This document shows, one piece after another, positions 1 to 64,000 of a stretch of DNA of 64,000 nucleotides (the stretch's first letter is position 1; every line of letters begins with the position of its first letter). The notes beneath the pieces are model-generated. The model searched no databases, was not told where the DNA came from, and was given only the letters and a program-made list of their open reading frames with translations. Made by a program: the position numbers and the translations under genes. Origin of the DNA: Inconstantimicrobium porci (lineage in GTDB: Bacteria > Bacillota > Clostridia > Clostridiales > Clostridiaceae); NCBI RefSeq assembly GCF_009696465.1, contig NZ_VULX01000009.1, positions 37,537 to 101,536 of the forward strand. The letters are read 5' to 3'.

Positions 1-788
1 AGTCTTGGAACTGACTGTAAAAGAGCCCAAGTATAAGGGTGCTGTGCATTATAGAATATTTCATCTACAGTTCCTCTTTCAACAATAAGTCCTGAGTACA
101 TAACCTGAATTCTATCAGCAACATCTGCAACTACTCCAAGGTCATGTGTTACTAAAACAACAGCTGTCTGGAATTTATCCTGTAAATCCTTGATAAGATC
201 CATAATCTGTGCCTGAATAGTAACATCAAGAGCAGTTGTAGGTTCATCTGCTAATAATATTTTAGGATTACAAGCAAGCGCTATAGCTATCATAGCTCTT
301 TGTCTCATACCACCTGAAAATTCATGTGGATACTGTTTAGCTCTTGCTTCTGCATTTGGTATATTAACAAGCTTTAACATCTTAATAGCTTCCTGATATG
401 CCAGCGCTTTATCAAGTCCTCTATGATTAACAATTGTTTCAGCAATCTGCTTTCCAATTGTCATAGTAGGATTTAATGAAGTCATTGGATCTTGGAATAT
501 CATACTGATATCTGATCCTCTGACATTTCTCATTTCTTTTTCAGGTAATTTTAATAAATCTTTTCCTTCAAGAAGTATCTCTGAATCCTTTGATATTTCT
601 CCTGGAGGTGTCTGAATCAATCCTAATATTGCTTTAGAAGTTACAGTCTTACCACAACCAGACTCACCAACTATTGCAAGAGTTTCTCCTGCATTTAGAT
701 GAAAGCTTACGCCTCTGACAGACTGTACTTTACCAGCATATGTGTTATATGATACTTTTAAATTTTTAACTTCAAGTAATCTTGTCAT
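1..788 (-). CDS. oppD: Oligopeptide ABC transporter ATP-binding protein (OppD-like); the C-terminal part lies outside the window
   Basis: The minus-strand ORF runs off the window start. Translation begins MTRLLEVKNLKVSY...GESGCGKT (Walker A) and ends ...LSGG/DEPTTALD. The ATG is at 788, directly upstream of oppC. Confidence 0.8.
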   Translation of the reverse strand, partial: MTRLLEVKNLKVSYNTYAGKVQSVRGVSFHLNAGETLAIVGESGCGKTVTSKAILGLIQTPPGEISKDSEILLEGKDLLKLPEKEMRNVRGSDISMIFQDPMTSLNPTMTIGKQIAETIVNHRGLDKALAYQEAIKMLKLVNIPNAEARAKQYPHEFSGGMRQRAMIAIALACNPKILLADEPTTALDVTIQAQIMDLIKDLQDKFQTAVVLVTHDLGVVADVADRIQVMYSGLIVERGTVDEIFYNAQHPYTWALLQSVPR

Positions 789-801
789 ATTCATCTACCT
801 C

Positions 802-1716
802 CTATTGTCTTTGCTTTGGATCTAGCGCATTTGTTAATCCATCACCAAATACGTTGAATGCCAAAACTATTATACATATGATTGAACAAGGTATAAATAA
901 CTGATAAGGATGGTTAGTCATAACTCCCTGACCAGTTGAAACAAGAGCTCCTAAGCTGGTTTTTGGAGGCTGAACTCCAAGTCCTAAGAAACTTAAGAAA
1001 GCTTCTTCAAATATATATGCCGGTATATCCATTGACATATAAGTAATTATTATACCTAATGTATTTGGAAGAAGATGTTTTATGATAATTCTCATTGGTT
1101 TTGAACCAAGAGCCTGAGCAGCCATAACATATTCTGAATTTTTAAGCTGCATAATCTGTCCTCTTACAAGACGGGCAATTCCTGTCCAACCCATAATACA
1201 CATTGCAAATATAAGTGTTCCTATACCCTTTGGTAAAACAAGTAGTAATAGTATAACAACAATTAAATATGGAATTGAAGATAAAACTTCAATAACTCTC
1301 ATTAATATTAAATCAACTGCACCACCGAAATAGCCACATATTCCACCGTAGATACATCCAATAATAAGTTCAATTAATGTTCCTACAAAACCAATATATA
1401 AAGAAACTCTAGCGCCTACCCAGCATCTTGCCCATAAATCTCTTCCTAAGTTATCTGTACCAAACCAGTGAGCAGCAGATGGTCTATTATCAAGTACTTT
1501 ATAATCTTGAGCATCAAATTTGTACTTAACTAGGTAAGGTCCAAAAATAGCTAATAATATTGAAATTATTAATACTACAAGAGAAATCATTGCAATAGGA
1601 TTTTTCTTTAATCTTCTCCATGCATCAGCCCAGTAAGATATCGCAGGTCTTACTATCTCGTCTGAATGTTTTTCCTCTGAACTTAATCGTTCAAAGCTTT
1701 TTTCATTTAATTCCAT
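802..1716 (-). CDS. oppC: Oligopeptide ABC transporter permease (OppC-like)
   Basis: 304-aa multi-TM protein of the binding-protein-dependent permease family. It is tightly packed between the oppD-like and oppB-like genes. Confidence 0.8.
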   Translation of the reverse strand: MELNEKSFERLSSEEKHSDEIVRPAISYWADAWRRLKKNPIAMISLVVLIISILLAIFGPYLVKYKFDAQDYKVLDNRPSAAHWFGTDNLGRDLWARCWVGARVSLYIGFVGTLIELIIGCIYGGICGYFGGAVDLILMRVIEVLSSIPYLIVVILLLLVLPKGIGTLIFAMCIMGWTGIARLVRGQIMQLKNSEYVMAAQALGSKPMRIIIKHLLPNTLGIIITYMSMDIPAYIFEEAFLSFLGLGVQPPKTSLGALVSTGQGVMTNHPYQLFIPCSIICIIVLAFNVFGDGLTNALDPKQRQ

Positions 1717-1717
1717 C

Positions 1718-2671
1718 TTACTTAGCGCCTCCTGTTACTTTTATTCTTGGATCTACAAGTGCATAACATATATCAACTACTAATAGTGATACTACGTATA
1801 AAGCTGCAAAGAATACTGTAAGTGACATTATTACTGTGTAATCTCTATAGTTTATTGAATTAAGAAGTTCTCTACCTAGTCCTGGTATAGCAAATATCTG
1901 TTCAACAATAAGTGATCCTGTAATAATACCTGCTATTCTTGGTCCAAGCATTGTTATTACTGGAAGTATTGCATTTCTTAATATATGTCTAAATACTAAA
2001 GAAGCTTTGCCAACTCCCTTTGCTTTTGCTGTTAAAATGTAATCCTGATTAATAACATCAATAACTGATGATTTCATAAATCTTGCATTTGAAGCTATAC
2101 CACCAAATGCTAATGCTATACTTGGTAATAAAGTATACTTAAATGCTGCAAAGAATGGATGAGCACTGTTATTCCATCCAACTGTCGGAATACCACCTTT
2201 ACCACCAAATGCAAATTGTAATAATATCGCAAGAACAAATCCTGGTATTGAAACACCTAATGTTGATAATACTATTACACCATAATCTTCCCAATGATTT
2301 CTTCTAAATGCTGCAAGAACTCCTAATGGAAGTCCAACTATAAGACCTATAGCAACAGCTTGAAGTCCTAATCTTGCAGATGCAGGAAGTTCAGCCTTTA
2401 TCATATCATTAACAGTTTTTCCTGGCCACTGTATTGACTGTCCAAGATCTCCTTTTACTAAGTCTCCTAGATAATTTACGTATCTAACAGATGCTGGCTT
2501 GTCTAAGCCGTATTTTGCTCTTATTGCCTGCTCAGTAGCTGCTGGCAATTTTTTAGCCTTAGCACCGATTGGATCACCTGGAAGCGCATTTATAAGTACG
2601 AATGTAAGTGTTGCTATAAACCAAAGTGTTACAATCATTATGCCAAGTCTTTTTAAAATATACTTTAACAT
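1718..2671 (-). CDS. oppB: Oligopeptide ABC transporter permease (OppB-like)
   Basis: 317-aa permease with the N-terminus MLKYILKRLGIMIVTLW typical of OppB/DppB. There is a 1-nt gap to oppC. Confidence 0.8.
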   Translation of the reverse strand: MLKYILKRLGIMIVTLWFIATLTFVLINALPGDPIGAKAKKLPAATEQAIRAKYGLDKPASVRYVNYLGDLVKGDLGQSIQWPGKTVNDMIKAELPASARLGLQAVAIGLIVGLPLGVLAAFRRNHWEDYGVIVLSTLGVSIPGFVLAILLQFAFGGKGGIPTVGWNNSAHPFFAAFKYTLLPSIALAFGGIASNARFMKSSVIDVINQDYILTAKAKGVGKASLVFRHILRNAILPVITMLGPRIAGIITGSLIVEQIFAIPGLGRELLNSINYRDYTVIMSLTVFFAALYVVSLLVVDICYALVDPRIKVTGGAK

Positions 2672-2732
2672 GTCATATCCCCCTTCATTTTATTATTACT
2701 TTAAAAATGTACGAAATTTTATAATTAACAAC

Positions 2733-2755
2733 AAACAGGACAAAAAGTCCTGTTT
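2733..2755 (-). terminator. Intrinsic terminator downstream of OppA paralog 1
   Basis: Hairpin aaacaggac-aaaaa-gtcctgttt followed by a U-rich run on the minus strand, 30 nt after the oppA1 stop. Confidence 0.5.
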
Positions 2756-2787
2756 ATCATTCATATTCAACTAAATATAATTGCTGA

Positions 2788-4464
2788 TTATTTTCCTTGA
2801 ATACTTACTCCTGATAAATCATAACTTCCACCGAACTTAGGAATCTGATATCCCTTAACATAGTTCTTAGCAAATGTATTTACATCTGAGTAATATGTTG
2901 GCATAACTGCTGGATCCTGATTTATTAAAATGTCTTCAGCTTTCTTGTAAAGTTCAATTCTCTTGTTTTCATCTGTTTCAGCAGATGCTTCTTTTACAAT
3001 GCTGTCGAATTCTTTATTGCTGTAGTTTCCACTGTTGTTACCATTACCAGTTGTAAATATAGTGAAGTATGAACTTACATCATTATAGTCAGCAGTCCAT
3101 CCACCTCCACACATATCGAAATCTTTCTCAGTTCTTCTCTTATAATAAGTCTGAGCATCAGCAGTGAAGTCCTGCTTAATCTTTATTCCAAATGTTTCTT
3201 CGAATGTTTTCTGAATATAATCCCCAATTCCTTTTGTTATAGATGATTGTTCACCTAATAAGAAATCTATGCTTACTTTTGATGGATCTGTTATTCCTTC
3301 TTCTTTAAGTCCTTCTGTCATAAGCTTCTTAGCTTCGTCTACTGAAGTCTTTAAAGTTTGTGGAACTTCTTTTCTATATATCTTGCTTCCACAGTTAACT
3401 CCATCTGGAACTAAACCATAAGATGGTATACATCTCTTATATACAACATCTAAGAACTGCTGTCTGTCTAAAGCTAATGACATAGCCTTTCTAACTTTAG
3501 CATTCTTTAATACTCCTCTTGTTACATTGTAGTAGTTAAAATATGCTCCAGCATCCGGTCCAGATATATGTTGGAATTCACCGTTTTTAGCTTTTTCTTT
3601 TAATCTTGATAAATCATCTTTAGCTGCTGATGTAATATCAAGTTCTCCACCTTCGAACATCTTTACTAAAGTTGTTGTTTCAGTAATTATATGTCCTGTG
3701 GCTTTTTCAAGCTTAATGTTCTTAGCATCCCAATAAGTATCATTTTTCTTATATACAATCTTAGATCCCTTTGCATATTCAGAAACAGTAAATGGTCCAT
3801 TGTAAACCATCTTTGCTGGATCTGCCCCAAAAGCATCTCCTTGTTCTTTAACCTTATCTTCTCTTACTGGCGCTAAAACTCTGAATGATAATGCTTTTTC
3901 AAAATAAGGAGTTGGTTTTGCTAAAGTTACAACTAATGTGTTATCGTCTTTAGCTTGTACACCTATTTGATCAACTAACTTATCTACTTCTGCTCCACTT
4001 TTCTTTGCTTCAGCTGCTGCCATAACTTCACTTACACCTTTTACATTAAGTTCATCAAGTAAAGTCATGTAATCTGCTCCAGTTGATGGGTTAGTAAGTC
4101 TCTTCCAGGAATATTCATATTCTGATGCTTTTACTGGCTTGCCGTCTGACCATTTAGCATCCTTTCTTAAATGAATAGTATAAGTAAGCCCATCAGAGCT
4201 CTTTTCTATCTTTTCAGCTCCTGCAAGTTCTGTTGTTTCTTTTCCGTCTTTTAGCACTTCTTTTGTAAGACACTCATAAATATTCTCCAAAGATGTAAAT
4301 GAATCAGAATCACTTACTTTATTTGGATCTAGTGACTTAAAATCATATCCTACTAAATTTAAAGCTTGCTCAGATGCACCATCACTACTGCTGCCGCAAC
4401 CAGCTAATACTGTAGATGATACTATTCCCGCTAATAATACCGCCAATATTTTCTTTTTCTTCAT
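2788..4464 (-). CDS. Peptide ABC transporter substrate-binding lipoprotein (SBP family 5, OppA-like), paralog 1
   Basis: Lipoprotein signal MKKKKILAVLLAGIVSSTVLAGCGS. OppA/DppA-like body. The start was moved to the ATG preceded by AAAGGAAG; the ORF track starts 30 nt further upstream. Confidence 0.8.
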   Translation of the reverse strand: MKKKKILAVLLAGIVSSTVLAGCGSSSDGASEQALNLVGYDFKSLDPNKVSDSDSFTSLENIYECLTKEVLKDGKETTELAGAEKIEKSSDGLTYTIHLRKDAKWSDGKPVKASEYEYSWKRLTNPSTGADYMTLLDELNVKGVSEVMAAAEAKKSGAEVDKLVDQIGVQAKDDNTLVVTLAKPTPYFEKALSFRVLAPVREDKVKEQGDAFGADPAKMVYNGPFTVSEYAKGSKIVYKKNDTYWDAKNIKLEKATGHIITETTTLVKMFEGGELDITSAAKDDLSRLKEKAKNGEFQHISGPDAGAYFNYYNVTRGVLKNAKVRKAMSLALDRQQFLDVVYKRCIPSYGLVPDGVNCGSKIYRKEVPQTLKTSVDEAKKLMTEGLKEEGITDPSKVSIDFLLGEQSSITKGIGDYIQKTFEETFGIKIKQDFTADAQTYYKRRTEKDFDMCGGGWTADYNDVSSYFTIFTTGNGNNSGNYSNKEFDSIVKEASAETDENKRIELYKKAEDILINQDPAVMPTYYSDVNTFAKNYVKGYQIPKFGGSYDLSGVSIQGK

Positions 4465-4857
4465 TGTCTTTCTTCCTTTCGCCGCATATTCCATAATCTA
4501 TTAAAAGTTCTCATTTATTTAACAACACCCATATTTATCTATAAATGTTTGTTAAATCTTCGCTTTAAACAAAATTATAACGCAATTACTAATGATTTGC
4601 AAATATTATTCGTAAGATTCAATTTATTTTTAGACAAAATTATTAATATTTTATTTTTGTACTACATTTTTTGATTAAATATTATTTCATAACATCTTGT
4701 AATCATTTTATTTAGGAACATTTTTATACTAATATGTTTTATTTTATTAAATAAAATCGAATTCACGAGAATATTGTTGTATTTATTTTAACAAATATAT
4801 CACTTTATTTTATGTTATAATTAATTATCAATATGCGTTTAAGGAAGTGTTTATATA

Positions 4858-5490
4858 ATGAATAAAAGTAATTTTAAAGGAAGTGTAATTTTAAACCCTG
4901 TACCAGTTGTTTTAATTGCTTCTAAAAATAAAGCTGGCAAAACTAATATCTTCACTGTTGCCTGGACTGGAACCATCTGTACAAAGCCACCTATGCTTTC
5001 TATATCTGTAAGACCAGAGCGTCTATCCTATGAATATATAAAAGAGACTATGGAATTTACAGTTAACATCCCACATTACGGCATTGTGAGAGAAACTGAC
5101 TTTTGCGGCGTAAAGTCTGGAAGAAATATAAATAAGATAGACGCGCTGGGCTTCACTATGAAAGATAGTGATAACATAAGTGTTCCTTATATAGATGAAT
5201 GCCCTATCAATATTGAATGTAAGGTGAAAGAAATAATTCCTTTAGGATCACATGATTTAATACTTGCAGAAGTATTAAGTTCACACATTAACGAAACCTT
5301 GATAGATGAAAAAGGTAAAATTCACTTTGAGAAAGCTAACCTTATAAATTACTGTCACGGTGAATATTATCCAATGAGCAAAAGTGCTATTGGTAAATTT
5401 GGTTTTTCAATTGCTAAGAATAAGGCCCGTATAAAGGAATATTCAAAGTATGAAAAAAACCTGAAAAACTTTATAAAGCACAATAATTAG
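4858..5490 (+). CDS. Flavin reductase-like (flavoredoxin / FMN-binding split-barrel) protein
   Basis: 210 aa. The VILNPVPVVLIASK..FTVAWTG..P.MLSISV pattern is typical of the flavin reductase-like domain. Good RBS. Confidence 0.55.
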   Translation: MNKSNFKGSVILNPVPVVLIASKNKAGKTNIFTVAWTGTICTKPPMLSISVRPERLSYEYIKETMEFTVNIPHYGIVRETDFCGVKSGRNINKIDALGFTMKDSDNISVPYIDECPINIECKVKEIIPLGSHDLILAEVLSSHINETLIDEKGKIHFEKANLINYCHGEYYPMSKSAIGKFGFSIAKNKARIKEYSKYEKNLKNFIKHNN

Positions 5491-5494
5491 TAAT

Positions 5495-5521
5495 AAAGAC
5501 TGCTTAACTTAAGCAGTCTTT
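5495..5521. terminator. Bidirectional terminator between the flavin reductase (+) and OppA paralog 2 (-)
   Basis: Hairpin aaagactgcttaa/cttaagcagtcttt flanked by an A-run and a T-run. Confidence 0.55.
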
Positions 5522-5551
5522 ATTTTATTCATTTAATCTTATCAGAAGGAA

Positions 5552-7261
5552 TTACTTTGTTTTTCCTGAGATGTATACTGTACGTAAGTTGTAGTATCCA
5601 CCGAATTTAGGGTTTTCAAATCCTTTTACATAATTCTTTCTGAATGAATTTATATCACCATAATATGTTGGTATAACTGCTGCTTCATCTTTTACTAAGA
5701 TTTCTTCAGCCTTTTTGTACATATCCATTCTCTTATTATTATCTTGTTCAGATGCTGCATCTTTTACAAGTTTATCATATTCAGCATTCTTGAATTTACT
5801 ATTGTTGTTAGGGTTAGCTCCTAAAAATACTCCGAAATATGAACTTACATCGTTATAGTCAGCAGACCAGCCGCCACCACAAAGATCGAAGTCACTTGCT
5901 TGTCTCTTCTTGAAGTAGCTCTGAGAATCTGGTGAATAATCAAGAACTAAATTAATTCCAAATGCATCTTTATATAACTTCTGGAAATAATCACCCATAC
6001 TCTGGCTTATTGAAGTCTTAGGTCCAAATAGCATTGTAATCTTAGCTTTAGAAGCTTCTACTCCTTCTTCCTTAAGTCCTTCAGCCATTAATTTCTTTGC
6101 TTGTTCCTTATCAGTCTTAATTGATTCTTTAACTTCTTTTCTGTAATCTTTATCTCCACAAGAAATTCCTTCTGGAGCAATTCCGTATGATGGAATACAT
6201 CTCTTATAGACAACATCTAGCATTTCTTTTCTGTCAACAGCTAATGATAATGCTTGTCTAACTTTCTTGTTTTTAACTATTGGTCTAGTCACATTTACAT
6301 AATTGAAGTATGCTCCTGTATCTACACCCTGTACATATTGACATTCCTTATTCTGTGCCTTTTGTTTTAATCTAGCCAAATCATCTTTTGATGCTCCAGT
6401 TACATCTAATTCTCCACCTTCAAACATCTTAACAAGTGTAGTAGTTTCATTTATTATGCTACCATTGCAAGTCTGAAGTTTGATGTCCTTTGCACCCCAG
6501 TATTTATCATTCTTAGTGTAAACAATCTTAGAACCCTTCTGATATTCAGTTATTGTAAATGGTCCATTGTAAACTGTTGTCTTAGGATCAGATCCGAATT
6601 TATCTCCCTGTTCTTTAACTTTATCTTCTCTTATTGGAACAAGATCATCAAATGACATTGCATTGATAAAGAATGGTGTAGGTTTTTCCAGATGAACTAC
6701 AAATGTATAATCATCTTTAGCTTCAACGCCAAGTTTTTCAACTAAATCATCAGTTGGCTTCTTTGCATCTGCTGCATCGATTATATCCTGAGCACCTTTT
6801 ACATTTAATTCTGCAAGTAAAGTCATATAATCTGAACCAGTCTTAGGATTTATAAGTCTCTTCCAAGAGTAAACATATTGTTGAGCTGTAACTGGTTTTC
6901 CATCAGTCCACTTTGCATCTTTTCTTAAATGAAATGTATAAGTAAGTTTATCATCACTTAATTTATACTTTTCACATCCTGCTGGCTCAACAGTTGCCTT
7001 TCCATCCTTGTCTACTTCTTTCATTAAACCTTCATAAATATTAGTTAAACTTGATGATGATTCACTATCACTAACTAAGCTTGGATCAAGTGTCTTGAAA
7101 TCATATCCAGCTATGTTTAATACTTGTTCCTTATCTGGTGTATCTGTTGTTTGAGTTTTGTTTGAATCTGCAGCATCATTACTGCTTCCACATCCTGCTA
7201 ATACTCCTGAAGTTGCAACAACTCCAGTAAGTACTAAAGCTAATACTTTTTTTCTTTTCAT
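5552..7261 (-). CDS. Peptide ABC transporter substrate-binding lipoprotein (SBP family 5), paralog 2
   Basis: 569 aa with lipobox LAGCGSS. About 60% identical to paralogs 1 and 3 across its whole length. Confidence 0.8.
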   Translation of the reverse strand: MKRKKVLALVLTGVVATSGVLAGCGSSNDAADSNKTQTTDTPDKEQVLNIAGYDFKTLDPSLVSDSESSSSLTNIYEGLMKEVDKDGKATVEPAGCEKYKLSDDKLTYTFHLRKDAKWTDGKPVTAQQYVYSWKRLINPKTGSDYMTLLAELNVKGAQDIIDAADAKKPTDDLVEKLGVEAKDDYTFVVHLEKPTPFFINAMSFDDLVPIREDKVKEQGDKFGSDPKTTVYNGPFTITEYQKGSKIVYTKNDKYWGAKDIKLQTCNGSIINETTTLVKMFEGGELDVTGASKDDLARLKQKAQNKECQYVQGVDTGAYFNYVNVTRPIVKNKKVRQALSLAVDRKEMLDVVYKRCIPSYGIAPEGISCGDKDYRKEVKESIKTDKEQAKKLMAEGLKEEGVEASKAKITMLFGPKTSISQSMGDYFQKLYKDAFGINLVLDYSPDSQSYFKKRQASDFDLCGGGWSADYNDVSSYFGVFLGANPNNNSKFKNAEYDKLVKDAASEQDNNKRMDMYKKAEEILVKDEAAVIPTYYGDINSFRKNYVKGFENPKFGGYYNLRTVYISGKTK

Positions 7262-7738
7262 ATTTATTGCCCCCCTAAAATATTTATTTATATTTATGTT
7301 TTTAATATTTTACATTTTTTGAGGAATTTGTGTTTTCCTCCTGCTTTATTCAAATTATATATATTTATTAACAAGTTGTAAATATATTTCCTACACTTTT
7401 ATAGAAATTCTTCAATTTTTATTACTTTTTTAAAATAAAGTATATTTTTTTATCATTTGCTAAACGAAGAAATACTTTTATGTTGTTTGTAAACGTATAA
7501 TAAGATATTTCATTTTTAAATTAAAAAAAGAGGTTATTTTATGAATGTGTTAATTCTACGCTTTCAAAGCTATTATTGTAATAAATAATTACCTGTCAGC
7601 AAATCATTTTAATAATTGATAATTTGTTACTACTTTTTTACTCTTTCGATTTATTTTTTAATAATTTATAGTTATTATAATATGTACATTGTGATTTATA
7701 ATCTGATTATTAAATTATAGAAGTAATAAAAACGCCCC

Positions 7739-7756
7739 GATAAGCTGAAGCTTATC
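7739..7756 (-). terminator. Terminator downstream of OppA paralog 3
   Basis: Hairpin gataagct-gaa-gcttatc plus a GC-rich base and a U-run on the minus strand, just after the stop at 7781. Confidence 0.4.
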
Positions 7757-7780
7757 AAGGCATCTTTTATTTATATTGAT

Positions 7781-9505
7781 CTATTTTGTTTTTCCAGAGA
7801 TATAAACCTGAGATAAATCGTATTGACCACCAAACTTACTAAATGTAGATCCTTTAACATAATTCTTTCTGAATGAATTTATATCTGCATAATAACTTGG
7901 CATTATTCCAGCATCATCAGCAACAAGTATTTTTTCAGCTTCTTTATATAATTCAACTCTCTTTTTAGCATCTTCCTCTGATGCTGCCTTTTTAACAAGT
8001 TCATCATATTTAGGATTCTTATAGTGTCCATTGTTATTTGCACTGTCACTTAAGAAAACGCCGAAGAATGAACTTATATCATCATAATCTGGACCCCATC
8101 CACTAGATGCTATGTCAAAATCTCCTTCATTTAACAGTTTAAAGAATGTCTTACTATCAGGAGTAAATACCTGTTCAAGTTTTATACCAAAAGTATCCTT
8201 ATAAAGTTTCTCCATGTAATCACCTATAGCTGAAGTAGTAGAAGTCTTAGTTCCTAAAAGATCCTTTATAACTACCTTTGATGCATCTACGCCTTCTTCT
8301 TTAAGTCCTTCAGTCATAAGTTTCTTTGCTTCTTCAACATCATTCTTGATTGGTTCAGGAACTTCCTTTCTGTAAACACTACCGCTACAGTCAACTCCAT
8401 CAGTTATAAGACCATAAGCAGGAATCATTCTCTTATAAACAACGTCAAGGTATTCTTGTCTGTTTATTGCTAAAGATAATGCTTTTCTTACCTTTGCATT
8501 CTTTAATATTCCTTTTGTAACATTAAAGTATTCATAATAAGATGTAGTGTCTTTTCCATGGATATATGTTATTTCACCATTCTTAGCTTTTTCTTTAAGC
8601 CTTGCAAGATTATCTTTTGATGCTCCTGTTAAATCAAGTTCTCCAGTTTCAAACATCTTAACAAGAGTATTTGATTCATCTATGATAAATCCATTAGCAG
8701 TTTCAAGTTTGATATTCTTAGCATTCCAATACTTGGTGTTTTTCTTATATACTATCTTTGAACCTTTCTGATAATCTGATATTGTAAATGGTCCATTGTA
8801 CACAACAGTGTTAATATCAGCTCCGTACTTATCTCCAGCAGCCTTTACTTTATCTTCTCTTACTGGTACAAGGCCCTTAAATGTCATTGCATTTAAAAAA
8901 TATGGTGTTGGTTTTGCAAGCTTAACTTCAAAAGTATAATCATCTTTAGCTTCAACACCTAACTTCTCTACAAGAGCATCAGTTGTTGCTTTATCCTTTT
9001 TAGCTGTTGCTGCATCAATTATTTCCTGCGCTCCTTTAACATTTAATTCTGCCAGTATTGTCATATAAGGAGCAGCTGTTGTTGGATTTATTAATCTCTT
9101 CCATGCATACACATAATCTTTTGCTGTTACAGGTTTATCATCTGTCCATTTAGCATCTTTTCTTAAATGGAATGTATATGTCAATTTATCACTGCTGACA
9201 TCTACCTTTTCAGCTCCAGCGTTAACTATCTTTGTATTTCCCTTTATATCTGTCTGTTCTCTCATAAGTCCTTCAAATACCTGATTCATACTTGTAAAAC
9301 TTTCTGCATCACTTACTTTAGCTGGATCAAGAGAAGTATAATCATAGCCAACTAAATTTAAAGTCTGATCTTTATCCGGCTTTGTATCAGCTGTCTTTTC
9401 AGTTGAAGTTTCTTTTTTTTCTTCAGTACTACCACATCCTGCAAACACCATTGTACTTACTGTTGTAGCTGCTAAAAATAAAGCTACTAGTTTTTTCTTA
9501 TTCAT
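7781..9505 (-). CDS. Peptide ABC transporter substrate-binding lipoprotein (SBP family 5), paralog 3
   Basis: 574 aa with lipobox FAGCGST. Homologous to paralogs 1 and 2. Confidence 0.8.
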   Translation of the reverse strand: MNKKKLVALFLAATTVSTMVFAGCGSTEEKKETSTEKTADTKPDKDQTLNLVGYDYTSLDPAKVSDAESFTSMNQVFEGLMREQTDIKGNTKIVNAGAEKVDVSSDKLTYTFHLRKDAKWTDDKPVTAKDYVYAWKRLINPTTAAPYMTILAELNVKGAQEIIDAATAKKDKATTDALVEKLGVEAKDDYTFEVKLAKPTPYFLNAMTFKGLVPVREDKVKAAGDKYGADINTVVYNGPFTISDYQKGSKIVYKKNTKYWNAKNIKLETANGFIIDESNTLVKMFETGELDLTGASKDNLARLKEKAKNGEITYIHGKDTTSYYEYFNVTKGILKNAKVRKALSLAINRQEYLDVVYKRMIPAYGLITDGVDCSGSVYRKEVPEPIKNDVEEAKKLMTEGLKEEGVDASKVVIKDLLGTKTSTTSAIGDYMEKLYKDTFGIKLEQVFTPDSKTFFKLLNEGDFDIASSGWGPDYDDISSFFGVFLSDSANNNGHYKNPKYDELVKKAASEEDAKKRVELYKEAEKILVADDAGIMPSYYADINSFRKNYVKGSTFSKFGGQYDLSQVYISGKTK

Positions 9506-9852
9506 ATAATTACCCCCTAAATTTAAAAATCCAAAATTTTTACCCTAATTATTTTGAATTTTTTTCAATTTATTTTAAATATTGTTTATTGTTACTTTTT
9601 ATATAATTATAGTTATTTATTTTTATTTTGTAAATATTTTTGAGATATTTTTACTTATTTTATTGTTTTTTATTTGTTTTTTTAAAATTGTATCATTTTT
9701 TAGTTCAATGTATACTTTTTCATTCATTATTCACAATTTATTACTTTATTTTTCATTCATCTTTGTTGTTTCCATCTTCATTTAACATTTAAAACGATTC
9801 CCAAAATGCAAAAAAATAAAGGAGAAAATCCAAATTCAGATTTTCTCCTTTA

Positions 9853-10530
9853 TTTCTAAGTATGAACTTACATCATCATAGTCAGGTCCCCATCCTGATC
9901 CACCTATGTCAAACTCACCTTTATCAAACATATCATAAAATGTTGTATCATCAGGAGTAAATACAGTCTCAAGTGTAATACCAAATGTTTCTTTATACAA
10001 CTTAGTCATATAGTCTGAAAGATCTGATGTAATTGTAACCTTTGGTCCAAGCAGGTATTGTATACTATCTTTGATCCTTTTTGATAATCAGCTACAACAA
10101 ATGGTCCATTATACACCATTGTTTTGCAATCAACTCCATACTTTTCACCCTGGCTCTTTGCAATATCTTCTCTTATTGGCACAAGACCTTTAAATGTTAA
10201 TGCATTTATAAAATATGGAGTTACCTTTGTCAATGTAACTACTAAAGTATTATCATCTTTAGCTTCAACACCTAATTTATCAATAAGATCTTTAGCATCT
10301 TTTTTAGCTGAAGCTGCTGCAATTATTTCATCAGCACCTTTAACATTTAATTCGGCTAACAATGTCATATAAGGTGATCCATTTAATGGATTGATAAGCT
10401 GCTTCCAAGCATAAACGTAATCTTGTGCCTTTACAGGCTTATCATCTGACCACTTTGCATCTTTTCTTAAATGGAATGTATAAGTAAGTTTATCTGAACT
10501 TACTTCATAACTTTCACATCCAGCCTTTTC
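9853..10530 (-). pseudogene. Decayed fourth OppA-like SBP paralog, truncated at both ends and with an internal deletion
   Basis: DNA is collinear with internal parts of paralog 3 (8060-8270 and 8770-9215 equivalents). The central segment is missing. Only a 120-aa in-frame ORF remains (10006..10368). There is no signal peptide and no start. Confidence 0.7.
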
Positions 10531-10538
10531 AATAAAAA

Positions 10539-10574
10539 AACTGTTATAAACTCAAAAATAGAGCCATAACAGTT
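10539..10574 (-). terminator. Terminator of the APC permease gene
   Basis: Stem aactgttat...ataacagtt followed by U7 on the minus strand, immediately after the stop. Confidence 0.5.
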
Positions 10575-10589
10575 CTTAATTATTTCTAA

Positions 10590-11903
10590 TTATTTATTGT
10601 TGTGATAATTATAAATATAAAACGGAATTCCTATAAGCATTAATATAAATCCCCACATTACAGTTTCTGCCCCGGAACCATAAATTGCCCATATTGTATA
10701 GCAGAATGCAAGAAGTGGAACAAATGCTTTTTTCACAAAAATCTTAAAATTAAAATGTTTTTCTTCTCTAAACATTATCATTATTTCTGCTGATATAGCT
10801 AATAAATAAACTGGAAGAAATGATAATGTTGCAAGAATCGTCATAAATGTAAAAGCTGAAACCATGCTTTTCTGATAATTCATAACAAGAAGTATATTCA
10901 TAAGGAGAGATCCTATCACAAGGGAACTTATAGGTGTCCCATACTTACTGCTTATTTTGCCAAAAAATTTAGGGAATACACCATCTTCTCCTGCTGCATA
11001 TGATATTCTGGCAGTTGATAAAAGCCATCCAATCATAGTTCCTGTAAGACATATAATTACTGATACTATGAATATGCTTCCAATTGATTTTCCAAGTATA
11101 TTTGTAAGTATATCAGTCATTGGTGCAGTACTCTGTGCTAAATCAGAATTAGACATAGTTCCCATGCTGCTAATGCTTATAAGAAGATAAATTGCTGCTG
11201 AAATTATAAGTCCATAGATTGTACTCTTCTTAACATTCTTTTCGGGATTTTTTATTTCCCCTGCAGTAACAGTAGCACTTTCAAGACCAATAAATGCCCA
11301 TAAAGTTGTCGTTGCTGCTAACGGAACTGTACCTAACCCCTTTCCTTCAGGCATCAATGGCATAAAGTTAGCTTTTTCAAAATTCAACAGTGCCGCTATT
11401 ATAAAAACTGAGAAAAATACTATCTTGAACACTGTAGTTAATGCCTGAATTTTTCCTGCCTGTTTCACACCGATAATGTTAAGTATTGTAAATAACCAAA
11501 GTACAGCACTAGAAACAATAACTGCTATTGTAGGATTGTTCAAAGCTGGAAATAATCCTACACTGTAACTTACAAGCGTAACCATTATTGCTGCATTGCC
11601 AATCCATGATCCATTCCAATAAAGCCAGGCACTTAAAAAACCTGCAAAATCCCCAAAGGCTTCTTTCGTATATTGATAAGCGCCTCCAGTTGCTGTATAT
11701 CTTGTACTTAAGTTAGCAAAAGATATAGCAATTAATATTGAACCAGCTGTTGTTAATATCCATGCTATTATGGTCGCAAGAGGCCCAGATACCTGAGCAA
11801 GCGTTGATGGAAGCATAAATATTCCTGAACCAATCATGTTACCACACACAAGCATAGTAGCCATGAACAAGCTCATTTCCTTCTTTAGTGACTTGTTTTC
11901 CAT
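10590..11903 (-). CDS. APC-family amino acid permease
   Basis: 437 aa with 12 predicted TM segments. The N-terminal block MATMLVCGNMIGSGIFMLPS is characteristic of APC amino-acid/polyamine transporters. Confidence 0.8.
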   Translation of the reverse strand: MENKSLKKEMSLFMATMLVCGNMIGSGIFMLPSTLAQVSGPLATIIAWILTTAGSILIAISFANLSTRYTATGGAYQYTKEAFGDFAGFLSAWLYWNGSWIGNAAIMVTLVSYSVGLFPALNNPTIAVIVSSAVLWLFTILNIIGVKQAGKIQALTTVFKIVFFSVFIIAALLNFEKANFMPLMPEGKGLGTVPLAATTTLWAFIGLESATVTAGEIKNPEKNVKKSTIYGLIISAAIYLLISISSMGTMSNSDLAQSTAPMTDILTNILGKSIGSIFIVSVIICLTGTMIGWLLSTARISYAAGEDGVFPKFFGKISSKYGTPISSLVIGSLLMNILLVMNYQKSMVSAFTFMTILATLSFLPVYLLAISAEIMIMFREEKHFNFKIFVKKAFVPLLAFCYTIWAIYGSGAETVMWGFILMLIGIPFYIYNYHNNK

Positions 11904-11924
11904 GTTTTCCTCCTAAGTAAAAAA

Positions 11925-12002
11925 GGTTTGCAAGACATATTCCGAAGCCTCCGTCGTTCCCTGCGGTCTCTCCAAGTCGTTTCTTCATATGTCTTGCAAA
12001 CC
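11925..12002. repeat. Family-2 stem/core repeat, copy A (16-bp perfect stem around the TCCGAAGCCTCCGTCG...CTCCAAGTCG core). On the minus strand it reads as a terminator-like hairpin plus U6, 20 nt before the permease RBS
   Basis: ggtttgcaagacatat ... atatgtcttgcaaacc. Homologous copies are at 13789, 25868 and 51380. Confidence 0.7.
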
Positions 12003-12055
12003 TCAGATTACTAAAGGATGAAATTGCCTTATACCATTTTTTGTATTAACTTGTA

Positions 12056-12104
12056 AATCCTTTGTTTTCAAAGCTTTACAGCATTAAAATTGTTTATTGC
12101 AATT
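12056..12104. repeat. Family-3 'D-module' repeat (TCCTTTGTTTTCAA.GCTTTACAGCATTAAAATT...CAATGCAATT), copy 1
   Basis: Near-identical modules are at 13916-13970 and 52814-52868. Confidence 0.65.
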
Positions 12105-12220
12105 TTATATATTAACATAAATTCAATACTTTTTGTATTCTTATTTAGTATAACCGGCATTATAATGCATAATTCATAGCTCATAGTGCATAATTTATGC
12201 GTTATGCATTGAATAAAAAT

Positions 12221-12246
12221 ATCGCCGTGAATTTAATCACGGCGAT
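12221..12246. terminator. Bidirectional terminator after the 76-aa gene
   Basis: Hairpin atcgccgtga-attta-atcacggcgat flanked by A- and T-runs. Confidence 0.55.
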
Positions 12247-12255
12247 ATTTTTATC

Positions 12256-12486
12256 CTAGCTGTTTAACAGGGCAAAGATTTGTCCTACTATTGCTTTTGC
12301 TTGATCTGGCAATCTTTCTATAGCCCTTTGACGTTTTCTTTCATCATTTATGGAGGCTATTCTCATTACTTCCTGCTTAAGGCCAGGAATACTTTCAAGT
12401 TGGCTAATGAGGTTATTAAACTGTCTTGCAAATACAGGATTCTGCATTTTACTTTGTATAAGATTAACAAGTTCAAACGGATTCAT
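12256..12486 (-). CDS. Hypothetical small protein (76 aa)
   Basis: Clean ORF with its own terminator. No family was recognised from the sequence. Confidence 0.45.
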   Translation of the reverse strand: MNPFELVNLIQSKMQNPVFARQFNNLISQLESIPGLKQEVMRIASINDERKRQRAIERLPDQAKAIVGQIFALLNS

Positions 12487-12553
12487 ATCATTACTCCTGC
12501 ATAGGTTTTTTCTACTAATATTAATATTCTATTCTCATCAAAGTGTGCTAATT

Positions 12554-13693
12554 TTATAGTGAAATCTTTTTATCTTTAAGCTTTTTCTTAATAACTTCAG
12601 ATAGCAGAGTATACATAATACTTACAAGTGGAATTCCGATAAGTATACCAAGTATTCCAAACGCACTTCCTCCAATAACCGTTGCAAGCATAACCCATAT
12701 GCCGGAAAGTCCTATAGTTCCTCCTACCACAGTTGGATATATAAAATGCCCTTCAAGCTGCTGAATAATAACTATAATTACTAAAAACCAGAATGATTTT
12801 ATTGGACTTATAGTAAATAATATAAACACTCCTGGAATAGTTCCAATTATTGCCCCAAAGATAGGAATCAATGCAGTAACTCCTATTATTACACTTATAA
12901 GTGCTGCATAAGGCATTTTAAATACAATCATAGCAATAAATACAAGCACCCCAATGATTATAGCTTCAGTACACTGCCCTTCAATAAACTTTGAGAATTT
13001 TTCATTAGCTATATGGACTACTTTTATTATCAAATTAACTTTTTCCTTTTTAAAGAAAGCATACATAAATTTTTTTATATTCAATATGAGTTTTTCTTTG
13101 TCCCAAAGCATGTAGATTGCAAGAATGAATGCAATAAAGAAATTAACTATAATAGATGTAACAGACATTGTTATATCTACTACCTGCGAAAAAAACTGAG
13201 TCGTTATCTTTCCCGCAGCTATAGCAATATCCTTCCACATATTCATAACCTGCTCTACAACCTCAGTAATTATAGTACTATTCTTAAAATCATTATCTAC
13301 CATACCTTCAATTGATTTTAAACTTTCCGGAATGTTTTTCACCAAATTAATGATACTGTTTTTAAGCTGAGGAATCACAAAAATCATTATCAGGACAATA
13401 ATTCCTACAATAGATACAAGAGTCATTACTATAGATATTGGTCTTTTTAATTTTTTATATTTTCCCTTCTTATATGTATCAAGTGAATTTAAAAGTTTAG
13501 CTTCATAAAATTTCATAGGTATATTGAGTATAAATGCTATTGCAACAGCAATAAAAAACGGACTTATTATATTAAATATATATGATACACCTAATTTTAC
13601 GCTCTTAAAATTAAATAACAAAAAAACTAATAGTATCACATATGTAGAAATTATAAATCCTGTTTTTAAATTGTCACTTTCTCTTTTATTCAT
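12554..13693 (-). CDS. AI-2E family transporter (UPF0118, YtvI/PerM-like)
   Basis: 379 aa, about 8 TM segments, with the organisation typical of AI-2E family permeases. Confidence 0.65.
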   Translation of the reverse strand: MNKRESDNLKTGFIISTYVILLVFLLFNFKSVKLGVSYIFNIISPFFIAVAIAFILNIPMKFYEAKLLNSLDTYKKGKYKKLKRPISIVMTLVSIVGIIVLIMIFVIPQLKNSIINLVKNIPESLKSIEGMVDNDFKNSTIITEVVEQVMNMWKDIAIAAGKITTQFFSQVVDITMSVTSIIVNFFIAFILAIYMLWDKEKLILNIKKFMYAFFKKEKVNLIIKVVHIANEKFSKFIEGQCTEAIIIGVLVFIAMIVFKMPYAALISVIIGVTALIPIFGAIIGTIPGVFILFTISPIKSFWFLVIIVIIQQLEGHFIYPTVVGGTIGLSGIWVMLATVIGGSAFGILGILIGIPLVSIMYTLLSEVIKKKLKDKKISL

Positions 13694-13788
13694 AAAAACC
13701 GCCTACAATCCTTAATGTTGAGATAATGTATAATGTATAGAGTATAATGTATAATTTCGGATTAAACTCCCCGTGTGGGAGTTTATAA

Positions 13789-13858
13789 AAAAGGATGAAA
13801 GACATATTTCGAATCCTCCGTCGACACGCTCCAAGTCCTTTCTTTATATGTCTTTCAC
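13789..13858. repeat. Family-2 stem/core repeat, copy B (stem ggatgaaagacatat/atatgtctttcacccc). On the minus strand it is terminator-like plus U6, followed by the H1 hairpin (13760-13782) and then the transporter start
   Basis: The core TTCGAATCCTCCGTCGACACGCTCCAAGTC is nearly identical to copies C and D. Confidence 0.7.
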
Positions 13859-13915
13859 CCCTTGATGACTAAAGGACAAAATTGCATTCTTCCATCCTCT
13901 TACACAAGCGTGCAA

Positions 13916-13970
13916 CCCCTTTAGTTTCAACGGTTTACATCATTAAAATTTCACCATTTACAATGCAATT
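13916..13970. repeat. Family-3 D-module repeat, copy 2
   Basis: cccctttagtttcaacggtttacatcattaaaatttcaccatttacaatgcaatt. Compare 12056 and 52814. Confidence 0.6.
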
Positions 13971-14239
13971 TCCTAGACATTAAAAAGAGAGCTTTGCCCT
14001 CTTTAAATCTCCTAATTTAATAATTGTGGTGGGTTGAAGGTATTGCCTCCATTAAAATTAAGAAATTAGTTAGCTCAGCGCAGCTAATTTTATCATGAAT
14101 TATACAATATAAATTCTACATTACTTATGAGTTTATTTTGTATTAAAAACAGGTATTTTATTAATTATATTACCTTGATAAATAATTATAATTTATGATA
14201 CATTCTTAGTAGCAAATTTTATATTAAGGAGAATAATCT

Positions 14240-15796
14240 ATGAGTATTTTAACGGTTAAAAATTTGAGTCACGGATTTGGAGATAGAGCAATATTTGAAG
14301 ATGTGTCTTTCAGACTTTTAAAAGGTGAACATATTGGTCTAATAGGTGCCAACGGTGAAGGAAAATCTACGTTTATGAATATAATAACTGGGCACCTTGA
14401 ACCAGACGAAGGCTCTGTAATATGGAGCAACAGAGTAAGAGTTGGCTATATGGATCAGCACGCTCAGCTTGAAAAAGGAATGACTATACGAGAAGTATTA
14501 CGTAGTGCTTTCAAGTATCTTTTTGACCTTGAAGAAGAAATGAATGAAATATACGGCAGAATGGGCGAAATGGACGAAGATGAAATGAACAAGGCCCTTG
14601 AAAAAACTGCTGTAATTCAAGACATGCTTGATCATAACGGATTTTACATAATAGACATCAAAATAGATGAAGTAGCTAAGGGTCTTGGTCTTCTTGATGT
14701 AGGTCTTGACAGAGATGTTACAGAACTTAGTGGTGGACAGAGAACTAAGGTACTTCTTGCAAAACTTCTTCTTGAAACTCCAGATATACTTCTTCTTGAT
14801 GAGCCTACAAACTATTTAGACGAAGAACATATTGAATGGTTAAAGAGATATCTTCAAGCTTACGAAAATGCTTTTATCCTTATCTCTCATGATATACCAT
14901 TCCTAAACAGCGTAATTAACCTAATTTATCACATGGAAAACAGAAAGCTTACAAGATATGTAGGTGACTATGATAACTTTAAGAGAATTCATGAAGAAAA
15001 CAAGAAACAGCTTGAAGCTGCTTATGAAAGACAGCAGGCTGAAATTGCCAACCTTAAAGACTTTGTTGCAAGGAACAAGGCAAGAGTTGCAACAAGTGGT
15101 ATGGCTAAAGCAAGACAAAAGAAGCTTGATAAAATGGAAATAATTGAACTTGCTGCTGAAAAGCCAAAGCCAGAATTCAACTTTAAGTATGGCAAAACTT
15201 CAGGAAAGACAATATTTGAAACTAAAGATTTAGTAATTGGATATAATGAACCACTTACAAAGCCTCTTAACCTTCATATGGAAAGAGGTCAGAAAATAGC
15301 CCTTGTTGGTGCTAACGGTCTTGGAAAGACTACTCTTTTAAAAAGCCTTATGGGAATTATCAAGCCTTTAAGTGGTGAAGTTACTTTGGGAGATTACCAG
15401 CAGCTTGGCTACTTTGAGCAGGAAATCAAAGAAGCAAACTACAATACATGTATTGAAGAAGTATGGGAAGCATTCCCTTCAATGACTCAGTATGAAGTAA
15501 GATCAGCTCTTGCTAAATGTGGACTTACAACTAAGCATATAGAAAGTAAGGTATGCGTACTTAGTGGTGGAGAGCAGGCAAAGGTTAGATTATGTAAATT
15601 AATTAACGCAGAATCTAATATCTTAATCCTAGATGAACCTACAAACCACCTTGATGTGGAAGCTAAAGATGAACTTAAAAGAGCTTTAAAAGAATATAAA
15701 GGCAGCATACTTATTGTATGCCATGAACCTGAATTCTATAGAGATGTTGTAACAGACATATGGAATTGCGAAGACTGGACTACAAAAATCATCTAG
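14240..15796 (+). CDS. ABC-F family ATPase (tandem ABC domains, no TM domain)
   Basis: 518 aa with two Walker A sites (GANGEGKST, GANGLGKTT) and two LSGG signatures separated by a charged linker. Confidence 0.8.
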   Translation: MSILTVKNLSHGFGDRAIFEDVSFRLLKGEHIGLIGANGEGKSTFMNIITGHLEPDEGSVIWSNRVRVGYMDQHAQLEKGMTIREVLRSAFKYLFDLEEEMNEIYGRMGEMDEDEMNKALEKTAVIQDMLDHNGFYIIDIKIDEVAKGLGLLDVGLDRDVTELSGGQRTKVLLAKLLLETPDILLLDEPTNYLDEEHIEWLKRYLQAYENAFILISHDIPFLNSVINLIYHMENRKLTRYVGDYDNFKRIHEENKKQLEAAYERQQAEIANLKDFVARNKARVATSGMAKARQKKLDKMEIIELAAEKPKPEFNFKYGKTSGKTIFETKDLVIGYNEPLTKPLNLHMERGQKIALVGANGLGKTTLLKSLMGIIKPLSGEVTLGDYQQLGYFEQEIKEANYNTCIEEVWEAFPSMTQYEVRSALAKCGLTTKHIESKVCVLSGGEQAKVRLCKLINAESNILILDEPTNHLDVEAKDELKRALKEYKGSILIVCHEPEFYRDVVTDIWNCEDWTTKII

Positions 15797-15818
15797 TTAG
15801 TATATAAAAATCATAAGA

Positions 15819-15853
15819 AAAACTGCTACAGCAATCAAAACTGTAGCAGTTTT
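15819..15853 (+). terminator. Terminator of the ABC-F gene
   Basis: aaactgctacagc...gctgtagcagttttt hairpin plus a T-run. A second convergent hairpin (15874-15904) serves the minus-strand operon. Confidence 0.55.
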
Positions 15854-15915
15854 TATAAGATTATTAAATTGCAAAAGCTCCAAGTATAAAACACTTGGAG
15901 CTTTAGTCTTAAACA

Positions 15916-17193
15916 TTATAAACTCAATACAGCATTAATAGCCTTATCCAGCATTCCGCTTTCTTTCATATCATTTAATACGCCAAATTTTTTCTTTAAA
16001 TTCTTTTCGAGATTCTCAATATATTTTATAGTAAACGGTAAATACTCTTCGTTTTTCTTAACATACTCTTTTGTAAAATAGCTTTTACTCAATGCCATTG
16101 AAAATAAAATAAGCATTATACAGTTATCTTTAATAAGTTTCTTTATTCTATCCACATATTCAGGATTATCCACATTTCTCTTGAAGTTATCCACTGTTTC
16201 TATTGTGAAATTCATAAGTTTGTTGATAATTATATCTAGTTTATAATTATCAGCAAGCTGAGACATTATTGTGATATGTTTATTTTTAATATCTTCTTTT
16301 ACATCCTGAATATCATCTGCTATCTGAAGAAGAACTCCATAACCAATACAAAATTCAATTTCTGATTCTGTAAGATAGCCATCTACAAGATAACCATCTA
16401 CAAGCACTGAAGATCCACCCTTTTTCACAGATATACCTAATATATCTCTTTCATAAGGTATTGACTCTTTGTCCTGCTGGCTTAGGCTGAGGATCTGACC
16501 CTGCTGAATCTGCAGTAGTGATTCATACACCTCGCTGAATTCATTTCTTGCATATTCATCCTCTATATTCGCTACAAGCGCAAAAACTTTAGCTTCATAT
16601 TCATAAAGTGGAAATAAATTATCTCCTTTAAGCCTCTGTGTAAGTCGTTCATTAAATTGTTTTTTCTCTTCTAATGATATTTTAACATCATCAATTAAAT
16701 TATCAGTATACGGATAAAGCATACTGTATGAGAAGATAGAATTCGTAAGGCATACATCTTCACCCTTTAATGACTGAATCATATTGATGATCCATACATT
16801 TCTCATGGCCTGCCCTATATCTGACAAAGACATATCTTTATCAAATTCTCTTGCCTTTTTAAAAAATTGTCTTGTTACTTTAAAACATTCTTCTTTAAGT
16901 TTATCAGGTAAATCAAGCGAAAATATATAGTCCTTCTTTAATATATTTTCAATAATCTCATGAAACTTCTCTGCCCATATCTTTCCCGCTTCTTCATAAT
17001 TCTGCGGAAAACTTTTTATATGGTCAATAAGCTTATCAACACACTTATCAAGACGCATTTCCTTTGCCTTTTTTTGAAGATAATTTACCTTCGTACACTC
17101 TAATTCTATACTGCTTTTTGAAGACCACCACTTTTCTTCCGTAAGCTTATACTGATAGTCTATATATTTTTTAAAGTCCATATTTATCTCCAA
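15916..17193 (-). CDS. Hypothetical cytosolic protein (425 aa) with aspartate-rich motifs (DNLIDD; G..LLQIADDIQD). It may have a class I isoprenoid-synthase-like fold
   Basis: Last gene of the MoxR...ABC cluster. Motifs G-x-x-(F/L)-Q-x-x-DD-x-x-D and D-x-x-x-DD were seen directly. The fold assignment is speculative. Confidence 0.3.
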   Translation of the reverse strand: MEINMDFKKYIDYQYKLTEEKWWSSKSSIELECTKVNYLQKKAKEMRLDKCVDKLIDHIKSFPQNYEEAGKIWAEKFHEIIENILKKDYIFSLDLPDKLKEECFKVTRQFFKKAREFDKDMSLSDIGQAMRNVWIINMIQSLKGEDVCLTNSIFSYSMLYPYTDNLIDDVKISLEEKKQFNERLTQRLKGDNLFPLYEYEAKVFALVANIEDEYARNEFSEVYESLLQIQQGQILSLSQQDKESIPYERDILGISVKKGGSSVLVDGYLVDGYLTESEIEFCIGYGVLLQIADDIQDVKEDIKNKHITIMSQLADNYKLDIIINKLMNFTIETVDNFKRNVDNPEYVDRIKKLIKDNCIMLILFSMALSKSYFTKEYVKKNEEYLPFTIKYIENLEKNLKKKFGVLNDMKESGMLDKAINAVLSL

Positions 17194-17230
17194 CTTAAAT
17201 TTATTAATTTCCCTATTATCGATATATGAT

Positions 17231-18826
17231 TTATTTTCTCAATTTAAATGTCTTAGGTGCAAATATATATACACCTGCAAGTGCTGCTATTACATAAATA
17301 AATGTTACTGCAATTACTCCAAGAGTGAAATAAATTGATGAAGTCTTTACCTGCATACAGCCATAACTTACAAAGTACATTGAACCATTGACTATGCTGA
17401 ATGTCGGGCTCTTTACATCCATTTTTTCTGTATAAGGCTGAAGCACATAATACATGAAAAGATAATGAACAGAAAAGAATACTGATAAAAACATGATACC
17501 AAGACAGTTAGGCAGTACAGCTTTTACTGCATAAATATCACCTTTGCTTATCATATAAATAATCATCAGCAGTATACAGATAACTGCTCCTGGAATAAGA
17601 TTAAGTGTTAATATCTTTTTAAGTCTAACACTGAAATTTGATAATATAACTCCTGGCTGCTTATAGTAACCATATTTTAAAAGACTCTTATCACAGTTAA
17701 AGAACATAGCTCTGCACACTTTTTCTGTAACAGAGACAATATACATGATAAAAACAAAATAAGGCATTGATTTTAAAATAGTATCTGCCATATTATTTTT
17801 TATGTTTGGGAAGAAGATTACTGCTCCTATCCCTAAAATACCTACACCAAGTATAATAAAAGTTCTAATCTTAACAGCATTTTTCATTATTCTTTTATGA
17901 CGTACAAAGAATATGGAATTCAGATAATCATAGCCTGTCTTATTGTTGAATCTGCTGCTGTCCAGATCCTCAAGTGTTAATTCGGCTATATCTGCAGTCT
18001 TTGAATCTTCCATCATTGTCTCTATTTCCATGACCTTCTGAATTGTCAGGTATTTCTTTGCCACAACTTTATATTTTTTATATCCTGCCAGATATATTAA
18101 TGATGCTGCGCCTAAAACAATTGAAACCACAGCAAAAATAGGATTAAGAACATAAAGTCCTCTATTTATATTTATACTTAAAAATGGTAGTCCATATGCT
18201 GCCGCTAAGCATGAAATCCATAATACAGCATGAAAATAATTGTTATCGCAAAGCTGCATTGACTTTTTATCATAAAGATATAAATACAACGCTTCAACAA
18301 TAAACCTGAACGCTCCAAGCTCAACAAGCATCAGTAATGAATCAAGGATACTGCCTGTTACTATGCTTATTATAGGAAGGAAAAACACAACCTGTGATAC
18401 TGCTCTGTAGATAATCTGAGAAAGATAATATTTCTGAGGGTTTGTCCTTAAAAGAATTATCATGTTAAATGCACTTTTATCACTCTTCATTGCTATAGGT
18501 CGTGAAAAAGAACCAATTATAAATGACAGCATGAAGAATATAAAAATCTGTGTATCTATGCTATCAATGTGTATACCGGCTTTCTTCGTAATAAACATAC
18601 ATGGAAGTATACATATCAAACCAACATATGCTGATTTCTTTAAAAAATCAAATAATATGCTGAAAATAAAAGCAATTATTCCTATAATCTGCTTTGCACC
18701 ACTATGGGCATAAAGGCTGTCTGGAATCTTCTTTCCTATGAATGGTATACGCTTTAGAAAGTATATTGCTGTATTGGCTCCTTCTGCAAAACTATACTTT
18801 AATGTATTAAGAAACACTGCTGACAT
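17231..18826 (-). CDS. Large polytopic ABC exporter permease (putative-ABC-exporter type)
   Basis: 531 aa with at least 10 TM segments. It overlaps the upstream ABC ATPase gene by 20 nt. Confidence 0.55.
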   Translation of the reverse strand: MSAVFLNTLKYSFAEGANTAIYFLKRIPFIGKKIPDSLYAHSGAKQIIGIIAFIFSILFDFLKKSAYVGLICILPCMFITKKAGIHIDSIDTQIFIFFMLSFIIGSFSRPIAMKSDKSAFNMIILLRTNPQKYYLSQIIYRAVSQVVFFLPIISIVTGSILDSLLMLVELGAFRFIVEALYLYLYDKKSMQLCDNNYFHAVLWISCLAAAYGLPFLSININRGLYVLNPIFAVVSIVLGAASLIYLAGYKKYKVVAKKYLTIQKVMEIETMMEDSKTADIAELTLEDLDSSRFNNKTGYDYLNSIFFVRHKRIMKNAVKIRTFIILGVGILGIGAVIFFPNIKNNMADTILKSMPYFVFIMYIVSVTEKVCRAMFFNCDKSLLKYGYYKQPGVILSNFSVRLKKILTLNLIPGAVICILLMIIYMISKGDIYAVKAVLPNCLGIMFLSVFFSVHYLFMYYVLQPYTEKMDVKSPTFSIVNGSMYFVSYGCMQVKTSSIYFTLGVIAVTFIYVIAALAGVYIFAPKTFKLRK

Positions 18827-19526
18827 CGCTATCCTCCTTCAATATGTCCATTATCTTTTCTTCAAAGTCTGGACTCTTAAGAAGCTCTTCATCAACAAGT
18901 TCAAGCTGTCCATTATTTAATACAACTATATCATCACAAAGATCAGTAGCCAGCTCTAGTATATGAGTTGAAAATATCAATATATGATCACTTTTTATCT
19001 TCTTCAATAATTGTTTTATCTCATACGCAACAACAACATCAAAAGATGTAAGGGGCTCATCCAGAAGGATAACTGGTGGCTTAGTAATCAAAAAGCATAC
19101 CATCTGAATTTTATTCTTCATACCAAATGAATAATCTTTAATGAGCCTATACCTATCTTCCTTTTCTATTTTAATTATGTCAAAATACTCATCAATAGAT
19201 AATAGATTTTGTATATTATCCTTGTTTACATCAATATAAAATTTCAGGAACTCATATCCTGTAAGAAACTCAGGAAGAACAGGCTGCGCAAATGCATATC
19301 CTATGCTTGAATAGTTCATTATATCATTTCCCGTTTCATCAACAAGCTCTACAGTTCCTGAGTCCTGCTTATCATCTTCACTTATGCAGTTAAAAAGAGT
19401 TGTCTTTCCTGAACCATTCCTCCCTAAAAGTCCATATATACGTCCTTTTTCAAAAGTAAAAGATGCTTTCTTTAGTACTTGCTTGTCCCCAAAGCTTTTT
19501 TCAATATCCTTTAAAATTAATTCCAT
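18807..19526 (-). CDS. ABC transporter ATP-binding protein
   Basis: 239 aa with Walker A GRNGSGKTT and Walker B ILLDEP. Confidence 0.8.
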   Translation of the reverse strand: MELILKDIEKSFGDKQVLKKASFTFEKGRIYGLLGRNGSGKTTLFNCISEDDKQDSGTVELVDETGNDIMNYSSIGYAFAQPVLPEFLTGYEFLKFYIDVNKDNIQNLLSIDEYFDIIKIEKEDRYRLIKDYSFGMKNKIQMVCFLITKPPVILLDEPLTSFDVVVAYEIKQLLKKIKSDHILIFSTHILELATDLCDDIVVLNNGQLELVDEELLKSPDFEEKIMDILKEDSDVSSVS

Positions 19527-19593
19527 AAAGGCCCCCTAATTATATTAAAATTTGTGCATGAAAAATATTAGTTTTTACTTAAACTATCATATT

Positions 19594-20895
19594 CTATTTG
19601 AACAATAGAGAATGATCATTGGTTTTTGTTAGCTTTAACTCCTCTTTGCTTATTTCTTCATTTGAATATCTAGCTTTTTCATATATATTACTTATATAAT
19701 CAATATTATTGCTAGTTTTGTCAAGTATTTCTCTTTTAATATCGTTTACTGTGAAATTCTGCTTTATTATTGTTCCTCTCTTTTTATAAGACTTAACTTT
19801 CTTTTTGTAAATCTTTCTTATCTTATCTCTTGGAGAAAGAAATATGCGTCTTGATATTACATTTTTACGCTTTTCGTTTTCCTTTTTTTCGTTTTCTCCT
19901 ATTTCATTAAATACAAAAGTAACCTTATCACTATTTTTTAATTTCTTTATATTAATCATTAACCTATTAAGAAGCATATAAACAATAGCTATTCCTATAG
20001 CTGCAACTACTATAGTAACAACTGCTGATATAACATACCCAAGTACTATAACAATCTTGCTAGGCTTGCCCTTTTTAGGATTAATAAGCTTACTAAAATC
20101 AATCCCTTCTATCTTTTTTGGGTTATTATTAGCCTCTTTAGGAGGTATGTTTCTATAATCCACTGTTGATGACTGCCGAATATTATTGACTATTTGATTT
20201 GACATACGATTTGCAGCTGCAAACACGCCTGTAACTTGTAAAATAATCAGTATTACTGATATAAGTACTGCTATCTCTACTGCAAACATTGAACTATCTC
20301 TATTTCTAAATGTTTCATTTTTAGGATCATCCATAATAAGTCTCACATTTCTTGCTTTACATAAATATGCACATGAAATAACTATAATAATTAATCCGCA
20401 CACAAGTATTGTTCCTTGTATAAACCTGTTTTTCATAATTATCGCTACTATAAGAAAAATAATCAGCAATATCTCATGTTCTACCAATGCGCTCAAGTTA
20501 TATTTAACATTCTGCTTTTTTTTGCTTCTTCTTATACTAACTACAACGCAAATAACACCTACCTCCCCAAGCAAATTTTTATATGGAAGCATCATACTAA
20601 AAATATAATATATCATTCCTAGCACTAACACACCTGCGTCATATAAATATCGCTTATTAATCCTTATCCTCATATAAGACATCATCAACATTACAGGAAA
20701 AAGAGTTAATGATATATATTCTAAATTTGTAGATGTAGATACAGCACAATTTAATATAATTATCAATGGATAAATAGTACAAAACATTATAATATCTTCT
20801 ATAAGCTCATATTTATAAGTCTTTACATAATTATGCTGCATATATTCTTCTGTAACTGGAAGTATATCCATCTCTAAGTACTTATGTTCATCCAT
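19594..20895 (-). CDS. Multi-TM membrane protein with a Lys-rich cytoplasmic tail. It is the third gene of the MoxR-DUF58 triad (DUF4129 / transglutaminase-like position)
   Basis: 433 aa. The N-terminal half is hydrophobic helices and the C-terminal 120 aa are highly basic. Assignment is by position in the conserved MoxR-DUF58 operon only. Confidence 0.4.
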   Translation of the reverse strand: MDEHKYLEMDILPVTEEYMQHNYVKTYKYELIEDIIMFCTIYPLIIILNCAVSTSTNLEYISLTLFPVMLMMSYMRIRINKRYLYDAGVLVLGMIYYIFSMMLPYKNLLGEVGVICVVVSIRRSKKKQNVKYNLSALVEHEILLIIFLIVAIIMKNRFIQGTILVCGLIIIVISCAYLCKARNVRLIMDDPKNETFRNRDSSMFAVEIAVLISVILIILQVTGVFAAANRMSNQIVNNIRQSSTVDYRNIPPKEANNNPKKIEGIDFSKLINPKKGKPSKIVIVLGYVISAVVTIVVAAIGIAIVYMLLNRLMINIKKLKNSDKVTFVFNEIGENEKKENEKRKNVISRRIFLSPRDKIRKIYKKKVKSYKKRGTIIKQNFTVNDIKREILDKTSNNIDYISNIYEKARYSNEEISKEELKLTKTNDHSLLFK

Positions 20896-22020
20896 TTAAT
20901 ATCTCACATCCCATACATCAGTATTCTTAACGCCACTAACATCGACATCCATATCCTCTCTCTTTACAACAATCCATCTTAAATCAAAACGACTATTTTG
21001 AGCCTCTATTAATACTTCTTTAACTGACTGTCTTGTACTATTTGTTATTACTAGCCATAATGGATTTCTATTTTCATTACACATTTCGCTCTTTACATAT
21101 TTTGAAATATTATTATCATTAAATTCTCCTATTTTCATTTTTGCTAAAAGCTTATTAAATGCAATAAAGCTATCACCAGTAGAATATGAAAAGCACATAT
21201 TGTTTCCATCATCATCTACTGCATCAGAAACAAGCGAAACCTTTATCCCCATCTCATAGAAGTATCTATAAAGAGTATTTGCAATTCTGATGCTTTCTTC
21301 TATAACATCGTCTGGCACCCATGAATTTTCTTTCTGTACACTTAAGAATATGATAACCTCCTGGCTTGAAGTATAATCATATACGTTAACTTTAAGATCA
21401 CCTGTCCTTGCTGTTGCTCCCCAGTTAATATCCTTCATGCTGTCATAAGTATTGTAGTCCCTTATGCCTTTTCTCTCATAAGGATCACTAACAATCTGTC
21501 TTCTGGTTACAACTTCCCCAAGCAGCTTTCTAAACTGCACGTTAAATCTTTCTTCATCAACCATTATAGGAAACACATAAAGATGCTGAGTATTCTCACT
21601 CTTTAAAAGAAATTTATCTGTAACAAACACATCTGAAGAAAGTATTTCCATATTGTTTATATGATAATAACCTCTTCTCCTACCAACTATGTCTTTTTCC
21701 CTTTCAAGTTTCTCATATCCTAAAAGACTTAGTTCTTCTGATTTAAAGTTAGTCTTTTCATTAGACGACTTATTTACTTCATCTTCAAATTCAATATATG
21801 ACGAAACTGCATACTGCACTCTCATCCACCACAAAGGCAGAAATTTTCTATTAATAAATGTTTCTTTTATCTTTGTCTTCTCACCTTCAAAAATATATTC
21901 ATCCTTAAATTTAAAGTCAACACTAAGATTTCTATGCCAGTTATATAGATAAATATAATACTGTATCTTATGAATAATTATCGCAATCAATACGATTATC
22001 AATATCTCCATGAATGTCAC
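20896..22020 (-). CDS. DUF58 domain protein (MoxR partner, vWA-like)
   Basis: 374 aa with one N-terminal TM segment. It is contiguous (0-nt gap) with the MoxR ATPase gene, the canonical MoxR-DUF58 arrangement. Confidence 0.6.
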   Translation of the reverse strand: MTFMEILIIVLIAIIIHKIQYYIYLYNWHRNLSVDFKFKDEYIFEGEKTKIKETFINRKFLPLWWMRVQYAVSSYIEFEDEVNKSSNEKTNFKSEELSLLGYEKLEREKDIVGRRRGYYHINNMEILSSDVFVTDKFLLKSENTQHLYVFPIMVDEERFNVQFRKLLGEVVTRRQIVSDPYERKGIRDYNTYDSMKDINWGATARTGDLKVNVYDYTSSQEVIIFLSVQKENSWVPDDVIEESIRIANTLYRYFYEMGIKVSLVSDAVDDDGNNMCFSYSTGDSFIAFNKLLAKMKIGEFNDNNISKYVKSEMCNENRNPLWLVITNSTRQSVKEVLIEAQNSRFDLRWIVVKREDMDVDVSGVKNTDVWDVRY

Positions 22021-22980
22021 CTAGTCTCTTTTGTTATTCCAGTTTTCAGTTGGTACATCTGTATCTTCAACACATTCTTCAATTATTGACTGGCTGTTTT
22101 CCATGCCCTTCATTCTTAAGTTGTTTTTGATAATAATTCTATGTGCAAATACATATGGTGCAAGTGTCTTTACATCATCAGGTGTAACAAAACTTCTGCC
22201 ACTTATTGCTGCGTATACCTGGCTCATTCTCAGCATAGCAAGCGCACCTCTTGGGCTTACCCCTAAAGCTATCTTGTCATTATCAAGAGTCTTCTGTACT
22301 ATCTTTAAGATGTATTCCTGTACCTCATCACTTATGAAAATCTTTTTACATGTTTTTCTACATTCAATAATGTCATTTTTACTACAAACACTTTTAAGCG
22401 CTACCAAAGGATTATCATCTATAAAACGTTTAAATATCTGCTTGCCTTCATCTAAAGTTGGATGACCCATACTTATCTTGATGATAAATCTATCAAGCTG
22501 TGCTTCAGGAAGTGGAAAAGTTCCCTGTGACTCAACTGGGTTTTCAGATGCAATTACAAAGAAAGGTTTGTCCAATATATAAGTTGTCCCATCAATAGAT
22601 ACCTGCTTTTCTTCCATACACTCTAGAAGACTTGACTGAGTTCTTGGTGTTGCTCTATTAATTTCATCTGCTAAAAGTATATTAGTAAACACAGGTCCTT
22701 TTCTTAAAACAAACTCACCTTCTTTAGCATTGTAATAATTTATTCCTGTTATATCTGATGGCATTAAATCTGGAGTAAACTGAACTCTTTTGAAATCACA
22801 ATCTATTGACTTTGCAAGGCTTCTTGCGAGTACTGTCTTACCTGTACCTGGAACATCTTCAAGAAGTACATGTCCATCTGCAATAAGTGCAGTAAGTATT
22901 ATCTTTATTACATCATCCTTTCCAATAATAACTTTTTGAATATTATCTTTAATTTTATCAGCTAAAATTTTTGGTTCCAT
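22021..22980 (-). CDS. MoxR-family AAA+ ATPase
   Basis: VLLEDVPGTGKT (Walker A), ILLADEINRA (Walker B), FFVIASENP. The start was set at MEPKIL, preceded by AAAGGGG; the ORF track extends 48 nt further upstream. Confidence 0.85.
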   Translation of the reverse strand: MEPKILADKIKDNIQKVIIGKDDVIKIILTALIADGHVLLEDVPGTGKTVLARSLAKSIDCDFKRVQFTPDLMPSDITGINYYNAKEGEFVLRKGPVFTNILLADEINRATPRTQSSLLECMEEKQVSIDGTTYILDKPFFVIASENPVESQGTFPLPEAQLDRFIIKISMGHPTLDEGKQIFKRFIDDNPLVALKSVCSKNDIIECRKTCKKIFISDEVQEYILKIVQKTLDNDKIALGVSPRGALAMLRMSQVYAAISGRSFVTPDDVKTLAPYVFAHRIIIKNNLRMKGMENSQSIIEECVEDTDVPTENWNNKRD

Positions 22981-23400
22981 GACTATTACCCCTTTTATAT
23001 TTATTTTCCACATTTTTAATTTTATCACAACAAAAATAAAAGGTTAAACATTTACATTGTCTTGTTTTAATATATTTTATCTGAAACTAATCTTAATATT
23101 AAATTAATTATATATAATATATATTCCTAACTTCCTCAGCAAACTGTAAGTTGAAACAGCTCATAATGCATAGAGCATAACGCATAGTTGAGGATGAAAT
23201 TAGCTACGCTAATTTTGTAAACATAATGAAGACAAATCCTCCAAGCCTCCTAATGTTATAACTTAAAGTGTTTTAAAGTCTAATTGTAGTTTCTTGTCGA
23301 ACGAATTGCATTGACTATAATTTGGTAATAAAGTATATTGATAGTGTACTACTTGTAGTAATACACTTAATACGTGTGATACTAAACGGAATCTCAGGAG

Positions 23401-23814
23401 GTGTTCGTCATTATTAACATAGATGCAAGAAGCAGTACTCCTATTTACGAACAGATAGTTATAGGTATCAAAGAACTTATACTAAAAAACATTTTAAGTC
23501 CTGGAGATAAATTACCATCTGTAAGAGAAATGGCCAGTACACTTACAACGAATCCAAACACAGTCAGCAAAGCCTATGCAGAACTTGAACGAATGAGGAT
23601 AATCGAAACTTTAAGGGGAAAGGGAACCTTCGTTTCAGCTGCATTCACACCAAAAATCGAAGATGAAAAAATACAGAGTCTTCAAGATGATTTGAAAAAA
23701 ATAATACTTGATGCACATTATATGGGCATAGATTATGATAAACTTGCTGATCTTCTTAAACAAAGCTACATTGAATTATCAGGGAAAAAATTTCTTAGGG
23801 GTGAACAAAATTAA
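23401..23814 (+). CDS. GntR-family transcriptional regulator, YtrA subfamily (short C-terminus)
   Basis: HTH LPSVREMASTLTTNPNTVSKAYAELE; 137 aa. The start codon is uncertain: GTG at 23401 directly abuts GGAGG, so an ATT a few codons in is possible. Confidence 0.7.
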   Translation: MFVIINIDARSSTPIYEQIVIGIKELILKNILSPGDKLPSVREMASTLTTNPNTVSKAYAELERMRIIETLRGKGTFVSAAFTPKIEDEKIQSLQDDLKKIILDAHYMGIDYDKLADLLKQSYIELSGKKFLRGEQN

Positions 23815-24383
23815 TGAACAAAAAATATTTTTCAAAAGCTCTCTGCTATGCAGACAGAGCACAATATTTTTCAATATTAATAATTACAAGTCTTTTTCTA
23901 GTGTTTAGTAGTCTTGTATGTATGATGGATGGACCAAAATCAATGTATCATTTATTAGATATTTCTTTAATATCTATACCAATAATACTTATTAACTCAC
24001 TAATTATTTTCTTTAGCTACACTAGTAAAAAGTCAAAACAGTTCTATATGACAACACAGCCATACAGCAGAGATGCAATGATAATAACAAAGTTTATAAG
24101 TTTTTCATTATCATTCATCATTCCAGTTGTAATATACGGAGTTATAGTTTCACTGCTATACTTGACAGGAACTGCAGGAATTACAGATATAATCGATTCA
24201 GCAGTTAATTCACCAATGTTATTTTTGTGGAAAAACATTTTTATTATATCAATAGGCTTTACAAGCATGGTATCAGGAATACAGTTTTTACAAGTGCTTT
24301 TTGGAAAATGTAGATACTATTACAAGAATAATATGCATACTTATACTGATTGCAGGTTCTGGATTATCCGTTCTATCTTATAA
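23814..24383 (+). CDS. Small polytopic membrane protein (YtrA-operon partner, ABC permease-like)
   Basis: 189 aa with 5-6 TM helices. The start codon overlaps the GntR stop. Confidence 0.45.
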   Translation: MNKKYFSKALCYADRAQYFSILIITSLFLVFSSLVCMMDGPKSMYHLLDISLISIPIILINSLIIFFSYTSKKSKQFYMTTQPYSRDAMIITKFISFSLSFIIPVVIYGVIVSLLYLTGTAGITDIIDSAVNSPMLFLWKNIFIISIGFTSMVSGIQFLQVLFGKCRYYYKNNMHTYTDCRFWIIRSIL

Positions 24384-24419
24384 AATAATAAATAAAATTC
24401 AGGCAAGGAGGGCTTAACA

Positions 24420-25298
24420 ATGATTGAAGTAATGAAATTAAATAAATCTTTAGATGGTAAGCCTATAATAAAAGATATTAATTTTAAAATCAGTACAGGA
24501 AATATAGTTGGTCTTGTTGGCCCTAATGGCGCTGGAAAATCAACACTGCTTAGAAATATGGTTGATATATATACTCCTGATTCAGGCAAAGTCATAATTG
24601 ATGGACAGGACATAAGAGATAATATTTCTCTCAAATCAACTATTGGCTATGTTCCTGACAAGAACGAATATTTTAATAAAGAAAAAGTAAGAAATGTAAT
24701 CAAATATTATAAGCTTGCTTACGATACCTTTGATGAAAATAGATTTGCTGAACTTAATGGCTCTTTCAATATTCCACTTAACCAAAAGGTTGAAAAACTT
24801 TCAAAAGGAAATATTTCAAGACTTATGTTCATGCTTGCTTTAAGCTTCAGACCAAAAGTCTTAATTCTTGATGAACCAACTTCAGGACTTGATCCTATTG
24901 CTAAGAGAAAGTTCCTTAAAATACTTGTCTCAGATGTATCTGAAAGAGAAACTACAGTTTTAATATCATCACATAACTTGGCAGACCTTGAGTCTATATG
25001 TGATCACATACTATTTATAGATAATGGAGAAATAGTTAAGGATAATTCTCTTGATACGTTAAAAACTACAATGAAAAAAATACAAGTGATCTTTAAAGAT
25101 AATGCTCCTGCAAACTTTGAAAAATGGCCTTGCTTCTTAAACGTAAGCCATGTTGGAAAAAGCTACTCAATTGTAACTAATAATTTCAATGAAGATTTGG
25201 TTGACAAATTAAGGGAAAATGGTGCATTATTTATAGAAGAACTAGATTTAAGTCTTGAAGATATGCTTGTATATACTGTTGATAAAAATCTAATTTAA
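24420..25298 (+). CDS. ABC transporter ATP-binding protein
   Basis: GPNGAGKST, LSKGNISR (degenerate signature), LILDEPTSGLD. 292 aa with a C-terminal extension. Confidence 0.8.
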   Translation: MIEVMKLNKSLDGKPIIKDINFKISTGNIVGLVGPNGAGKSTLLRNMVDIYTPDSGKVIIDGQDIRDNISLKSTIGYVPDKNEYFNKEKVRNVIKYYKLAYDTFDENRFAELNGSFNIPLNQKVEKLSKGNISRLMFMLALSFRPKVLILDEPTSGLDPIAKRKFLKILVSDVSERETTVLISSHNLADLESICDHILFIDNGEIVKDNSLDTLKTTMKKIQVIFKDNAPANFEKWPCFLNVSHVGKSYSIVTNNFNEDLVDKLRENGALFIEELDLSLEDMLVYTVDKNLI

Positions 25299-25316
25299 TT
25301 TTACGAGGAGGAAAAT

Positions 25317-25862
25317 ATGGATTATTTTCAAAAGATATTTTTGTATTTTATAATATATTCTTTTTTTGGATGGATGTTTGAAGTAGCATATGCTTACACT
25401 CACCAGGGAAAATTCGTTAACAGAGGTTTTCTTAATGGTCCATTCTGTCCACTATATGGATCTTCAAGCGTAATTATAATTACACTTCTTAATCCCTTTA
25501 AGAATAATTTTATTTTATTGTTTATAATGTCAACAATATTGACTTCTGCAATTGAATATGTCACAGGATTTCTTTTAGAAAAAGTCTTTAATCAGAAATG
25601 GTGGGACTACACAGAAGATCCATTTAACCTTCACGGAAGAATATGTCTTCTCTTCTCATTAATGTGGGGAGCAGCCTGTGTTTTAATCATAAAGATTGTT
25701 CAGCCAATATTCGCTGCACTGCTGTCATTCATATCATACAAGATGATGATTTACGTGTGCATAGGATTCGCTGTATACTTCGCAGTTGATGGCGCAGCAA
25801 CTCTGTTAAAACTTGCAAACATTGATATATCATCAAAATTTAATTTAAATAAATTTGCCTAA
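25317..25862 (+). CDS. Putative ABC-transporter type IV family membrane protein (DUF1113-like)
   Basis: The SFFGW...E..Y......G.FVNRGFLNGP.CP.YG pattern near the N-terminus is characteristic of this family. 181 aa. Confidence 0.5.
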   Translation: MDYFQKIFLYFIIYSFFGWMFEVAYAYTHQGKFVNRGFLNGPFCPLYGSSSVIIITLLNPFKNNFILLFIMSTILTSAIEYVTGFLLEKVFNQKWWDYTEDPFNLHGRICLLFSLMWGAACVLIIKIVQPIFAALLSFISYKMMIYVCIGFAVYFAVDGAATLLKLANIDISSKFNLNKFA

Positions 25863-25867
25863 ACTTT

Positions 25868-25924
25868 CAAGACCTACTTCGAATCCTCCGTCGGCACGCT
25901 CCAAGTCGGCTCTGCATAGGTCTT
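25868..25924. repeat. Family-2 stem/core repeat, copy C (caagacctac / taggtctt stem), followed by the CTAAAGGATAAAAGTGCATT module and + strand terminator hairpins at 25950-25969 and 25986-26015
   Basis: Core TTCGAATCCTCCGTCGGCACGCTCCAAGTCGGCTCTGCA. Confidence 0.7.
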
Positions 25925-26115
25925 AAAAGTTTTAATGCTAAAGGATAAAAGTGCATTAGCAAATGCACTTTTTAAAAATAGAAAGAGCTGATATAGATTT
26001 TTCACTATATCAGCTTTTTTCTTTTACAATTAATATTAATAAATTATGAAAGCAGAATGAAGATTGATGAATTCAGGAAACAATCAGTACGCGTTGCTTA
26101 CTGATTCTAATTTCT

Positions 26116-26216
26116 AATGGAGGTTTCACCTCCAAACCTCTGATATCTTAAATTTTAAAGAATTATAAGAGGAACTTGTCCTCTTATTCTGAAACTCCCC
26201 CAAAGGAGTTTCATCC
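26116..26216. repeat. Family-1 composite hairpin repeat, full copy
   Basis: Modules AATGGAGGtttcaCCTCCAAACC, AAGAGGaacttgtCCTCTT and GAAACTCCcccaaaGGAGTTTCATCC. Confidence 0.7.
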
Positions 26217-26272
26217 ATCATTCTTCATTCTGCACTCTTCATCCTTAACCACTATATAAACATTAATTTTAA

Positions 26273-26872
26273 CTACTTGTTTCCAACTGGGTATAGTAGT
26301 CCTGCTTTTATAAGTGCTGGAGCTAATGTATTATATATTAATGTTACTAATAATACAGATACTACTGCATTTATAAATGTTGTTACACCATTAAATTTAG
26401 CAAGAATTGCTGCTGCAGTTGTTGGCTGTCCAAGAACATATATCTTATAAAAATATCCTACTACTGGATCTGCAACAACATTAAATGTAAGTGCAGCTAT
26501 TGATGCAATTATACTCCATTTTAATACATACTTCTTATCCTTACTATAACTTATCTTGGCTATTCTATGTGCAACAAGACCTGCAATTAAGCCAATACAT
26601 AGCTTAAGAATAAAAGTCTTTGGTGCACTTACAATATATTGTGGTTCAAGAACATCTGCTATAGTCATACCTATTGCACCTGCAAATCCGCCATACCATC
26701 CTCCAAGAAGAAGTGCTGCTAAAACACAGAAAGCATTTCCTATATGAAGCGCTGTTGCACCACCACCTGGTACTGGTATTGGAATTTTTAAAAACTTAAA
26801 TGATACAAAGCATAATGCTGCTAAAAGTGCAGTCTGCGCAAGCTTTTGTAACATATGATTTTTATTACTCAT
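26273..26872 (-). CDS. ECF-transporter substrate-specific (S) component; substrate unknown
   Basis: 199 aa with 5-6 TM segments and Gly/Ala-rich helices typical of ECF S proteins. Short 5' UTR. No riboswitch recognised. Confidence 0.5.
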   Translation of the reverse strand: MSNKNHMLQKLAQTALLAALCFVSFKFLKIPIPVPGGGATALHIGNAFCVLAALLLGGWYGGFAGAIGMTIADVLEPQYIVSAPKTFILKLCIGLIAGLVAHRIAKISYSKDKKYVLKWSIIASIAALTFNVVADPVVGYFYKIYVLGQPTTAAAILAKFNGVTTFINAVVSVLLVTLIYNTLAPALIKAGLLYPVGNK

Positions 26873-26976
26873 AAATGAATTTCCCCCTCTTTGTTAAGTT
26901 TAGGGATATTATATCACTGAATATTTATCGCAAGCAATTGTACCGGTGCAATATAGAAACAAACTTGAACTATATG

Positions 26977-28251
26977 TTAGTTTTGTTTCCAAAATTCTTC
27001 TATAGCGGCCAGGAGTTCTTCTCTTGTTATCTCATTATTTAAATATCTCCTTAGTGCGCCCCCTATTACTTTTGAATTATCACTCGGAAGATAACCGTTC
27101 ATAAGTTCCATAGTCTTAGTATTATTTCTATATGATATAAGTTCCTTTGACAAAGGATCGTTAGGAACTGTCTTTATATTTTTAAATGCAGGTATTATTC
27201 CTGAATCCTTTACTAAAAAATCATTTCCTTTACTATCATATACAATGTAATTCAAGAATTTTTTTGCTGCTTCCTGCTGTTCTTTTGAACTGTTTTTACC
27301 ATCAATAACAATATATTTTGTAACACCTAACGCTAATTCATTATTTCCATAATCTGAACTGTTATTGCTTATTGGTACTGGAATAAATCCAAAGTCATTG
27401 TTATCTGAACTTGCTGACAATATTTTTTCTGAAGCCCAATTTCCCATATACCAGAAACCAACTTCTCCTTTGGCAATAAGCTCTGCACACTTATCATATG
27501 ATGGATCAAGTGGTTTTTCTGAATACATATTATATTTTTTCATAAGATCAAATGTATCTATTATTCCATTTATTGAATCATTATTTTTTAAATCGCCGCT
27601 CCTTAGTTTGTCAAAATAACCTTTGCTATCATTAGATTTACTTTTATCTACTGAATAAGCTGTTGCTAAAAAGTGATCTCCAAGCGACCATTCTTCGTTT
27701 GTTATAACAAGGGCTTTCTTACCTTTCTCTTCAATTTTTTTAAATGCTTCTTCTAAAGCACTTCTAGTATTTATCTTACTTACATCTATCGAACAAGACT
27801 CCATTACTTTTTTGTTGTATATTAATCCAACACCTTCTGTTGAAAATGGAAATGCTATTAATTTTCCTTTATCATTTTTTGCAATATCTGATATATCACC
27901 TACAATATCATTTACCCACTTTTCAGAAGATAAGTCTATACTTTTGTCTTTATAATTATCCATAAATTGCGGATCAATTATTGTCATAGTTGGAGCATTA
28001 TCTAATTCATACATAGACTTTAACTTATCATCATAATAACCATTATTAATATACTTTACTACTTTTATATTTATATTTTTATTTTCTTTGTTAAAGTTTT
28101 CTATTGCTTTTTTTAATGATGCATCAATTTCAAACTTTGAATTTAAAATTGATATATTAACGATATTCTCATTATCTTTGTTTTTTCCACATCCCAAAAA
28201 TAGCGTCATACTAAGAATACTAGTAATGATAAGACATAATAATCTTTTCAT
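26977..28251 (-). CDS. Extracellular solute-binding lipoprotein (SBP family 1, sugar-type), an orphan with no adjacent permease
   Basis: Lipobox LFLGCGKN; 424 aa. It lies 15 nt downstream of the MCP gene and has the same orientation. Confidence 0.65.
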   Translation of the reverse strand: MKRLLCLIITSILSMTLFLGCGKNKDNENIVNISILNSKFEIDASLKKAIENFNKENKNINIKVVKYINNGYYDDKLKSMYELDNAPTMTIIDPQFMDNYKDKSIDLSSEKWVNDIVGDISDIAKNDKGKLIAFPFSTEGVGLIYNKKVMESCSIDVSKINTRSALEEAFKKIEEKGKKALVITNEEWSLGDHFLATAYSVDKSKSNDSKGYFDKLRSGDLKNNDSINGIIDTFDLMKKYNMYSEKPLDPSYDKCAELIAKGEVGFWYMGNWASEKILSASSDNNDFGFIPVPISNNSSDYGNNELALGVTKYIVIDGKNSSKEQQEAAKKFLNYIVYDSKGNDFLVKDSGIIPAFKNIKTVPNDPLSKELISYRNNTKTMELMNGYLPSDNSKVIGGALRRYLNNEITREELLAAIEEFWKQN

Positions 28252-28266
28252 AAAATTTTCTCCTTC

Positions 28267-30258
28267 TTACTCAGTTTTAAATTTTTCTATATTTACTTTT
28301 AATTCATCTACTATACGTGAAATATTATCAGCAGATTCACTAACATTCTGCACTACAATTATCTGATTTTCAGATGATGCAGTAACTTCTTCAGCCACAG
28401 CTGCATTTTCTTCTGAACTGCTTGCTAAAGTTTCTATGAGTTTTAGTAGTTCTTCGCTGAAATTCTTAATAAAATCAATAAGTTTATTAAATGATTTAAT
28501 GTTATCTGCAATCTTATTATCTACATTAGCAATTGAATTAAATATTTCTAAAGTATCATTTACTGTAGATGCTTGAAGCTTCATACCATCATTAACAGTA
28601 TTCATTAAATTTGTTGTTTTTTCCGCTTTAACTTTAATATTATTTAGAATCTCTGATATTTGCTTTGTGGCCTCCTGTGACTGATTTGCAAGTTTTCCTA
28701 CTTCTTCTGCAACAACTGCAAATCCCTTTCCACTTTCTCCTGCCCTTGCAGCTTCAATAGCAGCATTTAATGCTAACATACTTGTTTGATCTGCTATATC
28801 ACTTATTGTAGCTGTAATTCTATCTATATTACTTACAGATTCAGATAAATCTTTAACCTCATCTACTGTCTCCTCAACTATTTTATACTGAGCCTCAGTA
28901 TTATTCTTCAATTCTCTTGTTCCATTATTTCCATTAATAAGTGCTTCTTGAGAAATGCTTAAAGCATCGTTAATTTCACTCAATTCATTTGTCAATTCTT
29001 CCATTTTATCATCTAAATTTCTAACACTCTTTAATATATTATCTGATTTATCAGCTTGATGAACAGATCCTTCAGAAATCTCTTCCATAGCTTTTGCAAT
29101 ATCTTTACTAGTTTCTTCCGCTGATGATGATATTTCATTTAAAGCTATTGATGCATTCTTTAAATCATCACTTTTACTCTGTATGCTTAATACAAGATTC
29201 TTCAACGACATTACCATCTCATTAAAATCTTTTCCTATATTCACAATTTCAACGGAGCCTTTAACATTACATTCAGCAAATAAATTCCCTTCTGCAACAT
29301 CTTTACTTAAAGATGCCAAACTAGAAATTGGCTTTACAAAACGTTTTGAAACAAACAACGCAAACCATACTATTGCAACTATCATAATAATAGACAAGAT
29401 CACTGTTATTATAATAATCCCTAAAAACGCATTATAAATTTCTATTTGCGGAATGGTAGTTATGCTTCCCCATTTTAATGATGGTACAAAATTATATACT
29501 GCTACTTGAGCTGTACCATTATATTTAAACCTTACACTATTACAATTTCCCTGTATTGCTTTCTTTGCTGCTTCTGATAATTCGTCAGATCTACTAAAAA
29601 GGTTTTCTTTCATTATCTTACTTGAATCGTCATTATATGTTACATTGCCGTTAGCATCAAAAGTATATATCTTTCCTCTATCTGAATATAATATCTTACC
29701 AATATCCTGTTGTATGCCTTGCACTTTAACTTCATTTACAATATAACCAATAACATTATTATCTTTTTTTACTGGAGATGAAAACACAATTAAAGGAGTA
29801 TTTGTTTCTTTATCTAAAAATACGTTGCTTACATAAGAACAACCTCTTACAACATTATTAAAATAGTTCTTATCTTTAATACTTCCATTAATAGATCCCA
29901 TAGAATCTGTTATTATATTCCCATTTAAGTCTATATACATTATATTTACAATATCTAAGTCTTGAGATTGTCTATTTTTCAATTCAATTTTTATATTATC
30001 TATATCATTACTATGTAATACTCTAGAACTAGCAATGTCTTCAACTAAAAGTACTTGATCATCCCCCCACTTATCAATATTGTTAGTAGCCATACTTGAT
30101 ATCTGCTTAAGCGAACTAATCTGACTATCATACATAGATTTATTGACCACTATTGCTGTACTAACTGTCAAAATTATCAAAGGTATTATACCGATAATTA
30201 AAAAACTTAGTATCATTTGAAATTTTAAGCTTGTTTCTTTTCTTAAGTTACGTTTCAT
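28267..30258 (-). CDS. Methyl-accepting chemotaxis protein with a periplasmic dCache-type sensor
   Basis: TM, about 250-aa extracytoplasmic domain, TM, HAMP, then an MCP signalling domain (EELSASIEE...[18 protein letters not shown]). Confidence 0.85.
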
Positions 30259-30590
30259 AATTATACTCCTTCAACATTATTTTAAAAATTCATACATATA
30301 ATCATAATATCGTAATTTGCAAGCTATATTTAACCATAATTCGACACTTTTTATCATTTTGTTATATATTTTCTCTTTTTGCAAAAATATTTTCATTGCT
30401 TATTTGTACGGTATTTCGCTTGTTGGTAAAAAAACATCTCATTTATTGGCAATTTAGTCTGTTGTACAACCTTCTTTTTTTAATGCTATTTTTATAAAAT
30501 AAAAAATGTGATAGTTATATCTTTCCTATCACATTTTCATTATAAGTTTCTTTATTATAAATACTTATATCATTGTAAGCAACATTTATT

Positions 30591-31208
30591 CTACCTTAAA
30601 ATATATTCATAAATTTTATATTCAAGATAATCAAGTTCTCGTTTATTCAAATTATAAATAATATAATTACCATTTCTCTGCTTACTTACAATTTTAGACT
30701 CAAATAATAATTTTAATGCTTTTGATACAGCTGCTTCTGACATGCTTATATAATCAGCTTTCTTTTTAAGTGTTCTTATAATTACAGGTTCAATATATTT
30801 TTCTTCTTTCATATAAACCTCTATATAAAACTGCTTTAAAAAAGAAAGAAACCTTTTGTATTGACCTGAATTTATGCTTATATTATACTTCCTGAATATC
30901 TTTCTTATATTATATAAATTCACATTTTCAAGATACTCAATACTGCTTAATATATTTAAATCATCACATTCTTTAAAATACATATTAAAATCCATTGGAA
31001 TCATATAATCATCGGTAATTTCTCCAAATTCCAATATGCTATTTTTAAGCTTATTATCTATTTTTTCATATACACTATCTGCCCATTCTTTTCGATGAAG
31101 ATGATGCTTACTATTACACAGTACGTGTAATGCACATAGCATCTCATTTAATGGAGAATATATAAACTTCACTAGTATTTTACCATCATATATTGTATCA
31201 ATATTCAT
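30591..31208 (-). CDS. Putative transcriptional regulator with a C-terminal winged HTH (ArsR/MarR-like) and a novel N-terminal domain
   Basis: 205 aa. The C-terminus YISMSEAAVSKALKLLFESKIVSKQRNGNYIIYNLN resembles a recognition helix plus wing. Confidence 0.4.
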   Translation of the reverse strand: MNIDTIYDGKILVKFIYSPLNEMLCALHVLCNSKHHLHRKEWADSVYEKIDNKLKNSILEFGEITDDYMIPMDFNMYFKECDDLNILSSIEYLENVNLYNIRKIFRKYNISINSGQYKRFLSFLKQFYIEVYMKEEKYIEPVIIRTLKKKADYISMSEAAVSKALKLLFESKIVSKQRNGNYIIYNLNKRELDYLEYKIYEYILR

Positions 31209-31223
31209 AACGTCCCCTTAAGC

Positions 31224-32036
31224 TTAAAAATAAGTAAACTCTCCTGTCTTTCTACTATGTTTTTCAACTATATAAATAATTATATTAGATAATATATATA
31301 ACACCACAATTATTGTTATCCCAATTAATATAAAATTCTTAATTTCATTTATAGGTGCTTTATTTAGTATACACCTTCTCACTGCTTCTATTGAATAAGT
31401 TAAGGGAAATATAAAGCTTATTATTTTTGCCCAGGTCGGAAATAAAACTGTTGGCACTTTAACTCCTGCAAATATCTCCGTAGGTTCTTCAAAGATAGTA
31501 AAAAGAAAACCTGAATCTCTAGAAAAAAGAAACATAGCATTAAGCATCATTCCCCATAATACAGCCATAATAATAGTTATTATAAATACTATACTAAGCG
31601 AAACATAATTGATATTTAAAGCATCTCGCTTTAATATCATAACACCTATTGAAAACATAACCATTACTATTACACTTTCAAATAATGATGAAAGTGCATT
31701 TCCAAATATAACACCTTGCCTTGAAGCTGGCGACATATATATAAGTTCTAATGTTCCACTTATTCTTTCAAACGAAAAATTCCATGCAGACTGAACGAGA
31801 CTTCTGAATAGACTCATAGTCATATAGCCTAACAGTATAAATATTATCATGTTTTCTTCATTCAGATATGGTATGTTACTTCTTGATATTTTAAAAGGCT
31901 TAAAACTAAAATAAGTAGTAATAAAATTCAATATAGGCCATATAAATAATGAAATATATATAGTTTTACTATAAAAATAATTTAAATGCTGCTTCTTCAT
32001 TTCAGCAGTTTCATCAATATTCTTAAGCATCTTCAT
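31224..32036 (-). CDS. ABC-2 type transporter permease
   Basis: 270 aa with 6 TM segments. Downstream of the ABC ATPase remnant. Confidence 0.6.
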   Translation of the reverse strand: MKMLKNIDETAEMKKQHLNYFYSKTIYISLFIWPILNFITTYFSFKPFKISRSNIPYLNEENMIIFILLGYMTMSLFRSLVQSAWNFSFERISGTLELIYMSPASRQGVIFGNALSSLFESVIVMVMFSIGVMILKRDALNINYVSLSIVFIITIIMAVLWGMMLNAMFLFSRDSGFLFTIFEEPTEIFAGVKVPTVLFPTWAKIISFIFPLTYSIEAVRRCILNKAPINEIKNFILIGITIIVVLYILSNIIIYIVEKHSRKTGEFTYF

Positions 32037-32061
32037 AAGTCCATCATAAAAAGTTTTATTC

Positions 32062-32373
32062 TTAATAAATCATCCTTTCTCCGCCTGCTATCATATTCAC
32101 TTTACTTTTAATCATTCTTGGATTCTTTACAGCATCCATTCCATCTAAAAAATACTGTCCAGATGTTGGTGATAACAGTGTTGTAAGCATTTTTATTGTT
32201 GTAGTCTTTCCAGCACCATTTATCCCTAAAAGTCCGACAATCTGACCTTTTTCAAGCTTTATTGAAACATCTTTAACTGCTTCGAAAGTCTGTTTTTCAC
32301 TCTTAAAAAAATTCTTTCTTATCTTTGTTTCATATTGTTTCCTTAAATTCACTGCTTCTAACATCTTTATCAC
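32062..32373 (-). pseudogene. Truncated ABC transporter ATP-binding gene (N-terminal 103 aa only)
   Basis: Contains Walker A GINGAGKTT and ends with a stop after about 100 aa. No Q-loop, signature or Walker B. All frames are closed before the permease start. Confidence 0.6.
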
Positions 32374-32389
32374 CTATCCTTTAATTTTC

Positions 32390-32614
32390 TCAAGCGCAAT
32401 TACTTCTGTTTTTTTCATACTTAAAAAGCCTGTCATATCCCCTTTTATCTTCATCTATATAAGTCATGGCTGCTTCAAAAAGCACTTTCCATAACTTCTT
32501 TGCATTATTTATTTTTTCATTGATATTATTTGAATCCCTTAAGTCTACAATATACTTAGCTATTCTATTCTTATAGTTTTCCCTATTTTCCAGATAATTA
32601 ATCTTACCTTCCAT
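32390..32614 (-). CDS. Hypothetical small protein (74 aa)
   Basis: ORF directly upstream of the ABC remnant. No recognisable family. Confidence 0.3.
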   Translation of the reverse strand: MEGKINYLENRENYKNRIAKYIVDLRDSNNINEKINNAKKLWKVLFEAAMTYIDEDKRGYDRLFKYEKNRSNCA

Positions 32615-32720
32615 TAATTCTGAAAGGTAATAGTTTAGTACATATTCCTCATTTAGCGTTACTTTTACTTTAATGTTTCCATTTTAATAGCCCCCTTGTG
32701 ATTTATTAATCTTTTATTAT

Positions 32721-34538
32721 TTAATTATTTATTGATTCCAGTCCATAAATAGCGGCCCCTATAGCTCCTACTATTTCTGGTTCTTCTGGTATAAACAGTT
32801 CTTCACCTATTTTTTCTTCAAGTGCCTTAACAACACCGATATTCTGTGCAACTCCACCTGACATCATGAACTTGCTTTCTCTGCCTACTCTGCCTAAAAG
32901 CGCATTTGTTTTTCCTGCAATTGAATTATTAAGTGCATGTATTATATCTGGCTTTTCTTTATTTTCAGCAATAAGTGATATTACTTCTGATTCAGCAAAA
33001 ACTGAACACATACTGCTTATCTTTATGTCTTCCTTCCAATTTAATGATATTGGTCCCATATCCTTAATATCTATTTCAAGAGTTCTTGCCATCATTTCAA
33101 GAAATCTTCCTGTACCAGCAGCACATTTATCATTCATTACAAAGTCAATAACCTCGCCTTTATCATTAAGTCTTATAGCCTTGCTGTCCTGTCCGCCGAT
33201 ATCAATGATTGTTCTTACATCAGGGTTAAGATAATGAGCACCTTTACCATGACAGCTGATTTCTGTAACATTCTTATCAGCAAAATCTATACTTACTCTT
33301 CCGTAGCCTGTTGAGACAATTAATGAAAGTTCTTCTTTATCTATGCCAGCTTTTCTTAAGACATTTTCTAATGCTCTTCTTGCACTTTCACTGCTCTTAG
33401 CTCCTGTTCTTACAACATCTGAAGCAACAATTTTTCTCTTTCCATCTAAGATAACAGCATTTGTTGATGTAGAGCCACTATCGATTCCTAAAACATAAAT
33501 CTTTTTATCACTACTCATATTGCTTTTCACTTCCCCTAAACTCTTTTCCTTTTCAACATCGGATTTTATAGCATTATATCTATTTCTGCTTTCAATAATA
33601 TTCTTCTCCCTGTCAGCATCACAGCCAACACACATAGATGATCTTCCACAGTCAGGATACTTCTTTTCACAATCACTCTTCTCATCACTCTTAATTACAT
33701 TAAGTGATTCAATAAAAGCCTCTACCCTTGTCTTTATCTGGCCTTCGCACTGCTTTGTATAATCAGTTTCTACCTTTAATATTGGAATATTAAGCTTATT
33801 CTTAATCTCTACATAATCATAAGAGTAGATATCACAGAACTTAACTGTATGATAAATTATACCGTCAACAACATCTTTGCTTCTTGTCATGAATTCCTTT
33901 CTTTTATTAAGATCAACCATTCTAACGCATGGTATCTTTGCAAAAAGTTCTTTAACATACTCGTTAAGAAGATTATCATAATTCTTTATATCAAAAATAC
34001 GTTCATCACCTGTACATGAGATGTTAAATCCAATTTCAGCACCGCTTTTCTTGATGACATCCATTATGCCGTCATTACATCTTGCACCGACAATTCCTAT
34101 ATTTATCCTGCCACGTTTGTATTCTTTCTTCTTGTTTTTAGACTGTAAAATCTGCTTCAGCTTATCTTTATCAAACACTCTGCCTGAAAATTCTTCATAA
34201 TGCTTAATCATACTCATTATTGAATTCTCATAAAGTTTTACAGCATCTTCTGTATTCTTTCTTGGTAGATCAAGTATATAAACAAACTTATCTGGAAACT
34301 CTTTTCTCAGAGTATCATATAGTCTCTTTGTACTATCACAGCAGTTTGTAAGAACAACACCTTCATAATTACTGCTCATGACATCTTCAAGAACACCTTT
34401 AATATATGAGCATAAATTCGCATGCATCATAGTTTCCGCCTTATCATAATTTGTTACATTAGGATCAATTCTCTTGGTTTCAACGCCCATTGCTTCAAAA
34501 AGTTCTGTGGGTACATATTTACATGTATATCCTATCAT
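32721..34538 (-). CDS. Fusion protein: 2-hydroxyacyl-CoA dehydratase beta-type subunit (HgdB/BcrC-like) plus a C-terminal BadF/BcrA/HgdC-type ATPase activase
   Basis: The N-terminus MIGYTCKYVPTELFEAMG is the HgdB/HgdA family signature. The C-terminal half IYVLGIDSGSTSTNAVILD...GTGYGR is the acetate/sugar-kinase-fold activase. Confidence 0.7.
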   Translation of the reverse strand: MIGYTCKYVPTELFEAMGVETKRIDPNVTNYDKAETMMHANLCSYIKGVLEDVMSSNYEGVVLTNCCDSTKRLYDTLRKEFPDKFVYILDLPRKNTEDAVKLYENSIMSMIKHYEEFSGRVFDKDKLKQILQSKNKKKEYKRGRINIGIVGARCNDGIMDVIKKSGAEIGFNISCTGDERIFDIKNYDNLLNEYVKELFAKIPCVRMVDLNKRKEFMTRSKDVVDGIIYHTVKFCDIYSYDYVEIKNKLNIPILKVETDYTKQCEGQIKTRVEAFIESLNVIKSDEKSDCEKKYPDCGRSSMCVGCDADREKNIIESRNRYNAIKSDVEKEKSLGEVKSNMSSDKKIYVLGIDSGSTSTNAVILDGKRKIVASDVVRTGAKSSESARRALENVLRKAGIDKEELSLIVSTGYGRVSIDFADKNVTEISCHGKGAHYLNPDVRTIIDIGGQDSKAIRLNDKGEVIDFVMNDKCAAGTGRFLEMMARTLEIDIKDMGPISLNWKEDIKISSMCSVFAESEVISLIAENKEKPDIIHALNNSIAGKTNALLGRVGRESKFMMSGGVAQNIGVVKALEEKIGEELFIPEEPEIVGAIGAAIYGLESINN

Positions 34539-35812
34539 TAATTTCTGTCCCCCTTTTGGCTTTCAATCATTTCAAGGAATGCTTCAAGCCTAGTTTTTAT
34601 CTGCCCATCATGGCAGTTTCTTCTATCCATACAATCTCCATCAAGTATCAACATTGGAAGGTTCTTCTTCCTCATAGCTTCCTTAATTTGCATAACGCAT
34701 CCTGCAGACTGCTTACATCCCCAGTGGCAGAAGTTGATTACTCCATCTGGCTTCAGTAAATCTACTACCTTCTCTATTTCCTTTACTTTCTTTTCATAAG
34801 GTCCGTTATAAAGATTACATATAAGTTTTCTTGCCAATGCTTCTAATGGATGTTCTTCATCAAGTTCATCCATGTAATCAAAATTTATCTCATAAGTCTG
34901 AATCTGATAATTTTCATTAAAGTTAAAATACTGTTTTAATGTTTCTTGATAATATGGAAGTAGATGAATCCATAATATATTGATACCTTTATTTTCAGGA
35001 TAACTCTTTATATCCTCAGCCAGGTTTTTATAGAAACGATAAGTTTCTTCACTGCCTATACTAAGATGTGAAGCAAACAACATATACATCTGAAGTGTTA
35101 GCGAACTTGGATAGTACTTAGTTGCCAGTTCCTTTGCATATTCCATAAAGTATTTTTTAGATGCGTTTTCTCTTTTAATTATTTCCTTTAATTTATTGAT
35201 ATCAAATTTCTTACCTATCTTTTCCTCAAGCATGCTTATAAGTTCTTTTAACTGAGTTACTACATACTGTTCATTTGATTTTGTATATTCATATGGAACA
35301 TCAATTATATATGAATCTATATTCTTTTTTTCTGATACATACCTCATGGTATTAACATTAGCATCACAACATGTAGATGTTGTAATTGCAAACTTGGCAG
35401 CAGGCATAACTCCTGACTCTATAGCACCTATAAAACCTTTATGATATGAACATAATGTCTCGGCAATTCCTAAATCTTCAGCGCAGTCATTAAAGAAATC
35501 CTCACACTGAAATCCTGATATAAAGGAAGAAAAACATTCAATTGATAGTGCTTGTAAATCAAAACACTGAAGTATCTCAACTGGTGTGAAAATATTTACC
35601 CATGCGGTTTTTTCTGGATTCTTTAATGCTTTTCTTATAGAATCAACTGCAAATAGATTTAGTTCTTTATAAGCCTTAGGCATATTCTTTTCAGTAAACT
35701 TTACTATCTGTTTTTCAAAAAATAATCCCCATTTTATCATCTTATATGCCATATCAGGATTATTCATAGCCTGCTTTTTAGTTATATCTTCATACTTTTT
35801 CTCTATATCCAC
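34538..35812 (-). CDS. 2-hydroxyacyl-CoA dehydratase alpha-type subunit (HgdA/BcrB-like)
   Basis: Cys-containing dehydratase family partner gene. The start was moved to the GTG (VDIEKKYEDI), 7 nt after AGGAGG. Confidence 0.65.
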   Translation of the reverse strand: MDIEKKYEDITKKQAMNNPDMAYKMIKWGLFFEKQIVKFTEKNMPKAYKELNLFAVDSIRKALKNPEKTAWVNIFTPVEILQCFDLQALSIECFSSFISGFQCEDFFNDCAEDLGIAETLCSYHKGFIGAIESGVMPAAKFAITTSTCCDANVNTMRYVSEKKNIDSYIIDVPYEYTKSNEQYVVTQLKELISMLEEKIGKKFDINKLKEIIKRENASKKYFMEYAKELATKYYPSSLTLQMYMLFASHLSIGSEETYRFYKNLAEDIKSYPENKGINILWIHLLPYYQETLKQYFNFNENYQIQTYEINFDYMDELDEEHPLEALARKLICNLYNGPYEKKVKEIEKVVDLLKPDGVINFCHWGCKQSAGCVMQIKEAMRKKNLPMLILDGDCMDRRNCHDGQIKTRLEAFLEMIESQKGDRN

Positions 35813-35898
35813 AACAGAACCTCCTATTATAATTCTTTCATTAAAGCTAAACCTACAGTACAATACTGCTATAAACAATAGTTAAGAGATCAGAGAAA

Positions 35899-36014
35899 AG
35901 GATGAAACTCCTTTTCTGAAGTTTCAAAATAAGGGTACTAATTCTCCTTATAACTCTTTAAATTAAAATTGCTGAAAGCAACTTCATAAGAGGCTTGGAG
36001 GATTTATCCTCCAT
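35899..36014. repeat. Family-1 composite hairpin repeat, inverted orientation
   Basis: GGATGAAACTCCttttCTGAAGTTTC ... GAGGCTTGGAGGatttatCCTCCATT. Confidence 0.65.
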
Positions 36015-36332
36015 TAAAACTTAGAAATTTATAGGCGTAGCCAATAAATTTCATCCTGCTCTCTTATCTCTACTCTCTTATCTCTTAGCTTTTCAATACT
36101 ATACTTGCCCTACAGGATTCTTTTTGTCTTCAACATTAACTTAATTCACAAAAAACAATCTTGTAACTGTCATAAATATTATTATACCACTGTATTATGA
36201 ATAATTTTAAAAAAATGTAATTATAAACTATTTATTTTACAGAATTCTCCCTAATTTGTTTTATTCCCTACTTTAATGTAGAATATTAAAGATATATACT
36301 ACTTTTACTAAAGATGAAAGGAGAAAAAACAT

Positions 36333-37529
36333 ATGAATATCAAACTTGATATATTTGAAACTATGGCTATTGCAACTTTTGTATTTTACCTTGGGCAGTT
36401 TTTAAGAAAGAAAATTAAATTCTTATCAAAATATTGTATTCCAGCTCCAGTAATTGGCGGGCTTTTATTTGCCATCCTAGTACTGAGCTTAAGACTTACA
36501 GGAACTATGACAATAACTCTCGATACAACTCTTCAGCCATTATTTATGACAGCATTCTTTACTACAGTAGGCTATACCGCTAGTTTAAAGATTCTTAAGC
36601 AGGGTGGAATAAAAGTATTTATATTCCTTATTTTAGCCACTATTTTAGTTGCTCTACAGGATACATTAGGTGTTGCTTTAGCAAAATTATTTGGTCTTGA
36701 TCCACTTTTAGGTCTATGTACAGGTTCTATTCCTATGGTAGGTGGACACGGAACATCAGGGTCATTTGGACCATTACTTGAAAACATGGGTATAGCAGGT
36801 GCAACCAGTATATCATTTGCTTCTGCAACATTTGGTCTTGTTATGGGAAGTTTTATCGGCGGATTGGTCGCAAAACGTCTTATTGACAAACATAACTTAA
36901 AGACTCCAAAAGAAAATTATGAAAAAGAAATTCCATTAAGTGATTTTCATGAAGATGATGCGGCTATATTATGTCATAAAAGACTTATGAATGGTGCAGC
37001 CTGGATATTTTTTGCTATGGGGCTTGGTTCAGTAATTTCTAAGTTAATTCAGGATACTGGACTTACCTTCCCATCATATATCGGTGCAATGCTTGCTGCA
37101 GCAGTAATCAGAAATATATGTGATTTCAGACATATACAAATGGAAGAAAAAGAAATAGAAGCTCTAGGCGGAATCAGTCTTTCATTCTTCTTATCAATGG
37201 CTCTAATGAACTTAAAGTTATGGGAATTATTCGCACTTGCAATTCCTATGGTAGTAATGCTTATTGCGCAAGCTATATTAATGGGTGCATTTGCTTACTT
37301 TATAACATACAACGTTATGGGAAGAAATTACGATGCAGCTGTATTTGCTTCTGCTAACTGTGGTTTTGGGATGGGTGCGACTCCTAATGCCGTAGCGAAT
37401 ATGGATGCTCTTACAGCTAAATTTGGCTTTGCTCCTACACCATACTTCGTAGTTCCAATAGTCGGATGCCTATTTATCGATTTTGTTAATTCTGCAGTAA
37501 TAACCTTTTTCATTAATATAATCCATTAA
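36333..37529 (+). CDS. gltS: Sodium/glutamate symporter (GltS family)
   Basis: 398 aa with the GltS-type helix arrangement. N-terminus MNIKLDIFETMAIATFVFYLGQFLR. Confidence 0.75.
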   Translation: MNIKLDIFETMAIATFVFYLGQFLRKKIKFLSKYCIPAPVIGGLLFAILVLSLRLTGTMTITLDTTLQPLFMTAFFTTVGYTASLKILKQGGIKVFIFLILATILVALQDTLGVALAKLFGLDPLLGLCTGSIPMVGGHGTSGSFGPLLENMGIAGATSISFASATFGLVMGSFIGGLVAKRLIDKHNLKTPKENYEKEIPLSDFHEDDAAILCHKRLMNGAAWIFFAMGLGSVISKLIQDTGLTFPSYIGAMLAAAVIRNICDFRHIQMEEKEIEALGGISLSFFLSMALMNLKLWELFALAIPMVVMLIAQAILMGAFAYFITYNVMGRNYDAAVFASANCGFGMGATPNAVANMDALTAKFGFAPTPYFVVPIVGCLFIDFVNSAVITFFINIIH

Positions 37530-37602
37530 TGTATTGTTTTTTATAGAATTTTTATTTGTCTCCTACAAAGAATAATAACATAATGTAAAGGAGGCATGTA
37601 AA

Positions 37603-37785
37603 ATGAGTAAAAAACATAATTGTGGATGTCATTCAGAAAATCAAAGTTTTGAAAGTCATGTAGATTCAGGCTGCTCTAGTGGCTGCGAATGTGGATCAAG
37701 TGACATTGAGAAGAAAAATGCTAAATATGAATCAAAAGTAGATAAAAACCCAAACAAGAAAACTTCTGGAAATAATCAATGGTAG
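37603..37785 (+). CDS. Cys/His-rich small protein (60 aa), a putative metal-binding peptide
   Basis: Strong RBS AAAGGAGG 7 nt upstream. Sequence HNCGCH...SGCSSGCECGSS (6 Cys, 3 His). The C-terminal half is Lys/Asn-rich. Confidence 0.5.
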   Translation: MSKKHNCGCHSENQSFESHVDSGCSSGCECGSSDIEKKNAKYESKVDKNPNKKTSGNNQW

Positions 37786-37863
37786 AATAACCATAAAACT
37801 TGAATTGTCATTGTTTTTACATTATATTTATAGTAATACTATAAATTTATAGAGGTAATTACA

Positions 37864-38457
37864 ATGACAATTTTTTTAATGATTCTTTTATCTTATCTTA
37901 TAGGTTCTATACCTACAGGATACCTTATTGTTAAATGGAAATTCGGAAAGGATGTAAGAAACTTTGGAAGCGGCAACATCGGTTCAACCAATGTAGGAAG
38001 AGTTGCTGGCAAGAAGTATCAAATAATAACTACTATTTTAGACATTTTAAAAGGCTTTGTACCTGTAGTAATAGCAGATATTGCCTGCAGGAATAACTTA
38101 ATAAGCATTAATAAAGAACTATTTCTTATTTTAATAGCTTTTACTACAATTATAGGTCATAACTTTACAATATTTCTAAAGTTCAAAGGCGGTAAAGGAG
38201 TATCAACAACAATAGGATCATTTGTATATCTTGTTCCTATTCCAATGCTGATAGTTGCGATTTTATTCTTTTCAATGAAGCTTAAAACAAAAGTTGTATC
38301 TATAAGAGTTCTAGTATGTGCTCTAGTTCTTTTCTTAAGTACATGGATTTTAGGTTATGATAAAGCCTATGTTATAGCAACATTCTGTGCCTTTGCACTT
38401 ATCTGTGTAAGACATAAATCTAATATTGTAAGAATAATCAAAGGTGAAGAAAAGTAA
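37864..38457 (+). CDS. plsY: Glycerol-3-phosphate acyltransferase PlsY
   Basis: YLIGSIPTGYLI and FGSGNIGSTNVGR motifs. 197 aa. Confidence 0.9.
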   Translation: MTIFLMILLSYLIGSIPTGYLIVKWKFGKDVRNFGSGNIGSTNVGRVAGKKYQIITTILDILKGFVPVVIADIACRNNLISINKELFLILIAFTTIIGHNFTIFLKFKGGKGVSTTIGSFVYLVPIPMLIVAILFFSMKLKTKVVSIRVLVCALVLFLSTWILGYDKAYVIATFCAFALICVRHKSNIVRIIKGEEK

Positions 38458-38477
38458 TTTAGAATTTAAAGTTATGG

Positions 38478-38509
38478 AGAGAAACTAGCTAGATTTTCTA
38501 GCTAGTTTC
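38478..38509. terminator. Bidirectional terminator between plsY and the deaminase/kinase gene
   Basis: agaaactagctag-attttc-tagctagtttct, a perfect 13-bp stem. Confidence 0.6.
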
Positions 38510-38572
38510 TTGTTTCCTCAATGTAAAACCTACAAAAGAAGCAAATAAAGCTGTAAACTCTGACAGTAGAAT

Positions 38573-39568
38573 TTAACTTATAACATCTACTTCTGTTTCA
38601 TCTGGCTCTTCAAATATGCTGCTTACCTTTTTCTTAAGGTTCTCATCAACATAATAATCATTTGAACGTCCTTTTTCTACCGCATCATTTCTATTTTCTA
38701 TATGTTTATTCCACGTTTCATCATCAACTTTTATGTAATGAAGTTCAGTTTCTATCCCCTGATTATTAAAGAATTCTTTTGCTGTTTTTCTTTCAACTTT
38801 TGTCCATAAGCCTGAATCTATTATTACGTTTGTCCCTGCCTTAGCAACTTCTAATGATTTATTATAAATATATTTCTTTACCTTGCAGACAACTTCTTCA
38901 TGTTTATCACCAAGCTGTTTATCAAACATATCTGTCATGATTTCATCACATGACATTATTACAGCATTGCGATTAACTTTGAGTTTTGCAGAATAAGTAC
39001 TCTTACCGCTGCATATCTTTCCACAAATAAGAATAACTTTTGCCTTGTCATTCTTCTGAAATGCTGGTATATCATCACCATCATACTGCGTATATTTAAT
39101 TCCTGCCATATCAAACATTCTCTTTGATCCCTTTACAGAATCAGTTTCTGCATACTTGTCGCTTAAATAAATTACTTCCTTTATACCGCTCTGAATAATT
39201 GCTTTTGCACATTCATTGCAAGGAAAAAGTGTTACATATATCTTAGTTCCTTTTAGTGAGCCACTGTCATTATTTAGTATTGCATTAAGCTCTGCATGGC
39301 ATACATACATATATTTTGTATCAAGGGGCTCTCCTTCTCTGTTCCATGGCATTTCTTCATCGTCGCACCCACAAGGCATACCATTGTAACCAACTGAAAG
39401 AATCTTGTTTTCATTATTAACAATACAAGCGCCAACCTGAGTACTGCTGTCCTTACTTCTCTGGGCAGACAGAAGCGCCACTCCCATAAAATATTCATCC
39501 CAGTTTAAGTAATTACTTCTCTTCACAAAAACACCTCTCATTAAAAATTTTATCATTAGTTTAACCAA
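38573..39568 (-). CDS. Fusion protein: N-terminal dCMP/cytidylate deaminase (CDA zinc-binding fold) plus a C-terminal P-loop kinase-like domain
   Basis: Deaminase motifs VCHAELNAI and [11 protein letters not shown]; [16 protein letters not shown] start typical of ComEB-like dCMP deaminases. The C-terminus has Walker [14 protein letters not shown] and VIIDSGLW. The true start is probably the GTG at about 39526 (RBS GAGAGGTG). Confidence 0.75.
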
Positions 39569-39614
39569 ACTTTAAAGTTACTCTTTATATTAAAACGTAT
39601 ATAAATGATTTAGA

Positions 39615-39815
39615 ATTTAAAATTTAGAATGTAGAATTCAGGTTAAAATTCATTAGCTTCGCCATGAATTTAATTTAATGGAGGATTCTCCTCCAAACCA
39701 CCTGCGAAATTACTGAACGTAATTCCAACTAGAGGCTTGTCCGCCCTATATTTATTTCAAAAACTCACTCAAGGGAGTTTTTCCCTTAATTTTAGATTTT
39801 AAAATCTAAATTTTA
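39615..39815. repeat. MITE-like element: a family-1 composite repeat flanked by 15-bp inverted repeats (AATTTAAAATTTAGA)
   Basis: Left end ...gaatttaaaatttagaat. Right end tagattttaaaatctaaattttaaatta; the reverse complement matches the left end. Internal AATGGAGGattctCCTCCAAACC and AAAACTCActcaagGGAGTTTT modules. Confidence 0.5.
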
Positions 39816-40009
39816 AATTATTTCCTCAATATCTAGTTTATCTTCTTAAACATGTCTCTATTTTATATAGTTATTCTGTTTCTTGTCAAAACTGATTTAT
39901 GTAAATTTAATATTTTTATGTATTTTATTCTAAAATTTGTTATATTATTTATATAATGGTTATTATTTGTCTAACCTCAATAATTAAAAAAGTTAAGGAG
40001 TTGTTAATC

Positions 40010-42235
40010 ATGTCTACAATCAAAGATTTTATTCCTACAATTATTTACGTAATTCTTGGTATAATTGCTGCTTATCTAATTATTTTCAAGCTACTTGGAC
40101 TAAGAGTTATTGGTACTAATGAAGTAGGCGTAGTAGAAAAATGGTGGTCTCCAAAGGGCAACTTAAAATCAGGAAAATTTATTGCACTTAATGGTGAAGC
40201 AGGTTTTCAGCCTGATGTTTTAAGGACAGGCATTCATTTTAAATCATGCTTGGTTTATAAAATAGCAAAATGCCCTCTTGTTACTATTCCTCAAGGTCAG
40301 ATAGGCTATGTATTTGCCAGAGATGGTGAACCTCTTGCTGAAACTCAGACTCTAGGAAAAATTGTAGAGTGTTCAAACTTCCAGGACGCACGAGCCTTCC
40401 TTAAAAACGGTGGTCAGAAAGGTCCTCAAAGAGCAATATTAAGAGAGGGTACTTACGCATTTAACCTTAGTGCGTTTATTGTTCTTACTGAAGAAAATGA
40501 CTACTATTTAAGTATAGGTAATAAGCAAGAAGCTCTTCAGATAAAGAAAATGTCTGACGATCTTAAAGCTAAAAATGGATTTAGACCAGTTATAATTCGT
40601 GAAGGATTAAAGAATATCAAAGATCCAATGGCTATAATTACAGTACATGATGGTCCATCTCTTCCTAGTGGCGAAATAATTGCTCCAGTAGTAGGTGATG
40701 ACCCAACAAATAAAGCAACATATCATAACAATTTCCAAGATCCAGAAGCATTCTTAAGAGCTGGTGGATACCGTGGAAAACAGTATCAGGTAATAAGTGA
40801 TGGTACATTTTTTATTAACAGACTTTTTGCTACTATAGATATAATTCCTAAGACTATTATTCCTGTAGGTTTTGCTGGTGTTGTAAATTCCTTTGTAGGG
40901 AAAAAAGGTGTTGATGTCAGCGGCGCATCTTATACTCATGGTGAACTTGTAGAAGAAGGCTGTAAAGGTATATGGGTTAATCCTCTTATGCCTGGTAAAT
41001 ATGCTTACAATCTTTCTGCAGGAGTTCTTACTCAGGTTCCTACTACAAATTTTATTCTAAAATGGGTTGAATCAGAATCAGGCGGACATAATTTTGATGC
41101 AAATCTTAAAGAAGTAACTTTAATAACTAAAGATGCCTTTGAACCAACTCTTCCACTTTCAGTTGTTGTTCATATAGATTATACCAAGGCACCACTTGTT
41201 ATCCAAAGATTTGGTGACATTAAAAAGCTTGTTGACCAAACTCTTGACCCAATGGTTTCTTCATACTTTAAAAATATAGCTCAGAAAATGACTCTAATTG
41301 AACTTATTCAGAATCGTTCTGAAATTCAAAAGCAGGCAACAGAAGAAATGAAAGAAAAATTTGAGAATTACAATCTTGAACTTGAAGAAGTTCTTATTGG
41401 TACTCCTTCTCCTAATGGTGATAAGAAGATTGAAGAAATATTAAATCAGTTAAGCAATAGACAACTTGCTAAAGAAAAAATTGCTACTTATAATAGTCAA
41501 ATGCTTGCTAGCGAAAAGGAGAAAGAACTTAAGGACTTCCAGGCTAAAGCTGAACAGCAATTTGACCTTACTAAATCTGAAACAAATATCAAAATTCAAG
41601 ACAACATTGGTAAGGCGGAACTACAAAAAGCCAAACAAGATGCAGACAAGCAGAGAGCACTTGCTGATGCTGAAGCATATAAAGTCAAGAAACTTGCAGA
41701 AGCTCAGGCTGAAATGAAAGCAAGACTTGGTATAGCAGAAGCCATAGCAACAAAAGAGCAAGTTAACGCTTATGGGGGACCACAATACCAGGTTCTACAG
41801 AATGTTATGAGCAAATTTACTGATGCCATCAAAGAAGGAGCAATAAATATCGTTCCTAAAAATGTTGTTACAATGGGTGGTTCAGAAGACAATAAGAACA
41901 TCAATGCTTTTGATGGACTTCTTGGTATACTTTTATCTGAAAAAATCGGTATAGATTTTAAATCTGATGAAGGTGAAAGCGACTTTGCTAAGAAAATGAA
42001 AGAAGATATTTATAGAAAGATGGCTGAAGAAGATAAAAAGGAGTCTGAAGAAACTTTAGATATTAAGGCTCCAGAAATAAATGCAGAAAATAATCCACAA
42101 AAAGAGGTTGAAAATATAAATAAAAATGTGGATAACAAAAAAGCAGCAGAAAATAAAACTCACACAGAACCTACACCAGCTAAAAATCCACTACCAAGAT
42201 ACAAGGAATATAACATCTCTGATAAGCTTAAATAA
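40010..42235 (+). CDS. Flotillin-like SPFH/band-7 protein with a long C-terminal coiled-coil, Lys/Glu-rich region
   Basis: N-terminal TM helix, an SPFH domain, then about 300 aa of charged, low-complexity, heptad-like sequence. The start was moved to MSTIKDF, 9 nt after AAGGAG. Confidence 0.7.
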   Translation: MSTIKDFIPTIIYVILGIIAAYLIIFKLLGLRVIGTNEVGVVEKWWSPKGNLKSGKFIALNGEAGFQPDVLRTGIHFKSCLVYKIAKCPLVTIPQGQIGYVFARDGEPLAETQTLGKIVECSNFQDARAFLKNGGQKGPQRAILREGTYAFNLSAFIVLTEENDYYLSIGNKQEALQIKKMSDDLKAKNGFRPVIIREGLKNIKDPMAIITVHDGPSLPSGEIIAPVVGDDPTNKATYHNNFQDPEAFLRAGGYRGKQYQVISDGTFFINRLFATIDIIPKTIIPVGFAGVVNSFVGKKGVDVSGASYTHGELVEEGCKGIWVNPLMPGKYAYNLSAGVLTQVPTTNFILKWVESESGGHNFDANLKEVTLITKDAFEPTLPLSVVVHIDYTKAPLVIQRFGDIKKLVDQTLDPMVSSYFKNIAQKMTLIELIQNRSEIQKQATEEMKEKFENYNLELEEVLIGTPSPNGDKKIEEILNQLSNRQLAKEKIATYNSQMLASEKEKELKDFQAKAEQQFDLTKSETNIKIQDNIGKAELQKAKQDADKQRALADAEAYKVKKLAEAQAEMKARLGIAEAIATKEQVNAYGGPQYQVLQNVMSKFTDAIKEGAINIVPKNVVTMGGSEDNKNINAFDGLLGILLSEKIGIDFKSDEGESDFAKKMKEDIYRKMAEEDKKESEETLDIKAPEINAENNPQKEVENINKNVDNKKAAENKTHTEPTPAKNPLPRYKEYNISDKLK

Positions 42236-42335
42236 AGAATAACTTGATTTAAAAATAATATCTATAGACTTATTTGTCACTTAGGTAAAAGGTAAGGAAA
42301 TAATTCTTGAGACAAGCACATGAATTCTAATCTTA

Positions 42336-42430
42336 AATGGAGGCATCGCCTCCAAACCACTATACTGTTTAACTTTAGAGGTTTGGAGGTAAAACCTCCA
42401 TTTTGAAACTCCAGTGGAGTTTCATCCTTA
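42336..42430. repeat. Family-1 composite hairpin repeat, full copy
   Basis: AATGGAGGcatcgCCTCCAAACC ... GGTTTGGAGGtaaaaCCTCCATTTT GAAACTCCagtGGAGTTTCATCC. Confidence 0.7.
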
Positions 42431-42521
42431 CTTTTTGCTTTTGATCTGTGACCTGTGACTTACAAAGTTCTCATTCATCGAGCTATTTATACTATAGTTT
42501 CTAAAACCACCTTAATTCAAC

Positions 42522-42737
42522 TTAGTTACTAACTATTGTGCTTGCTGCTTCTTGTTCTGCATAGAAATTAATCTTCCTCTCACTCAAAATCTTTATCATT
42601 TTTTTAAGTTGTTTAATATCATCATCATCAAAGTTATTGTTGAAATAATCCTTTACTATTTCTTTGATTACACTGTCCTCCATTTTGTATCTTAAAAGAT
42701 AATACTTCTCATATGCTCTTGAATACTCATCTACCAT
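42522..42737 (-). CDS. Hypothetical small protein (71 aa)
   Basis: ORF only. Acidic DDDD stretch. No family recognised. Confidence 0.3.
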   Translation of the reverse strand: MVDEYSRAYEKYYLLRYKMEDSVIKEIVKDYFNNNFDDDDIKQLKKMIKILSERKINFYAEQEAASTIVSN

Positions 42738-42987
42738 TTTTATACCCCATAAAAATTTTTTATTTTTCCTGCTTTACTTCCTAATAATAAATATATTTCA
42801 CCTCCTATATTCTAAATTTATCTTTATAATATATTGTACATTGTTTTTTAATTATTCACCATAATTTAACAGCAAAATTTAATAAATTACTCTTTATATA
42901 AAAAGAGGATGAATAAGTAAAGCATCCTAAAAATCATACTTTGCTATTCATTCTCCTTTATCGTTTCTCAGGTATTTACCAAAAGTT

Positions 42988-44229
42988 CTACAACTGTCTA
43001 AGTGACTTATTACATAACTGTGCTACGAAGAATATTGCTGTTAAAATTCCCATAAGTAAGAAAATCTGATTTGTTGAAAATACAAGACATATTCCACCTA
43101 CTATAAATGATCCAAGAGGAGTTGAACTCATTGATAAAGCTCCCATTATACCTGTTGTCCTTGCAATATATGAATTATCAATTCTCTCCATAAACGCTAC
43201 ATTAAGCTGCATAATCATAATCCCTGCCGCAAACCCTATACCAAATGAGAATATCATAACTGGTATAAATGGATGTGAGAAATTTACAAGTACATAATAT
43301 GAACCATAACATATACCCAAAAGCACACCACTTGATACCAATAAATATATTCCTTTTACTTTCTCCTTAATCTTAGGTACTAAAAAGTTTCCACATGCAA
43401 GCCCTATAGTTAGAACTATATTAATAGCTGAATATGCCTCAGCTCCAAGATGAAGACTTGAATTGATATATACAAGCGCAAGTGTATTAAATGGTACCAG
43501 CAGTAGATTTATAACTGGTGTTAAAAGTACCATATTAAGCAGCAATTTATAATCTTTAAGATATACAAGCCCTGCCTTTAAATCACTAAAATAGCTGTGC
43601 AAATTAATCTTAACCTTTTCTATTATGTCGCCTTCATAGTTAATAAACAGAACTATAGATCCGCAAATGATAAATGATGCTGCATCAATAATAACACCGC
43701 TTGCAACTCCAAATAATCCAATTATCGTACCTGCAGCTGCTAGTCCTACAATCTCAACTATTCTAGATGATGATGCAAATAAAGACATCCCATAAGAATA
43801 ATTTTCCTTTGAAAGAAGGAGTGGTGTTACTGCGGAAGCTGCTGGTGACCTGAATGCTTCAAATGTTGAATTTATGACTGTTGAGATAAACAACATAGGT
43901 ACAGTAAGCTTTCCTGATAAATATAACAACGCTATAATTAATACCGTTATTCCCCTTCCAAAATCGCATAAAACAATAACCTTCTTCTTATTAAATCTCT
44001 CTACAAGCACCCCTGCAAAGGGCTGCAGTACCATTGTTGGTATGGCATTTACTCCAAAAATTAATGCCATTAAACTTGCTGAATTTGTAATCTTGTAAAC
44101 CATCCACTCATAAGCTATACAGTCCACAGAATCGCCAAATCTTGATATTAAATTTGCCATAATAAAAATAAGATAATTTTTTTCCTTAAGTACAGCTCTA
44201 TAAGAACTTTTTTGTTTTACATTTTCCAT
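42988..44229 (-). CDS. MFS transporter
   Basis: 12 TM segments. The start was set at MENVKQKS, preceded by AAGGGGG. Confidence 0.7.
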   Translation of the reverse strand: MENVKQKSSYRAVLKEKNYLIFIMANLISRFGDSVDCIAYEWMVYKITNSASLMALIFGVNAIPTMVLQPFAGVLVERFNKKKVIVLCDFGRGITVLIIALLYLSGKLTVPMLFISTVINSTFEAFRSPAASAVTPLLLSKENYSYGMSLFASSSRIVEIVGLAAAGTIIGLFGVASGVIIDAASFIICGSIVLFINYEGDIIEKVKINLHSYFSDLKAGLVYLKDYKLLLNMVLLTPVINLLLVPFNTLALVYINSSLHLGAEAYSAINIVLTIGLACGNFLVPKIKEKVKGIYLLVSSGVLLGICYGSYYVLVNFSHPFIPVMIFSFGIGFAAGIMIMQLNVAFMERIDNSYIARTTGIMGALSMSSTPLGSFIVGGICLVFSTNQIFLLMGILTAIFFVAQLCNKSLRQL

Positions 44230-44405
44230 TTTATAGCCCCCTTTACAAGAAATAATATATCCCAATTAGATATTTGTCAACAATGTCATTAGAATTTTAT
44301 CTAACAAAGTGTTATGATGTTCTATCAATGTTAGATAACACTTTTGTTTAAAAAAATAGCAGCTATGTCAAACGCATAACTGCCATGTAAAATATTATTA
44401 TTTAC

Positions 44406-45503
44406 TTATTTAAAATATTGATCAAGACTAGAAATAAACTTTTTAATTTCTTCTTTATTAAGACTGTAATAAATCTTTGTATCAATTCTATAGACTTTCA
44501 CAAAATTACATACAACTAAATCGTTCATATGGTATGAAATAGTAGCTGTTGTTAGGTTAAGCGCTTCTGCAATCTGTTGTCCATACATTTCTTTGTTTTT
44601 TAAAAGAGTAAGTATTTCAAATTTGCTTTTATCCCCTAAATTCTTTGCCAGCGCAAAAAGATATTTTTCGTCTTCCAAATTTGACTTTTTCAAATTTACA
44701 AAAACCGGTACAAGAATACCAAGATATAAAATATTAATATCTTTTTCATCGTGTTCCATATATGATAGTTCTCTATTCCTAGCTATTTGTGGATATAAAT
44801 CGATTAATTTCTCTCTATCAATAACAAGACCTATGTTTTTTTGAACTGAATCTATATTTTCTTCTGCATTTTTCTCAAAGTCAGCCATTAATCTATTAAT
44901 ATATTCTTCTATCTCTCCATAAGCATCATTATAAGCCTCTTCATTCATAAAGATTATATTAGCAAGTTCACAAAAATACTTTTGTGGATTGTTAAAGATT
45001 TCAATATAATTCCACTTAGTTTCTGGCGAAATATCTACCTGAGATACAAACTGCACAAAATTCTCCATGTTGTTTTCTTTTATCGCAGCCTTATAAAATG
45101 CTTCATCTTTAGTCTGCAGATCCTCATAATTCTGTCTTACTGTATATAGTAGTTTATTTCTATAAAATTCGGTTGAAAAATTGTTTGCATTTTCTTTTAT
45201 TTTTCTAAATCTATCTATGTCCCAGTTAGTAATCAATGCTGATGCAATGTCTTTAGACTCTCTAGGTGTCTTTCTAAAGTACATATCACCCCATGTCTTA
45301 TCAATGCTACATTGCTTCTTAAATCTATTAAGATACTTTTTTATTTTTGAGTAATACTTTCTATCAAACTGCTTTTTATCAACAAACAGCTTCTGATAGA
45401 TATTATTCATCTCATCTTTATAATCCTGCTCATGAATAACTGTATATATCAAATCTACGATCTCCTGCAATTTATTTGGATCCTTATGTACTTTTATATT
45501 CAT
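44406..45503 (-). CDS. ArsR-family winged-HTH regulator with a long (about 270 aa) N-terminal domain of unknown function
   Basis: The C-terminus GQQIAEALNLTTATISYHMNDLVVCNFV is an ArsR/SmtB-type HTH. It is next to, and in the same orientation as, the MFS gene. Confidence 0.5.
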   Translation of the reverse strand: MNIKVHKDPNKLQEIVDLIYTVIHEQDYKDEMNNIYQKLFVDKKQFDRKYYSKIKKYLNRFKKQCSIDKTWGDMYFRKTPRESKDIASALITNWDIDRFRKIKENANNFSTEFYRNKLLYTVRQNYEDLQTKDEAFYKAAIKENNMENFVQFVSQVDISPETKWNYIEIFNNPQKYFCELANIIFMNEEAYNDAYGEIEEYINRLMADFEKNAEENIDSVQKNIGLVIDREKLIDLYPQIARNRELSYMEHDEKDINILYLGILVPVFVNLKKSNLEDEKYLFALAKNLGDKSKFEILTLLKNKEMYGQQIAEALNLTTATISYHMNDLVVCNFVKVYRIDTKIYYSLNKEEIKKFISSLDQYFK

Positions 45504-45651
45504 ATTTACTACGCCTTTCCTTACTAAATATTAACTTTATTGTATCATTTAATACTATAAACTGCCATATTCATAAATTCTTATATGTTTTTACTTATTA
45601 CGAAATAATGTTATAATTAATATACTAACATTTATGAAGGGGGCTTTACTT

Positions 45652-46497
45652 ATGAACGGAGATGAAAATTCAGGTTCTATTCAGATAATAAATTCAGATG
45701 AACACACTGTCCAGCATCTCTTTCAACATGAAATAGACACAGTTGAAAAGATCACTACTGAAAATAACGACAATTGTACAAATACTGCTATTAATGATGC
45801 TACTTCTGATAATAATTCGGACAATTCTTATTCTCAGAATTCAGTAATATTCTATTTCAAGAGATTATTTACTGTGGCTTTAAAAACTATAAAGACGCCA
45901 TATTTTATGCTGTCTGCATTCGTAAAAGCAGCTGACTATAAAGTAGCACTTGGTTTTATAATCATCCAGAGTTTCTTGTTTGCAGGGTCAATAGCTTCGA
46001 TATTTGACTCAGTTAATGATTTGCTTAGTAACGTCACACCACTTTTTAGCAGCTCTTTATACAGTTCTGCAACTTTTTCAATAATGAAGTCTTTCTTTGT
46101 GACTCTTATTTCTTCAATACTGCTGATGCTGATTTTTGCATCAATAATACACATTTTTGTAACACTGTTGATGAAGACTAAGGCAACATATAAACAGATG
46201 TTATGTATTGCAAGTTCAAAGTGTATAGCTCAGATACCTTTCACAGTTGTTGCATTCATAGTATCTATGTTCAGCCCTGTTACTGCACTATTTATTGCAG
46301 GACTTGGCACACTGCTTGGTTGCTTCTTTGTAACATCTGCTATAAAAGGACTTAATAATGCAAGTGACAACAAAGTGCCTTATGTAGCCTTCTTATCATT
46401 TGCAGTACTTGCAGTTATAACTTATGCTTTAATAAAGTTAATCTTGCCAGTATTTTTATCATCTTCTCTTTTATCTATAAAAAGAGGACTTTATTAA
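45652..46497 (+). CDS. Polytopic membrane protein (Yip1-domain-like)
   Basis: 5-6 TM helices after an N-terminal soluble region rich in N, D, S and T. The start was set at MNGDEN after GAAGGGGG. Confidence 0.4.
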   Translation: MNGDENSGSIQIINSDEHTVQHLFQHEIDTVEKITTENNDNCTNTAINDATSDNNSDNSYSQNSVIFYFKRLFTVALKTIKTPYFMLSAFVKAADYKVALGFIIIQSFLFAGSIASIFDSVNDLLSNVTPLFSSSLYSSATFSIMKSFFVTLISSILLMLIFASIIHIFVTLLMKTKATYKQMLCIASSKCIAQIPFTVVAFIVSMFSPVTALFIAGLGTLLGCFFVTSAIKGLNNASDNKVPYVAFLSFAVLAVITYALIKLILPVFLSSSLLSIKRGLY

Positions 46498-46518
46498 ACA
46501 ATTGCCATTAATCAATTA

Positions 46519-46568
46519 AGGATGAAACTCCTTTAGGAGTTTCAAGAAAAGAGGAGAATTCTCCTCTT
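46519..46568. repeat. Family-1 hairpin repeat, partial copy (GGATGAAACTCCtttaGGAGTTTC plus AAGAGGAGaattCTCCTCTT)
   Basis: Directly downstream of the membrane-protein gene. Confidence 0.6.
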
Positions 46569-46723
46569 TAAGACTCTTCTAATTTCATATTAGCAACATA
46601 TACAATATAAAATAAGCAGCCGAAAAATTCGGCTGCTTTTGTTTTTATAAACTAGTCAAAATGATGTTCCTGGCGTCATATATAAAAGTTTTTAAAAAAG
46701 TTTCATTAATTTTCATTGCTAGA

Positions 46724-47191
46724 TTACAAAGACTGCATAAGTGCAAAGAAATGTTTAGAATCTCCTGTACTAAAATATTGATACCAATATTCCAGTGTGT
46801 TTGATTGAAAAACGCCTAAATATTCTATAATCTGCTTTGACCACAACAAAGCTCCTGCAGAACCTGCAGTAATAAGATTGTTATCTGCTACAGATGGCTT
46901 GTCTATATAAAGATTCTGTCCTTTATAAGCAGGAGAAAACATTTCAAGGAATCCTGCTCCATTACTTGTATGTGCTCTATTATCCAATAGACCTGCGTTA
47001 GCTAGTGCAGCAGTAGCCCCACAGATTGCACACACTGCTGCTCCCACAGATAGCAATTCACTTGCTTTTTCAATAATAGTGCTATGCTTTGGATCACTCC
47101 ATGTATCTGCCCCCGGTAATATCAACATGCTTTTTTCGCTCACTGAGATATCATCAATTGTGCAGTCAGGAACAATTGTCAACCCACCCAT
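46724..47191 (-). pseudogene. DJ-1/PfpI-family protein lacking about 40 N-terminal residues
   Basis: Homology begins at the equivalent of residue ~45 of DJ-1/YajL proteins and includes the Cys nucleophile region ICGATAALANAG. The upstream in-frame sequence is closed. An 8-nt tandem duplication (caaataaa x2) lies at 47213-47232 next to a short MKKQINK* ORF. Confidence 0.5.
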
Positions 47192-47314
47192 TGTTCTGAT
47201 TGGATCTTTAGGTTTATTTGTTTATTTGTTTTTTCATTGTAGCATGTGATTATTGACAACATTATGTCAACAATCTTTAATAATAAAGATTATCTTTTGA
47301 GCTAATGCATAAAA

Positions 47315-47347
47315 AATAAGCAGTTGAGAAAAACTCAACTGCTTATT
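47315..47347. terminator. Bidirectional terminator between cls (-) and the DJ-1 remnant
   Basis: aataagcagttgag-aaaa-actcaactgcttatt. Confidence 0.55.
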
Positions 47348-47464
47348 CTTTTATTATCCAAAAAGGAGTTGTTAAGAGGGCAAGCCCTCTTATGGAAATT
47401 CTTCCTTTGCAGAATTCAATCCTTCATTTAGCATTCTACACTTGGCATTTTGCATTAACTTTAG

Positions 47465-49000
47465 CTACATAAGTGGTGCGAATACTCTTAAAAAACTTCT
47501 TATTATTCTTATATACCATTTAACATTTCTGCACTCTTCTAGTGTTACTTCATGACATACATCAAGTGTCTTTAAGAAATCTTCTTTAATTTCCATAACA
47601 GACTTCGTTTTATACAGCCATATTCCACATTCAAAATGAAAATAAAGACTTCTGAAGTCAAGATTTATAGTTCCTACTACTCCAAGTTCATCATCACACA
47701 CAAATGTTTTGGAATGAATAAATCCTGGTGTGTATTCATAAATCTTTACGCCTACACTGATAAGCTGTTCGTAATATGACCTTGTAAGAATATGTACATA
47801 CCATTTATCAGGTACACATGGTGTTACTATCCTCACATCTACTCCACTTTTTGCTGCAAGTTCAAGTGCAGTTGTTATTTCATTATCAACTATAAAATAT
47901 GGTGTATTTATATAAATATAATCCTTTGCTCTGTTTATCATATTAAGATATGTAAACTCACCAAGTCTCTCATTATCAAGCGGACTATCTCCATAAGGCT
48001 GAACATATCCATCTGACTCTATTTCTTCTACCTTAAACTTTTCTGGTCTATAGTTATCATAGTCCTCAATAAAATTGTTATAAAAATTCCATGTCTGCAG
48101 GAACATAACTGTAAGGCTCCATACTGCATCACCTTTAAGCATTATTGAAGCATCTTTCCAGTGTCCAAATCTTTCTACTCTATTTATATACTCATCCGCT
48201 AAATTGATTCCACCAGTAAATCCTGTATGTCCATCGATAACAAGTATCTTTCTGTGGTCTCTTGTGTTATGCCTTACTGTCACAACAGGTGTAACAGGAT
48301 TAAATACGACACACTTTATACCAAGCTCTCGTAACTTTTCATCATAATGATGTGGAAGTTTACATATGCATCCAAAGTCATCATAAATTACTCTTACATC
48401 AACACCTTCTCTTACCTTTTTTATAAGTATATCAAGAACAGAATCCCACATAAATCCTTCTTCAATGATAAAATATTCAATGAATATGTAATGTTTTGCC
48501 TTCTTTAGCTCTTCTATTATCTTTTCAAACTTTACTTCTCCAGGTGACAAATACTGTGTAAAAGTATTTTTATATATAGGAAAAGCTGATGTCCTTGTTA
48601 TATATTCGGACTGCTTTGCAACATTCATGTCCATTTGTCTGATTTCTTCACGTATTGAATCATCCTGTTTTAAAAACTTAATAGTTTTATTATAAATATC
48701 TTCAGTCTTAATCCTAAACTCTTTACTTAAATTGCTTTTTCCAAATATCAAGAAAAGAATTACTCCGCCAACAGGAAGCCCTAATACAGCAATTACCCAT
48801 GCAAGTTTATACGATGTATTTTCATTTCTGCTTATTATCCAAAGCATTGAAAGTATACCTAAAACTAAAAATCCAGCATAAATATATGCAAATAAATAAC
48901 TAAGTCGTATAAATGCATAAATTAATCCAACTACCTGAAGTGTAATCAAAGAAGCCACAATGAAAATTCTGCTAAACATTACTTTAAAAGTATTTTTCAT
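47465..49000 (-). CDS. cls: Cardiolipin synthase (PLD superfamily, two HKD motifs)
   Basis: Two N-terminal TM segments, HRKILVIDGHTGFTGGINLADEY and HSKTFVCDDELGVVGTINLDFRS. Confidence 0.9.
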   Translation of the reverse strand: MKNTFKVMFSRIFIVASLITLQVVGLIYAFIRLSYLFAYIYAGFLVLGILSMLWIISRNENTSYKLAWVIAVLGLPVGGVILFLIFGKSNLSKEFRIKTEDIYNKTIKFLKQDDSIREEIRQMDMNVAKQSEYITRTSAFPIYKNTFTQYLSPGEVKFEKIIEELKKAKHYIFIEYFIIEEGFMWDSVLDILIKKVREGVDVRVIYDDFGCICKLPHHYDEKLRELGIKCVVFNPVTPVVTVRHNTRDHRKILVIDGHTGFTGGINLADEYINRVERFGHWKDASIMLKGDAVWSLTVMFLQTWNFYNNFIEDYDNYRPEKFKVEEIESDGYVQPYGDSPLDNERLGEFTYLNMINRAKDYIYINTPYFIVDNEITTALELAAKSGVDVRIVTPCVPDKWYVHILTRSYYEQLISVGVKIYEYTPGFIHSKTFVCDDELGVVGTINLDFRSLYFHFECGIWLYKTKSVMEIKEDFLKTLDVCHEVTLEECRNVKWYIRIIRSFLRVFAPLM

Positions 49001-49277
49001 ATTCCACTCCTCAACTATAATTTTTATTTCTTATTATACCATATATAGTATATATTATTATACTATATCATTTGTATAAAACATTTACATAATATTTTTA
49101 TTGCTTTTTTCAAAAAAGTAGTAGACATTTAAGAAAAATACTCATACAATGTATATATAATTTAATTAGTTTTTAGAAGACAATGGCGTTTTCAAAGAGA
49201 ATAGAAAAGTTTTAATACTTTCTATTTTATTTGAAGACGCCTTTTATTTTTAATAATTTTTAAGGAGAGGATTTTAA

Positions 49278-51368
49278 ATGGATAAATTAAGTAATGTATT
49301 TGGTGAAAATGTATTTAATGATGCTGTTATGAGAGCAAGACTTCCTAAAGCTACTTATAAAGCATTGAAGAAAACTATTGAAGAAGGTAAGCCTTTAGAC
49401 CTTGATACTGCAAATGTTATTGCACACGAAATGAAGGAATGGGCTGTAGAAAAGGGAGCTACTCATTTCACTCACTGGTTTCAACCATTAACAGGTGTTA
49501 CAGCAGAAAAGCATGATGCATTTTTAAATCCAATGGATGATGGGACAGCAATTTTATCATTCTCTGGAAAAGAATTAATTCAAGGTGAACCCGACGCTTC
49601 TTCATTCCCATCTGGTGGACTTAGAGCTACTTTTGAAGCTAGAGGATATACAGCTTGGGATTGCACATCACCAGCTTTCGTAAAGGATGGTAGCCTTTGC
49701 ATACCAACAGCTTTCTGTTCATATAACGGTGAAGCTCTTGATTCTAAAACTCCGCTTCTTCGTTCAATGGAAGTTATATCTAAAGAGGCTATAAGAGTAC
49801 TAAGAGTTCTTGGAAACACTACTGCAAAAAAAGTTATTGCTAATGTTGGACCTGAACAAGAATACTTTATTGTAGATAAAAAATTATACGATCAACGTAA
49901 AGACCTTATTTTAACTGGAAGAACTCTATTTGGTTCTATGGCTCCAAAGGGACAGGAACTTGACGATCATTACTTTGGTGCTATAAAAAATAGAATATCA
50001 GATTACATGAAGGATCTTGACACTGAACTTTGGAAGCTTGGAATAAGTGCTAAAACTAAGCATAATGAAGTTGCTCCAGCTCAGCATGAACTTGCAACAA
50101 TATTCACTACTACTAATATAGCTACTGACCATAATCAGCTTGTTATGGAAACTATGAAAAAAGTTGCATTAAAACATGGACTTGTTTGTCTTCTTCATGA
50201 GAAGCCATTTGCAGGAATCAATGGTTCTGGAAAGCATAATAACTGGTCAATCAATACTGATGATGGTGAAAACTTATTAAATCCTGGAAAAACACCACAG
50301 AACAACAAACAGTTCTTATTATTCTTAAGCGCAATAATATCTGCTGTTGATGATTATGCAGATTTATTAAGATTTTCAGCAGCAAATCCAGGAAACGATC
50401 ATAGACTTGGTGCTAACGAAGCTCCTCCAGCAATAGTATCAATATTCTTAGGTGATCAATTATCTGAAGTTGTAAGACAAATAGTTGAAGATACTGATGG
50501 AAATTATTTATCAAGCAGCAAGCTTAAGATTGGAGTTTCAACACTACCTGATCTTCCAAAGGATGCAACTGATAGAAATAGAACATCTCCATTTGCATTC
50601 ACTGGAAATAAATTCGAATTCAGAATGGCTCCTTCTTCAGGATCAATTGCTGGACCAAATACTATATTAAATACAACTGTTGCAGATGTTCTTAGCAAAT
50701 ATGCAGACAGACTTGAAGCAGCATCTGACGTTGATGCAGAAGTTGATGCAATAATAAAAGAATCTCTAAAAGCACACCATAAAGTTTTATTTGATGGCAA
50801 CGGCTATTCTGATGAATGGGTTGAAGAAGCAGCTAAGAGAGGCCTACCAAATATTAAGAGTACTGTTGAAGCAATCAGGTCACTTGTTGCTCCAAAGAAT
50901 ATAGAAGTTATGTCAAAGCATGGCGTTTTAACAGATGTAGAAATGCATTCTCGTTATGAAGTTCATCTTGAAAATTACATCAAGACTATAAACATTGAAG
51001 CATTAACTGCACTTGAAATGGCTAAGAGAGATATTATTCCAGCAGTTATTAAGTACTCTACTTCTTTAGCGGAATCAATTAATGCTATAAAGAGCACTGG
51101 ATTCGATGCTGATGTTACTGCTCAAGGTGAAACTCTTACTGAAATCTCTAAGCTTACAGCTTCAGCAATGAAAAAAGTCAAAGCTCTTGAATCTGCTATA
51201 TCAACAGCTTGTTCAAAAGAAGACTCTTACGATCAAGCTTACAGCTATAGATACGATGTATTCGAAGCTTTAAATTCATTAAGAGAAGATGTTGACAAGC
51301 TTGAAACTTTAGTAGACAGCAAATACTGGCCAATGCCAACTTATACAGAACTACTATTCCACGTTTAA
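49278..51368 (+). CDS. glnN: Glutamine synthetase type III
   Basis: 696 aa. The N-terminus MDKLSNVFGENVF...RLPKATYKAL matches the GSIII family. The size is typical of GlnN. Confidence 0.8.
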   Translation: MDKLSNVFGENVFNDAVMRARLPKATYKALKKTIEEGKPLDLDTANVIAHEMKEWAVEKGATHFTHWFQPLTGVTAEKHDAFLNPMDDGTAILSFSGKELIQGEPDASSFPSGGLRATFEARGYTAWDCTSPAFVKDGSLCIPTAFCSYNGEALDSKTPLLRSMEVISKEAIRVLRVLGNTTAKKVIANVGPEQEYFIVDKKLYDQRKDLILTGRTLFGSMAPKGQELDDHYFGAIKNRISDYMKDLDTELWKLGISAKTKHNEVAPAQHELATIFTTTNIATDHNQLVMETMKKVALKHGLVCLLHEKPFAGINGSGKHNNWSINTDDGENLLNPGKTPQNNKQFLLFLSAIISAVDDYADLLRFSAANPGNDHRLGANEAPPAIVSIFLGDQLSEVVRQIVEDTDGNYLSSSKLKIGVSTLPDLPKDATDRNRTSPFAFTGNKFEFRMAPSSGSIAGPNTILNTTVADVLSKYADRLEAASDVDAEVDAIIKESLKAHHKVLFDGNGYSDEWVEEAAKRGLPNIKSTVEAIRSLVAPKNIEVMSKHGVLTDVEMHSRYEVHLENYIKTINIEALTALEMAKRDIIPAVIKYSTSLAESINAIKSTGFDADVTAQGETLTEISKLTASAMKKVKALESAISTACSKEDSYDQAYSYRYDVFEALNSLREDVDKLETLVDSKYWPMPTYTELLFHV

Positions 51369-51379
51369 GCAATAAGGTG

Positions 51380-51450
51380 AAAATTTTAAGAGCTATTTCG
51401 ACTCCTCCGTCGGCGAGTTCCAAGTCGGCTCTGCATAGCTCTTAAAATTT
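51380..51450. repeat. Family-2 stem/core repeat, copy D (stem aaaattttaagagctat / atagctcttaaaattt)
   Basis: Core TTCGACTCCTCCGTCGGCGAGTTCCAAGTCGGCTCTGCA, 12 nt after the glnN stop. Confidence 0.7.
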
Positions 51451-51641
51451 AAAATTAATTAAAGAGTAAAAGAGCATATTTCCATCACATGTATTATTAG
51501 TACACTTTAACCCACTATACCTGTTGAAATACATTTTTTGATGCACTTTCTACATAAAATATAACCATATATATATTTCACTTATATTAATAATATAGTT
51601 TTTTTCTTTTCTATTCGTTGTTCTCTGTTATCTATTCACTA

Positions 51642-51675
51642 AAAAGACTCCGCATTAACTCTGCGGAGTCTTTTT
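51642..51675. terminator. Bidirectional terminator downstream of the CDF gene
   Basis: aaaagactccgcattaactctgcggagtctttt. Confidence 0.55.
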
Positions 51676-52576
51676 ATATAGCCCATTTCCTATCGCCTGT
51701 AAAATTGACGTTAAGCCATTTTTTCAGTTTTATATCAGTCATATTTCTATATACCTGCTCTCTGACCTCATCCATTTGTCCAAGTTCATTTAATGATGAT
51801 TGCTCATTAAACACAAAATCAATTTCTATTCTAAGTTCTCTTCCAATCTTGCTCACCCTTGTTATAGAGTCTGCAAAATTGTACTCTTTTTCTATATCCT
51901 TAACTATTGTGTATATCTCATTGTTTATATTATCATCAGCACTTCCACTTACTATTTCCCTAAAACTCTTAAATAATGCTGTAGTAGGTATTTTTATAAA
52001 TATTAATGATGATATTATTACCATGGTAGGGTCAACGTATCTAGTTAAACCAGCCAAGCTTGTCGTTGAAATCACTGCAGAAATTATGAATCCTATAAGG
52101 ACTGCAACACTTAAAATACTATCCATAAACCACTGATTGCTTTCAGCCTTTAATATATCTGAACATAATTTCTTACCCTTTTGATGCATATAAACATATA
52201 CGAAAATGCATCCTACTGAAGATACTATTGAATAAGCAACTGCCATACTAGTATCTACAACATGTCCACCTGCTACTATTTCTGTAACAGCATCATATAA
52301 TGTAAAAGTACACATTACTATAAGTACAATTGATTTGAATGCTACAGCTAAAGGCTCCAACATTACTTTTCCAAAGGGAAATCTCTTAAAGTCAGCTTTA
52401 TCTATATAATTCGTGACCCAAAGTGCAAGTATTGACAAAAATAAACTGATTAAAGAATATAGTCCGTCAAATAATATCATACTTGACTTAGCCATAAATC
52501 CCCAAGCTAGTCCCATAACAGCAAAAAATAATCCGCCAAGTGCTGAGAATTTTATCATCTTTTTTTCTAGTTTCAT
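51674..52576 (-). CDS. Cation diffusion facilitator (CDF) family metal efflux transporter
   Basis: 300 aa, 6 TM segments plus a C-terminal cytoplasmic domain. The N-terminal organisation matches CDF proteins. Confidence 0.7.
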   Translation of the reverse strand: MKLEKKMIKFSALGGLFFAVMGLAWGFMAKSSMILFDGLYSLISLFLSILALWVTNYIDKADFKRFPFGKVMLEPLAVAFKSIVLIVMCTFTLYDAVTEIVAGGHVVDTSMAVAYSIVSSVGCIFVYVYMHQKGKKLCSDILKAESNQWFMDSILSVAVLIGFIISAVISTTSLAGLTRYVDPTMVIISSLIFIKIPTTALFKSFREIVSGSADDNINNEIYTIVKDIEKEYNFADSITRVSKIGRELRIEIDFVFNEQSSLNELGQMDEVREQVYRNMTDIKLKKWLNVNFTGDRKWAI

Positions 52577-52813
52577 CTTGTCTCACCTCTTTCATTTCCT
52601 TTAACTTTATTATAAAATCATAAATTACTTATCTCAACTCACTAATATGATTGATTTTTAACATTTTTATTGGATTTTAAGCGTTCACTATTTTTCCCAA
52701 AAAGCACATTAGTACATTTTTATTTGCACATTGGTACAATTCAAACTACTTTTTTATAAAAAGGGTTACTAAAGAATGAATATGTATTGTACCTTTTTTG
52801 ATTTGAGCTGTAT

Positions 52814-52868
52814 ATCCTTTGTTTTCAACGCTTTACAGCATTTAAAATTCACCTTTTTCAATGCAATT
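52814..52868. repeat. Family-3 D-module repeat, copy 3
   Basis: atcctttgttttcaacgctttacagcatttaaaattcacctttttcaatgcaatt. Confidence 0.6.
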
Positions 52869-52943
52869 GGTCTAGGCATTAAAAAATTGATAAACCGAAG
52901 TCTATCAATTAGTTAAAAGTTTACGTGTTTTATTTATATTTTT

Positions 52944-52992
52944 AAGAGTAACTTGTTCTCTTACTTAGAAACTCCGTGAAGGAGTTTCATCC
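52944..52992. repeat. Family-1 hairpin repeat, partial copy (AAGAGtaacttgttCTCTT plus GAAACTCCgtgaaGGAGTTTCATCC)
   Basis: Same two modules as at 26168-26216. Confidence 0.6.
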
Positions 52993-53030
52993 TTTTCTCT
53001 GCTCTCTTCGTTTTAATCCCTAATCTATAA

Positions 53031-54008
53031 TTATTTTAGTACTACTGTTGCCACTATATAAAGTGCCACAATTATTGCCATCCATGGATTAATAAACAAC
53101 TTCCATGTATTTTCCTTTATGTTTTCTTGTGACTGTATTGTATTTTCTTCTATATCCACTTTTGCAAAAACTGGCTTTGATACATTTATATATTGTTTAT
53201 CTGTATAATACTTCATAGCCTTTAGAACAAGTACTATCAACGCTGTAGCAGCTATTGCTATTACTCCAATTATAGATATAGCATCAAGCCTCTGTGCAAT
53301 TGTTATTTTTGCAGCTTCTTTAACAGCCTCCTTATGAAGTGCTTCATTACCAGGTGCAAATACTAAAAATTTAGCTAGAGCAACCTGAATACCATTAATA
53401 GTCATATGACATACCATAGTAACAAATATTGAACCAGTTATCCTGACCATTATTGCAAAAAGAAACCCTAGTGCAAATGCATACAAAAACTGTGATAAAT
53501 TAAAGTGGAAAATTGCAAACAAAAGTCCGTTTACAGTTGCTGCAACAAACATATTTTTATCTTTAAAACCATGAAGTACAACTCCACGCATAGTAATTTC
53601 TTCTGTTATTGCTGGTGTGATAGCCATAGCAAAAAACATAGCAAAAAAGCTTAAAGGTGTAACCTGTTCCATAAATGCTCCTACAGTATCTGTTACAAAT
53701 AACTGTGATATATTTGCTAAAAAACTCATTATAGGCTGTGCCAACATTCCAATAAGTACAGCGAACATAATATTTATTAAAGGTGTCTTCTTAAAGCTTA
53801 ATGTTTCTTTAAATGATTGTGAATTTAATAGAATAAAAATCACTGCACACGGTACGAATGTTAAGAAATGCACAGCAGAATTAGCAAGACCAATGTTCAT
53901 TTTATAGTGATTATATAAATATGTAAAAATCATTGGTGATATAAACATCTGTACTAAGCTGACAACAATAAAATACAGATATACTTTAGTAGTTTCTTTA
54001 ATTTTCAT
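53031..54008 (-). CDS. CPBP-family intramembrane metalloprotease (CAAX protease / Abi-type)
   Basis: Motifs EEITMRG (EExxxR), FAIFHFN (FxxxH) and HMTINGI, in a polytopic membrane protein. Confidence 0.8.
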   Translation of the reverse strand: MKIKETTKVYLYFIVVSLVQMFISPMIFTYLYNHYKMNIGLANSAVHFLTFVPCAVIFILLNSQSFKETLSFKKTPLINIMFAVLIGMLAQPIMSFLANISQLFVTDTVGAFMEQVTPLSFFAMFFAMAITPAITEEITMRGVVLHGFKDKNMFVAATVNGLLFAIFHFNLSQFLYAFALGFLFAIMVRITGSIFVTMVCHMTINGIQVALAKFLVFAPGNEALHKEAVKEAAKITIAQRLDAISIIGVIAIAATALIVLVLKAMKYYTDKQYINVSKPVFAKVDIEENTIQSQENIKENTWKLFINPWMAIIVALYIVATVVLK

Positions 54009-54246
54009 AATATTTAACTCCTATATATTTTTCATATTTTTTGCATAATTTTATTTCTACTGTTAATAATACTAATGTAACTATTTATTTAATATGCCTC
54101 TCCCCCATTTTTATATAACTTTTATTAATCCTCTTATAGATAATATTCTATAAGAGGATTTTATCTTTTTGAGTTGCATATTAAATATACTCTTTTATTT
54201 TACTATATTATGAAGCTAAATACACTTTTATTTATACTAATCCTAT

Positions 54247-56256
54247 TTATTCTGTCTTAAATTTATTGACCATCCCTAATAAATGCTGTGACTTATCTTT
54301 ATTCTTTTCTAAATATTCAACAATATCATCCTTTTTACAATTAATACTTGTCATATTTTCTGCAATATGTAATGATGATTTAGATACAGAAGATATTGCT
54401 TCTGTTAACTCTTCAATATTTGAAGAAACATTATTTATAGAATCATATATTTCTTTAGATACTCCTGACACCTCTGTCATTACATTTTTAAAGTTATCAC
54501 CACTTTTTTTATAAGAAGATGTAATATCAATAAGCTTTTCATAATCATTTAAGATATCTTTTTCTACTACATTAAGTAATTCTGATGATGTTTCTGAAAG
54601 TTCTTTAACCGCTAATAATGTTTCGTTAACATTATCCTGTATAGCATTGACAGTTGATGCAGACTGCTCAGCAAGCTTTCTTACTTCCTCAGCAACTACT
54701 GCAAATCCTTTACCCTGTTCACCTGCTCTTGCGGCTTCTATAGATGCATTAAGAGACAATAAATTTGTTTGCTGAGATATCTCAAGGATACTATTAGACA
54801 TAGATGATATATTCTCAACAACCGCAATCTTTTCAAGTGCTCTTTTTAATTTAATGCTACAACTATTATATAAACTTTCAACATTCTGTTTAGATAATAT
54901 AGCATCATTATATGCTACATCCGATTCTTGTTGTATGTCGCCAGCTAACTTAAGAACCTTAACTGCAGTATCTGCTGACTTTTCTGCACTCTTATTTATT
55001 GTATGTGAAATTGAATTTGCCTCTTCTAAAGATGCAGTGCATTGCTCCATATTAGCTGAAATTTCTTCTGTTTCTGCTGCTGAACTCTCTAATTCGCTAG
55101 AAATATCAATAATCATTTCGTTTATTTTTTCACTACTTTTAGAAATTTCATTACTGTTCATCTTAACCTGATTGATAGCTGAACATAACTCATTTACTCC
55201 TGAGTTTAAATCTTGAATTGTTTCTGCAAACTCATTATCACCTATTTTTTCCCCCTTATATGCAAGGTTATATGAAGATAATTCTGTTGAGTAATTTCGT
55301 ATATTCTTAATTTCTCTTAATAGTATTCTTCCTATTACTACTGATGTAAGTGCACCTATAACTACAAATATCACAGTTGTAATAAACTGATCTAACGCTA
55401 TTCGATTAATACCACTCATTACTTCTTTATTAGGTGCAATAAGACATATTGACCATGATGTACCTGCTATCCTTGTATGTGAAATTCGTACTTTTGAACC
55501 ATTTAACACTACATCTTCAACTTCTGTCTTATCAGAAATAAGTTTTGATAAAATGTTATTCACTTCATTTTCTTTATCTTTATTTTTCCCCGCAAAGTTA
55601 TCAACAAATTTAGTTTCAGTTAAAACTAAATTCATATCCTTATGCGCCACAAATCTTCCAGTACTATCAAGAATAAATCCATATCCTGACTGTCCTATTT
55701 TTATAGACTGAACAATTTTATTTACTTCATCAAGTTTAATTGTTCCACAAAGATATCCAACCACCTTGTCATCCCTATTAATTGGTGTAACAATTGTTGT
55801 TATAGATTCCTTTTCTATCTGCTTTATAAATGGGTCAGTAACAAACTCTCCCTCTGCCTTCATCTTCTTAAAGAAATCTTCCTGCGACTGGTCTTTAGGT
55901 TCTTCATTTCCTATGTAATATCCAAATCCATCCGCAGACATGATAAAGAGTCCATTGAATCCCCACTTTTCATTTTCATCAATAAGTACCTGCTTTTGTG
56001 CATTCCAATCCATTGACTTTATTTCATCTATTTTAGCTATATATCTAAGTTGTTCTTTCCTTTTTTCAAAGTATGCATCTACTACAGTTGCCATATCTTT
56101 TGTTCTTTCAGTCAGTTCTTCAAATGTGATACCAAGAATATTAGCTTTTGACCTACTATAAGATATAAATGACAATATGTTACACATAATAAAAACTAAT
56201 AAGGTTATTTGAATAATAATTCTTCTTGCAATTCCAATCTTTAGCTTTTGTTTCAT
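54247..56256 (-). CDS. Methyl-accepting chemotaxis protein with a Cache-type sensor (paralog A)
   Basis: TM, Cache-like extracytoplasmic domain, TM, then an MCP signalling domain. About 65% identical overall to the MCP at 60386..62395, with 100% identical stretches. Confidence 0.85.
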
Positions 56257-56408
56257 ATATTCTTTCCACCTTTCCCAAAAAATAAAAACCCTAATAGTTT
56301 TATTCGTAACTATTAGGATTTTTATTTAGTAATTTTTCTCTTTTTTTAAATATGTTAAATATTCAACAGAATTTTTGGGATATATTCAAAGGAATTTGTC
56401 TTTTCCCA

Positions 56409-58319
56409 TCATACACGCACTATTTTTTTGAACATTCTCGAAGAAAATACTGCACTTATAAAAAATACTACTACTGAAACAATTACACTTATTACAAATG
56501 TTTTTGTCAAATCTATACTTATAATATTTCCTAAAGCACCAATAGCAAAATAACTATGAACAAGTCCGACCATTACAGGAATTAAATAAAACATTGTAAC
56601 TTCTTTATTTATTGATCTGCCAATTTCTTTCGTAGAAGTTCCTATGTTTTTAAGTACCTTATACTTAATCTTATCTTCATTTGCATCACCGTAAATCTTA
56701 ATATAAATAATACTTGCTTCTGCAAGTATGAAAACTAAAAACAAGAATGCCATCATTGCATAAATAACTTTGAGCCATGCTATCCTATCAGTTTTATATA
56801 TGCCACACGTAATTGCTACCTGTTTTACATTCACAAACTTTGACATACCAGTCACTAATTTATCCATAACCTTTTTATCAAGAAGCTTACTGTCATTTTC
56901 GATTTTAATTCCCAGGAAATTATTTTTTTCACCATACTTCTCAATCTTTTTATAATTCTCATTACTTACAATAAGAGTCTGATTATTAAATGCACATCCT
57001 ATTACAGGAAGCTTCATATCATCTTTTCCCTTTTGAAATATGTTATCACCTATAACTATAGTACTTTTATTTACCAAACTTCCAAGAGTCATAGGTCTGG
57101 GTATATAAACCACATTATTGCCAGAAATCATATCACTAGTAACCTTACTTATGCTGTCTTGATGATTATTTCTTCGCAAAATATCTGCAAACTGATCATA
57201 AGAAAGCACTATAAAATCTTCCTTTTCAGTTCTGAAACTATTCTTTTCAGTCACGTTAACTTTAAGTACTGAGTCATTCACAGAATATTTTACTTTTCCA
57301 ATACCGCTAAATAACTCCTTAATCTTTTCCTGGTTTTTAATCTCTTCATTTGAAGTAAAGGTTAAAGAATATAATTCATTGTTTTCTGCCTGTTTTTCAT
57401 AAAGAGTCTTCATTGAAACTGCTGCACCAAGTACAGTAATAGTACATGCTGTGAATATTGCTATTGTTGCGTATGTGGTGAAGTTCTTCCTCATCCTATA
57501 AAACAGATTGTTTATTGTTATTATATTTTCACCTTTATAAAGAATTGATTTTCTATTTATAAGGAAATTAAATATTACAGACAGTACTGTTCCAAACAAG
57601 CCATAAGTACCAATACATACAATTATAAGCGTCCTTAAAGCTTTTGTTTTATCATTACTTATCATATAATAACCGTATATTACAAAAAATAACGAAACTG
57701 CTGCAATTAAGTATGTGTAGAACCTTACCTTTACAGGCTCATCTCCTTTTTTATTATCTTTTAAAAGATCTATTACACTACTTCTAAGTATATTTATAAA
57801 TCCCTTAAGAGCCATAATAATAAATATTATTAGAAATGTTGCTACAGTATACATAATTGAATCTGCTGTTATATTAAATTTTATATCTATATTGAAATCT
57901 GCCATTTTAAACACTATCATTTGAAAGAATTTTGAAAACAAAACTCCAATTCCTGTTCCAATAGCACATGAACTTAATCCTATCAACATCATTTCTGTAA
58001 AATATATTCTTCCTACAGTAAATGAATCAAGTCCCATAAATGTGTAAATACCTATTTCTTTCTTTCTGTTTTTAAGGAATATATTTGATGAATACCATAT
58101 GAAGAAAAGCATAAATAAAGTCAGCATAATAATCAATATCTGTAAAGTCATCTTTGAATATTCTTTATTCATTTTACCTAAATAATCAAGAGTGTTACCT
58201 TTCAAAAGTATCATAAAGTTACTCAGTATAACTACTGAAAATATCATTGATATAAAGAACATAGTATATATCTTTATATTATTTTTAAAATTGTTATAGG
58301 CTATTCTCAACACACTCAT
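56409..58319 (-). CDS. FtsX-domain ABC transporter permease, BceB-type (10 TM with a large extracellular loop)
   Basis: The start was set at MSVLRIAYNNFKNN (the ATG overlaps the upstream ATPase stop). About 636 aa. Confidence 0.75.
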   Translation of the reverse strand: MSVLRIAYNNFKNNIKIYTMFFISMIFSVVILSNFMILLKGNTLDYLGKMNKEYSKMTLQILIIMLTLFMLFFIWYSSNIFLKNRKKEIGIYTFMGLDSFTVGRIYFTEMMLIGLSSCAIGTGIGVLFSKFFQMIVFKMADFNIDIKFNITADSIMYTVATFLIIFIIMALKGFINILRSSVIDLLKDNKKGDEPVKVRFYTYLIAAVSLFFVIYGYYMISNDKTKALRTLIIVCIGTYGLFGTVLSVIFNFLINRKSILYKGENIITINNLFYRMRKNFTTYATIAIFTACTITVLGAAVSMKTLYEKQAENNELYSLTFTSNEEIKNQEKIKELFSGIGKVKYSVNDSVLKVNVTEKNSFRTEKEDFIVLSYDQFADILRRNNHQDSISKVTSDMISGNNVVYIPRPMTLGSLVNKSTIVIGDNIFQKGKDDMKLPVIGCAFNNQTLIVSNENYKKIEKYGEKNNFLGIKIENDSKLLDKKVMDKLVTGMSKFVNVKQVAITCGIYKTDRIAWLKVIYAMMAFLFLVFILAEASIIYIKIYGDANEDKIKYKVLKNIGTSTKEIGRSINKEVTMFYLIPVMVGLVHSYFAIGALGNIISIDLTKTFVISVIVSVVVFFISAVFSSRMFKKIVRV

Positions 58320-59074
58320 TATCTGGCACCTCCCATTGATGCCAAAAGATCTAATATCCTGCTGTAGAACTCTTTTCTGCTGTTTCCTTTCTCTATATGA
58401 CATTTTATCTCACCATCTGTAAGCATATATACCTTATCACTATAGCTTGCACTAATAGCATCATGTGTAACCATAATTATTGTTGCATTTTCTTCCTTAT
58501 TAGCTCTTGTCATACATTCAAGAAGATCTGATGATGACCTTGTATCCAGTGCTCCAGTTGGTTCATCTGCAAAAATAACCTTTGGTTTTGTAATAAGTGC
58601 TCTTGCTGCTGAACCTCTCTGCTGCTGTCCTCCTGAAAGTTCATACGGATACTTTTTAAGATGATCTGAGAGTCCAAATAACTCAGCCATCTGCTTTACC
58701 TTATCTTCGATATCCTTTGTCTTTTTTCTTCCAAGGGCCAAAGGAAGAGCTATATTATCCATCAGCTTCATATTATCAAGCAGGTTGTAATCCTGAAAAA
58801 TAAATCCTATGTTATCCCTTCTTATTTTTGAAAGTTCCTTATTTTTTACCTTCGTTATATCAACACCATCTAAAAGGATTGTACCTTTAGTTGGTTTATC
58901 AAGAGTTGATACAAGATTCAAAAGAGTACTTTTTCCCGCTCCTGAAGGTCCCATTATGGAAATAAACTCTCCTTCATTTACAGTTAATGATACATCTCTT
59001 AAAACTTTATTTTTAAAACCTTTTATGCCATATTCCTTGCATACACCATCTAATTTCAATATTTCTTTCATCAT
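58319..59074 (-). CDS. ABC transporter ATP-binding protein, BceA-type
   Basis: GPSGAGKST, LSGGQQQRGSAARAL, IFADEPTGALD. Start at MKEILKL after GGAGG. Confidence 0.85.
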   Translation of the reverse strand: MMKEILKLDGVCKEYGIKGFKNKVLRDVSLTVNEGEFISIMGPSGAGKSTLLNLVSTLDKPTKGTILLDGVDITKVKNKELSKIRRDNIGFIFQDYNLLDNMKLMDNIALPLALGRKKTKDIEDKVKQMAELFGLSDHLKKYPYELSGGQQQRGSAARALITKPKVIFADEPTGALDTRSSSDLLECMTRANKEENATIIMVTHDAISASYSDKVYMLTDGEIKCHIEKGNSRKEFYSRILDLLASMGGAR

Positions 59075-59200
59075 AAATACCTCCAATATAATAACTAAAT
59101 ATTTTTCAAAGGACCTTATGATTTAATTTTAGTATCTTTTATATTGACTTTCCTTCGTTTAACATTACTTTTAAATATTTAAAGTTACATTTATGTCACA

Positions 59201-60235
59201 TTAGATTCTTACCTTCAAATAATCAGCTACTTTATAAAACCTTATTATGAATCTAGTATAACTTCCCTTTACGGACTGCACTGACATCTCATGTTCAAGT
59301 TTTTTAATTATATTACTAGAAAAATATAACCCCATTCCTGTAGACTTATAAACGGTATTTCGTCCATTGATACCTGTAAATCCCTTTTCAAATACTCTGT
59401 CTAAATCTTGCTCTGCTATGCCTATACCATTATCTTCAATAATAAGTTCAATATATTTTTCACTTTCATTACCTCTAAATTCAAGTGTATTTTTCTCCTT
59501 ATTTTTATCCACATATTTGATAGAATTATTCACAAGCTGATCAAGTATATACAGTATCCATTTCTTATCTGTGTATATATCATAATCAACATTCTCAATT
59601 TGTATATCTATATTGTTCTTAATAAGCATAAACGCATTGCTCTTTATGCACTGTTTCACAACATCACTTAAGTTTTCCTGCTTTAAGAATATATCTTCAG
59701 CAGAAGCTGTGGACCTGCTACCATACATAACTGAGTTCACAAGGAAATTCATCTTCTCAACTTCTATTTTTATCCTTTCTTCCATCTCTGCATCATCAAT
59801 TGACTCAAGAATCAAATTAAGTGCACTGATAGGAATCTTAATTTCATGTACCCATTTTGAAATGTATTCCTCCATATCCTTTACTCTCTTAATGCTGTCT
59901 CTTACTGCTTCATCATACTTTTCATCATCCTGTTTGATAATACTTTTAATAATTGCAGTTTCAGCATCATCCTCATTATCTGGCATGTCATAATTACTTT
60001 TTAACATATTATATAACTCAAAGTACTTCTTGCTCCATTTCTTATAATCAAGAAATATTCCTAATGTATATATCAAAATAATTAAAACATTAAGATAAAC
60101 CAAATCACCTATATTGGCTCTTATAGCATTTAATGAAATCATATATGTATTTATTATTACTGTTACAAAAAAATAGAGTATTAAAAAACAAATTCTATCC
60201 TTTATAAATCTCTTGATATTCTTCATACCATACAT
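59201..60235 (-). CDS. Intramembrane-sensing sensor histidine kinase (BceS-like)
   Basis: Two N-terminal TM helices with almost no extracellular loop, H-box HEIKIPISAL, and a C-terminal HATPase domain. Confidence 0.8.
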   Translation of the reverse strand: MYGMKNIKRFIKDRICFLILYFFVTVIINTYMISLNAIRANIGDLVYLNVLIILIYTLGIFLDYKKWSKKYFELYNMLKSNYDMPDNEDDAETAIIKSIIKQDDEKYDEAVRDSIKRVKDMEEYISKWVHEIKIPISALNLILESIDDAEMEERIKIEVEKMNFLVNSVMYGSRSTASAEDIFLKQENLSDVVKQCIKSNAFMLIKNNIDIQIENVDYDIYTDKKWILYILDQLVNNSIKYVDKNKEKNTLEFRGNESEKYIELIIEDNGIGIAEQDLDRVFEKGFTGINGRNTVYKSTGMGLYFSSNIIKKLEHEMSVQSVKGSYTRFIIRFYKVADYLKVRI

Positions 60236-60385
60236 AACATACCTTTCTTTAAATTATTATTTACCACACAAATATTTTACCATAATATAGTTTTTTTAGT
60301 GTTTTTATATCTAAAATATTCTCTTGCATAAAAAAACTGCTACATAATGAAGTACGACACCTCATTATGTAACAGTTTTTACATT

Positions 60386-62395
60386 TTAATCTTCTGTCTT
60401 AAATCTATTAACTCTCTCTAATAAATCTTGTGACTTACATTTATTATCTTCAGCTGATTCCATTACGTCATTTTTCCTGCTATTGATACTTGTCATATTT
60501 TCAGCAATACTAAATGATGATTTTGATACAGAAGTTATTGCATCTGTTAATTCTTCTATATTTGCCGAAACATTACTCATAGAATCTGCTATTTCTTTTG
60601 ATGATTCTGAGAAATCCTCCATGATTCCCTTAAAGTTATCTCCGCTTTCTTTATAAGATAAAGTTATCTCAATAAGCTTTTCATAATCATTTAATATATC
60701 ATTTTCTACTACAGAAAGTAATTCTGACGATGTCTCTGAAAGTTCCCTTACTGCTTCTAATGTATCAGTAACACTATCCTGAATAGCATTAACAGTTGAT
60801 GCAGACTGCTCAGCAAGCTTTCTTACTTCCTCAGCAACTACTGCAAATCCCTTTCCTTGTTCTCCTGCTCTAGCTGCTTCTATTGAAGCGTTAAGTGAAA
60901 GAAGATTTGTCTGCTGTGATATATCAAGTATACTGTTAGACATAGATGATATATTTTCAACTACAGTTATCTTTTCAAGAGCATTTTTCAATTTGTTACT
61001 ACATCTACTAAATGCATTTTCTACATTTTTTCTTGATGATATAGCATCATAATATGCCTCTTGTGCTTCATGTTGTATTTTATCTACAAATTCAAGAGTA
61101 TTACTTGCCTTATTTGATGAAATTTCTGCATTTTGGTTAATTATTTGAGAAATAGAATTTACTTCTTCTATAGTTGCAGTACATTGTTGCATATTTGCTG
61201 ATATCTCTTCTGTTTCTGCTGCTGCAAGTTCAAGTTTATCTGACATATCAATAAGCATTTGATTAATACTATCACTGCTTTCTGATATATTATCACTATT
61301 GTTTTTAACTTTTCTTATAGCTGAACATAATTCTCCAACTCCCGAATTCAAATCATTAATTGTTTGTCCGAATTCGTTATTTCCAAGAACTTCACCTTTA
61401 TATGCTAAATTATATGATTGTAATTCTTTTGAATACTTTCTTATATTATTTATTTCCTTTATTAAATCTTTAGCAATTAATATTGATACAGCAACACCTA
61501 TAGCAACAAATATTATTGCAAAAATAAGCTGTGTAAATGCTAACTTATTAACGCCACCTAAAACTTCTTTATTTTTTGCTACAAGACATATTGACCAAGG
61601 TGTACCTTCAACCTTAGTATATGAAAGTACTAATTTTTCTCTATTAACTTTAAGTTCATCAATACTTGTTTGTCCCGAACTTATTTTACTAAATAAATCA
61701 TTTACTGCTGCTTCATCTTTTTTATCTGTACTAAGGCCTTCACTAAGTGTAGTTTCATTAAACACTAAGTTCATATCTTTATGAGCAACAAACTTACCTT
61801 CAGCATTGATCATAAAACCATATCCTGATTTTCCGTTTTTTATAGATTGAACAGTTTTATTTATATCATCTAGTTTAATTACTCCACATAAGTAACCTAC
61901 TGTTTCATTACCGTTTTTAATTGGCGTAACAATTGTTGTTATAGATTCTTTTTCTTCTTTTCTAATATAAGGTTCTGTTATAAACTCACCTTTTTCCTGC
62001 ATCGTCATAAAGAATTCTTCTTTAGATTGATCTAAAACTTCTGTTTTATCAGGATAATATCCAAACCCCTTTGGTGTAAGAACAAATAAATTATCGTATC
62101 CCCATTTATTTTTCTCTTCTATAAGTCTTGGCTTCTGTATATTCCAATCCATAGACTTTATTTCATCTATAGTTGCAATATATCTAAGTTCTTTTTTTCT
62201 ATCATTTAATTCAATCTCAACAATCCTTGAACTATCCTTTGTTTTTTCTGCTAAATTTTCAAAAGTTATATCTAATATATTAGAACTTGAACTATTGTAA
62301 GATAAAAATGATAATATTCCAGAAACGCATAATACTAATACTATTATCTGAAATCTAATCTTGTTTGCAATACTACGCACTGATCTTTTCTTCAT
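60386..62395 (-). CDS. Methyl-accepting chemotaxis protein with a Cache-type sensor (paralog B), located between the RR and HK genes
   Basis: Same architecture as 54247..56256. Identical DNA blocks include gcagactgctcagcaagctttcttacttcctcagcaactactgcaaatcc. Confidence 0.85.
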
Positions 62396-62613
62396 AAATA
62401 ATATCTCTCTCCTTTTCCAAAAATAAAATAACCTAATAATTATTTCGTAACTAGCAAGTCATTTCTTAGACAATTATCTATTTATTTTTTATTTATTTTT
62501 GCATCATATTAAATACCAGCTAGTATTTTTTACATATATTTACAAAAGACCACACGTAATTGTATCTTAATTTCCTTAAAGTAAAAATACACCACAAAAT
62601 TTCTTAATCTTCA

Positions 62614-63282
62614 TCACACCATATAACCTATACCTTTTTTAGTTTTTATAAAATCCTTTAGTCCCATATCCTTTAGCTTGCTTCTAAGCCTCGTTATATT
62701 TACTGTCAATGTATTGTCATTGACAAACTCATCATCATTCCATAGACTCATCATTATTTTGTCTCTAGAAACAACCTTTCCTTTATTCTTTATAAGAATT
62801 CTCAATATCTTTATCTCATTCTTTGTAAGGTCTGTAGTCCTATTATCGTACATCAATGTGCACTTTTCTGTATCAAGAACTGCTCCATTATAGTACACAA
62901 GCGAATCACCTGCTACATAATCGTAAGCCCTTCTTAAAAGTGCATTTATTTTTGTAACAAGAACTTCCACTGAAAATGGCTTAGTTATATAATCATCAGC
63001 ACCATTATTTATCCCCATAATTATGTCCATATTTGAATCACGAGATGAAAGTAACAAAATTGGCACCTTAGAAATATCTCTTATTTTCTTACACCAGAAA
63101 AAACCATCAAAGAATGGCAGATTAATATCCATAATCACAAGCTGAGGCTTTTTTTCAACATATTCTTCTAAAATACCATCAAATTTCTCACATATAAATG
63201 TGTTAAATCCCCACTTATTAAGTGATGAACTAAGTTCACCTGCTAAATCTCTGTCGTCTTCAACTATATATATACTCTTCAT
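62614..63282 (-). CDS. OmpR-family response regulator (BceR-like)
   Basis: Receiver domain (DD..D...K) plus a winged-helix trans_reg_C domain. Confidence 0.85.
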   Translation of the reverse strand: MKSIYIVEDDRDLAGELSSSLNKWGFNTFICEKFDGILEEYVEKKPQLVIMDINLPFFDGFFWCKKIRDISKVPILLLSSRDSNMDIIMGINNGADDYITKPFSVEVLVTKINALLRRAYDYVAGDSLVYYNGAVLDTEKCTLMYDNRTTDLTKNEIKILRILIKNKGKVVSRDKIMMSLWNDDEFVNDNTLTVNITRLRSKLKDMGLKDFIKTKKGIGYMV

Positions 63283-63510
63283 GAAACTGCTCCTTTTATT
63301 GATAACTTATTATTAACTCATATTTAAAACCCTTTTTCCTTCTTTTATAATTATACTATATTTCCTCCGCTGTAAATTAAACACACAAAAAGGGGCTGTC
63401 GCACAACTAATTAGAAATTAGTTGTGTAGCGGCTCTTTTTTTCGTGCAAAAAAATAAATCCCAAACTCAAAGAGAATGGGATTTATGGTAAAATATAAAT
63501 ATGACCAAAT

Positions 63511-64000
63511 ACAGTATTTTACACAAATGGAGCTAGAATATAAATAGTACAAGTTAAAAGTGGATATTTCTCAAAAAGAGTTATAATAAAAATATGATGA
63601 ATTGGAGGAATTGAAATGAGTAAACAGTATGATAAGGAATTTAAGGAAAATGCAGTGAGATACTATAATGAACATGAAGATTTAAATCTAAAAAGATGTG
63701 CTACTAATTTAGGTATTGCTGCTTCGACTCTTGGTGATTGGGTTAAAAAGGCAGATATTAATAATGGTGAAGTACCAACTAGAGGATCAGGAAACTATTC
63801 AAGTGATGAAGCAAAAGAAAATGCAAAATTAAGAAAAGAATTAAAAGATACGAAAGATGCCCTTGAAATATTAAAAAAAGCCATAAGCATTCTGGGAAAA
63901 TGACACAAGCTATATTTATCGAAACTGCGAAAGCAGAAGATCTAGCAGTTAAAGATAAGAAACGCCGACTTAATGTCAGCGGAGTGCTTAGAATATTAGG
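63511..64000 (+). mobile_element. IS3-family insertion sequence (partial; continues beyond the window). The left boundary is approximate
   Basis: OrfA (63616..63903) has an HTH and leucine zipper. An A7G slippery motif (63874-63881) precedes the orfA stop, consistent with programmed -1 frameshifting into OrfB. Confidence 0.7.
63616..63903 (+). CDS. IS3-family transposase OrfA (HTH)
   Basis: MSKQYDKEFKENAVRYY...LGIAASTLGDWVKK, followed by a heptad-leucine region. Confidence 0.8.
   Translation: MSKQYDKEFKENAVRYYNEHEDLNLKRCATNLGIAASTLGDWVKKADINNGEVPTRGSGNYSSDEAKENAKLRKELKDTKDALEILKKAISILGK

What the first reader, a model, noticed from the sequence alone, without database searches (positions are those of the whole stretch)
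11925..12002. A 4-copy 'stem plus conserved core' element, two copies of which form terminator-like hairpins right on the RBS of transporter genes
There are four copies, at 11925-12002, 13789-13858, 25868-25924 and 51380-51450. Each has a perfect 9-16 bp outer stem, for example ggtttgcaagacatat/atatgtcttgcaaacc, around a conserved core TTCGAAtCCTCCGTCGgCaCGCTCCAAGTCggcTCTgca. The stem sequence differs between copies but always stays complementary, which points to selection on structure or on a palindromic site. Read on the minus strand, copies A and B are a long hairpin followed by UUUUUU, ending 15-25 nt before the RBS of the APC amino-acid permease and of the AI-2E transporter. Both share the same upstream leader modules: CTAAAGGAyrAAATTGC and the 'D module' (third finding below). 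That looks like the expression platform of an unknown riboswitch or attenuator. Copies C and D carry the same core and stem but sit after converging or terminating genes (ABC-IV, glnN) and lack the D module. The other reading is a structured intergenic repeat in the REP/BOX class. Neither reading fits an RNA class that I recognise.
Basis: seen in the sequence. Interest (0 to 1): 0.7.

Follow-up and report, generated by a model that had tools for sequence, protein, structure and literature searches.

The report
Mobile hairpin repeat, not a riboswitch
The four "stem plus conserved core" elements are copies of a small mobile hairpin repeat that recently inserted between genes of this Clostridium-like gut bacterium, and the terminator look of two copies comes from a run of T's at the insertion site, so this is a fairly ordinary kind of selfish DNA rather than a new gene switch.

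Summary
The four copies are real and non-random. The outer stems differ between copies yet stay paired: 7 of 17 pairs changed on both sides, none on one side only. No Rfam family matches.

The element is not a conserved leader. A sister species with a 94% identical permease has an empty site at copy A. Two relatives have an empty site at copy C. A 79% relative lacks copies A and B.

An older copy (D) is shared with the sister species, and there its "invariant" core has decayed. Recent insertions keep the consensus. That is the pattern of mobile DNA, not of a host regulatory RNA.

The elements are mosaics of three modules: the hairpin, a CTAAAGGA tail and the "D module". The larger composites are flanked on both sides by TTTTT(T)A, which is present once in the empty sites. 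Because the hairpin sits at the element's end, each insertion produces "hairpin + U-run". This explains why A and B look like terminators.

Related elements occur in Clostridium sartagoforme and C. gallinarum. The C. perfringens Clop-1 repeat is weakly similar.

Verdict: a new family of MITE-like or bcr-like intergenic repeats in Inconstantimicrobium porci. Effects on neighbouring genes are possible but incidental and untested.

The parts
11925..12085 (+). Copy A, type-1 composite: hairpin with core (11924-12003), CTAAAGGATGAAATTGC tail (12011-12027) and D module (12037-12085). On the minus strand it lies between the 76-aa ORF terminator and the APC permease RBS.
   Evidence: 84.8 bits. The element is absent in L144.
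11918..11924 (+). TAAAAAA flank of copy A, read as UUUUUUA after the hairpin on the minus strand. A partner TAAAA lies at 12086-12090. This is a target-site repeat, present once (GTAAAAAT) in the sister's empty site.
13793..13980 (+). Copy B, type-1 composite: hairpin (13790-13863), CTAAAGGACAAAATTGC tail (13869-13885), D module (13896-13948) and the terminal ...CCTAGACAT. It is flanked by TAAAAAA (13786-13792) and TAAAAA (13981-13986). It is inserted inside another repeat module.
   Evidence: 83.9 bits. One search shows that the module in L160 joins B's two flanks across a single TTTTTA. The 79% relative lacks the element.
25861..25981 (+). Copy C, type-2 unit: hairpin with core (25861-25931), TAATGCTAAAGGAT, a small hairpin AAAAGTGCATT-AGCA-AATGCACTTTT, then TAAAAATAG. 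It is inserted between the stop codon of the CmpB-like gene (25860-25862) and that gene's ancestral terminator (25985-26016).
   Evidence: 89.7 bits. Empty sites in relatives L158 (92%) and L159 (96%) are.
51381..51480 (+). Copy D, type-2 unit: hairpin with core (51381-51450) and a degenerate tail TTAAAGAGTAAAAGAGC. It starts 12 nt after the glnN stop codon. This is an older insertion, shared with the sister species.
   Evidence: 89.7 bits. The element is absent in I. mannanitabidum L162.
52763..52879 (+). Copy E: tail (CTAAAGAATG) plus D module plus the terminal ...CTAGGCAT, without the hairpin. It is flanked by TAAAAA (52757-52762) and TAAAAAA (52880-52886). On the minus strand it lies between the terminator of the CAAX-protease gene and the cation-efflux gene's own consensus promoter.

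Best explanation
The four hairpins are copies of a small, non-coding, non-autonomous mobile repeat of about 120-190 bp. It is MITE-like, and is mosaic in the way that BOX, BIME and bcr elements are. The host is Inconstantimicrobium porci, family Clostridiaceae.

A full unit has three parts. At one end is a long hairpin whose 20-30-nt apical region carries two conserved blocks, CCTCCGTCG and CTCCAAGTC(GGCT). Next comes a CTAAAGGA-type tail, often followed by a small hairpin.

Shown:
- Copies have inserted recently at different loci.
- The type-1 copies are bounded on both sides by TTTTT(T)A (minus-strand reading), which occurs once in the empty sites.
- Recent copies keep the consensus loop and perfect stems, while older copies decay.

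Inferred:
- An enzyme supplied in trans (a transposase or site-specific recombinase) recognises the folded hairpin and its conserved loop, probably as single-stranded nucleic acid.
- Only copies with an intact helix and loop propagate. This would produce stems that differ between lineages yet always pair.

Because the hairpin lies at the very end of the element and the target is a T-run, every insertion builds 'hairpin + UUUUUU' on one strand. That is why A and B look like intrinsic terminators in front of transporter genes. Any effect on those genes is a by-product of insertion, not an evolved riboswitch. Such effects could include partial termination or, at A, sequestration of the RBS by the tail.
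For: 1. Multi-copy family: the covariance model finds A-D at 84-90 bits, a fifth copy 8.7 kb outside the window, and relatives in C. sartagoforme, C. gallinarum and Clostridium MAGs. It finds none in about 100 kb of other relatives.
2. Orthologous empty site at A: both flanks are shared with the sister species, and 23 nt stand in place of the 161-nt composite.
3. Empty sites at C in two relatives, where the stop codon abuts the same terminator.
4. The 79% relative has short intergenic regions at both A and B.
5. TTTTT(T)A directly abuts both ends of A, B and E. B's two flanks are contiguous across a single TTTTTA in another copy of the host module.
6. The shared older copy D' in the sister has lost the block-1 consensus (CCTCCGCCTT), has AAGTCAG in block 2, and has a bulged stem. 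Copy F has decayed stems and an inverted block. The recent insertions A and C are intact.
7. At one locus, L003 and L123 have flanks 98-99% identical, but the element is only about 85% identical and the right-hand tails are unrelated. This indicates copy replacement.
8. Modules occur in three combinations.
9. Stem covariation is strong.
10. There is no coding potential and no Rfam or tRNA match.
11. Similar elements in Firmicutes, the bcr repeats, are associated with a repeated TTTAT motif (PMC6542083). The hairpin repeat Clop-1 of C. perfringens shares ATAAAA-CTTACAAACATATTCCGA with copy A.
Against: - No transposase or recombinase is present in the window, and no autonomous partner was found.
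- The whole genome could not be scanned, so the copy number is extrapolated from 5-6 copies in about 75 kb.
- The outer ends are the least conserved part and the centre is the most conserved. This is the opposite of classical TIR-MITEs.
- The insertion at A is accompanied by a deletion or divergence of about 24 nt, so that junction is not clean.
- At C, relative L159 retains a stretch resembling the outer arm. This leaves loss versus gain ambiguous for that relative.
- For the type-2 copies the second boundary is defined only at C.
- The paralogous empty site for B comes from another species.
- The G-U wobble counts (3 on the minus reading, 1 on the plus reading) and the placement of 6 of 6 after-stop copies in sense orientation hint at some RNA-level constraint that this model does not require.
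Confidence: 0.72

Rival explanations
1. Host-level cis-acting RNA element. The family may be mobile in origin, but the hairpin would be retained because it works in transcripts. It could act as a 3'-UTR stabiliser or exonuclease barrier, as a terminator or insulator against convergent transcription, or as a protein-binding loop, as proposed for REP, ERIC and Correia elements.
For: - Six of six after-stop copies (C, D, F, L017, L122, L109) lie in sense orientation between the stop codon and the terminator.
- Three G-U pairs are tolerated on the minus reading, and the minus-strand RNA folds are more stable.
- The loop sequence is conserved across species.
- On the strand where the T-run follows it, the hairpin would stop antisense read-through into the upstream gene.
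Against: - The orthologous copy D' in the sister species has lost the loop consensus, so there is no purifying selection in situ.
- Closely related species do without the element at A and C.
- Orientation relative to neighbouring genes is not uniform: A, B and L124 are reversed, and the L124 copy lies upstream of the promoter.
- Sense orientation can also follow from an asymmetric target such as TAA followed by an A-run.
Confidence: 0.15
2. One reading: the hairpin plus U6 of A and B is the expression platform of an unknown riboswitch or protein-dependent attenuator controlling transporter genes. The D module and CCUUUAG sequence would be the sensor part of the leader.
For: - A and B lie upstream of transporter genes, co-directional with them, with a strong hairpin (-27 to -34 kcal/mol) followed by U6.
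- A shared leader of about 190 nt is present at A and B.
- In the fold of A's leader, the CCUUUAG region pairs with the permease RBS.
Against: - The whole leader is missing upstream of the same permease in the 94% sister species and in the 79% relative. It is also missing upstream of AI-2E in the 79% relative.
- The third copy of the leader (E) lies upstream of the cation-efflux gene's own consensus promoter and lacks the hairpin.
- The hairpin also occurs after glnN, after a CmpB-like gene and after FtsW-like and SDR genes.
- The B hairpin ends about 93 nt from the start codon.
- The U-run is the insertion-site repeat.
- There is no Rfam hit.
- No mutually exclusive antiterminator fold was seen.
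Confidence: 0.04
3. A family of small-RNA genes carried on a mobile cassette. On the minus strand the D module would supply a promoter (TTTACA-18-TATAAG at A, TATACA-17-TACAAT at E, TTGCAC-18-AAGAAT at B). The transcript of about 105 nt would start near GCAAUUUCAUCCUUUAG, an anti-Shine-Dalgarno-like seed, and end at the hairpin plus U6.
For: - Reading the sequence shows promoter-like hexamers with conserved spacing in all three D modules.
- The layout of promoter, short transcript and terminator is compact.
- UCCUUU is complementary to ribosome-binding sites and pairs with the permease RBS in the predicted fold.
Against: - The consensus promoter scan of the A/B region did not report these sites.
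- Copies C, D, F and the whole C. sartagoforme-type subfamily lack the D module.
- Copy E has the putative promoter but no hairpin or terminator.
- There are no expression data.
- The seed differs in D.
Confidence: 0.06
4. A REP/RAYT-type or IS200/IS605-derived (PATE) element, moved as single-stranded DNA by an HUH tyrosine transposase that recognises the hairpin. This is a specific version of the best explanation.
For: - The hairpin has a conserved loop and a variable but always paired stem.
- All five copies in this region lie on the same chromosomal strand.
- In type-1 composites there is a hairpin near each end.
- Insertion occurs next to a fixed short sequence.
Against: - Direct TTTTTA repeats lie on both sides, whereas IS200/IS605 elements make no duplication.
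- The hairpin foot carries no GTAG or CGTC tag, and the size is far above the 20-40 bp given for REPs (PMC3733652).
- Orientation relative to replication is opposite in the two subfamilies. The window copies lie on the lagging strand, and the C. sartagoforme-type copies lie on the leading strand.
- No Y1 transposase was seen in the window.
Confidence: 0.1

Closest known systems
bcr repeats (bcr1-bcr18) of the Bacillus cereus group
   Same: Both are small, non-coding, interspersed intergenic repeats in a low-GC Firmicute. Both fold into stable hairpins and are restricted to a narrow group of species. In both, mobility is linked to a short AT-rich repeated flank: TTTAT in bcr (PMC6542083) and TTTTT(T)A(T) here.
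   Different: No sequence similarity was tested or seen. The bcr groups are defined in Bacillus. Here the most conserved part is the apical loop of the hairpin, and the element is built from separable modules.
Clop-1 stem-loop repeat family of Clostridium perfringens (Petrillo/Cozzuto et al. 2008, PMC2267715)
   Same: Clop-1 is an intergenic hairpin repeat of about 93 bp with about 44 copies, in a member of the Clostridiaceae. It starts with ATAAAA followed by the arm CTTACAAACATATTCCGA, and ends with ...TTCTCTTCATACTGTTTGTAAG-TTTTAT. Copy A has TAAAAAA-GGTTTGCAAGACATATTCCGA ... TTTCTTCATATGTCTTGCAAACC. The local 5' match has p<0.0005 by shuffling.
   Different: A Clop-1 profile HMM does not detect any window copy. 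The apical regions are unrelated: Clop-1 extends the palindrome and has no CCTCCGTCG or CTCCAAGTC blocks. Clop-1 has only been described computationally and has no known mechanism.
BOX elements of Streptococcus pneumoniae and BIMEs of enterobacteria (mosaic intergenic repeats)
   Same: Both are modular. Separate short modules occur in different combinations at different loci, lie in intergenic regions, and can fold. Here the modules are the hairpin, the tail and the D module.
   Different: The sequences and hosts are unrelated. BIMEs are built from REPs of 20-40 bp with GTAG tags. Insertion-site duplications are not a feature of BOX or BIME elements (from general knowledge).
Correia (NEMIS) and ERIC elements: MITEs that form hairpins in mRNA
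   Same: Both are about 100-150 bp and non-autonomous. Both insert at an AT-rich target with duplication and fold into long hairpins when co-transcribed. Both can create promoters or terminators or alter mRNA stability next to genes (from general knowledge).
   Different: Those elements have well-conserved terminal inverted repeats and a variable centre. Here the stems vary with compensation and the loop is conserved.
Intrinsic (Rho-independent) terminators and attenuators
   Same: On the minus strand, A and B are stable hairpins followed directly by U6.
   Different: The hairpin is 70-80 nt long with a large structured apical region. C and D lack the U-run. The U-run is explained as the insertion-site repeat. 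The structure is absent from orthologous leaders.

Membership tests
Riboswitch / transcription-attenuation leader | Conserved upstream of orthologous genes in related species | tested here: not met
   It is absent upstream of the permease in the 94% sister species and in the 79% relative. It is also absent upstream of AI-2E in the 79% relative.
Riboswitch / transcription-attenuation leader | Consistent position and orientation in 5' UTRs of functionally related genes | tested here: not met
   Six of nine loci lie after stop codons (C, D, F, L017, L122, L109). The L124 copy lies upstream of a consensus promoter.
Riboswitch / transcription-attenuation leader | Mutually exclusive terminator and antiterminator folds | tested here: inconclusive
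   The fold of A's leader shows only the hairpin extended by pairing with the RBS, with no competing helix. Only one leader was folded.
Any Rfam RNA family | Covariance-model match at the gathering score | tested here: not met
   There were 0 matches in the window. A permissive search of 11800-14100 gave only chance-level hits.
MITE (non-autonomous DNA transposon) | Short, non-coding and present in multiple copies | tested here: met
   The units are 120-190 bp. There are 5 full copies and 1 partial copy in about 75 kb, with no conserved ORF.
MITE (non-autonomous DNA transposon) | Presence/absence differences between close relatives, with empty sites | tested here: met
   Locus A is and locus C. 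Locus D is present in the sister species and absent in the outgroup.
MITE (non-autonomous DNA transposon) | Target-site duplication | tested here: met
   TTTTT(T)A abuts both ends of A, B and E and occurs once in one orthologous and one paralogous empty site. For type-2 copies it was seen only at C. Site-specific recombination at a TTTTTA core would look the same.
MITE (non-autonomous DNA transposon) | Terminal inverted repeats shared with an autonomous IS that encodes the transposase | not testable with these tools
   No transposase is present in the window. In type-1 units the inverted repeat is the hairpin at one end, not a pair of termini.
REP / RAYT | A 20-40 bp palindrome with a GTAG or CGTC tag at the foot | tested here: not met
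   The hairpins are 70-80 bp and carry no GTAG or CGTC at the stem foot. The criteria are taken from PMC3733652.
IS200/IS605-derived PATE | No target duplication, and orientation tied to the replication direction | tested here: not met
   Direct repeats lie on both sides. The window copies are on the lagging strand and the related subfamily is on the leading strand.
Clop-1 (C. perfringens) | Detectable by a profile built from Clop-1 members | tested here: not met
   nhmmer with a 21-member Clop-1 profile gave no hit on A-D at E<=10. Only a local similarity of arm plus TCCGA was found.
Mosaic repeats (BOX/BIME type) | Independent modules combined differently at different loci | tested here: met
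   The combinations are hairpin + tail + D module (A, B), hairpin + tail (C, D, F) and tail + D module (E).
Intrinsic terminator | Stable hairpin immediately followed by a U-tract | tested here: inconclusive
   This is met on the minus strand for A and B (U6) and not for C and D (U3-U4). The simple terminator scan does not report them because their loop exceeds 8 nt. Function was not tested.

The most novel reading that the evidence does not exclude
The hairpin's conserved 9+9-nt loop would be the recognition site of an as yet unknown enzyme or host protein that acts on folded single-stranded nucleic acid. The element would be a 'portable terminator'. Every insertion at TTTTTA assembles a ready-made hairpin plus U-tract. 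At some loci the cell would use this, for example to throttle the APC permease through termination plus RBS sequestration by the CCUUUAG tail. The family would then act as a mobile cis-regulatory module that spreads a common control signal.
Probability: 0.12. Interest if true: 0.55.

Novelty: new member of a known kind. Interest (0 to 1): 0.3.

Why it matters
The finding removes a false riboswitch candidate. It also shows how one arises: a mobile hairpin that lands on a T-run mimics an intrinsic terminator in front of a gene, and shared mosaic modules mimic a conserved leader. Scans for new cis-regulatory RNAs in AT-rich Firmicutes should check for empty sites in sister genomes before calling a motif.

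The family itself is undescribed. It is unusual among bacterial small repeats in conserving the loop rather than the termini, which points to a hairpin-reading mobilisation enzyme that would be worth identifying. The insertions may also alter expression of a permease, an AI-2E transporter and the 3' ends of glnN and an ABC-system gene in a pig or chicken gut anaerobe.

Tried and rejected
1. tRNA or tmRNA-derived sequence or att site. The core contains TTCGAATCC...CTCCA. However, ARAGORN finds nothing, the T-stem partner is missing, and the related subfamily has ATGCTCAGCC in place of TTCGAATCC.

2. Small ORFs. GGAGG-N9-ATG occurs in A and B, and a 16-codon ORF occurs in the C. sartagoforme-type copies. 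The start codon and reading frame are not conserved in C, D or L109, and there are indels between the blocks (read).

3. Known RNA families. There were no Rfam matches at the gathering score or at permissive thresholds.

4. Plasmid or phage origin. BLAST of copy C against 72,556 plasmids and 50,697 phages gave only chance hits. The viral-contig pattern scan gave only chance hits in high-GC contigs.

5. My genome-wide pattern with a variable gap was too loose. Of the 120 loci returned, almost all are chance matches in unrelated phyla and only L003, L017 and L109 are real.

6. Replication-strand bias as evidence for single-strand transposition. The bias is consistent within the window but opposite in the related subfamily.

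7. In-situ compensatory evolution at the L003/L123 locus. This is explained instead by copy replacement, because the flanks are 98-99% identical while the element and tail differ much more.

8. D module as a strong promoter. The consensus scan did not report it.

9. Pairing between the CTAAAGGA tail and the GGAGGAU block as a covarying helix. It holds only with a register shift in D and involves purine- and pyrimidine-rich sequences, so it is not convincing.

10. Clop-1 membership by profile search failed.

Full report
**Observation**

The four copies exist where stated, all with the core on the + strand. The two invariant blocks are CCTCCGTCG and TCCAAGTC, separated by 6 nt in B, C and D and by 14 nt in A. 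The fixed-spacing motif gives 3 matches where 0.01 are expected.

The outer arms are 17/17 (A), 16/18 (B), 15/16 (C) and 16/16 (D) complementary. On an alignment of the four copies the outer helix has 17 pairs. Seven of these changed on both sides and none on one side only. 95% of cells are paired, no shuffle out of 500 does as well, and sliding the partner by one column drops pairing to about 45%.

Both strands fold far better than shuffled sequence. The minus-strand RNA is more stable for B and C because three mismatches become G-U pairs.

The CTAAAGGA tail follows all four copies. The D module follows A and B only.

Two details in the finding are inaccurate. The U6 of A ends 4 nt before the Shine-Dalgarno sequence. 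The U6 of B ends about 93 nt before the AI-2E start codon.

One is a hairpin-less copy of tail plus D module at 52763-52879. The other is a decayed copy just outside the window.

**What it is not**

No Rfam family matches at curated thresholds in the whole window. A permissive search of the A/B region gives only chance-level hits. There are no tRNA or tmRNA genes.

**Organism and relatives**

The GlnN protein of the window is 100% identical to one named Inconstantimicrobium porci. Contigs of the same species are identical at locus A.

The closest other lineages available were:
- a sister lineage (permease 94%, GlnN 93%, CmpB-like 92-96%);
- a 79% relative with the same gene order at the A/B locus;
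- I. mannanitabidum (GlnN 79%).

**Empty sites**

At locus A the sister contig L157 shares the upstream flank (...TTAATATATAAAAnTGCAATAAAyAAT) and the downstream flank (TTTTTACTyAGGAGGAAAACATG). It has 23 nt where the window has the 161-nt composite of D module, tail and hairpin. The 79% relative has intergenic regions of 182 nt against 352 nt at A, and 222 nt against 546 nt at B, with no trace of the element.

At locus C, two relatives have the stop codon followed within 3-11 nt by the same terminator (AAAAAAGCTGATAyAG...). In the window that terminator lies about 120 nt further on, beyond the hairpin, the CTAAAGGA tail and a small hairpin.

At locus D the sister species does carry an orthologous copy (65.8 bits), and I. 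mannanitabidum does not.

So insertions of different ages are present. A and C are younger than the split from the sister lineage, and D is older.

**Decay pattern**

In the shared copy D' the supposedly invariant block 1 reads CCTCCGCCTT. Block 2 reads CCAAGTCAG, and the stem has acquired a bulge.

The extra copy F, just outside the window, has mismatched arms. A 7-nt piece of block 1 is replaced by its reverse complement.

The young insertions A and C match the consensus exactly. Consensus retention therefore tracks the recency of insertion, not the locus. This is expected if selection acts on the ability of element lineages to spread. It is not expected for a host regulatory RNA maintained in place.

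At the one locus shared by L003 and L123/L124, 290 nt of flank is 98-99% identical. The element there is only about 85% identical and the right-hand tails are unrelated. This indicates replacement by another family member rather than point mutation.

**Boundaries and the 'terminator'**

The type-1 composites read as follows on the minus strand:
- B: ctcTTTTTA|ATGTCTAGG...CATCC|TTTTTTAt
- E: caaTTTTTTA|ATGCCTAGACC...AACCC|TTTTTAt
- A: caaTTTTA|ATGCTGTAAAGC...CAAACC|TTTTTTAc

.

The sister's empty site at A has a single TTTTTA. B's two flanks belong to another repeat module, GGAGAnTTTAAAGAGGGCAnAGCyCTC-TTTTTA-rAACTCC...GGAGTTyAATCC. In sister contig L160 that module is uninterrupted, with one TTTTTA at the junction.

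The elements are therefore bounded by a duplicated, or recombined, TTTTTA. Copy C has TTTTTA at its tail end. Copy F has TTTTTTA at its hairpin end.

Because the hairpin is terminal, the T-run that made A and B look like terminators is the insertion-site repeat.

**Family outside this species**

A looser pattern found related units in C. sartagoforme (L017), C. gallinarum (L109), a Clostridium MAG (L003) and metagenome contigs (L122-L124).

These units have a 16-18-bp stem of different sequence. Their core is ATGCTCrGCCTCCGTCG-N5-CTCCAAGTCGGCTTAC. A tail of about 70 nt contains CTAmAAAGGA and a small hairpin. The model built from the four window copies detects them at 31-42 bits.

They lie after stop codons of FtsW-like, SDR and other genes. 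In L123/L124 they lie, partly duplicated in tandem, upstream of a perfect TTGACA-17-TATAAT promoter, so that copy is not in a leader.

In these loci the core strand has positive GC skew. In the window it has negative GC skew. Orientation is therefore not tied to replication in a single way.

**Literature**

A 2008 survey of stem-loop repeat families lists Clop-1 in C. perfringens, a 93-bp intergenic family of 44 copies, without any proposed function (PMC2267715).

Its consensus shares the ATAAAA lead-in, the inner arm and the TCCGA with copy A. The 5' local alignment is TTGCAAGACATATTCCGA against TTACAA-ACATATTCCGA, with p<0.0005 by shuffling. The 3' side is weaker, and copies B and D are not significant.

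A Clop-1 profile does not detect the window copies. The relationship is therefore possible but unproven.

The bcr repeats of the B. cereus group are described as mobile through a recombination-like mechanism associated with a repeated TTTAT motif (PMC6542083). They are the nearest characterised analogue.

REP elements are defined by 20-40-bp palindromes with GTAG or CGTC tags (PMC3733652). These hairpins do not fit that definition.

**Mechanism**

Shown:
- the family is multi-copy and modular;
- it has inserted recently;
- the type-1 copies are bounded by TTTTTA;
- it conserves the loop and keeps the stem paired in young copies, and it decays in old ones.

Inferred:
- a trans-acting transposase or recombinase reads the folded hairpin and loop;
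- the loop blocks are separated by a spacer of variable length (5-14 nt), which argues for recognition in single-stranded form rather than as duplex DNA.

Not shown:
- the enzyme;
- whether folding matters as DNA or as RNA;
- any effect on neighbouring genes.

In the predicted fold of A's leader, the element-borne UUUCAUCCUUUAGUAA pairs with the permease's UUACUUAGGAGGAAA. Insertion A could therefore lower both transcription and translation of the permease. This is a prediction only.

**Rivals**

The riboswitch/attenuator reading fails on conservation, position and orientation.

A host-level RNA role remains possible for some copies, because all after-stop copies are in sense orientation. It is weakened by the decay of D'.

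An sRNA-gene reading of the type-1 composite rests on weak promoter-like hexamers that the scan did not report.

An IS200/IS605 or RAYT-type mechanism is disfavoured by the flanking direct repeats and by the inconsistent strand bias.

**Verdict**

This is a real, non-random and previously undescribed repeat family, of a known general kind. The terminator-like appearance at two transporter genes is a consequence of where and how it inserts.

Noticed in passing
window 26113-26140, 39674-39701, 42333-42403 (an inverted pair), and a degenerate copy near 14020-14050: A second small repeat family of the form AATGGAGG-nnnn-CCTCCAAACC(AC), each copy being a short GC-rich hairpin. One copy sits just beside copy B and another near copy C. 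A similar unit occurs in sister contig L160 (about 12425-12455).
   Followed up: partly
window 13745-13782 and 13981-14016; also 52967-52992; L160 12556-12625: A third repeat module: GGAGAnTTTAAAGAGGGCAnAGCyCTCTTTTTA followed by rAACTCC-N6-8-GGAGTTyAATCC, which forms two small hairpins. Copy B is inserted exactly between its two halves. The region therefore holds nested repeats.
   Followed up: partly
window 2788-4494, 5552-7261, 7781-9505, 10006-10368: Three tandem paralogous oligopeptide-type solute-binding protein genes (SBP_bac_5, about 570 aa, 60-75% DNA identity) plus a 120-aa fragment of a fourth. Contigs of other strains call products of differing length here (204, 340 and 392 aa), which suggests ongoing decay or rearrangement.
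   Followed up: partly
window 52704-52738 and 52609-52637 (minus strand): Upstream of the cation-efflux gene lie two direct repeats, TGTACCAATGTGC and TGTACTAATGTGC, which look like an operator. They are followed by a consensus promoter, TTGAGA-17-TATAAT.
   Followed up: no
window 25317-25862: The CmpB-like protein is 181 aa, whereas most homologues are 250-300 aa. Its stop codon overlaps the first bases of copy C's arm. However, the 92% and 96% relatives without the element are also 181 aa, so the element did not cause the shortening.
   Followed up: yes
L153 20397-20466 (about 8.7 kb left of the window start): In decayed copy F the block GTCGGC is replaced by its reverse complement, GCCGAC. 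This creates a new inner hairpin, AGCCGAC...GTCGGCT. It is a short inversion inside a hairpin loop.
   Followed up: no
window 11898-11990, minus strand: In the predicted fold, the element's CAUCCUUUAGUAA tail pairs with the permease's UUACUUAGGAGG (RBS), extending the hairpin by 13 bp. The sister species without the insert has a free RBS.
   Followed up: partly
window 28267-30258, 54247-56256, 60386-62395: Three paralogous dCache-type methyl-accepting chemotaxis protein genes. Two of them lie 6.1 kb apart and are 72-77% identical at the DNA level.
   Followed up: no
L159 1147-1785: In one relative that lacks copy C, a transposase-like gene (HTH_Tnp_2) lies immediately downstream of the CmpB-like gene's terminator. 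This locus is therefore a recurrent insertion site.
   Followed up: no

Follow-up and report, generated by a model that had tools for sequence, protein, structure and literature searches.

A fusion of a predicted DCTD-type dCMP deaminase and an AAA_33 P-loop kinase in the genus Inconstantimicrobium

A minus-strand gene in a 64-kb window of DNA from the gut Clostridium Inconstantimicrobium porci (the window being the whole stretch analyzed, 64,000 nucleotides) encodes a predicted zinc dCMP deaminase joined to a P-loop kinase domain. Here, we report that the gene is probably a lineage-specific fusion of a housekeeping-type DCTD with a standalone-type AAA_33 kinase, and not an anti-phage toxin of the AvcD type. 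The deaminase half would convert dCMP to dUMP for thymidylate synthesis; a complete small AAA_33 kinase, joined to its C terminus via a 12-residue linker, would use ATP to phosphorylate a hydroxyl group. Tentatively, and with low confidence, we favor a nucleoside-like 5'-OH as the acceptor, for example that of deoxycytidine; the protein would then convert dC to dCMP and dCMP to dUMP. An about equally likely alternative is that the two activities have nothing to do with each other, the fusion being a tolerated accident that simply leads to co-expression of both. The repeat-rich region upstream would be a long 5' untranslated region (UTR) in which one copy of a structured repeat, spread genome-wide, lies by chance.

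Gene structure and domain junction

The gene had initially been called at 38573-39568. This minus-strand open reading frame is real and has 331 codons counted from the first TTG (ORF list), but the start of the gene is most likely the GTG at 39526-39524, giving 317 amino acids (aa). The GTG was also chosen by independent gene callers on related contigs and in GenBank, and the 317-aa product is identical to MSR91343.1 of I. porci (GenBank name, "AAA family ATPase"). At the Shine-Dalgarno site, GGTGTTTTTGTG is invariant across all upstream-region haplotypes. The features of the locus are as follows.

38573..39526, minus strand: fusion coding sequence (deaminase-kinase), 317 aa plus the stop codon at 38573-38575; GenBank MSR91343.1
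39532..39539, minus strand: Shine-Dalgarno sequence GAGAGGTG, 5 nt ahead of the GTG (read from the sequence)
39083..39526, minus strand: DCTD-type Zn dCMP deaminase domain, residues 1-148 (PF00383, PDB 2w4l match, motifs)
39047..39082, minus strand: linker of 12 residues (149-160), joining two formerly separate genes
38576..39046, minus strand: AAA_33 P-loop kinase domain, residues 161-317 (PF13671, Walker A/B)
39860..39889, minus strand: likely fusion-gene promoter, TTGACA, 18 nt, TAAAAT, 11 of 12 consensus positions (consensus scan)
39600..39830, minus strand: structured 5' UTR element with a long, AT-rich closing stem, a single copy of a dispersed repeat of intergenic regions
38480..38510, no strand: perfect 14-bp palindrome (inverted repeat) where the 3' ends of plsY and the fusion gene face each other, likely a terminator hairpin

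The motifs quoted in the initial annotation are present (in 317-aa numbering, H77-A-E79, P102-C-N-E-C106, G169-KICSG-K175-S-T, and I-I-D237-S-G), and PF00383 precedes PF13671, which confirms the order deaminase then kinase, opposite to that of AvcD. The gene is monocistronic, as had been claimed, and lies between a Band_7 gene, divergent from it, on the upstream side and plsY, convergent with it, on the downstream side. What had been noted as a flanking "bidirectional terminator" is the palindrome (fold of 38458-38572, −29.5 kcal/mol, z −3.55); a T-rich tail lies on the plsY side only, and a consensus terminator scan made no call.

Judged from its sequence, the gene is two complete genes joined, because standalone kinases start precisely at the junction: they open MAKVIL... 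and the fusion reads KAKVIL... at exactly the same place. Standalone deaminases stop ~10 residues past the ...QY motif.

Predicted activities of the two halves

The deaminase half matched PF00383 (dCMP_cyt_deam_1; Pfam, E 2e-27, ORF residues 22-135 in the 331-codon numbering) and human DCTD (PDB 2w4l, E 1.3e-60, 147 residues; ORF residues 16-162 against chain residues 5-152), to which it is ~64% identical. Standalone deaminases in 80 Clostridia genomes are 68-76% identical to it; hosts of such similar proteins include Faecalibacterium, Ruminococcus, and Acutalibacteraceae, and those checked are ~150-165 aa long. DCTD motifs are HxE, PCxxC, and, for the dCTP/dTTP allosteric site, G(Y/W)N(A/G) (PMC12088426). 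In the fusion, the HAE and PCNEC catalytic/zinc motifs are invariant in all fusion lineages, and the allosteric-site motif G46-Y-N-G49 is present and likewise invariant. Because the similarity is very high and the motifs are complete, we infer that the N-terminal half is an allosteric Zn dCMP deaminase (DCTD, EC 3.5.4.12) acting from dCMP to dUMP. It falls with the DCTDs of the eukaryote/Clostridia type. The initial annotation had described a canonical zinc deaminase with a ComEB-like N terminus; against the ComEB model TIGR02571, the score was 78.7-80.3 bits, with a curated cutoff of 219.45.

The kinase half matched PF13671 (AAA_33; Pfam, E 4e-17, ORF residues 178-297) and has all three marks of AAA_33/PNK-like kinases, namely, Walker A GxxxxGK[ST], Walker B hhhhD, and an Asp after strand 2. 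Its features are Walker A G169..G174-K175-S176, S192-C-D194, Walker B D237, R246, and R279-N280. A standalone ~159-aa AAA_33 family of gut Clostridia (e.g., P0151 and P0193) is 48-58% identical to it over the full length, and the kinase half keeps each of the 19 residues that do not vary in this family, among them those of the unusual Walker A CGKICSGKS. The members listed outside the genus are all standalone (157-206 aa; "ATP-binding protein / predicted kinase"), and no characterized member of the standalone family was found. The neighbors of the standalone kinases are heterogeneous (obg/mini-RNase III/yebC, NUDIX, HAD phosphatase, and GNAT plus methyltransferase arrays), with no DCTD-type deaminase nearby and nothing in these contexts that ties the family to pyrimidine metabolism; among the 80 standalone deaminase loci, no kinase homologue lay within 10 kb. 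At one standalone-kinase locus (L169), an AvcD-like deaminase lies ~2 kb away. A Streptomyces plasmid match (H22, query residues 102-314) was considered as a fusion and proved to be a degraded standalone kinase homologue.

In a PDB profile search, the best match of the kinase half was Pnkp1, and the PHROG polynucleotide kinase family was matched at 1e-9. The fold is PNK/PFK-2/APS-kinase/PSTK-like, neither NMP-kinase-like nor AvcD-like. The Asp after strand 2 is of the type that acts as general base in hydroxyl-phosphorylating kinases. Because this Asp is kept and the fold is nearest to PNK, PFK-2, APS kinase, and PSTK, the kinase half most likely uses ATP to phosphorylate a hydroxyl group and not a nucleoside monophosphate. 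In one lineage (P0004/P0255), Walker A carries G174D and a 40-aa lid deletion has removed W272, R279, N280, and D294, while the deaminase is intact; kinase activity therefore appears dispensable, which weakens the case for obligatory coupling of the halves. As yet, domain architecture hints at the role of this widespread small kinase family of gut Clostridia only through the fusion, and the hint is weak because the kinase is dispensable in one lineage. That the fusion is a Rosetta stone placing the CGKICSGKS family in deoxypyrimidine salvage is rather doubtful, although likelier than the nucleotide-pool switch weighed below.

Distribution, synteny, and the upstream region

The deaminase-kinase architecture is rare. 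The fusion was found in the genus Inconstantimicrobium (Clostridiaceae) only, in four closely related clusters at 90% identity. No full-length match was found in 185,579 species (one genome per species), and no fusion was found in 50,697 phage records, in 72,556 plasmid records, or among the best 150 matches from 1.84 billion representative proteins. The kinase-half search, whose listed matches omitted P0001-P0003 despite their near-identity to the query, was left out of the fusion counts.

Gene order is constant in every lineage (Band_7, divergent fusion gene, then plsY-gltS-HGD), and the fusion is present on each of the three plsY-anchored contigs long enough to clear the adjacent insert; the other seven shown stop before that point. 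Both halves are under purifying selection: at a between-lineage dS of 0.5-1.4, dN/dS is 0.02-0.05 in the deaminase and 0.13-0.23 in the kinase, which evolves 4-5 times faster. No defense-family match was found among the scanned neighbors (Pfam). Variable genes cluster in a hot spot 3' of the fusion gene. A conserved core gene in a comE or nucleotide-metabolism context had been named beforehand as evidence that would speak against a role in defense; the syntenic conservation was found, but a nucleotide-metabolism context was not seen. This predicted enzyme is labeled "housekeeping" on the grounds of orthology, synteny, and selection, and not of being the only such enzyme in its genome. Reconstructions that use the present annotation of the locus ("AAA family ATPase," or the C-terminal half in RefSeq) would miss a dCMP deaminase.

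The initial annotation had noted a repeat-rich noncoding region of ~390 bp upstream (39569-39955). The region is real and repeat rich, but its extent was understated; with the Band_7 gene beginning at 40010, it spans 39527-40009. Divergent promoters and one copy of a dispersed structured repeat lie within it. Of the likely fusion-gene promoter, TTTTGACA and the −10 box are kept by all four haplotypes of the upstream region, and the transcription start predicted from this promoter implies a 5' UTR of ~325 nt. A structured leader of ~230 nt follows the conserved promoter in sense orientation to the fusion gene. The stem of this element is formed by 7-nt arrays (39608-39638 and 39788-39819) and encloses a hairpin (39769-39789) and a conserved core (39637-39732), with a folding z-score of −5.4. 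The other haplotypes have the same architecture with different stem sequences, and the element is partly deleted in one lineage.

An AvcI-like antitoxin RNA had been expected in this region, but no dedicated one is evident. Covariance models found eight copies of the repeat in the 64-kb window, about one per 8 kb, beside unrelated genes, so the upstream element is unlikely to be a dedicated AvcI-like antitoxin. ToxI-like tandem repeats of ~30-40 nt were absent upstream; TRF found 7-10-nt arrays, which are the arms of the inverted repeat. An Rfam scan of the upstream region and the other haplotypes (both strands, E ≤ 1) returned nothing relevant. A metagenome pattern scan for the core GGTTTGRAGGNNNANCCTCCATT gave 40 loci, none homologous to the element beyond the pattern and none at an Rfam family. 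At least one recurrent high-GC group among the GGTTTGRAGGNNNANCCTCCATT loci reads as a gene start encoding MEALPPNLRDL. A leader or riboswitch shared with other dCMP deaminase genes was rejected: the covariance models R1 and R2 were blank in 1.33 Mb around 80 Clostridia deaminase genes and instead match paralogous repeat copies in the I. porci genome. A tie to the UPF0236 transposase, which adjoins repeat sites in two loci (L099 and L163), was also discarded, as the insertion-sequence ends lack the repeat. The long structured 5' UTR is conserved and could have a gene-specific regulatory role. The dispersed structured repeat is lineage specific, previously undescribed, and present at high density; it may merit more attention than the fusion gene.

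Alternative explanations and comparison with known systems

It is extremely improbable that a sequencing or assembly error joined adjacent genes or that two products are translated separately. The RefSeq proteins at the locus would fit such an artifact, being only C-terminal pieces of 175 and 178 aa (WP_407928897.1 and WP_235900805.1), but the original GenBank product has 317 aa, and the junction has neither a stop codon nor a strong internal ribosome-binding site. More than 20 independent contigs, from metagenomes and genomes of different samples and from lineages at dS > 1, show the same junction in an uninterrupted frame, so the fusion is not an assembly artifact. A pseudokinase, that is, a nucleotide-binding regulatory or oligomerization module tuning the deaminase hexamer, is unlikely, although the faster evolution of the kinase half would suit it, as would the P0004/P0255 lineage, whose kinase half persists in frame although its Walker A is dead and its lid is gone (dN/dS ~0.17). 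DCTD activity does depend on dCTP stabilizing the hexamer (PMC12088426). Weighing against a pseudokinase, the lineage of the window and two others keep every residue invariant in the standalone family, as expected of an active enzyme; the nearly invariant Walker B Asp is D237 in the lineage of the window and Glu in P0002 and P0003/P0254. The initial annotation had also offered a housekeeping bifunctional dCMP deaminase and dNMP kinase. This reading, with a (d)NMP kinase partner (cytidylate, thymidylate, or dNMP), is quite improbable. Both activities would then fall in pyrimidine deoxynucleotide metabolism, and weak matches to the PHROG dNMP kinase (E 1e-3) and Pfam dNK (E 0.005-0.03) point that way; the kinase half nonetheless has neither the family-model match nor the closest fold of the (d)NMP kinases (cytidylate, thymidylate, and T4 dNMP), its fold being PNK/PFK-2/APS-kinase-like.

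A domain-swapped analogue of AvcD would be a nucleotide-depleting toxin held by an upstream RNA inhibitor (type III toxin-antitoxin logic) and freed by phage infection. We consider this very improbable. It has in its favor the same two broad domain types, the hot spot of variable genes 3' of the gene, and a conserved promoter followed by a sense structured leader of ~325 nt, AvcI being an sRNA of ~171-300 nt in the avcID locus (PMC10511110). The deaminase half also gives significant but partial matches to the defense models. Profile searches with each half, proposed beforehand, returned 84.5-106 bits for AvcD/DCD, in the deaminase only, and ComEB far below its cutoff. With NF041025 (cutoff, 400 bits), the fusion scored 84.5 bits, its strongest segment lying at positions 336-386 of the 437 in the model; with PADLOC dCTPase, it scored 106 bits, with the best stretch at 434-486 of 630. 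The AvcD-like control (a 799-aa protein from L169, P-loop at residues 25-47 and deaminase at ~375-560) scored 361.6 bits over model positions 2-437 and 401.5 bits over 143-548, respectively, whereas in the fusion the models match only the HAE/PCxxC deaminase blocks. The kinase half alone had no match to either model at E ≤ 10, BLASTP gave no alignment in the kinase region, and hhalign gave a probability of 1.5% for the kinase half against the AvcD-like N-terminal P-loop domain. On these comparisons, the two P-loop domains are not detectably homologous. The defense reading is thus unsupported, because only the deaminase half matches the AvcD models, far below threshold; because the kinase half is without detectable homology to the AvcD-like P-loop; because the gene is syntenic and conserved in the genus among housekeeping neighbors (plsY, gltS, and Band_7, kept over dS > 1, with no defense genes among the scanned neighbors); and because the upstream repeats belong to a dispersed family, the element being one of eight copies in the window and partly deleted in one lineage, without ToxI-like tandem repeats. 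Further against it, the deaminase appears orthologous to the standalone housekeeping DCTDs and keeps the allosteric GYNG, and one lineage lost the P-loop and kept the deaminase; the inactive AvcID control is a double mutant, S49K+E376A, that includes a P-loop change (PMC10511110). Similarly improbable is a self-contained nucleotide-pool switch made of the fusion and its structured 5' leader, an independent functional analogue of AvcID built from housekeeping parts, in which the leader RNA (a domesticated repeat copy) would bind the protein and the kinase domain would gate the deaminase. Among the PDB matches, there was no AvcD structure. Vibrio plasmid matches, considered as a source of AvcD, were ordinary 150-aa deaminases, and for a weak 20-bit PADLOC match, "VakA," nothing was found in the literature.

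A "deaminase plus P-loop" protein is therefore not automatically an AvcD-like defense gene, and a false lead is removed here; the tests that separate the two are whole-model HMM coverage, P-loop homology, synteny, and selection.

Set beside the DCTDs (human 2w4l, Streptococcus mutans 2hvv, and phage T4 Cd 1vq2), the N-terminal 148 residues of the fusion can be aligned with the human enzyme over their entire length. DCTD protomers are reported to consist of one domain, to measure ~20 kDa, and to assemble into hexamers (PMC12088426); the fusion adds a C-terminal kinase of 157 residues, for 317 aa in total. ComEB of the Bacillus subtilis type (TIGR02571) belongs to the same superfamily and has the same predicted reaction as the deaminase half, but its context is the comE operon, whereas the neighbors of the fusion are plsY and the Band_7 gene. 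The kinase half is only 11-21% identical to the PNK-like kinases (T4 PNK 1ltq, Clostridium thermocellum Pnk 4gp6/4jt2, Pnkp1 4xrp, and mammalian PNKP) and to PFK-2, APS kinase, and PSTK, and, unlike the PNK group, the fusion is without phosphatase or ligase partner domains. Like AvcD, it combines a P-loop domain and a dCMP-type zinc deaminase in one polypeptide, but AvcD has its P-loop N-terminal and then its deaminase, and the fusion has the reverse order and is 317 aa long against 799 aa in the AvcD-like control. An AvcD-type gene would be expected in an accessory or mobile defense-island setting, with a patchy distribution, whereas the fusion is a syntenic, core-like gene.

Architecture of the fusion gene

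The deaminase-kinase gene and its flanks carry the following features (window positions):

38573-39568, minus strand: uninterrupted open reading frame, 331 codons counted from the first TTG
39539-39532, minus strand: strong Shine-Dalgarno sequence GAGAGGTG, 5 nt ahead of a GTG at 39526
37864-38457: PlsY, exact-sequence match to an Inconstantimicrobium porci WCA-383-APC-5B protein
36333-37529: Na+/glutamate symporter, exact-sequence match to an I. porci WCA-383-APC-5B protein

I. porci WCA-383-APC-5B is a Clostridiaceae member of the pig gut. On our reading of the sequence, the GTG at 39526 is the likely start (317 aa), which was also chosen by gene callers on related contigs and in the original GenBank record. 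Pfam placed dCMP_cyt_deam_1 (E 2e-27) ahead of AAA_33 (E 4e-17), an order that confirms the deaminase-then-P-loop-kinase fusion described in the initial annotation. Exact-sequence look-up returned GenBank MSR91343.1 (317 aa), labeled "AAA family ATPase"; RefSeq has just the C-terminal 175 to 178 aa (WP_407928897.1, WP_235900805.1), inconsistent with the 317-aa GenBank entry. The dCMP deaminase function is thus unnamed in the records examined.

The deaminase half aligned over its full length with human dCMP deaminase (DCTD; PDB 2w4l; E 1e-60, about 64% identity). All DCTD-defining motifs, catalytic HxE and PCxxC and allosteric G(Y/W)N(A/G) (PMC12088426), were present (H77-A-E79, P102-C-N-E-C106, and G46-Y-N-G49), and by sequence this half is of the eukaryote/Clostridia DCTD type. 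The zinc motifs HAE and PCNEC of the "ComEB-like" deaminase proposed earlier stand; the ComEB equivalog was ruled out (80 bits versus a cut-off of 219). Among the best 80 matches in a scan of one genome per species (185,579 species), the fusion was not found: matches covered residues ~1 to 160 only (68 to 76% identity), with four extending slightly further, to residues 177 to 212 (58 to 63%). Their hosts were Faecalibacterium, Ruminococcus, Acutalibacteraceae, and other Clostridia; the genes checked were standalone (about 150 to 165 aa), and none of the 80 standalone loci had a kinase homologue within 10 kb. The top-scoring database relatives came from eukaryotes (arthropods, molluscs, diatoms), carry two DCTD domains in tandem, and outrank bacterial orthologues solely because both domains score.

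Searched alone, the kinase half retrieved ~159-aa gut Clostridia proteins (48 to 58% identity) annotated "ATP-binding protein" or "predicted kinase." These standalone kinases begin, in alignment, exactly at the junction, and the window domain keeps all 19 family-invariant residues, indicating that two complete genes were joined through a 12-residue linker. AAA_33 assignment was unambiguous (39/39 family members), the top match in a PDB profile search was the polynucleotide kinase Pnkp1, PHROGs matches were to a family of unknown function and to polynucleotide kinase, and an S-x-D after strand 2 was invariant. The Asp after strand 2 is the general-base position in hydroxyl-phosphorylating kinases of the fold. 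Together, these features favor a hydroxyl acceptor over a dNMP or cytidylate kinase, and we infer that the domain uses ATP to phosphorylate a hydroxyl group. Of the bifunctional dCMP deaminase/dNMP kinase suggested initially, the deaminase part is retained (human DCTD, E 1e-60) and the dNMP kinase part is unlikely (S-x-D, Pnkp1). Neighbors of the standalone kinases vary (obg/mini-RNase III/yebC, a NUDIX gene, a HAD phosphatase, GNAT/methyltransferase arrays) and point to no one substrate.

Distribution and divergence within one genus

Full-length relatives formed only four clusters at 90% identity, 83 to 99% identical to the window protein. The fusion was not found in phage or plasmid records, nor in the best 150 of 17,559 matches from a 1.84-billion-protein representative library, where two-stretch matches were tandem deaminases without a P-loop. 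Among the databases searched, it is restricted to one genus. In every contig, its neighbors are a divergent Band_7 gene on one side and plsY-gltS-HGD on the other; of the plsY-anchored loci, 3/3 contigs reaching beyond the adjacent insert have it, and seven others shown end earlier.

Between lineages (dS 0.5 to 1.4), both halves are under purifying selection (dN/dS 0.02 to 0.05 for the deaminase, 0.13 to 0.23 for the kinase). One lineage, sampled independently several times, has an altered Walker A (GTICSDKTT), an in-frame 40-aa lid-region deletion (residues 266 to 305 in the numbering of the window protein) that loses W272, R279, N280, and D294, and an intact deaminase. This decay indicates that kinase activity is dispensable and that the deaminase is the constrained part.

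L099 4739-5614: dead-kinase fusion variant, protein P0255
L153 2994-3869: dead-kinase fusion variant, protein P0004

The gap between the fusion 3' end and plsY (window 38458-38572) is empty in the window and variable elsewhere, an insertion hot spot with these contents in related contigs:

L001 1967-2683: 238-aa protein, membrane anchored, with low-complexity Pro/Glu-rich repeats, where many assemblies break
L096 9140-9349: 69-aa open reading frame
L099 5800-13614: lanthipeptide gene cluster (LanB/LanC, ABC transporter, two-component system)

Two other neighbors were recorded. A conserved Cys/His-rich small protein (58 to 60 aa; MSKKHNCGCHSENQSF...CSSGCECGSS...; window 37603-37785, plus strand) separates gltS from plsY in all related contigs and had no match in Pfam. 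At 741 aa, a length shared by related contigs, the divergent SPFH/Band_7 protein (window 40010-42235, plus strand) is unusually long, and its C-terminal half is charged and of low complexity; the protein's start in the open reading frame list (39956) is 54 nt too early, and its stop codon is followed by two dispersed-repeat copies, back to back.

Upstream region and dispersed repeat

The region upstream of the fusion is repeat rich, as initially annotated; its extent is not 39569-39955 but 39527-40009, since Band_7 starts at 40010. The likely promoter there would give a 5' untranslated region of about 325 nt:

39889-39860, minus strand: likely promoter TTGACA-18-TAAAAT, near-consensus, conserved in all lineages

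Within the untranslated region, 39600-39830 folds into several hairpins enclosed by a long AT-rich stem (folding z −5.4); the stem consists of 7-nt arrays (ATTTAGA, 4.4 copies; AATTTTA, 4.6 copies), and G-U pairs in one hairpin favor the sense (mRNA) strand. Four sequence haplotypes across lineages share this architecture, with unrelated closing-stem sequences and one haplotype without two hairpins. In a comparison of window 39527-40009 with contigs L001, L099, L102, and L096, L001 paired a 99% identical protein with a different upstream type, and L099 paired an 83% identical protein with a nearly identical upstream region. Haplotypes thus do not track the coding-sequence phylogeny, a sign of recombination that broke near the start codon.

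To look for a deaminase-associated leader in other Clostridia, a covariance model was built on the conserved 98-nt core; it had no match in 1.33 Mb of other Clostridia and found seven further copies in the window, all intergenic with unrelated neighbors (8 copies in 64 kb with the upstream one):

39637-39732, minus strand: copy upstream of the fusion
35959-36060, plus strand: repeat copy
26072-26168, minus strand: repeat copy
42292-42376, minus strand: repeat copy
42362-42431, plus strand: repeat copy
14013-14099, plus strand: repeat copy
23188-23265, minus strand: repeat copy
46518-46588, plus strand: repeat copy
L096 5194-5278 and 16699-16789; L102 3818-3884: copies in related contigs

The repeat-rich upstream region is thus one copy of a dispersed, structured repeat specific to the lineage, which makes a dedicated locus for the AvcI-like antitoxin RNA expected there unlikely. 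In an alignment of 15 distinct copies, itself fitted to the model, 93% of pair cells were paired (39 to 52% in slid controls) and 20/26 pairs had double changes, compensatory between copies. Copy-specific short motifs in inverted orientation flank each full unit, whose termini are inverted (GGATGAAA...TTTCATCC) and which runs GGATGAAACTCC-loop-GGAGTTTCA, small hairpins, GAGGTTTGGAGG-loop-CCTCCATTA, a variable hairpin, and TTTCATCCTGAA. No Rfam family matched. The repeat may be MITE/REP-like, or it may be a multicopy RNA, and the upstream copy may influence expression of the fusion mRNA.

Function and relation to AvcD

The N-terminal domain would be the organism's dCMP-to-dUMP enzyme with dCTP/dTTP allostery, and the C-terminal domain would phosphorylate a hydroxyl group with ATP. 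The fusion may couple nucleoside-type phosphorylation to deamination (dC to dCMP to dUMP), or would merely co-express two unrelated activities; we consider these readings about equally likely. What is new is a DCTD that carries, at its C terminus, a kinase from an uncharacterized family, a combination confined to one genus. The remaining interest is threefold: the fusion is a weak Rosetta-stone clue for the kinase family, public records annotate it wrongly, and its upstream region contains the dispersed structured repeat.

The defense reading, the original source of interest, is not supported, either as membership in the anti-phage AvcD family (P-loop domain, then deaminase) or as functional analogy to it, in favor of which stand the shared domain types alone. 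A catalytically dead AvcID control carries S49K (P-loop) and E376A (deaminase) (PMC10511110). Of the two halves, which the initial annotation proposed to search separately, the AvcD models recognized one: matches to NF041025 (84.5 bits, cut-off 400) and PADLOC dCTPase (106 bits) ran through deaminase motif blocks only, and the kinase half alone had no match to either at E ≤ 10. With an AvcD-like positive control (799 aa), BLASTP aligned the HAE and PCxxC regions and nothing else, and hhalign of the kinase family against the control's N-terminal 368 residues gave 1.5% probability. These partial matches and the lack of detectable P-loop homology reject family membership.

L169 7537-9936, plus strand: AvcD-like control of the anti-phage dCTP deaminase type, matching PADLOC dCTPase and NF041025

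The control gene is at the edge of a GNAT/methyltransferase array in an uncultured Clostridia contig, and only about 2 kb separate it from a standalone kinase homologue; this proximity is probably coincidence. The control matched NF041025 over the entire model (361.6 bits, positions 2 to 437 of 437, just under the cut-off; PADLOC dCTPase, 401.5 bits), whereas the fusion matched the deaminase blocks only.

Follow-up and report, generated by a model that had tools for sequence, protein, structure and literature searches.

A REP sequence is an imperfect palindrome of 20–40 nt with a conserved 5′ GTAG, and palindromes of this kind flank the gene for a RAYT, a Y1 transposase. The BOX elements of S. 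pneumoniae, with the structure boxA-boxB(n)-boxC, have end modules whose sequence is kept from copy to copy. A MITE is recognised by conserved terminal inverted repeats that match those of a parent IS, together with target-site duplications, and the STRRs of cyanobacteria are intergenic tandem heptanucleotides of unknown function, arranged as simple direct arrays with fixed units. STRRs serve for fingerprinting (PMC5088731). In another heptad system, 7–10 contiguous copies of the omega/ParB heptad, WATCACW, make up parS of pSM19035, omega being an RHH protein (PMC9499535).

Here we describe a repeat family from Inconstantimicrobium porci, a pig-gut member of the Clostridiaceae (species description PMC7738495). 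It resembles these known kinds of repeat and yet has neither the GTAG of REPs nor the conserved terminal repeats of MITEs, and we found no description of it in the literature on Clostridium MITEs, hairpin and heptamer repeats, the carrier species or Inconstantimicrobium. The window that we analysed, a stretch of 64,000 nt, has a G+C content of 28–35% and a clostridial-looking gene content. Two of the proteins that it encodes, cardiolipin synthase and type III glutamine synthetase, have identical counterparts among the RefSeq proteins of I. porci. An earlier note had flagged hairpins at ten sites within it. These hairpins are the inner parts of repeat elements of about 200 nt that are spread through the non-coding gaps of I. 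porci, and all ten sites belong to one repeat family, for which the chance expectation is zero matches. The window holds four full copies (A–D) and five or six partial ones, about ten in 64 kb, and all are intergenic (Table 1).

The modules of the family are far more frequent than expected by chance. M1, with the pattern AATGGAGG-N5-CCTCCAAACC, occurs in four exact copies and one copy with two mismatches, as against 0.00 expected from shuffles. M3, with the pattern GAAACTCC-N3-5-GGAGTTTC, occurs in three exact copies, again as against 0.00 expected; a fourth exact M3, at 26190, has a 6-nt loop, and one reversed and two degenerate copies are found at 35903, 13763 and 39759. The M2 pattern is weaker, with two matches in the window at ≤1 mismatch as against 0.06 expected, and perfect M2-type stems of 8–9 bp lie at 26165, 46548 and 47373. 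All nine occurrences of GGATGAAA in the window are intergenic. A profile HMM trained on the four full copies alone and run over the whole window recovered the six partial copies, five of them at E ≤ 0.004 and the last weakly (E = 3.7), with no other match in the 64 kb. Because a model built from full copies finds the partial ones, the copies must be related beyond chance, including the degenerate remnants at 23235–23255 and 47360–47393, which are nevertheless family members.

These results bear out the proposal of an interspersed repeat family, and each of the ten sites holds what had been described there. The check that had been suggested, that an alignment might expose the copies as chance GGAGG-rich terminators, came out the other way: alignment and HMM both indicate that they are truly related. 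The claim that copies occupy almost every long intergenic region was too strong. A census of the window found a copy in 9 of the 23 intergenic regions of at least 200 nt, and copy density was uneven. The first ~12 kb are empty, with no copy at positions 1–11900 or in the 7 kb past the left end of the window, and the ~1 kb past the right end has none either; the spacers in both added flanks are short.

A full copy is a nested palindrome of 195–255 nt, in which an outer stem of 22–42 bp encloses a series of hairpins in the order H1, M1, an optional extra hairpin, M2 and M3-ATCC. Copies A–D align colinearly, from arm through H1, M1, a variable hairpin, M2 and M3-ATCC to arm, with 66% column identity, and each is predicted by RNAfold to form a multi-branch structure closed by a long stem. 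For copy D, the minimum free energy (MFE) is −69.3 kcal/mol, with z = −6.8 relative to 200 dinucleotide shuffles; the outermost enclosing pair is 42267/42469, and the inverted second M1 pairs with the first in the MFE fold. The hairpins are palindromes of 17–28 nt with a fixed GGAT...ATCC flank. H1 is a one-base variant of M3, and one of the two stands at each end of the core. The inner conserved pair GGATGAAA/TTTCATCC recurs between copies; the outer arms are copy-specific.

The modular make-up and the occurrence in both orientations reported in the earlier note were thus confirmed, and the three modules that it named are real hairpins. They are sub-hairpins of a larger nested palindrome, however, and not independent units that combine freely: there is a single order, H1-M1-X-M2-M3, from which modules have been dropped, and this fixed colinear order means that the whole unit, rather than any module, is flipped. 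The unit also reaches about 60–100 nt further on each side than had been claimed. Among the incomplete copies, E and F consist of M2-M3, I of H1-M2 and J of H1 with half of M1, whereas G and H are the two halves of a single element. The two are separated by one copy of an unrelated repeat, at 13790–13890. In copy G, the M3 variant TAAACTCCC..GGGAGTTTA has its closing pair altered on both sides. Three other interpretations of the inner sequence were tried and rejected. A mini-ORF from the ATG of AATGGAGG (MEVxPPNL-like) has no upstream Shine–Dalgarno sequence, and changes in loop length shift its frame; the core motifs of a hammerhead or other small ribozyme are absent from the three-way junction; and the resemblance to a CodY box or a HutP-type UAG-N4 site is partial and confined to some copies.

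Table 1. Copies of the repeat family, their modules and two protein-coding genes in the window; HMM matches are from the profile trained on copies A–D.
Feature	Position	Strand	Content	HMM match (E)	Remarks
Copy A, full	26046..26242	+	arm, H1, M1 (26116-26138), AT hairpin, M2 (26165-26187), M3 (26190-26213)-ATCC	E=1e-50	fold, alignment, TRF
Copy A, right arm	26210-26246		TTCATTC heptads
Copy B, full	35855..36108	-	arms of GAGATAA/TCTCTTA heptads		core 35899-36057 bounded by GGATGAAA...TTTCATCC
Copy C, full	39603..39823	+	M2 and M3 degenerate		fold, TRF, HMM
Copy C, arms	39608-39638, 39788-39819		ATTTAGA/AATTTTA heptads
Copy D, full	42267..42469	+	H1, M1, inverted M1, M3-ATCC between arms		contains the flagged 42336-42430; arms ~42267-42298 and 42428-42469
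Copy D, M1	42336..42358	+	AATGGAGG CATCG CCTCCAAACC		exact pattern match, 7-bp stem
Copy D, second M1, inverted	42380..42402	-			occupies the M2 place of other copies
Copy D, M3	42404..42428	+	TGAAACTCC AGT GGAGTTTCA then TCC		module common to other Clostridium
Copy E, short form	46498..46600	-	arm, M2 (46548-46569), M3 (46523-46544)-ATCC, arm	46514-46563 (3e-6)
Copy F, short	52944..53028	+	M2-like (52944-52963), M3 (52968-52988)-ATCC, pyrimidine-rich arm	52951-53028 (3e-7)
Copy G	13716..13790	-	arm 13723-13755 of ATAATGT heptads	13728-13793 (0.004)	right-hand part of split element
Copy H	13985..14130	-	arm, H1, degenerate M1 (14031-14053), M2-like (13985-14003)	14003-14121 (7e-11)	left-hand part of element split from G
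Copy I, decayed	47360..47460	-	arm, H1-like hairpin, M2 (47373-47392), M3 remnant	47407-47443 (3.7, weak)
Copy J, decayed	23158..23275	+	CATAATG-heptad arm, GGATGAAA, H1, half M1, degenerate right arm	23167-23275 (3e-8)
Cardiolipin synthase gene	47465-49000
Type III glutamine synthetase gene	49278-51368

Copies were found at both ends of genes. Copy A lies in the 3′ UTR of a minus-strand ECF-S gene, with the stop codon on one side and a terminator on the other; genuine terminators adjoin it at 25947-25972 and 25986-26015. Copy D follows a flotillin gene, copy E begins directly past the stop codon of the gene at 45634-46497, and the arm of copy F ends at the stop codon of the gene at 53031-54008. 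Copy B is immediately upstream of a minus-strand dehydratase gene, in a divergent region, and copy C is in a divergent promoter region, probably within the 5′ UTR of a deaminase gene. Copies B and C sit downstream of promoter-like sites, which would place both in 5′ UTRs. Metagenome scaffolds break at copy I.

The outer arms are degenerate tandem heptamers whose sequence differs from one window copy to the next and is complementary within each copy. The heptads seen include AAGTGAC, AGTTAAT, GAATGAA, GAGATAA and TTTAGAA. TRF called period-7 arrays at 36060-36087 and 12162-12195, and over the arm coordinates of copies A, C and G listed in Table 1. Self-match at lag 7 was 0.62 for the arms of the window and 0.67 for 30 arms taken from other species, and at lag 14 it was 0.54 and 0.63, respectively, as against ~0.30–0.33 at other lags and in controls. 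For the four full window copies, cognate arm duplexes have energies of −27 to −37 kcal/mol (z = −4 to −5.6 relative to shuffles), as against −9 to −26 kcal/mol for non-cognate ones; for copy D, the values are −27.0 kcal/mol with its own arm and −9 to −19 kcal/mol with non-cognate arms. Arms unique to each copy are not the rule in other species, where there are a few heptad classes and an arm pairs just as well with a non-cognate arm of its own class as with its partner. Arm diversity in those species distinguishes sub-families, whereas each of the four full window copies has a pair of arms to itself. The arms contain 3.76 stop triplets per 28 nt when read inward, as against 2.3 outward and 2.0 in the background, and of 29 arms only 10 shut all three frames within 28 nt. 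Arms with a 7-nt period that vary from copy to copy, and yet still match each other inside every copy, are not accounted for by ordinary transposition.

Related elements exist outside I. porci. A scan for M3 followed by ATCC, with one genome per species, gave 37 loci, and 29 of these are from gut-associated Clostridium sensu stricto and share M3 and the architecture. The carriers are C. disporicum, C. saudiense, Clostridium sp. CAG:221, C. cuniculi, C. polynesiense, C. gallinarum, C. lamae, C. amylolyticum and MAGs. They have a simple element of 90–150 nt, consisting of an arm, H1, an AT-rich palindromic spacer, M3 and an arm; in full, this reads heptad arm, (T)TAAGG, H1, spacer AAAATATATTTT, M3, ATCC, TTAAC, arm, with M3 as the last hairpin. 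H1 in these elements is commonly AAATTCAGC..GCTGAATTT or GAAATTCC..GGAATTTC, that is, M3 with one base changed, and some H1 variants are altered on both sides of a pair, for example AAATTTAGC/GCTAAATTT and GTAATTTC/GAAATTAC. Neither M1 nor M2 was found in the related loci of other species, which makes both additions of I. porci between H1 and M3, and M1 is not central to the family. The idea that the GGAGG/CCTCC content mimics Shine–Dalgarno and anti-Shine–Dalgarno sequences is unsupported; M1, the module that carries these motifs, is missing from the elements of other species. HMM searches had no match in relatives that lack the family, namely C. celatum and three loci with 75–81% identical flotillin homologues (one from a Sarcina MAG and two from metagenome contigs).

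The earlier note had taken conserved stems and variable loops as a sign of selection on the hairpins. We do see this pattern, but it is weak proof of selection, as common descent of recent copies fits equally well. The cross-species M3 set, moreover, was picked by demanding exact stems. RNAalifold, run on a MAFFT alignment of 20 simple elements, recovered the invariant M3 alone and gave no covariation statistic because H1 was misaligned. Better evidence for structural constraint comes from the complementarity of arms within copies and from the changes on both sides of a pair in a few H1/M3 variants.

The elements also tend towards one orientation relative to their neighbours. Among the copies in other species with a neighbour within 300 nt, the M3 end points toward the 3′ end of the gene in 21 of 26 (two pairs of these are orthologous), which is an orientation bias relative to transcription. 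Over all copies, no significant asymmetry in folding energy between strands was seen (14 of 34 copies, p=0.25). Where genes lie in tandem, the transcribed strand was the more stable in 12 of 18 cases, by ~4 kcal/mol on average. The greater stability of the transcribed strand, where this is known, is only suggestive, and a bias in strand composition could yield the same result.

Comparison of one operon between species indicates that the family spreads. The genes aroC-pheA-aroE-aroK-aroF-tyrA keep their order in C. disporicum, C. celatum and an uncultured Clostridium, whose DAHP synthases are 86–87% identical. In C. celatum, the spacers measure 46, 12, 11, 86 and 83 nt and hold no element. By contrast, four of the five spacers in C. 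disporicum contain an element; these four measure 208, 191, 119 and 148 nt as called, and the fifth gene pair overlaps. The true aroK>aroF spacer is ~24 nt longer, as aroF really begins downstream of the start taken for its ORF. In the uncultured Clostridium, three of the aro spacers contain an element, and the one between aroF and tyrA points the other way from its counterpart in C. disporicum. Thus, copies are gained or lost between related species at orthologous spacers, including those inside operons, and in either orientation. That copies lie between cistrons of one operon implies that they do not block transcription. The filled and empty spacers are too diverged to place an insertion boundary or a target-site duplication.

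The aro copies fill nearly the entire spacer, from the stop codon to just short of the Shine–Dalgarno sequence, and their arms start at or overlap the upstream stop codon. pheA itself ends in an arm-type heptad sequence, GTTAGTAGTTAG in C. disporicum and GTTAGTTGTTAG in the uncultured Clostridium; C. celatum differs. The right boundary of the aroK>aroF copy (between AAACTAA and ATGAAGTATGGAGG) is shared by both species, and so are its orientation and H1, whereas its arms belong to different heptad classes, AGTTAGT/ACTAACT in one and AAGTGAC/GTCACTT in the other, so that both arms have changed together. Arm complementarity and this joint change could reflect selection for the hairpin, as RNA or DNA, or hairpin-templated quasipalindrome correction. 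Quasipalindrome correction is a replication template-switch mechanism known from E. coli.

Strains of I. porci were compared through short MAG and metagenome contigs of the species (L038-L044), and every copy was present in them. The strain comparison that the earlier note had recommended thus revealed no presence/absence polymorphism. The strains differ solely in two deletions at microhomologies that adjoin copy D; 11-bp CCTCCATTTTG repeats flank one of them, and the other is at CCTTAC. Copy C is 99% conserved in one of these contigs (L044).

Set beside the described systems, the family combines features of several. It shares with REP/BIME (also called PU; Enterobacteria, Pseudomonas) the short extragenic palindromes with kept stems and free loops, the mosaic clusters, the high copy number and the location in 3′ UTRs and between cistrons, where copies are co-transcribed with their neighbours and do not terminate transcription. 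However, GTAG is found in no copy here, GGAT/ATCC taking its place, we identified no RAYT in the window or the related loci, the family resides in a Firmicute, and the hairpins stand in one order within a long outer stem, whereas REPs form alternating inverted pairs. As in BOX, intergenic and non-coding modules have a fixed order with variable inner modules, and the end modules pair to close a large stem-loop, a role that the outer arms play here. Unlike those of BOX, the closing arms are copy-specific heptad arrays, and no sign of a sequence relationship came from Rfam or the plasmid and phage collections. Like the MITEs Correia/NEMIS, RUP, ERIC and bcr1, the elements are small, non-autonomous and hairpin-forming, lie near genes in either orientation and are present or absent at orthologous sites, the last being seen between species in the aro operon. 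The outermost inverted repeats nevertheless vary, only the inner GGATGAAA/TTTCATCC being conserved, and we found no parent IS.

The arms invite three further comparisons. Cyanobacterial STRRs are likewise tandem 7-nt repeats in intergenic DNA, but the heptads here are degenerate and form two inverted arrays that flank a conserved hairpin core. parS of pSM19035 also consists of contiguous 7-bp units in direct and inverted blocks, and WATCACW describes the arm class TATCACT/AGTGATA. The majority of arm classes depart from this consensus, however, and the elements are chromosomal and interspersed, enclose conserved hairpins and have no ParA or omega partner that we could see. An integron attC site is, similarly, a long imperfect palindrome with kept structure and variable sequence, and the arm ends CCTTAAC/GTTAAGG come close to RYYYAAC/GTTRRRY, although the match to the core site fails at the outer position. 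The neighbours here are housekeeping genes, with no cassette array and no integrase.

Database searches were consistent with the earlier note, which had not recognised the family as any named repeat. Rfam gave no match over the whole window at the gathering threshold; with copy D at E ≤ 10 it gave only sub-threshold noise (miRNA, snoRNA and sRNA models), and at four simple-element loci it found nothing except an unrelated SAM riboswitch in another part of the locus. Plasmid and phage collections searched by BLAST with copy D had no match. In viral contigs, the M3 pattern had no match and the M1 pattern had 11, which we assume to be chance. A metagenome scan for M1 returned 120 loci, all 120 of them chance or coding (for example, a conserved phage-like ORF), and none had M3 or a low-GC repeat context. 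We found no transposase, RAYT or other mobilising gene in the window or the related loci, and no parent IS in any locus; a crude regular-expression search for HUH/Y1 in the window and ~400 kb of related loci was also negative.

We considered several other explanations. Some copies follow gene ends, and three M3 copies pass a loose terminator scan because their downstream arm is T-rich, as might happen if the hairpins were chance GGAGG-rich intrinsic terminators and not a true family. We give this account almost no credence: shuffles expect zero copies, the copies have flanks, outer stems and the order of modules in common, the hairpins lack a proper U-tract, with none at M1 or M2, copies lie upstream of genes and within operons, and genuine terminators adjoin the elements, as at copy A. 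The strict 7-bp periodicity of the arms could also be read, by analogy with parS of pSM19035, as DNA arrays of 7-bp subsites for an RHH-type protein, with the elements acting as chromosomal organising or regulatory sites; the AAGTGAY/RTCACTT class does read as inverted WATCACW arrays (PMC9499535). This seems to us very improbable, since the heptads differ so widely between copies of one genome that a single sequence-specific protein does not fit, the conserved parts are the inner hairpins and not the arms, no partner gene was seen, and the resemblance to WATCACW is limited to one arm class. Alternatively, the hairpins might be REP-like RAYT sites or ends derived from IS200/IS605, with a Y1 (HUH) transposase recognising the single-stranded GGATGAAAYTCC hairpin. 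The high copy number and extragenic location would suit this proposal, as would a conserved stem with a free loop and a fixed GGAT/ATCC flank, as in REP and IS200/IS605 ends, and the presence of H1 and M3, one-base variants, one per core end. We nevertheless think it improbable, as the crude regular-expression test found no HUH/Y1 signature in the window or the fetched loci, GTAG is missing and the long symmetric arms are foreign to REP and IS200/IS605 ends. RAYTs, moreover, are known mainly from Proteobacteria.

The elements might instead be kept mainly as useful cis-acting RNA modules, an explanation compatible with a mobile origin. The outer stem would then be an RNase III-type processing site or an exonuclease stabiliser that punctuates 3′ UTRs and intercistronic spacers, and the stop-rich heptad arms would end stray translation. 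Such a role is consistent with the nearly filled aro spacers, the orientation bias relative to the upstream gene, the complementarity of arms within copies despite their differences between copies, the change of heptad class in both arms of an orthologous copy, the excess of inward stop triplets and the more stable folds of the transcribed strand in tandem-gene contexts. Each of the last two points has its counterpart, in that only about a third of the arms (10 of 29) close all three frames within 28 nt and the G-U asymmetry is explicable by strand composition bias. Both orientations occur, even at one spacer in two species; C. celatum, a close relative, has no copy in its aro operon; and module content varies, with many copies decayed. 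On balance, we consider it unlikely that RNA function is what mainly keeps the elements.

The explanation that we favour, at a probability of roughly 0.6, is a non-coding, non-autonomous family of nested-palindrome repeats that is REP/BIME-, BOX- or MITE-like. The elements would increase in number by inserting into the spacers between genes and between cistrons, with the help of an enzyme encoded elsewhere. The GGATGAAAYTCC hairpins, M3 and its one-base variant H1, would be the likeliest recognition sites of a trans-acting protein, because their sequence is kept across species while loops and arms vary. Transcribed inside neighbouring mRNAs, the elements would fold into highly stable multi-branch RNAs in UTRs and intercistronic stretches, where they may change mRNA stability or processing and would be tolerated because transcription is not terminated. 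The complementarity of the arms would persist because the hairpin is under selection or because hairpin-templated (quasipalindrome) correction mends the arms at replication. Several points count against this repeat-family explanation: no mobilising gene was found in the window or the related loci, the divergence of the aro spacers hides any insertion boundary or target-site duplication, no copy was polymorphic among the I. porci strain contigs, the outer arms change from copy to copy as the terminal inverted repeats of an ordinary MITE do not, copy density is uneven, and the strand asymmetry in folding energy is not significant overall.

A bolder extension, which we regard as a long shot, is that the family is a self-spreading device for operon punctuation, with functional arms, an unknown protein that binds or mobilises the GGATGAAAYTCC hairpin, and hairpin-templated rewriting of the arms. 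As the period of 7 is not a multiple of 3 and each heptad has about one inward stop, such arms would halt ribosomes in any frame and from either side. The arm duplex could serve as a double-strand-specific processing site, or the arms as heptad-binding arrays of the RHH type, and the GGATGAAAYTCC hairpins would recruit a mobilising or binding protein common to gut Clostridiaceae. If this were true, the joint change of heptad class would represent hairpin-templated rewriting, a mode undescribed for REP, BOX or MITE elements.

For practical work, annotation pipelines will wrongly label the elements 'structured RNA' or 'terminator'. Breaks in metagenome scaffolds fall at the repeats, which could also serve as strain-typing markers. 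In the operons that carry them, they lengthen intercistronic spacers by ~100–200 nt, put very stable structures into UTRs and can supply or overlap stop codons, as in the example of pheA; they thereby provide a natural experiment on how far operons tolerate large inserted hairpins. If the census of the window holds genome-wide, this family would have done much to shape the non-coding DNA of I. porci and of several gut Clostridium species.

Comparing the window with contigs from other I. porci strains and metagenomes, we found two distinct strain-specific deletions immediately downstream of copy D, a member of the nested-palindrome family (window 42441-42676 compared with L039 and L044). One deletion spans the interval between 11-bp CCTCCATTTTG repeats, with loss of hairpin M3 and the right arm, and the other is located at CCTTAC. 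Both cut short a 71-aa minus-strand ORF (42522-42737), the start of which is formed by an M1-like sequence, AAAATGGAGGAC. Across window 38728-42441, L044 is only 83-93% identical to the window in coding DNA, whereas identity reaches 99-100% in both intergenic regions, family copies C and D included. This contrast could be explained by a chimeric scaffold, by recombination or by constraint. Around copies E and I, the N-gaps or contig ends of metagenome scaffolds L039 and L043 fall exactly on the M2 hairpins (see table), and the DJ-1 gene that lies between these two copies is missing from L039 and L042.

A perfect 14-bp hairpin, AATCCTCTTATAGA..TCTATAAGAGGATT, at window 54127-54160 holds both M2 arm sequences in swapped order; this 'inside-out' M2 may represent another variant of the nested-palindrome family. 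Three methyl-accepting chemotaxis genes lie near one another in this part of the window (54247-56256, 56409-58403 and 60386-62395), and the outer two are paralogues, with a stretch of ~670 nt that is ~81% identical at the DNA level.

The window also carries four copies of a second repeat family, unrelated to the nested-palindrome elements and identical in orientation in all four cases. Each copy is a long hairpin with a covarying outer stem (GACATAT/ATATGTC, GACCTAT/ATAGGTC or GAGCTAT/ATAGCTC) that encloses the conserved sequence GACTTGGAGcG...CGACGGAGGaTTCGAA, and a conserved CTAAAGGAYRAAA box lies close by. Copies 1 and 2, when read on the minus strand, finish with a U-run immediately 5' of a Shine-Dalgarno sequence and ATG, and the genes that directly follow them encode an amino-acid permease and an AI-2E transporter. 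An Rfam search returned no match at E<=1, and the family was not found in the other Clostridium loci examined. The family may represent leader or attenuator sequences, or else another MITE.

Positions of second-family copies, scaffold breaks and palindromes in other taxa
Feature	Location	Remark
Second-family copy 1	window 11915-12035	
Second-family copy 2	window 13785-13890	
Second-family copy 3	window 25863-25950	
Second-family copy 4	window 51380-51470	
Scaffold break points (L039, L043)	window 46571, 47360/47361	M2 hairpins of copies E, I
GGATGAAACTCC-loop-GGAGTTTCATCC palindrome	L035, about 2200-2340	Spirochaetia MAG
GGATGAAACTCC-loop-GGAGTTTCATCC palindrome	L013, 6233-6261	Syntrophomonadaceae MAG

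The palindrome GGATGAAACTCC-loop-GGAGTTTCATCC, as seen in the Clostridium elements, also occurs at two MAG loci from unrelated taxa. In L035 it sits amid a cluster of similar GGAGTTT/AAACTCC hairpins, directly upstream of the 5' end of a putative tRNA gene (likeness to tRNA was judged by eye). These occurrences may reflect chance or an independent hairpin family. Within the conserved aro operon, the aroC>pheA spacer of L181/L184 contains a small palindrome (2153-2227), AATCCAAATATTGG...CCTCCGGGGAG...CAAATATTGGGATT, that is unlike the heptad-arm element found instead in the same spacer of C. disporicum. Several kinds of hairpin insert seem to accumulate in the intercistronic spacers of these clostridia.

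Follow-up and report, generated by a model that had tools for sequence, protein, structure and literature searches.

Inconstantimicrobium porci is a pig-gut bacterium in which the response regulator (RR) and histidine kinase (HK) genes of a Bce-type peptide-antibiotic module are separated by 2.4 kb of DNA that includes a chemoreceptor gene and a strong terminator, and the locus raises the question of how such a pair came to be split and whether the two chemoreceptor genes (MCP-A and MCP-B) beside it have become part of the module. Within the window, i.e. the whole 64 kb stretch of DNA that was analysed, the minus-strand order is RR, MCP-B, HK, ABC ATPase, BceB-type permease and MCP-A. The gene order and coordinates given in an earlier note on this DNA were confirmed, with all six reading frames on the minus strand and Pfam assignments that fit, except that the span 56409-59074 comprises two genes rather than one, an ATPase gene and a permease gene. 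The description of the MCP copies as direct repeats about 6.1 kb apart was likewise accurate (measured spacing 6139-6142 nt).

62614 to 63282, minus strand: BceR-like OmpR-family response regulator, 222 aa (Pfam Response_reg and Trans_reg_C)
60386 to 62395, minus strand: MCP-B, dCache_1 methyl-accepting chemotaxis protein, 669 aa, between RR and HK (Pfam dCache_1 and MCPsignal)
59201 to 60235, minus strand: BceS-like intramembrane-sensing histidine kinase (Pfam HATPase_c; PDB match to BceS)
59185 to 59198, minus strand: BceR-type inverted-repeat box TGACATAAATGTAA upstream of the ATPase gene (exact TNACA-N4-TGTAA match)
58319 to 59074, minus strand: BceA-like ABC ATPase, 251 aa (Pfam ABC_tran, E=4e-36)
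56409 to 58319, minus strand: BceB-like permease, 636 aa (two FtsX domains; PDB matches PsdB and BceB)
54247 to 56256, minus strand: MCP-A, dCache_1 chemoreceptor, 669 aa, between the permease and a CAAX/CPBP protease gene (Pfam dCache_1 and MCPsignal)

The same arrangement was found in more than 15 independently assembled I. porci contigs and metagenome-assembled genomes, on which ground misassembly was discounted, and the order RR-MCP-B-HK-ABC-MCP-A-CAAX is unbroken on contigs L046, L054, L056 and L048, which come from different samples and assemblers.

The earlier assignment of the module to the Bce type was borne out by Pfam, by PDB matches for the permease and HK, and by transmembrane (TM) topology. 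The permease has 10 TM segments by hydropathy, with a gap of ~218 aa between TM7 (285-303) and TM8 (522-540), and in the PDB its sequence matches only PsdB 9ugg (E=3e-44) and BceB 7tcg (E=2e-35). The best PDB match of the HK is BceS 8g3a_D over its full length (residues 7-333 against 2-322, E=6e-30), and its two TM segments, residues 10-28 and 37-55, flank a loop of ~8 residues; the ancestral HK start was probably M4 at 60226, the residue from which relatives align onward. The stop of the ATPase gene overlaps the permease ATG by 1 nt. The inverted repeat bound by regulators of this type reportedly has the consensus TNACA-N4-TGTAA, attributed to Dintner et al. in 2011; the box TGACATAAATGTAA, ~110 nt before the ATPase start, fits that consensus exactly, as does only one other site in the 64 kb window, and it is kept, exactly or as a one-base variant, in 24 of the 27 orthologous loci inspected. 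Comparison with the sister species gave dN/dS values of 0.05 for the RR, 0.04 for the ATPase and 0.04-0.20 for the Bce genes overall, i.e. purifying selection.

The locus thus has the permease, coupled ATPase, intramembrane-sensing HK, OmpR-family RR and predicted RR box of a Bce module, while the adjacency of RR and HK in one operon, which is usual and not strictly required, is absent here because MCP-B and a terminator intervene. Judged from its sequence, the four-gene set is a canonical, standard BceRS-BceAB module for peptide-antibiotic sensing and detoxification. It resembles BceRS-BceAB of Bacillus subtilis and PsdRS-AB in having an FtsX-type permease whose TM7 and TM8 are separated by a large extracellular domain, in its coupled ATPase, BceS-like kinase and OmpR-type regulator, and in the inverted-repeat box before the transporter genes, but differs in that the normally overlapping RR and HK are separated and a second chemoreceptor paralogue follows the permease. 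From published work on such systems (PMC9169098, PMC7038271, PMC10858260), the module would be expected to work by a kinase that responds to transporter activity and a regulator that switches on the transporter, which in turn shields the antibiotic's target. The species description of I. porci lists a predicted bacitracin ABC transporter (PMC7738495).

RR directly adjoins HK in 37 of 38 orthologous loci of other Clostridia, counting only those loci in which both genes were visible, and base-by-base reading of 26 junctions showed the stop of RR overlapping the start of HK in 25. The loci of Clostridium (C. subterminale, C. perfringens, C. tertium and others) and of the syntenic sister species L042 contain the same four genes and the same promoter box (identities of 65-88% for RR, 45-69% for HK, 72-93% for the ATPase and 47-81% for the permease); unlike I. 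porci, they have no MCP within 10 kb, and the overlap of their RR with HK reads TAATG or ATGA. For the RR alone, identity to orthologous Clostridium Bce loci is 65-75%, and one comparison of the ATPase with orthologues gave 72-82%. More widely, no MCP was found within 10 kb in more than 35 orthologous Bce loci. L042, with the order GGDEF-RR|HK-ATP-PERM-CAAX-CDF-...-GSIII-PLD, lacks both MCPs and additionally shares the flanking CAAX, CDF, GSIII and PLD genes with I. porci. The interruption reported in the earlier note is therefore real and derived; the uninterrupted RR-HK-ABC arrangement that it suggested looking for in relatives was found, and RR-MCP-HK is not the ancestral order. The rearrangement is common to a second species, represented by L041, L047 and L048, together with orthologous relics at its junctions.

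62576 to 62614, minus strand: HK 5'-end relic, a dead 12-codon reading frame (MKIKKFCGVFLL and stop) whose ATG overlaps the RR stop as TGATG
62410 to 62549, minus strand: copy of the permease-to-MCP-A spacer, with a decayed permease terminator and an MCP ribosome-binding site (local alignment)
60334 to 60378, minus strand: intrinsic terminator after MCP-B, 20-bp stem and T run (terminator scan; -28.7 kcal/mol)
60274 to 60295, minus strand: candidate HK promoter, invariant block AAAAACTATATTATGGTAAAAT with extended -10-like TGGTAAAAT (conservation)
60227 to 60265, minus strand: RR 3'-end relic directly upstream of the live HK (alignment to the RR end)
56290 to 56317, minus strand: permease terminator, minus-strand fold of -18.7 kcal/mol followed by a T run (the scan lists the palindrome on the plus strand)

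These relics mark both junctions. Directly after the RR, the first 18 nt of the dead HK start (ATGAAGATTAAGAAATTT) agree with the L042 HK start (ATGAATATCAAGAAGTTT) at 15 of 18 positions, occupy the exact position of the HK start in 25 of 26 other loci, and are also present in the sister species L041. Between this relic and MCP-B, positions 62410-62549 align locally with 56268-56393 at a score of 60, whereas none of 500 shuffles scored above 34, and the decayed terminator copy within them folds at -12.5 kcal/mol as against -18.7 for the original. The original permease terminator, after which the MCP-A ribosome-binding site directly follows, has a homologue in the MCP-less L042 and is ancestral. 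On the other side of MCP-B, the RR relic together with the HK start aligned to the real RR end (p=0.006); the relic is better preserved in L041, where it matches the L042 RR 3' end over 43 nt at ~88% identity (p=0.001), and the junction GTGTGATG is still kept in L046. The dead HK start and the dead RR end testify directly to an RR|HK junction that once existed.

The overlapping RR and HK of a standard Bce module were probably split by a local segmental rearrangement rather than by a mobile element. The ancestral order would have been RR|HK-ATPase-permease-terminator-MCP-CAAX, the MCP being a lineage-specific arrival downstream of the permease and MCP-A the parental copy. A tandem duplication beginning within the RR gene, ~45-60 nt short of its 3' end, and ending a little beyond the MCP, then a deletion of the upstream HK-ATPase-permease copy, would yield the present order: RR followed by the dead HK start and the copied permease spacer, then MCP-B and the dead RR 3' end, and lastly the live HK, ATPase, permease and MCP-A; the succession of the two steps is that which we infer. 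Tandem duplication with subsequent partial deletion is one of the general ways in which bacterial gene order changes, and the locus has its hallmarks, with paralogous direct repeats bracketing a retained unit and short broken-gene relics at both novel junctions. It is unlike a typical case in that the outcome separates a translationally coupled two-component pair and inactivates neither gene. Carriage of MCP-B by a mobile element was considered and rejected, as there are no transposase, integrase or terminal repeats at its borders, and both borders are copies of local DNA; no inverted repeats were found in 52000-64000, and the window has no transposase gene between RR and HK.

A less probable explanation, which we regard as doubtful, is a single duplicative insertion in which a copy of the permease 3' spacer, MCP and possibly the terminator was pasted into the first HK codons by illegitimate or replication-based recombination, with at least 61 nt of target (RR 3' end and HK start) duplicated in the same event so that both genes stayed intact. 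The final structure would be equal to that of the two-step model, and a two-copy HK-ABC intermediate, the absence of which counts against that model, was searched for and not found. Likewise, a single insertion needs no homology downstream of MCP-B and MCP-A, and none is seen: the ~100 nt from the MCP-B stop to the RR relic, including the strong terminator, showed no detectable homology downstream of MCP-A (p ~0.9), which means either that filler DNA was added at the junction or that the hairpin was later lost beside MCP-A. Against this explanation, MCP-B has no flanking transposase, integrase or terminal repeats, target duplications of at least 60 nt are to our knowledge not typical of any known insertion mechanism, and duplication followed by deletion needs only common events.

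Under the favoured history of duplication and deletion, the RR would keep its own promoter and MCP-B would ride behind it, past the decayed terminator copy. HK, translationally uncoupled from RR and behind the terminator that follows MCP-B, the stem of which is conserved in the sister species, would be read from a new promoter in the spacer or by read-through. The block AAAAACTATATTATGGTAAAAT is the candidate for such a promoter, as it is the same in four sequences, drawn from two species, whose surrounding spacer is variable. Phosphorylated RR would still induce the transporter through the conserved box that precedes the ATPase gene, as in BceRSAB of Bacillus subtilis. The chemoreceptors would be passengers. 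They share 62% identity, have probably traded one ~60 nt tract through gene conversion, and some strains are losing them piece by piece.

The earlier note had raised the possibility that the two-component system and the chemoreceptors are co-regulated, and the evidence speaks against it. No BceR-type box lies upstream of either MCP, while the box before the ATPase is intact; a terminator stands before MCP-A and a strong one after MCP-B; and MCP-B is broken in several natural strains in which the Bce genes stay intact. The natural MCP-B alleles in I. porci include a 387-nt 5' deletion, a frameshift and an 84-aa deletion of the signalling tip; the gene has been inactivated at least twice independently, and MCP-A of the sister species has an in-frame deletion of ~95 aa in the dCache domain. 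Where intact, MCP-B appears to be still constrained and may have some use, given its between-species dN/dS of 0.25 (0.14 for MCP-A).

It is accordingly improbable that selection favoured the gene order for coupling chemoreceptor expression to the Bce module, through read-through into MCP-A or co-expression of MCP-B with RR, an integration that would link peptide-antibiotic stress to chemotactic behaviour. The maintenance of the order in two species and many strains and the dN/dS values of both MCPs are in keeping with such integration, as is the motile, swarming habit of I. porci (PMC7738495). So is the sister species, in which the permease terminator is missing and MCP-A begins ~45 nt after the permease, a spacing that would allow co-transcription with the inducible transporter. 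Opposed to this are the missing boxes, the terminators of -18.7 kcal/mol (permease/MCP-A) and -28.7 kcal/mol (MCP-B/HK), the three kinds of disabling MCP-B lesion, the dCache deletion in the sister species, the lack of nearby MCPs at orthologous loci, and the unrelated contexts of MCP homologues in other species, the closest of which are not beside Bce genes. The narrower proposal that the chemoreceptors are wired to the resistance module, with MCP-A, terminator-less in the sister species, transcribed by read-through from the BceR-induced transporter operon, is very unlikely. If it were true, exposure to peptide antibiotics would remodel the chemoreceptor array of this anaerobe and bias movement, e.g. 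away from bacteriocin producers, and the separation of RR and HK would also have reset the RR:HK ratio; the locus would gain much in importance only on proof that the module regulates the chemoreceptors. That RR-MCP-HK is ancestral with MCP loss in the other lineages, or is a misassembly across the MCP repeat, is scarcely credible, since the relics and the outgroups indicate a former RR|HK junction and one-piece contigs span the whole arrangement, even though metagenome contigs often break inside MCP genes.

The locus is best taken as a canonical Bce module carrying a rearrangement that is lineage-specific and probably near-neutral; the split appears to be tolerated and does not amount to a new system. 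It offers a natural example of a coupled two-component pair pulled apart by duplication and deletion with both genes retained, its reconstruction supported by molecular fossils at both junctions and by an empty-site relative, and a natural test of how far Bce signalling tolerates uncoupled RR and HK expression. No such RR/HK split for a Bce module was found reported in the searchable literature, and annotation pipelines that seek adjacent bceRS genes would label the I. porci RR an orphan.

The repeated MCPs had also been proposed as a substrate for excision or duplication of the HK-ABC block, for which no support was found: the deletion product, RR-hybrid MCP-CAAX, occurred in 0 of ~25 I. porci and sister-species contigs, and the copies share only 72% DNA identity and a single 59-nt identical stretch. 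The repeat is better understood as a scar left by the segmental duplication behind the arrangement than as material for rearrangements to come. The identity of about 65% stated previously was not reproduced (62% protein, 72% DNA), and of the identical blocks of about 50 bp only one long block held up, the next longest being 26, 23 and 20 nt.

60792 to 60850, minus strand: putative donor copy of the conversion tract in MCP-B (identity to the MCP-A tract; triplet test)
54650 to 54708, minus strand: putative gene-conversion tract in MCP-A (59/59 nt identical to MCP-B 60792-60850)

Gene conversion, as suggested from these blocks, was upheld for this single short tract; elsewhere the paralogues diverge independently. 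Inside the tract MCP-A has 0 differences from MCP-B and 10 from its own orthologue, and in a triplet test 12 of 12 informative sites were B-like (permutation p=0.005), so that conversion from MCP-B to MCP-A is likely. Both copies match MCPsignal (E=3e-26 for MCP-A, E=5e-29 for MCP-B) and dCache_1 (E=1e-25 and E=4e-19), and the 26-residue motif of the signalling hairpin tip is the same in the two. TM1 (~residues 9-31) and TM2 (~290-313) enclose a periplasmic domain of ~260 aa (MCP-B). Neither gave a Pfam match to HAMP at E<=0.001, with room after TM2 for a divergent one; another MCP in the window, at 28267-30258, does carry HAMP. IS elements near the locus (window 63392-64000; L048) are later and strain-specific.

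The locus holds a Bce module of canonical kind whose gene order is a lineage-specific variant that arose by segmental duplication. The six minus-strand reading frames described in the earlier note were borne out, with matching coordinates and agreeing Pfam-type domains, and comprise four Bce-like genes and two chemoreceptor genes (MCP-A and MCP-B).

Features of the locus, in window coordinates
63392-64000, cut at the window end: IS3-family element, with an HTH_Tnp_1 orfA at 63616-63903 (plus strand)
62614-63282, minus strand: BceR-like gene (RR), Response_reg and Trans_reg_C domains
60386-62395, minus strand: MCP-B, dCache_1 and MCPsignal domains, 669 aa
60334-60378: strong terminator after MCP-B, -28.7 kcal/mol
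59201-60235, minus strand: BceS-like kinase gene (HK), HATPase_c domain
59185-59198: inverted-repeat box TGACATAAATGTAA in the HK-to-ATPase spacer, an exact consensus match
58319-59074, minus strand: BceA-like ABC ATPase
58212: breakpoint in the mosaic identity to the sister species, within 56409-63391
56409-58319, minus strand: BceB-like, FtsX-type permease, 636 aa as called in other assemblies
54247-56256, minus strand: MCP-A, dCache_1 and MCPsignal domains, 669 aa

The permease start and the ATPase stop share 1 nt. Among PDB sequences the permease matched only PsdB (9ugg, E=3e-44) and BceB (7tcg, E=2e-35), and its hydropathy profile has 10 TM segments, TM7 and TM8 lying ~218 residues apart. 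The HK gave a full-length match to BceS (8g3a_D, E=6e-30) and has two N-terminal TM segments separated by a loop of ~8 residues. At the level of sequence, the locus is thereby identified as a Bce module of canonical type. Exact-sequence matching assigns the window to Inconstantimicrobium porci, and the RR sequence is on record for the 101.5 kb contig of isolate WCA-383-APC-5B alone. I. porci is a motile, swarming member of the Clostridiaceae from the pig gut, and its species description includes a predicted bacitracin ABC transporter (PMC7738495).

The ancestral order, which the earlier note had proposed looking for in relatives, was found in HK-based scans covering 24 genome loci (L011-L034), 11 metagenome loci (within L066-L080, counted only where RR and HK were both visible) and loci L042, L043 and L044. 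RR was followed directly by HK, ATPase and permease in 37 of these 38 loci outside the rearranged lineage; in the remaining one, L080, RR and the HK start alone were visible and were also adjacent. No MCP occurred within 10 kb in any of the 38, and the RR stop overlapped the HK start (TAATG or ATGA) in 25 of 26 junctions examined base by base. The most informative relative, L042, has the order GGDEF-RR-HK-ATP-PERM-CAAX-CDF-...-GSIII-PLD, in which the flanking genes of the window are present and both MCPs absent, at identities to the window of 88% for RR, 68% for HK, 93% for the ATPase, 81% for the permease, 82% for CAAX, 88% for CDF and 93% for GSIII. The same rearrangement, RR-MCP-B-HK-ATP-PERM-MCP-A-CAAX, was present in a second, sister species (L041, L047 and L048; the L041/L047 overlap is 99.8% identical), and MCP homologues of other taxa were 52-56% identical and lay in unrelated gene contexts. 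The closer relatives were obtained by protein search; scans of genome and metagenome contigs for intermediates or further species yielded only relatives with HK identity <=53%. The anatomy given in the earlier note was correct and the arrangement indeed non-canonical, the comparison indicating that the split between RR and HK is derived.

Dead remnants of both interrupted genes were recognized at the new junctions. The RR stop is followed at once by TGATGAAGATTAAGAAATTT, the ancestral overlapping HK start, which agrees with the L042 HK start ATGAATATCAAGAAGTTT at 15 of 18 positions, with the position fixed beforehand, and now opens a dead 12-codon reading frame. Just ahead of the live HK, the window retains a degenerate remnant of the RR 3' end (AAAGAAAGGTATGTTATGTATGGTATGAAG; p=0.006 with the HK start included); across 43 nt of the L042 RR end, the orthologous relic in L041 is ~88% identical (p=0.001), and the I. 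porci lineage of L046 retains GTGTGATG at this junction. The RR-to-MCP-B spacer (62410-62549, ~140 nt) is homologous to the permease-to-MCP-A spacer (56268-56393), with an alignment score of 60 where the null reached at most 34, and by comparison of folds contains a weakened copy of the permease terminator. Since L042 has the same terminator, it is ancestral at the permease 3' end; MCP-B is therefore derived and MCP-A parental.

The simplest history for the insertion of MCP-B is a tandem duplication followed by a deletion, in which a segment from ~45-60 nt inside the RR 3' end through just past the MCP would have been duplicated, and the first copy of HK, ATPase and permease then lost. A single duplicative insertion that also duplicated 61 nt or more of target DNA would yield the same final product, and the ~100 nt after the MCP-B stop, terminator included, lack homology to the DNA after MCP-A, which counts against the two-step route; overall, the single insertion was judged unlikely. 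Neither inverted repeats nor a transposase were found at the MCP-B borders. A permease 3'-end relic and a longer HK 5' relic were sought in the RR-to-MCP-B spacer, where resemblances visible by eye fell short of significance (p 0.08-0.96 against L042), and the end points of the deletion in the duplication-deletion history were located only to within about 20 nt. Promoter capture, in which the stretch from MCP-B to the RR relic would be a copy of the CAAX promoter region downstream of MCP-A, was rejected as unsupported, the match being only 14 of 16 nt (ATATTATGGTAAAATA against ATAATATAGTAAAATA, p ~0.9).

MCP-A and MCP-B differ from each other by a dS of 0.9-1.1, much as the permease, MCP-A and CAAX genes differ between the species (0.8-1.0), so the duplication is roughly as old as the species split. 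From RR to the permease 5' end, I. porci and the sister species are ~90% identical, and beyond it ~79%; the between-species dS of MCP-B is only 0.235, against 0.93-1.04 for the permease and MCP-A. This mosaic suggests that the rearranged half was later moved between the two species by recombination. Values of dN/dS were 0.05 for RR, 0.04 for the ATPase, 0.12 for the permease, 0.20 for HK, 0.14 for MCP-A and 0.25 for MCP-B. HK was the fastest-evolving Bce gene: amino acid identity among the three species is 68-78% for HK and 93-96% for the ATPase. In DNA, the TM-coding part of HK (60006-60205) is only 72% identical to the sister species, with flanks of ~90%, and within I. porci the HK gene differs by 4.3% where adjoining CAAX and CDF are 100% identical.

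MCP-A and MCP-B have 62% protein and 72% DNA identity, and their description as direct repeats ~6.1 kb apart agrees with a measured offset of 6139-6142 nt. The earlier note had also reported identical blocks suggestive of gene conversion, for which a single long block of 59 nt was found (54650-54708 = 60792-60850), the next longest being 26, 23 and 20 nt. Within it, MCP-A of the window differs at 0 positions from MCP-B, 3 from the sister MCP-B and 10 from its own orthologue, and a triplet scan was MCP-B-like at 12 of 12 informative sites (columns 1551-1626, permutation p=0.005), with no other significant tract. As a caveat, no part of the protein is more conserved than this block, and, judged by K and S states common to the other three copies, two of the orthologue differences look like the orthologue's own changes. 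One short conversion from MCP-B to MCP-A is likely from these alignments; elsewhere the paralogues diverge independently, as favoured by four-taxon site patterns of 211 versus 14 and 7. Excision of the HK-ABC block through the MCP repeats, also proposed, found no support, as the expected RR-hybrid MCP-CAAX order was seen in no contig carrying RR or HK.

The box at 59185-59198 is one of two exact matches in the 64 kb to TNACA-N4-TGTAA, which we take to be the BceR-type consensus. It recurs at the same position, exactly or as a one-base variant, in 24 of 27 inspected orthologous loci, so the transporter promoter looks intact. No such box was found at <=1 mismatch in the spacers upstream of MCP-A, MCP-B or HK, and the suggested co-regulation of the TCS and the chemoreceptors is unsupported by the available genomes, with no comparable box before either MCP. 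RR would be read from its own promoter, with MCP-B behind it, past the decayed terminator copy. The terminator at 60334-60378 would isolate HK, which is likely served by a new promoter in the MCP-B-to-HK spacer; a candidate is the 22-nt block AAAAACTATATTATGGTAAAAT (60274-60295), invariant in four sequences from two species and containing the extended -10-like TGGTAAAAT. In Bacillus subtilis, transporter activity signals to the kinase, and the phosphorylated RR binds its box and induces the transporter (PMC9169098, PMC7038271, PMC10858260); the I. porci transporter would likewise signal to its kinase, with phosphorylated RR acting on the conserved box to induce it. A sigma-D-like promoter, considered for the loop of the hairpin that precedes the MCPs, matched the consensus poorly. 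Rfam returned nothing relevant on the spacers, the sole hit being a sub-threshold match to the Bacillus sRNA ncr1015 at 51638-51749 (minus strand; 36 bits, gathering score 60, E=0.04), which reaches into the CDF gene region at its 3' end and is probably due to chance.

Across natural variants the MCPs decay and the Bce genes stay intact. A 387-nt deletion (62172-62558), found in three I. porci samples (L046/L053, L057 and L054, the last with an additional frameshift), deprives MCP-B of its ribosome-binding site and first 75 codons, and an in-frame 252-nt deletion between imperfect VVEN-coding repeats, identical in L052 and L010, removes the whole MCP-B signalling tip; MCP-A of the sister species has a dCache deletion of ~95 aa. 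Four independent metagenome contigs (L004, L005, L007 and L009) all start at MCP-B gene position 1682 (about 60696-60714), exactly where the 252-nt deletion allele has its right-hand repeat, so full-length and deleted alleles may co-occur in these samples, splitting the assembly graph. The RR-to-MCP-B spacer is a repeated target of rearrangement. In four sister-species samples (L048 and L049-L051, absent from L041) it holds, on the opposite strand, a DDE_Tnp_1 IS element with a 527-aa transposase (L048 10721-12553), so MCP-B there is not co-transcribable with RR. The IS3-family element, in the window strain only, lies 109 nt upstream of the RR start, where it may influence the RR promoter; in its place, other I. 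porci contigs carry a FliB_C lysine-methylase gene, their homology to the window ending at 63391 or 63426. Directly downstream of the Bce locus in all three related species lies a CPBP/CAAX intramembrane protease gene (53031-54008, minus strand), with a conserved palindromic hairpin (54127-54160) in its upstream region; proteins of this type are often bacteriocin-immunity-like. A third, HAMP-bearing dCache MCP (28267-30258, minus strand) lies 30 kb away and three tandem SBP_bac_5 solute-binding paralogues of 568-574 aa (2788-9505, minus strand) stand at the window start, which marks the region as rich in paralogue families.
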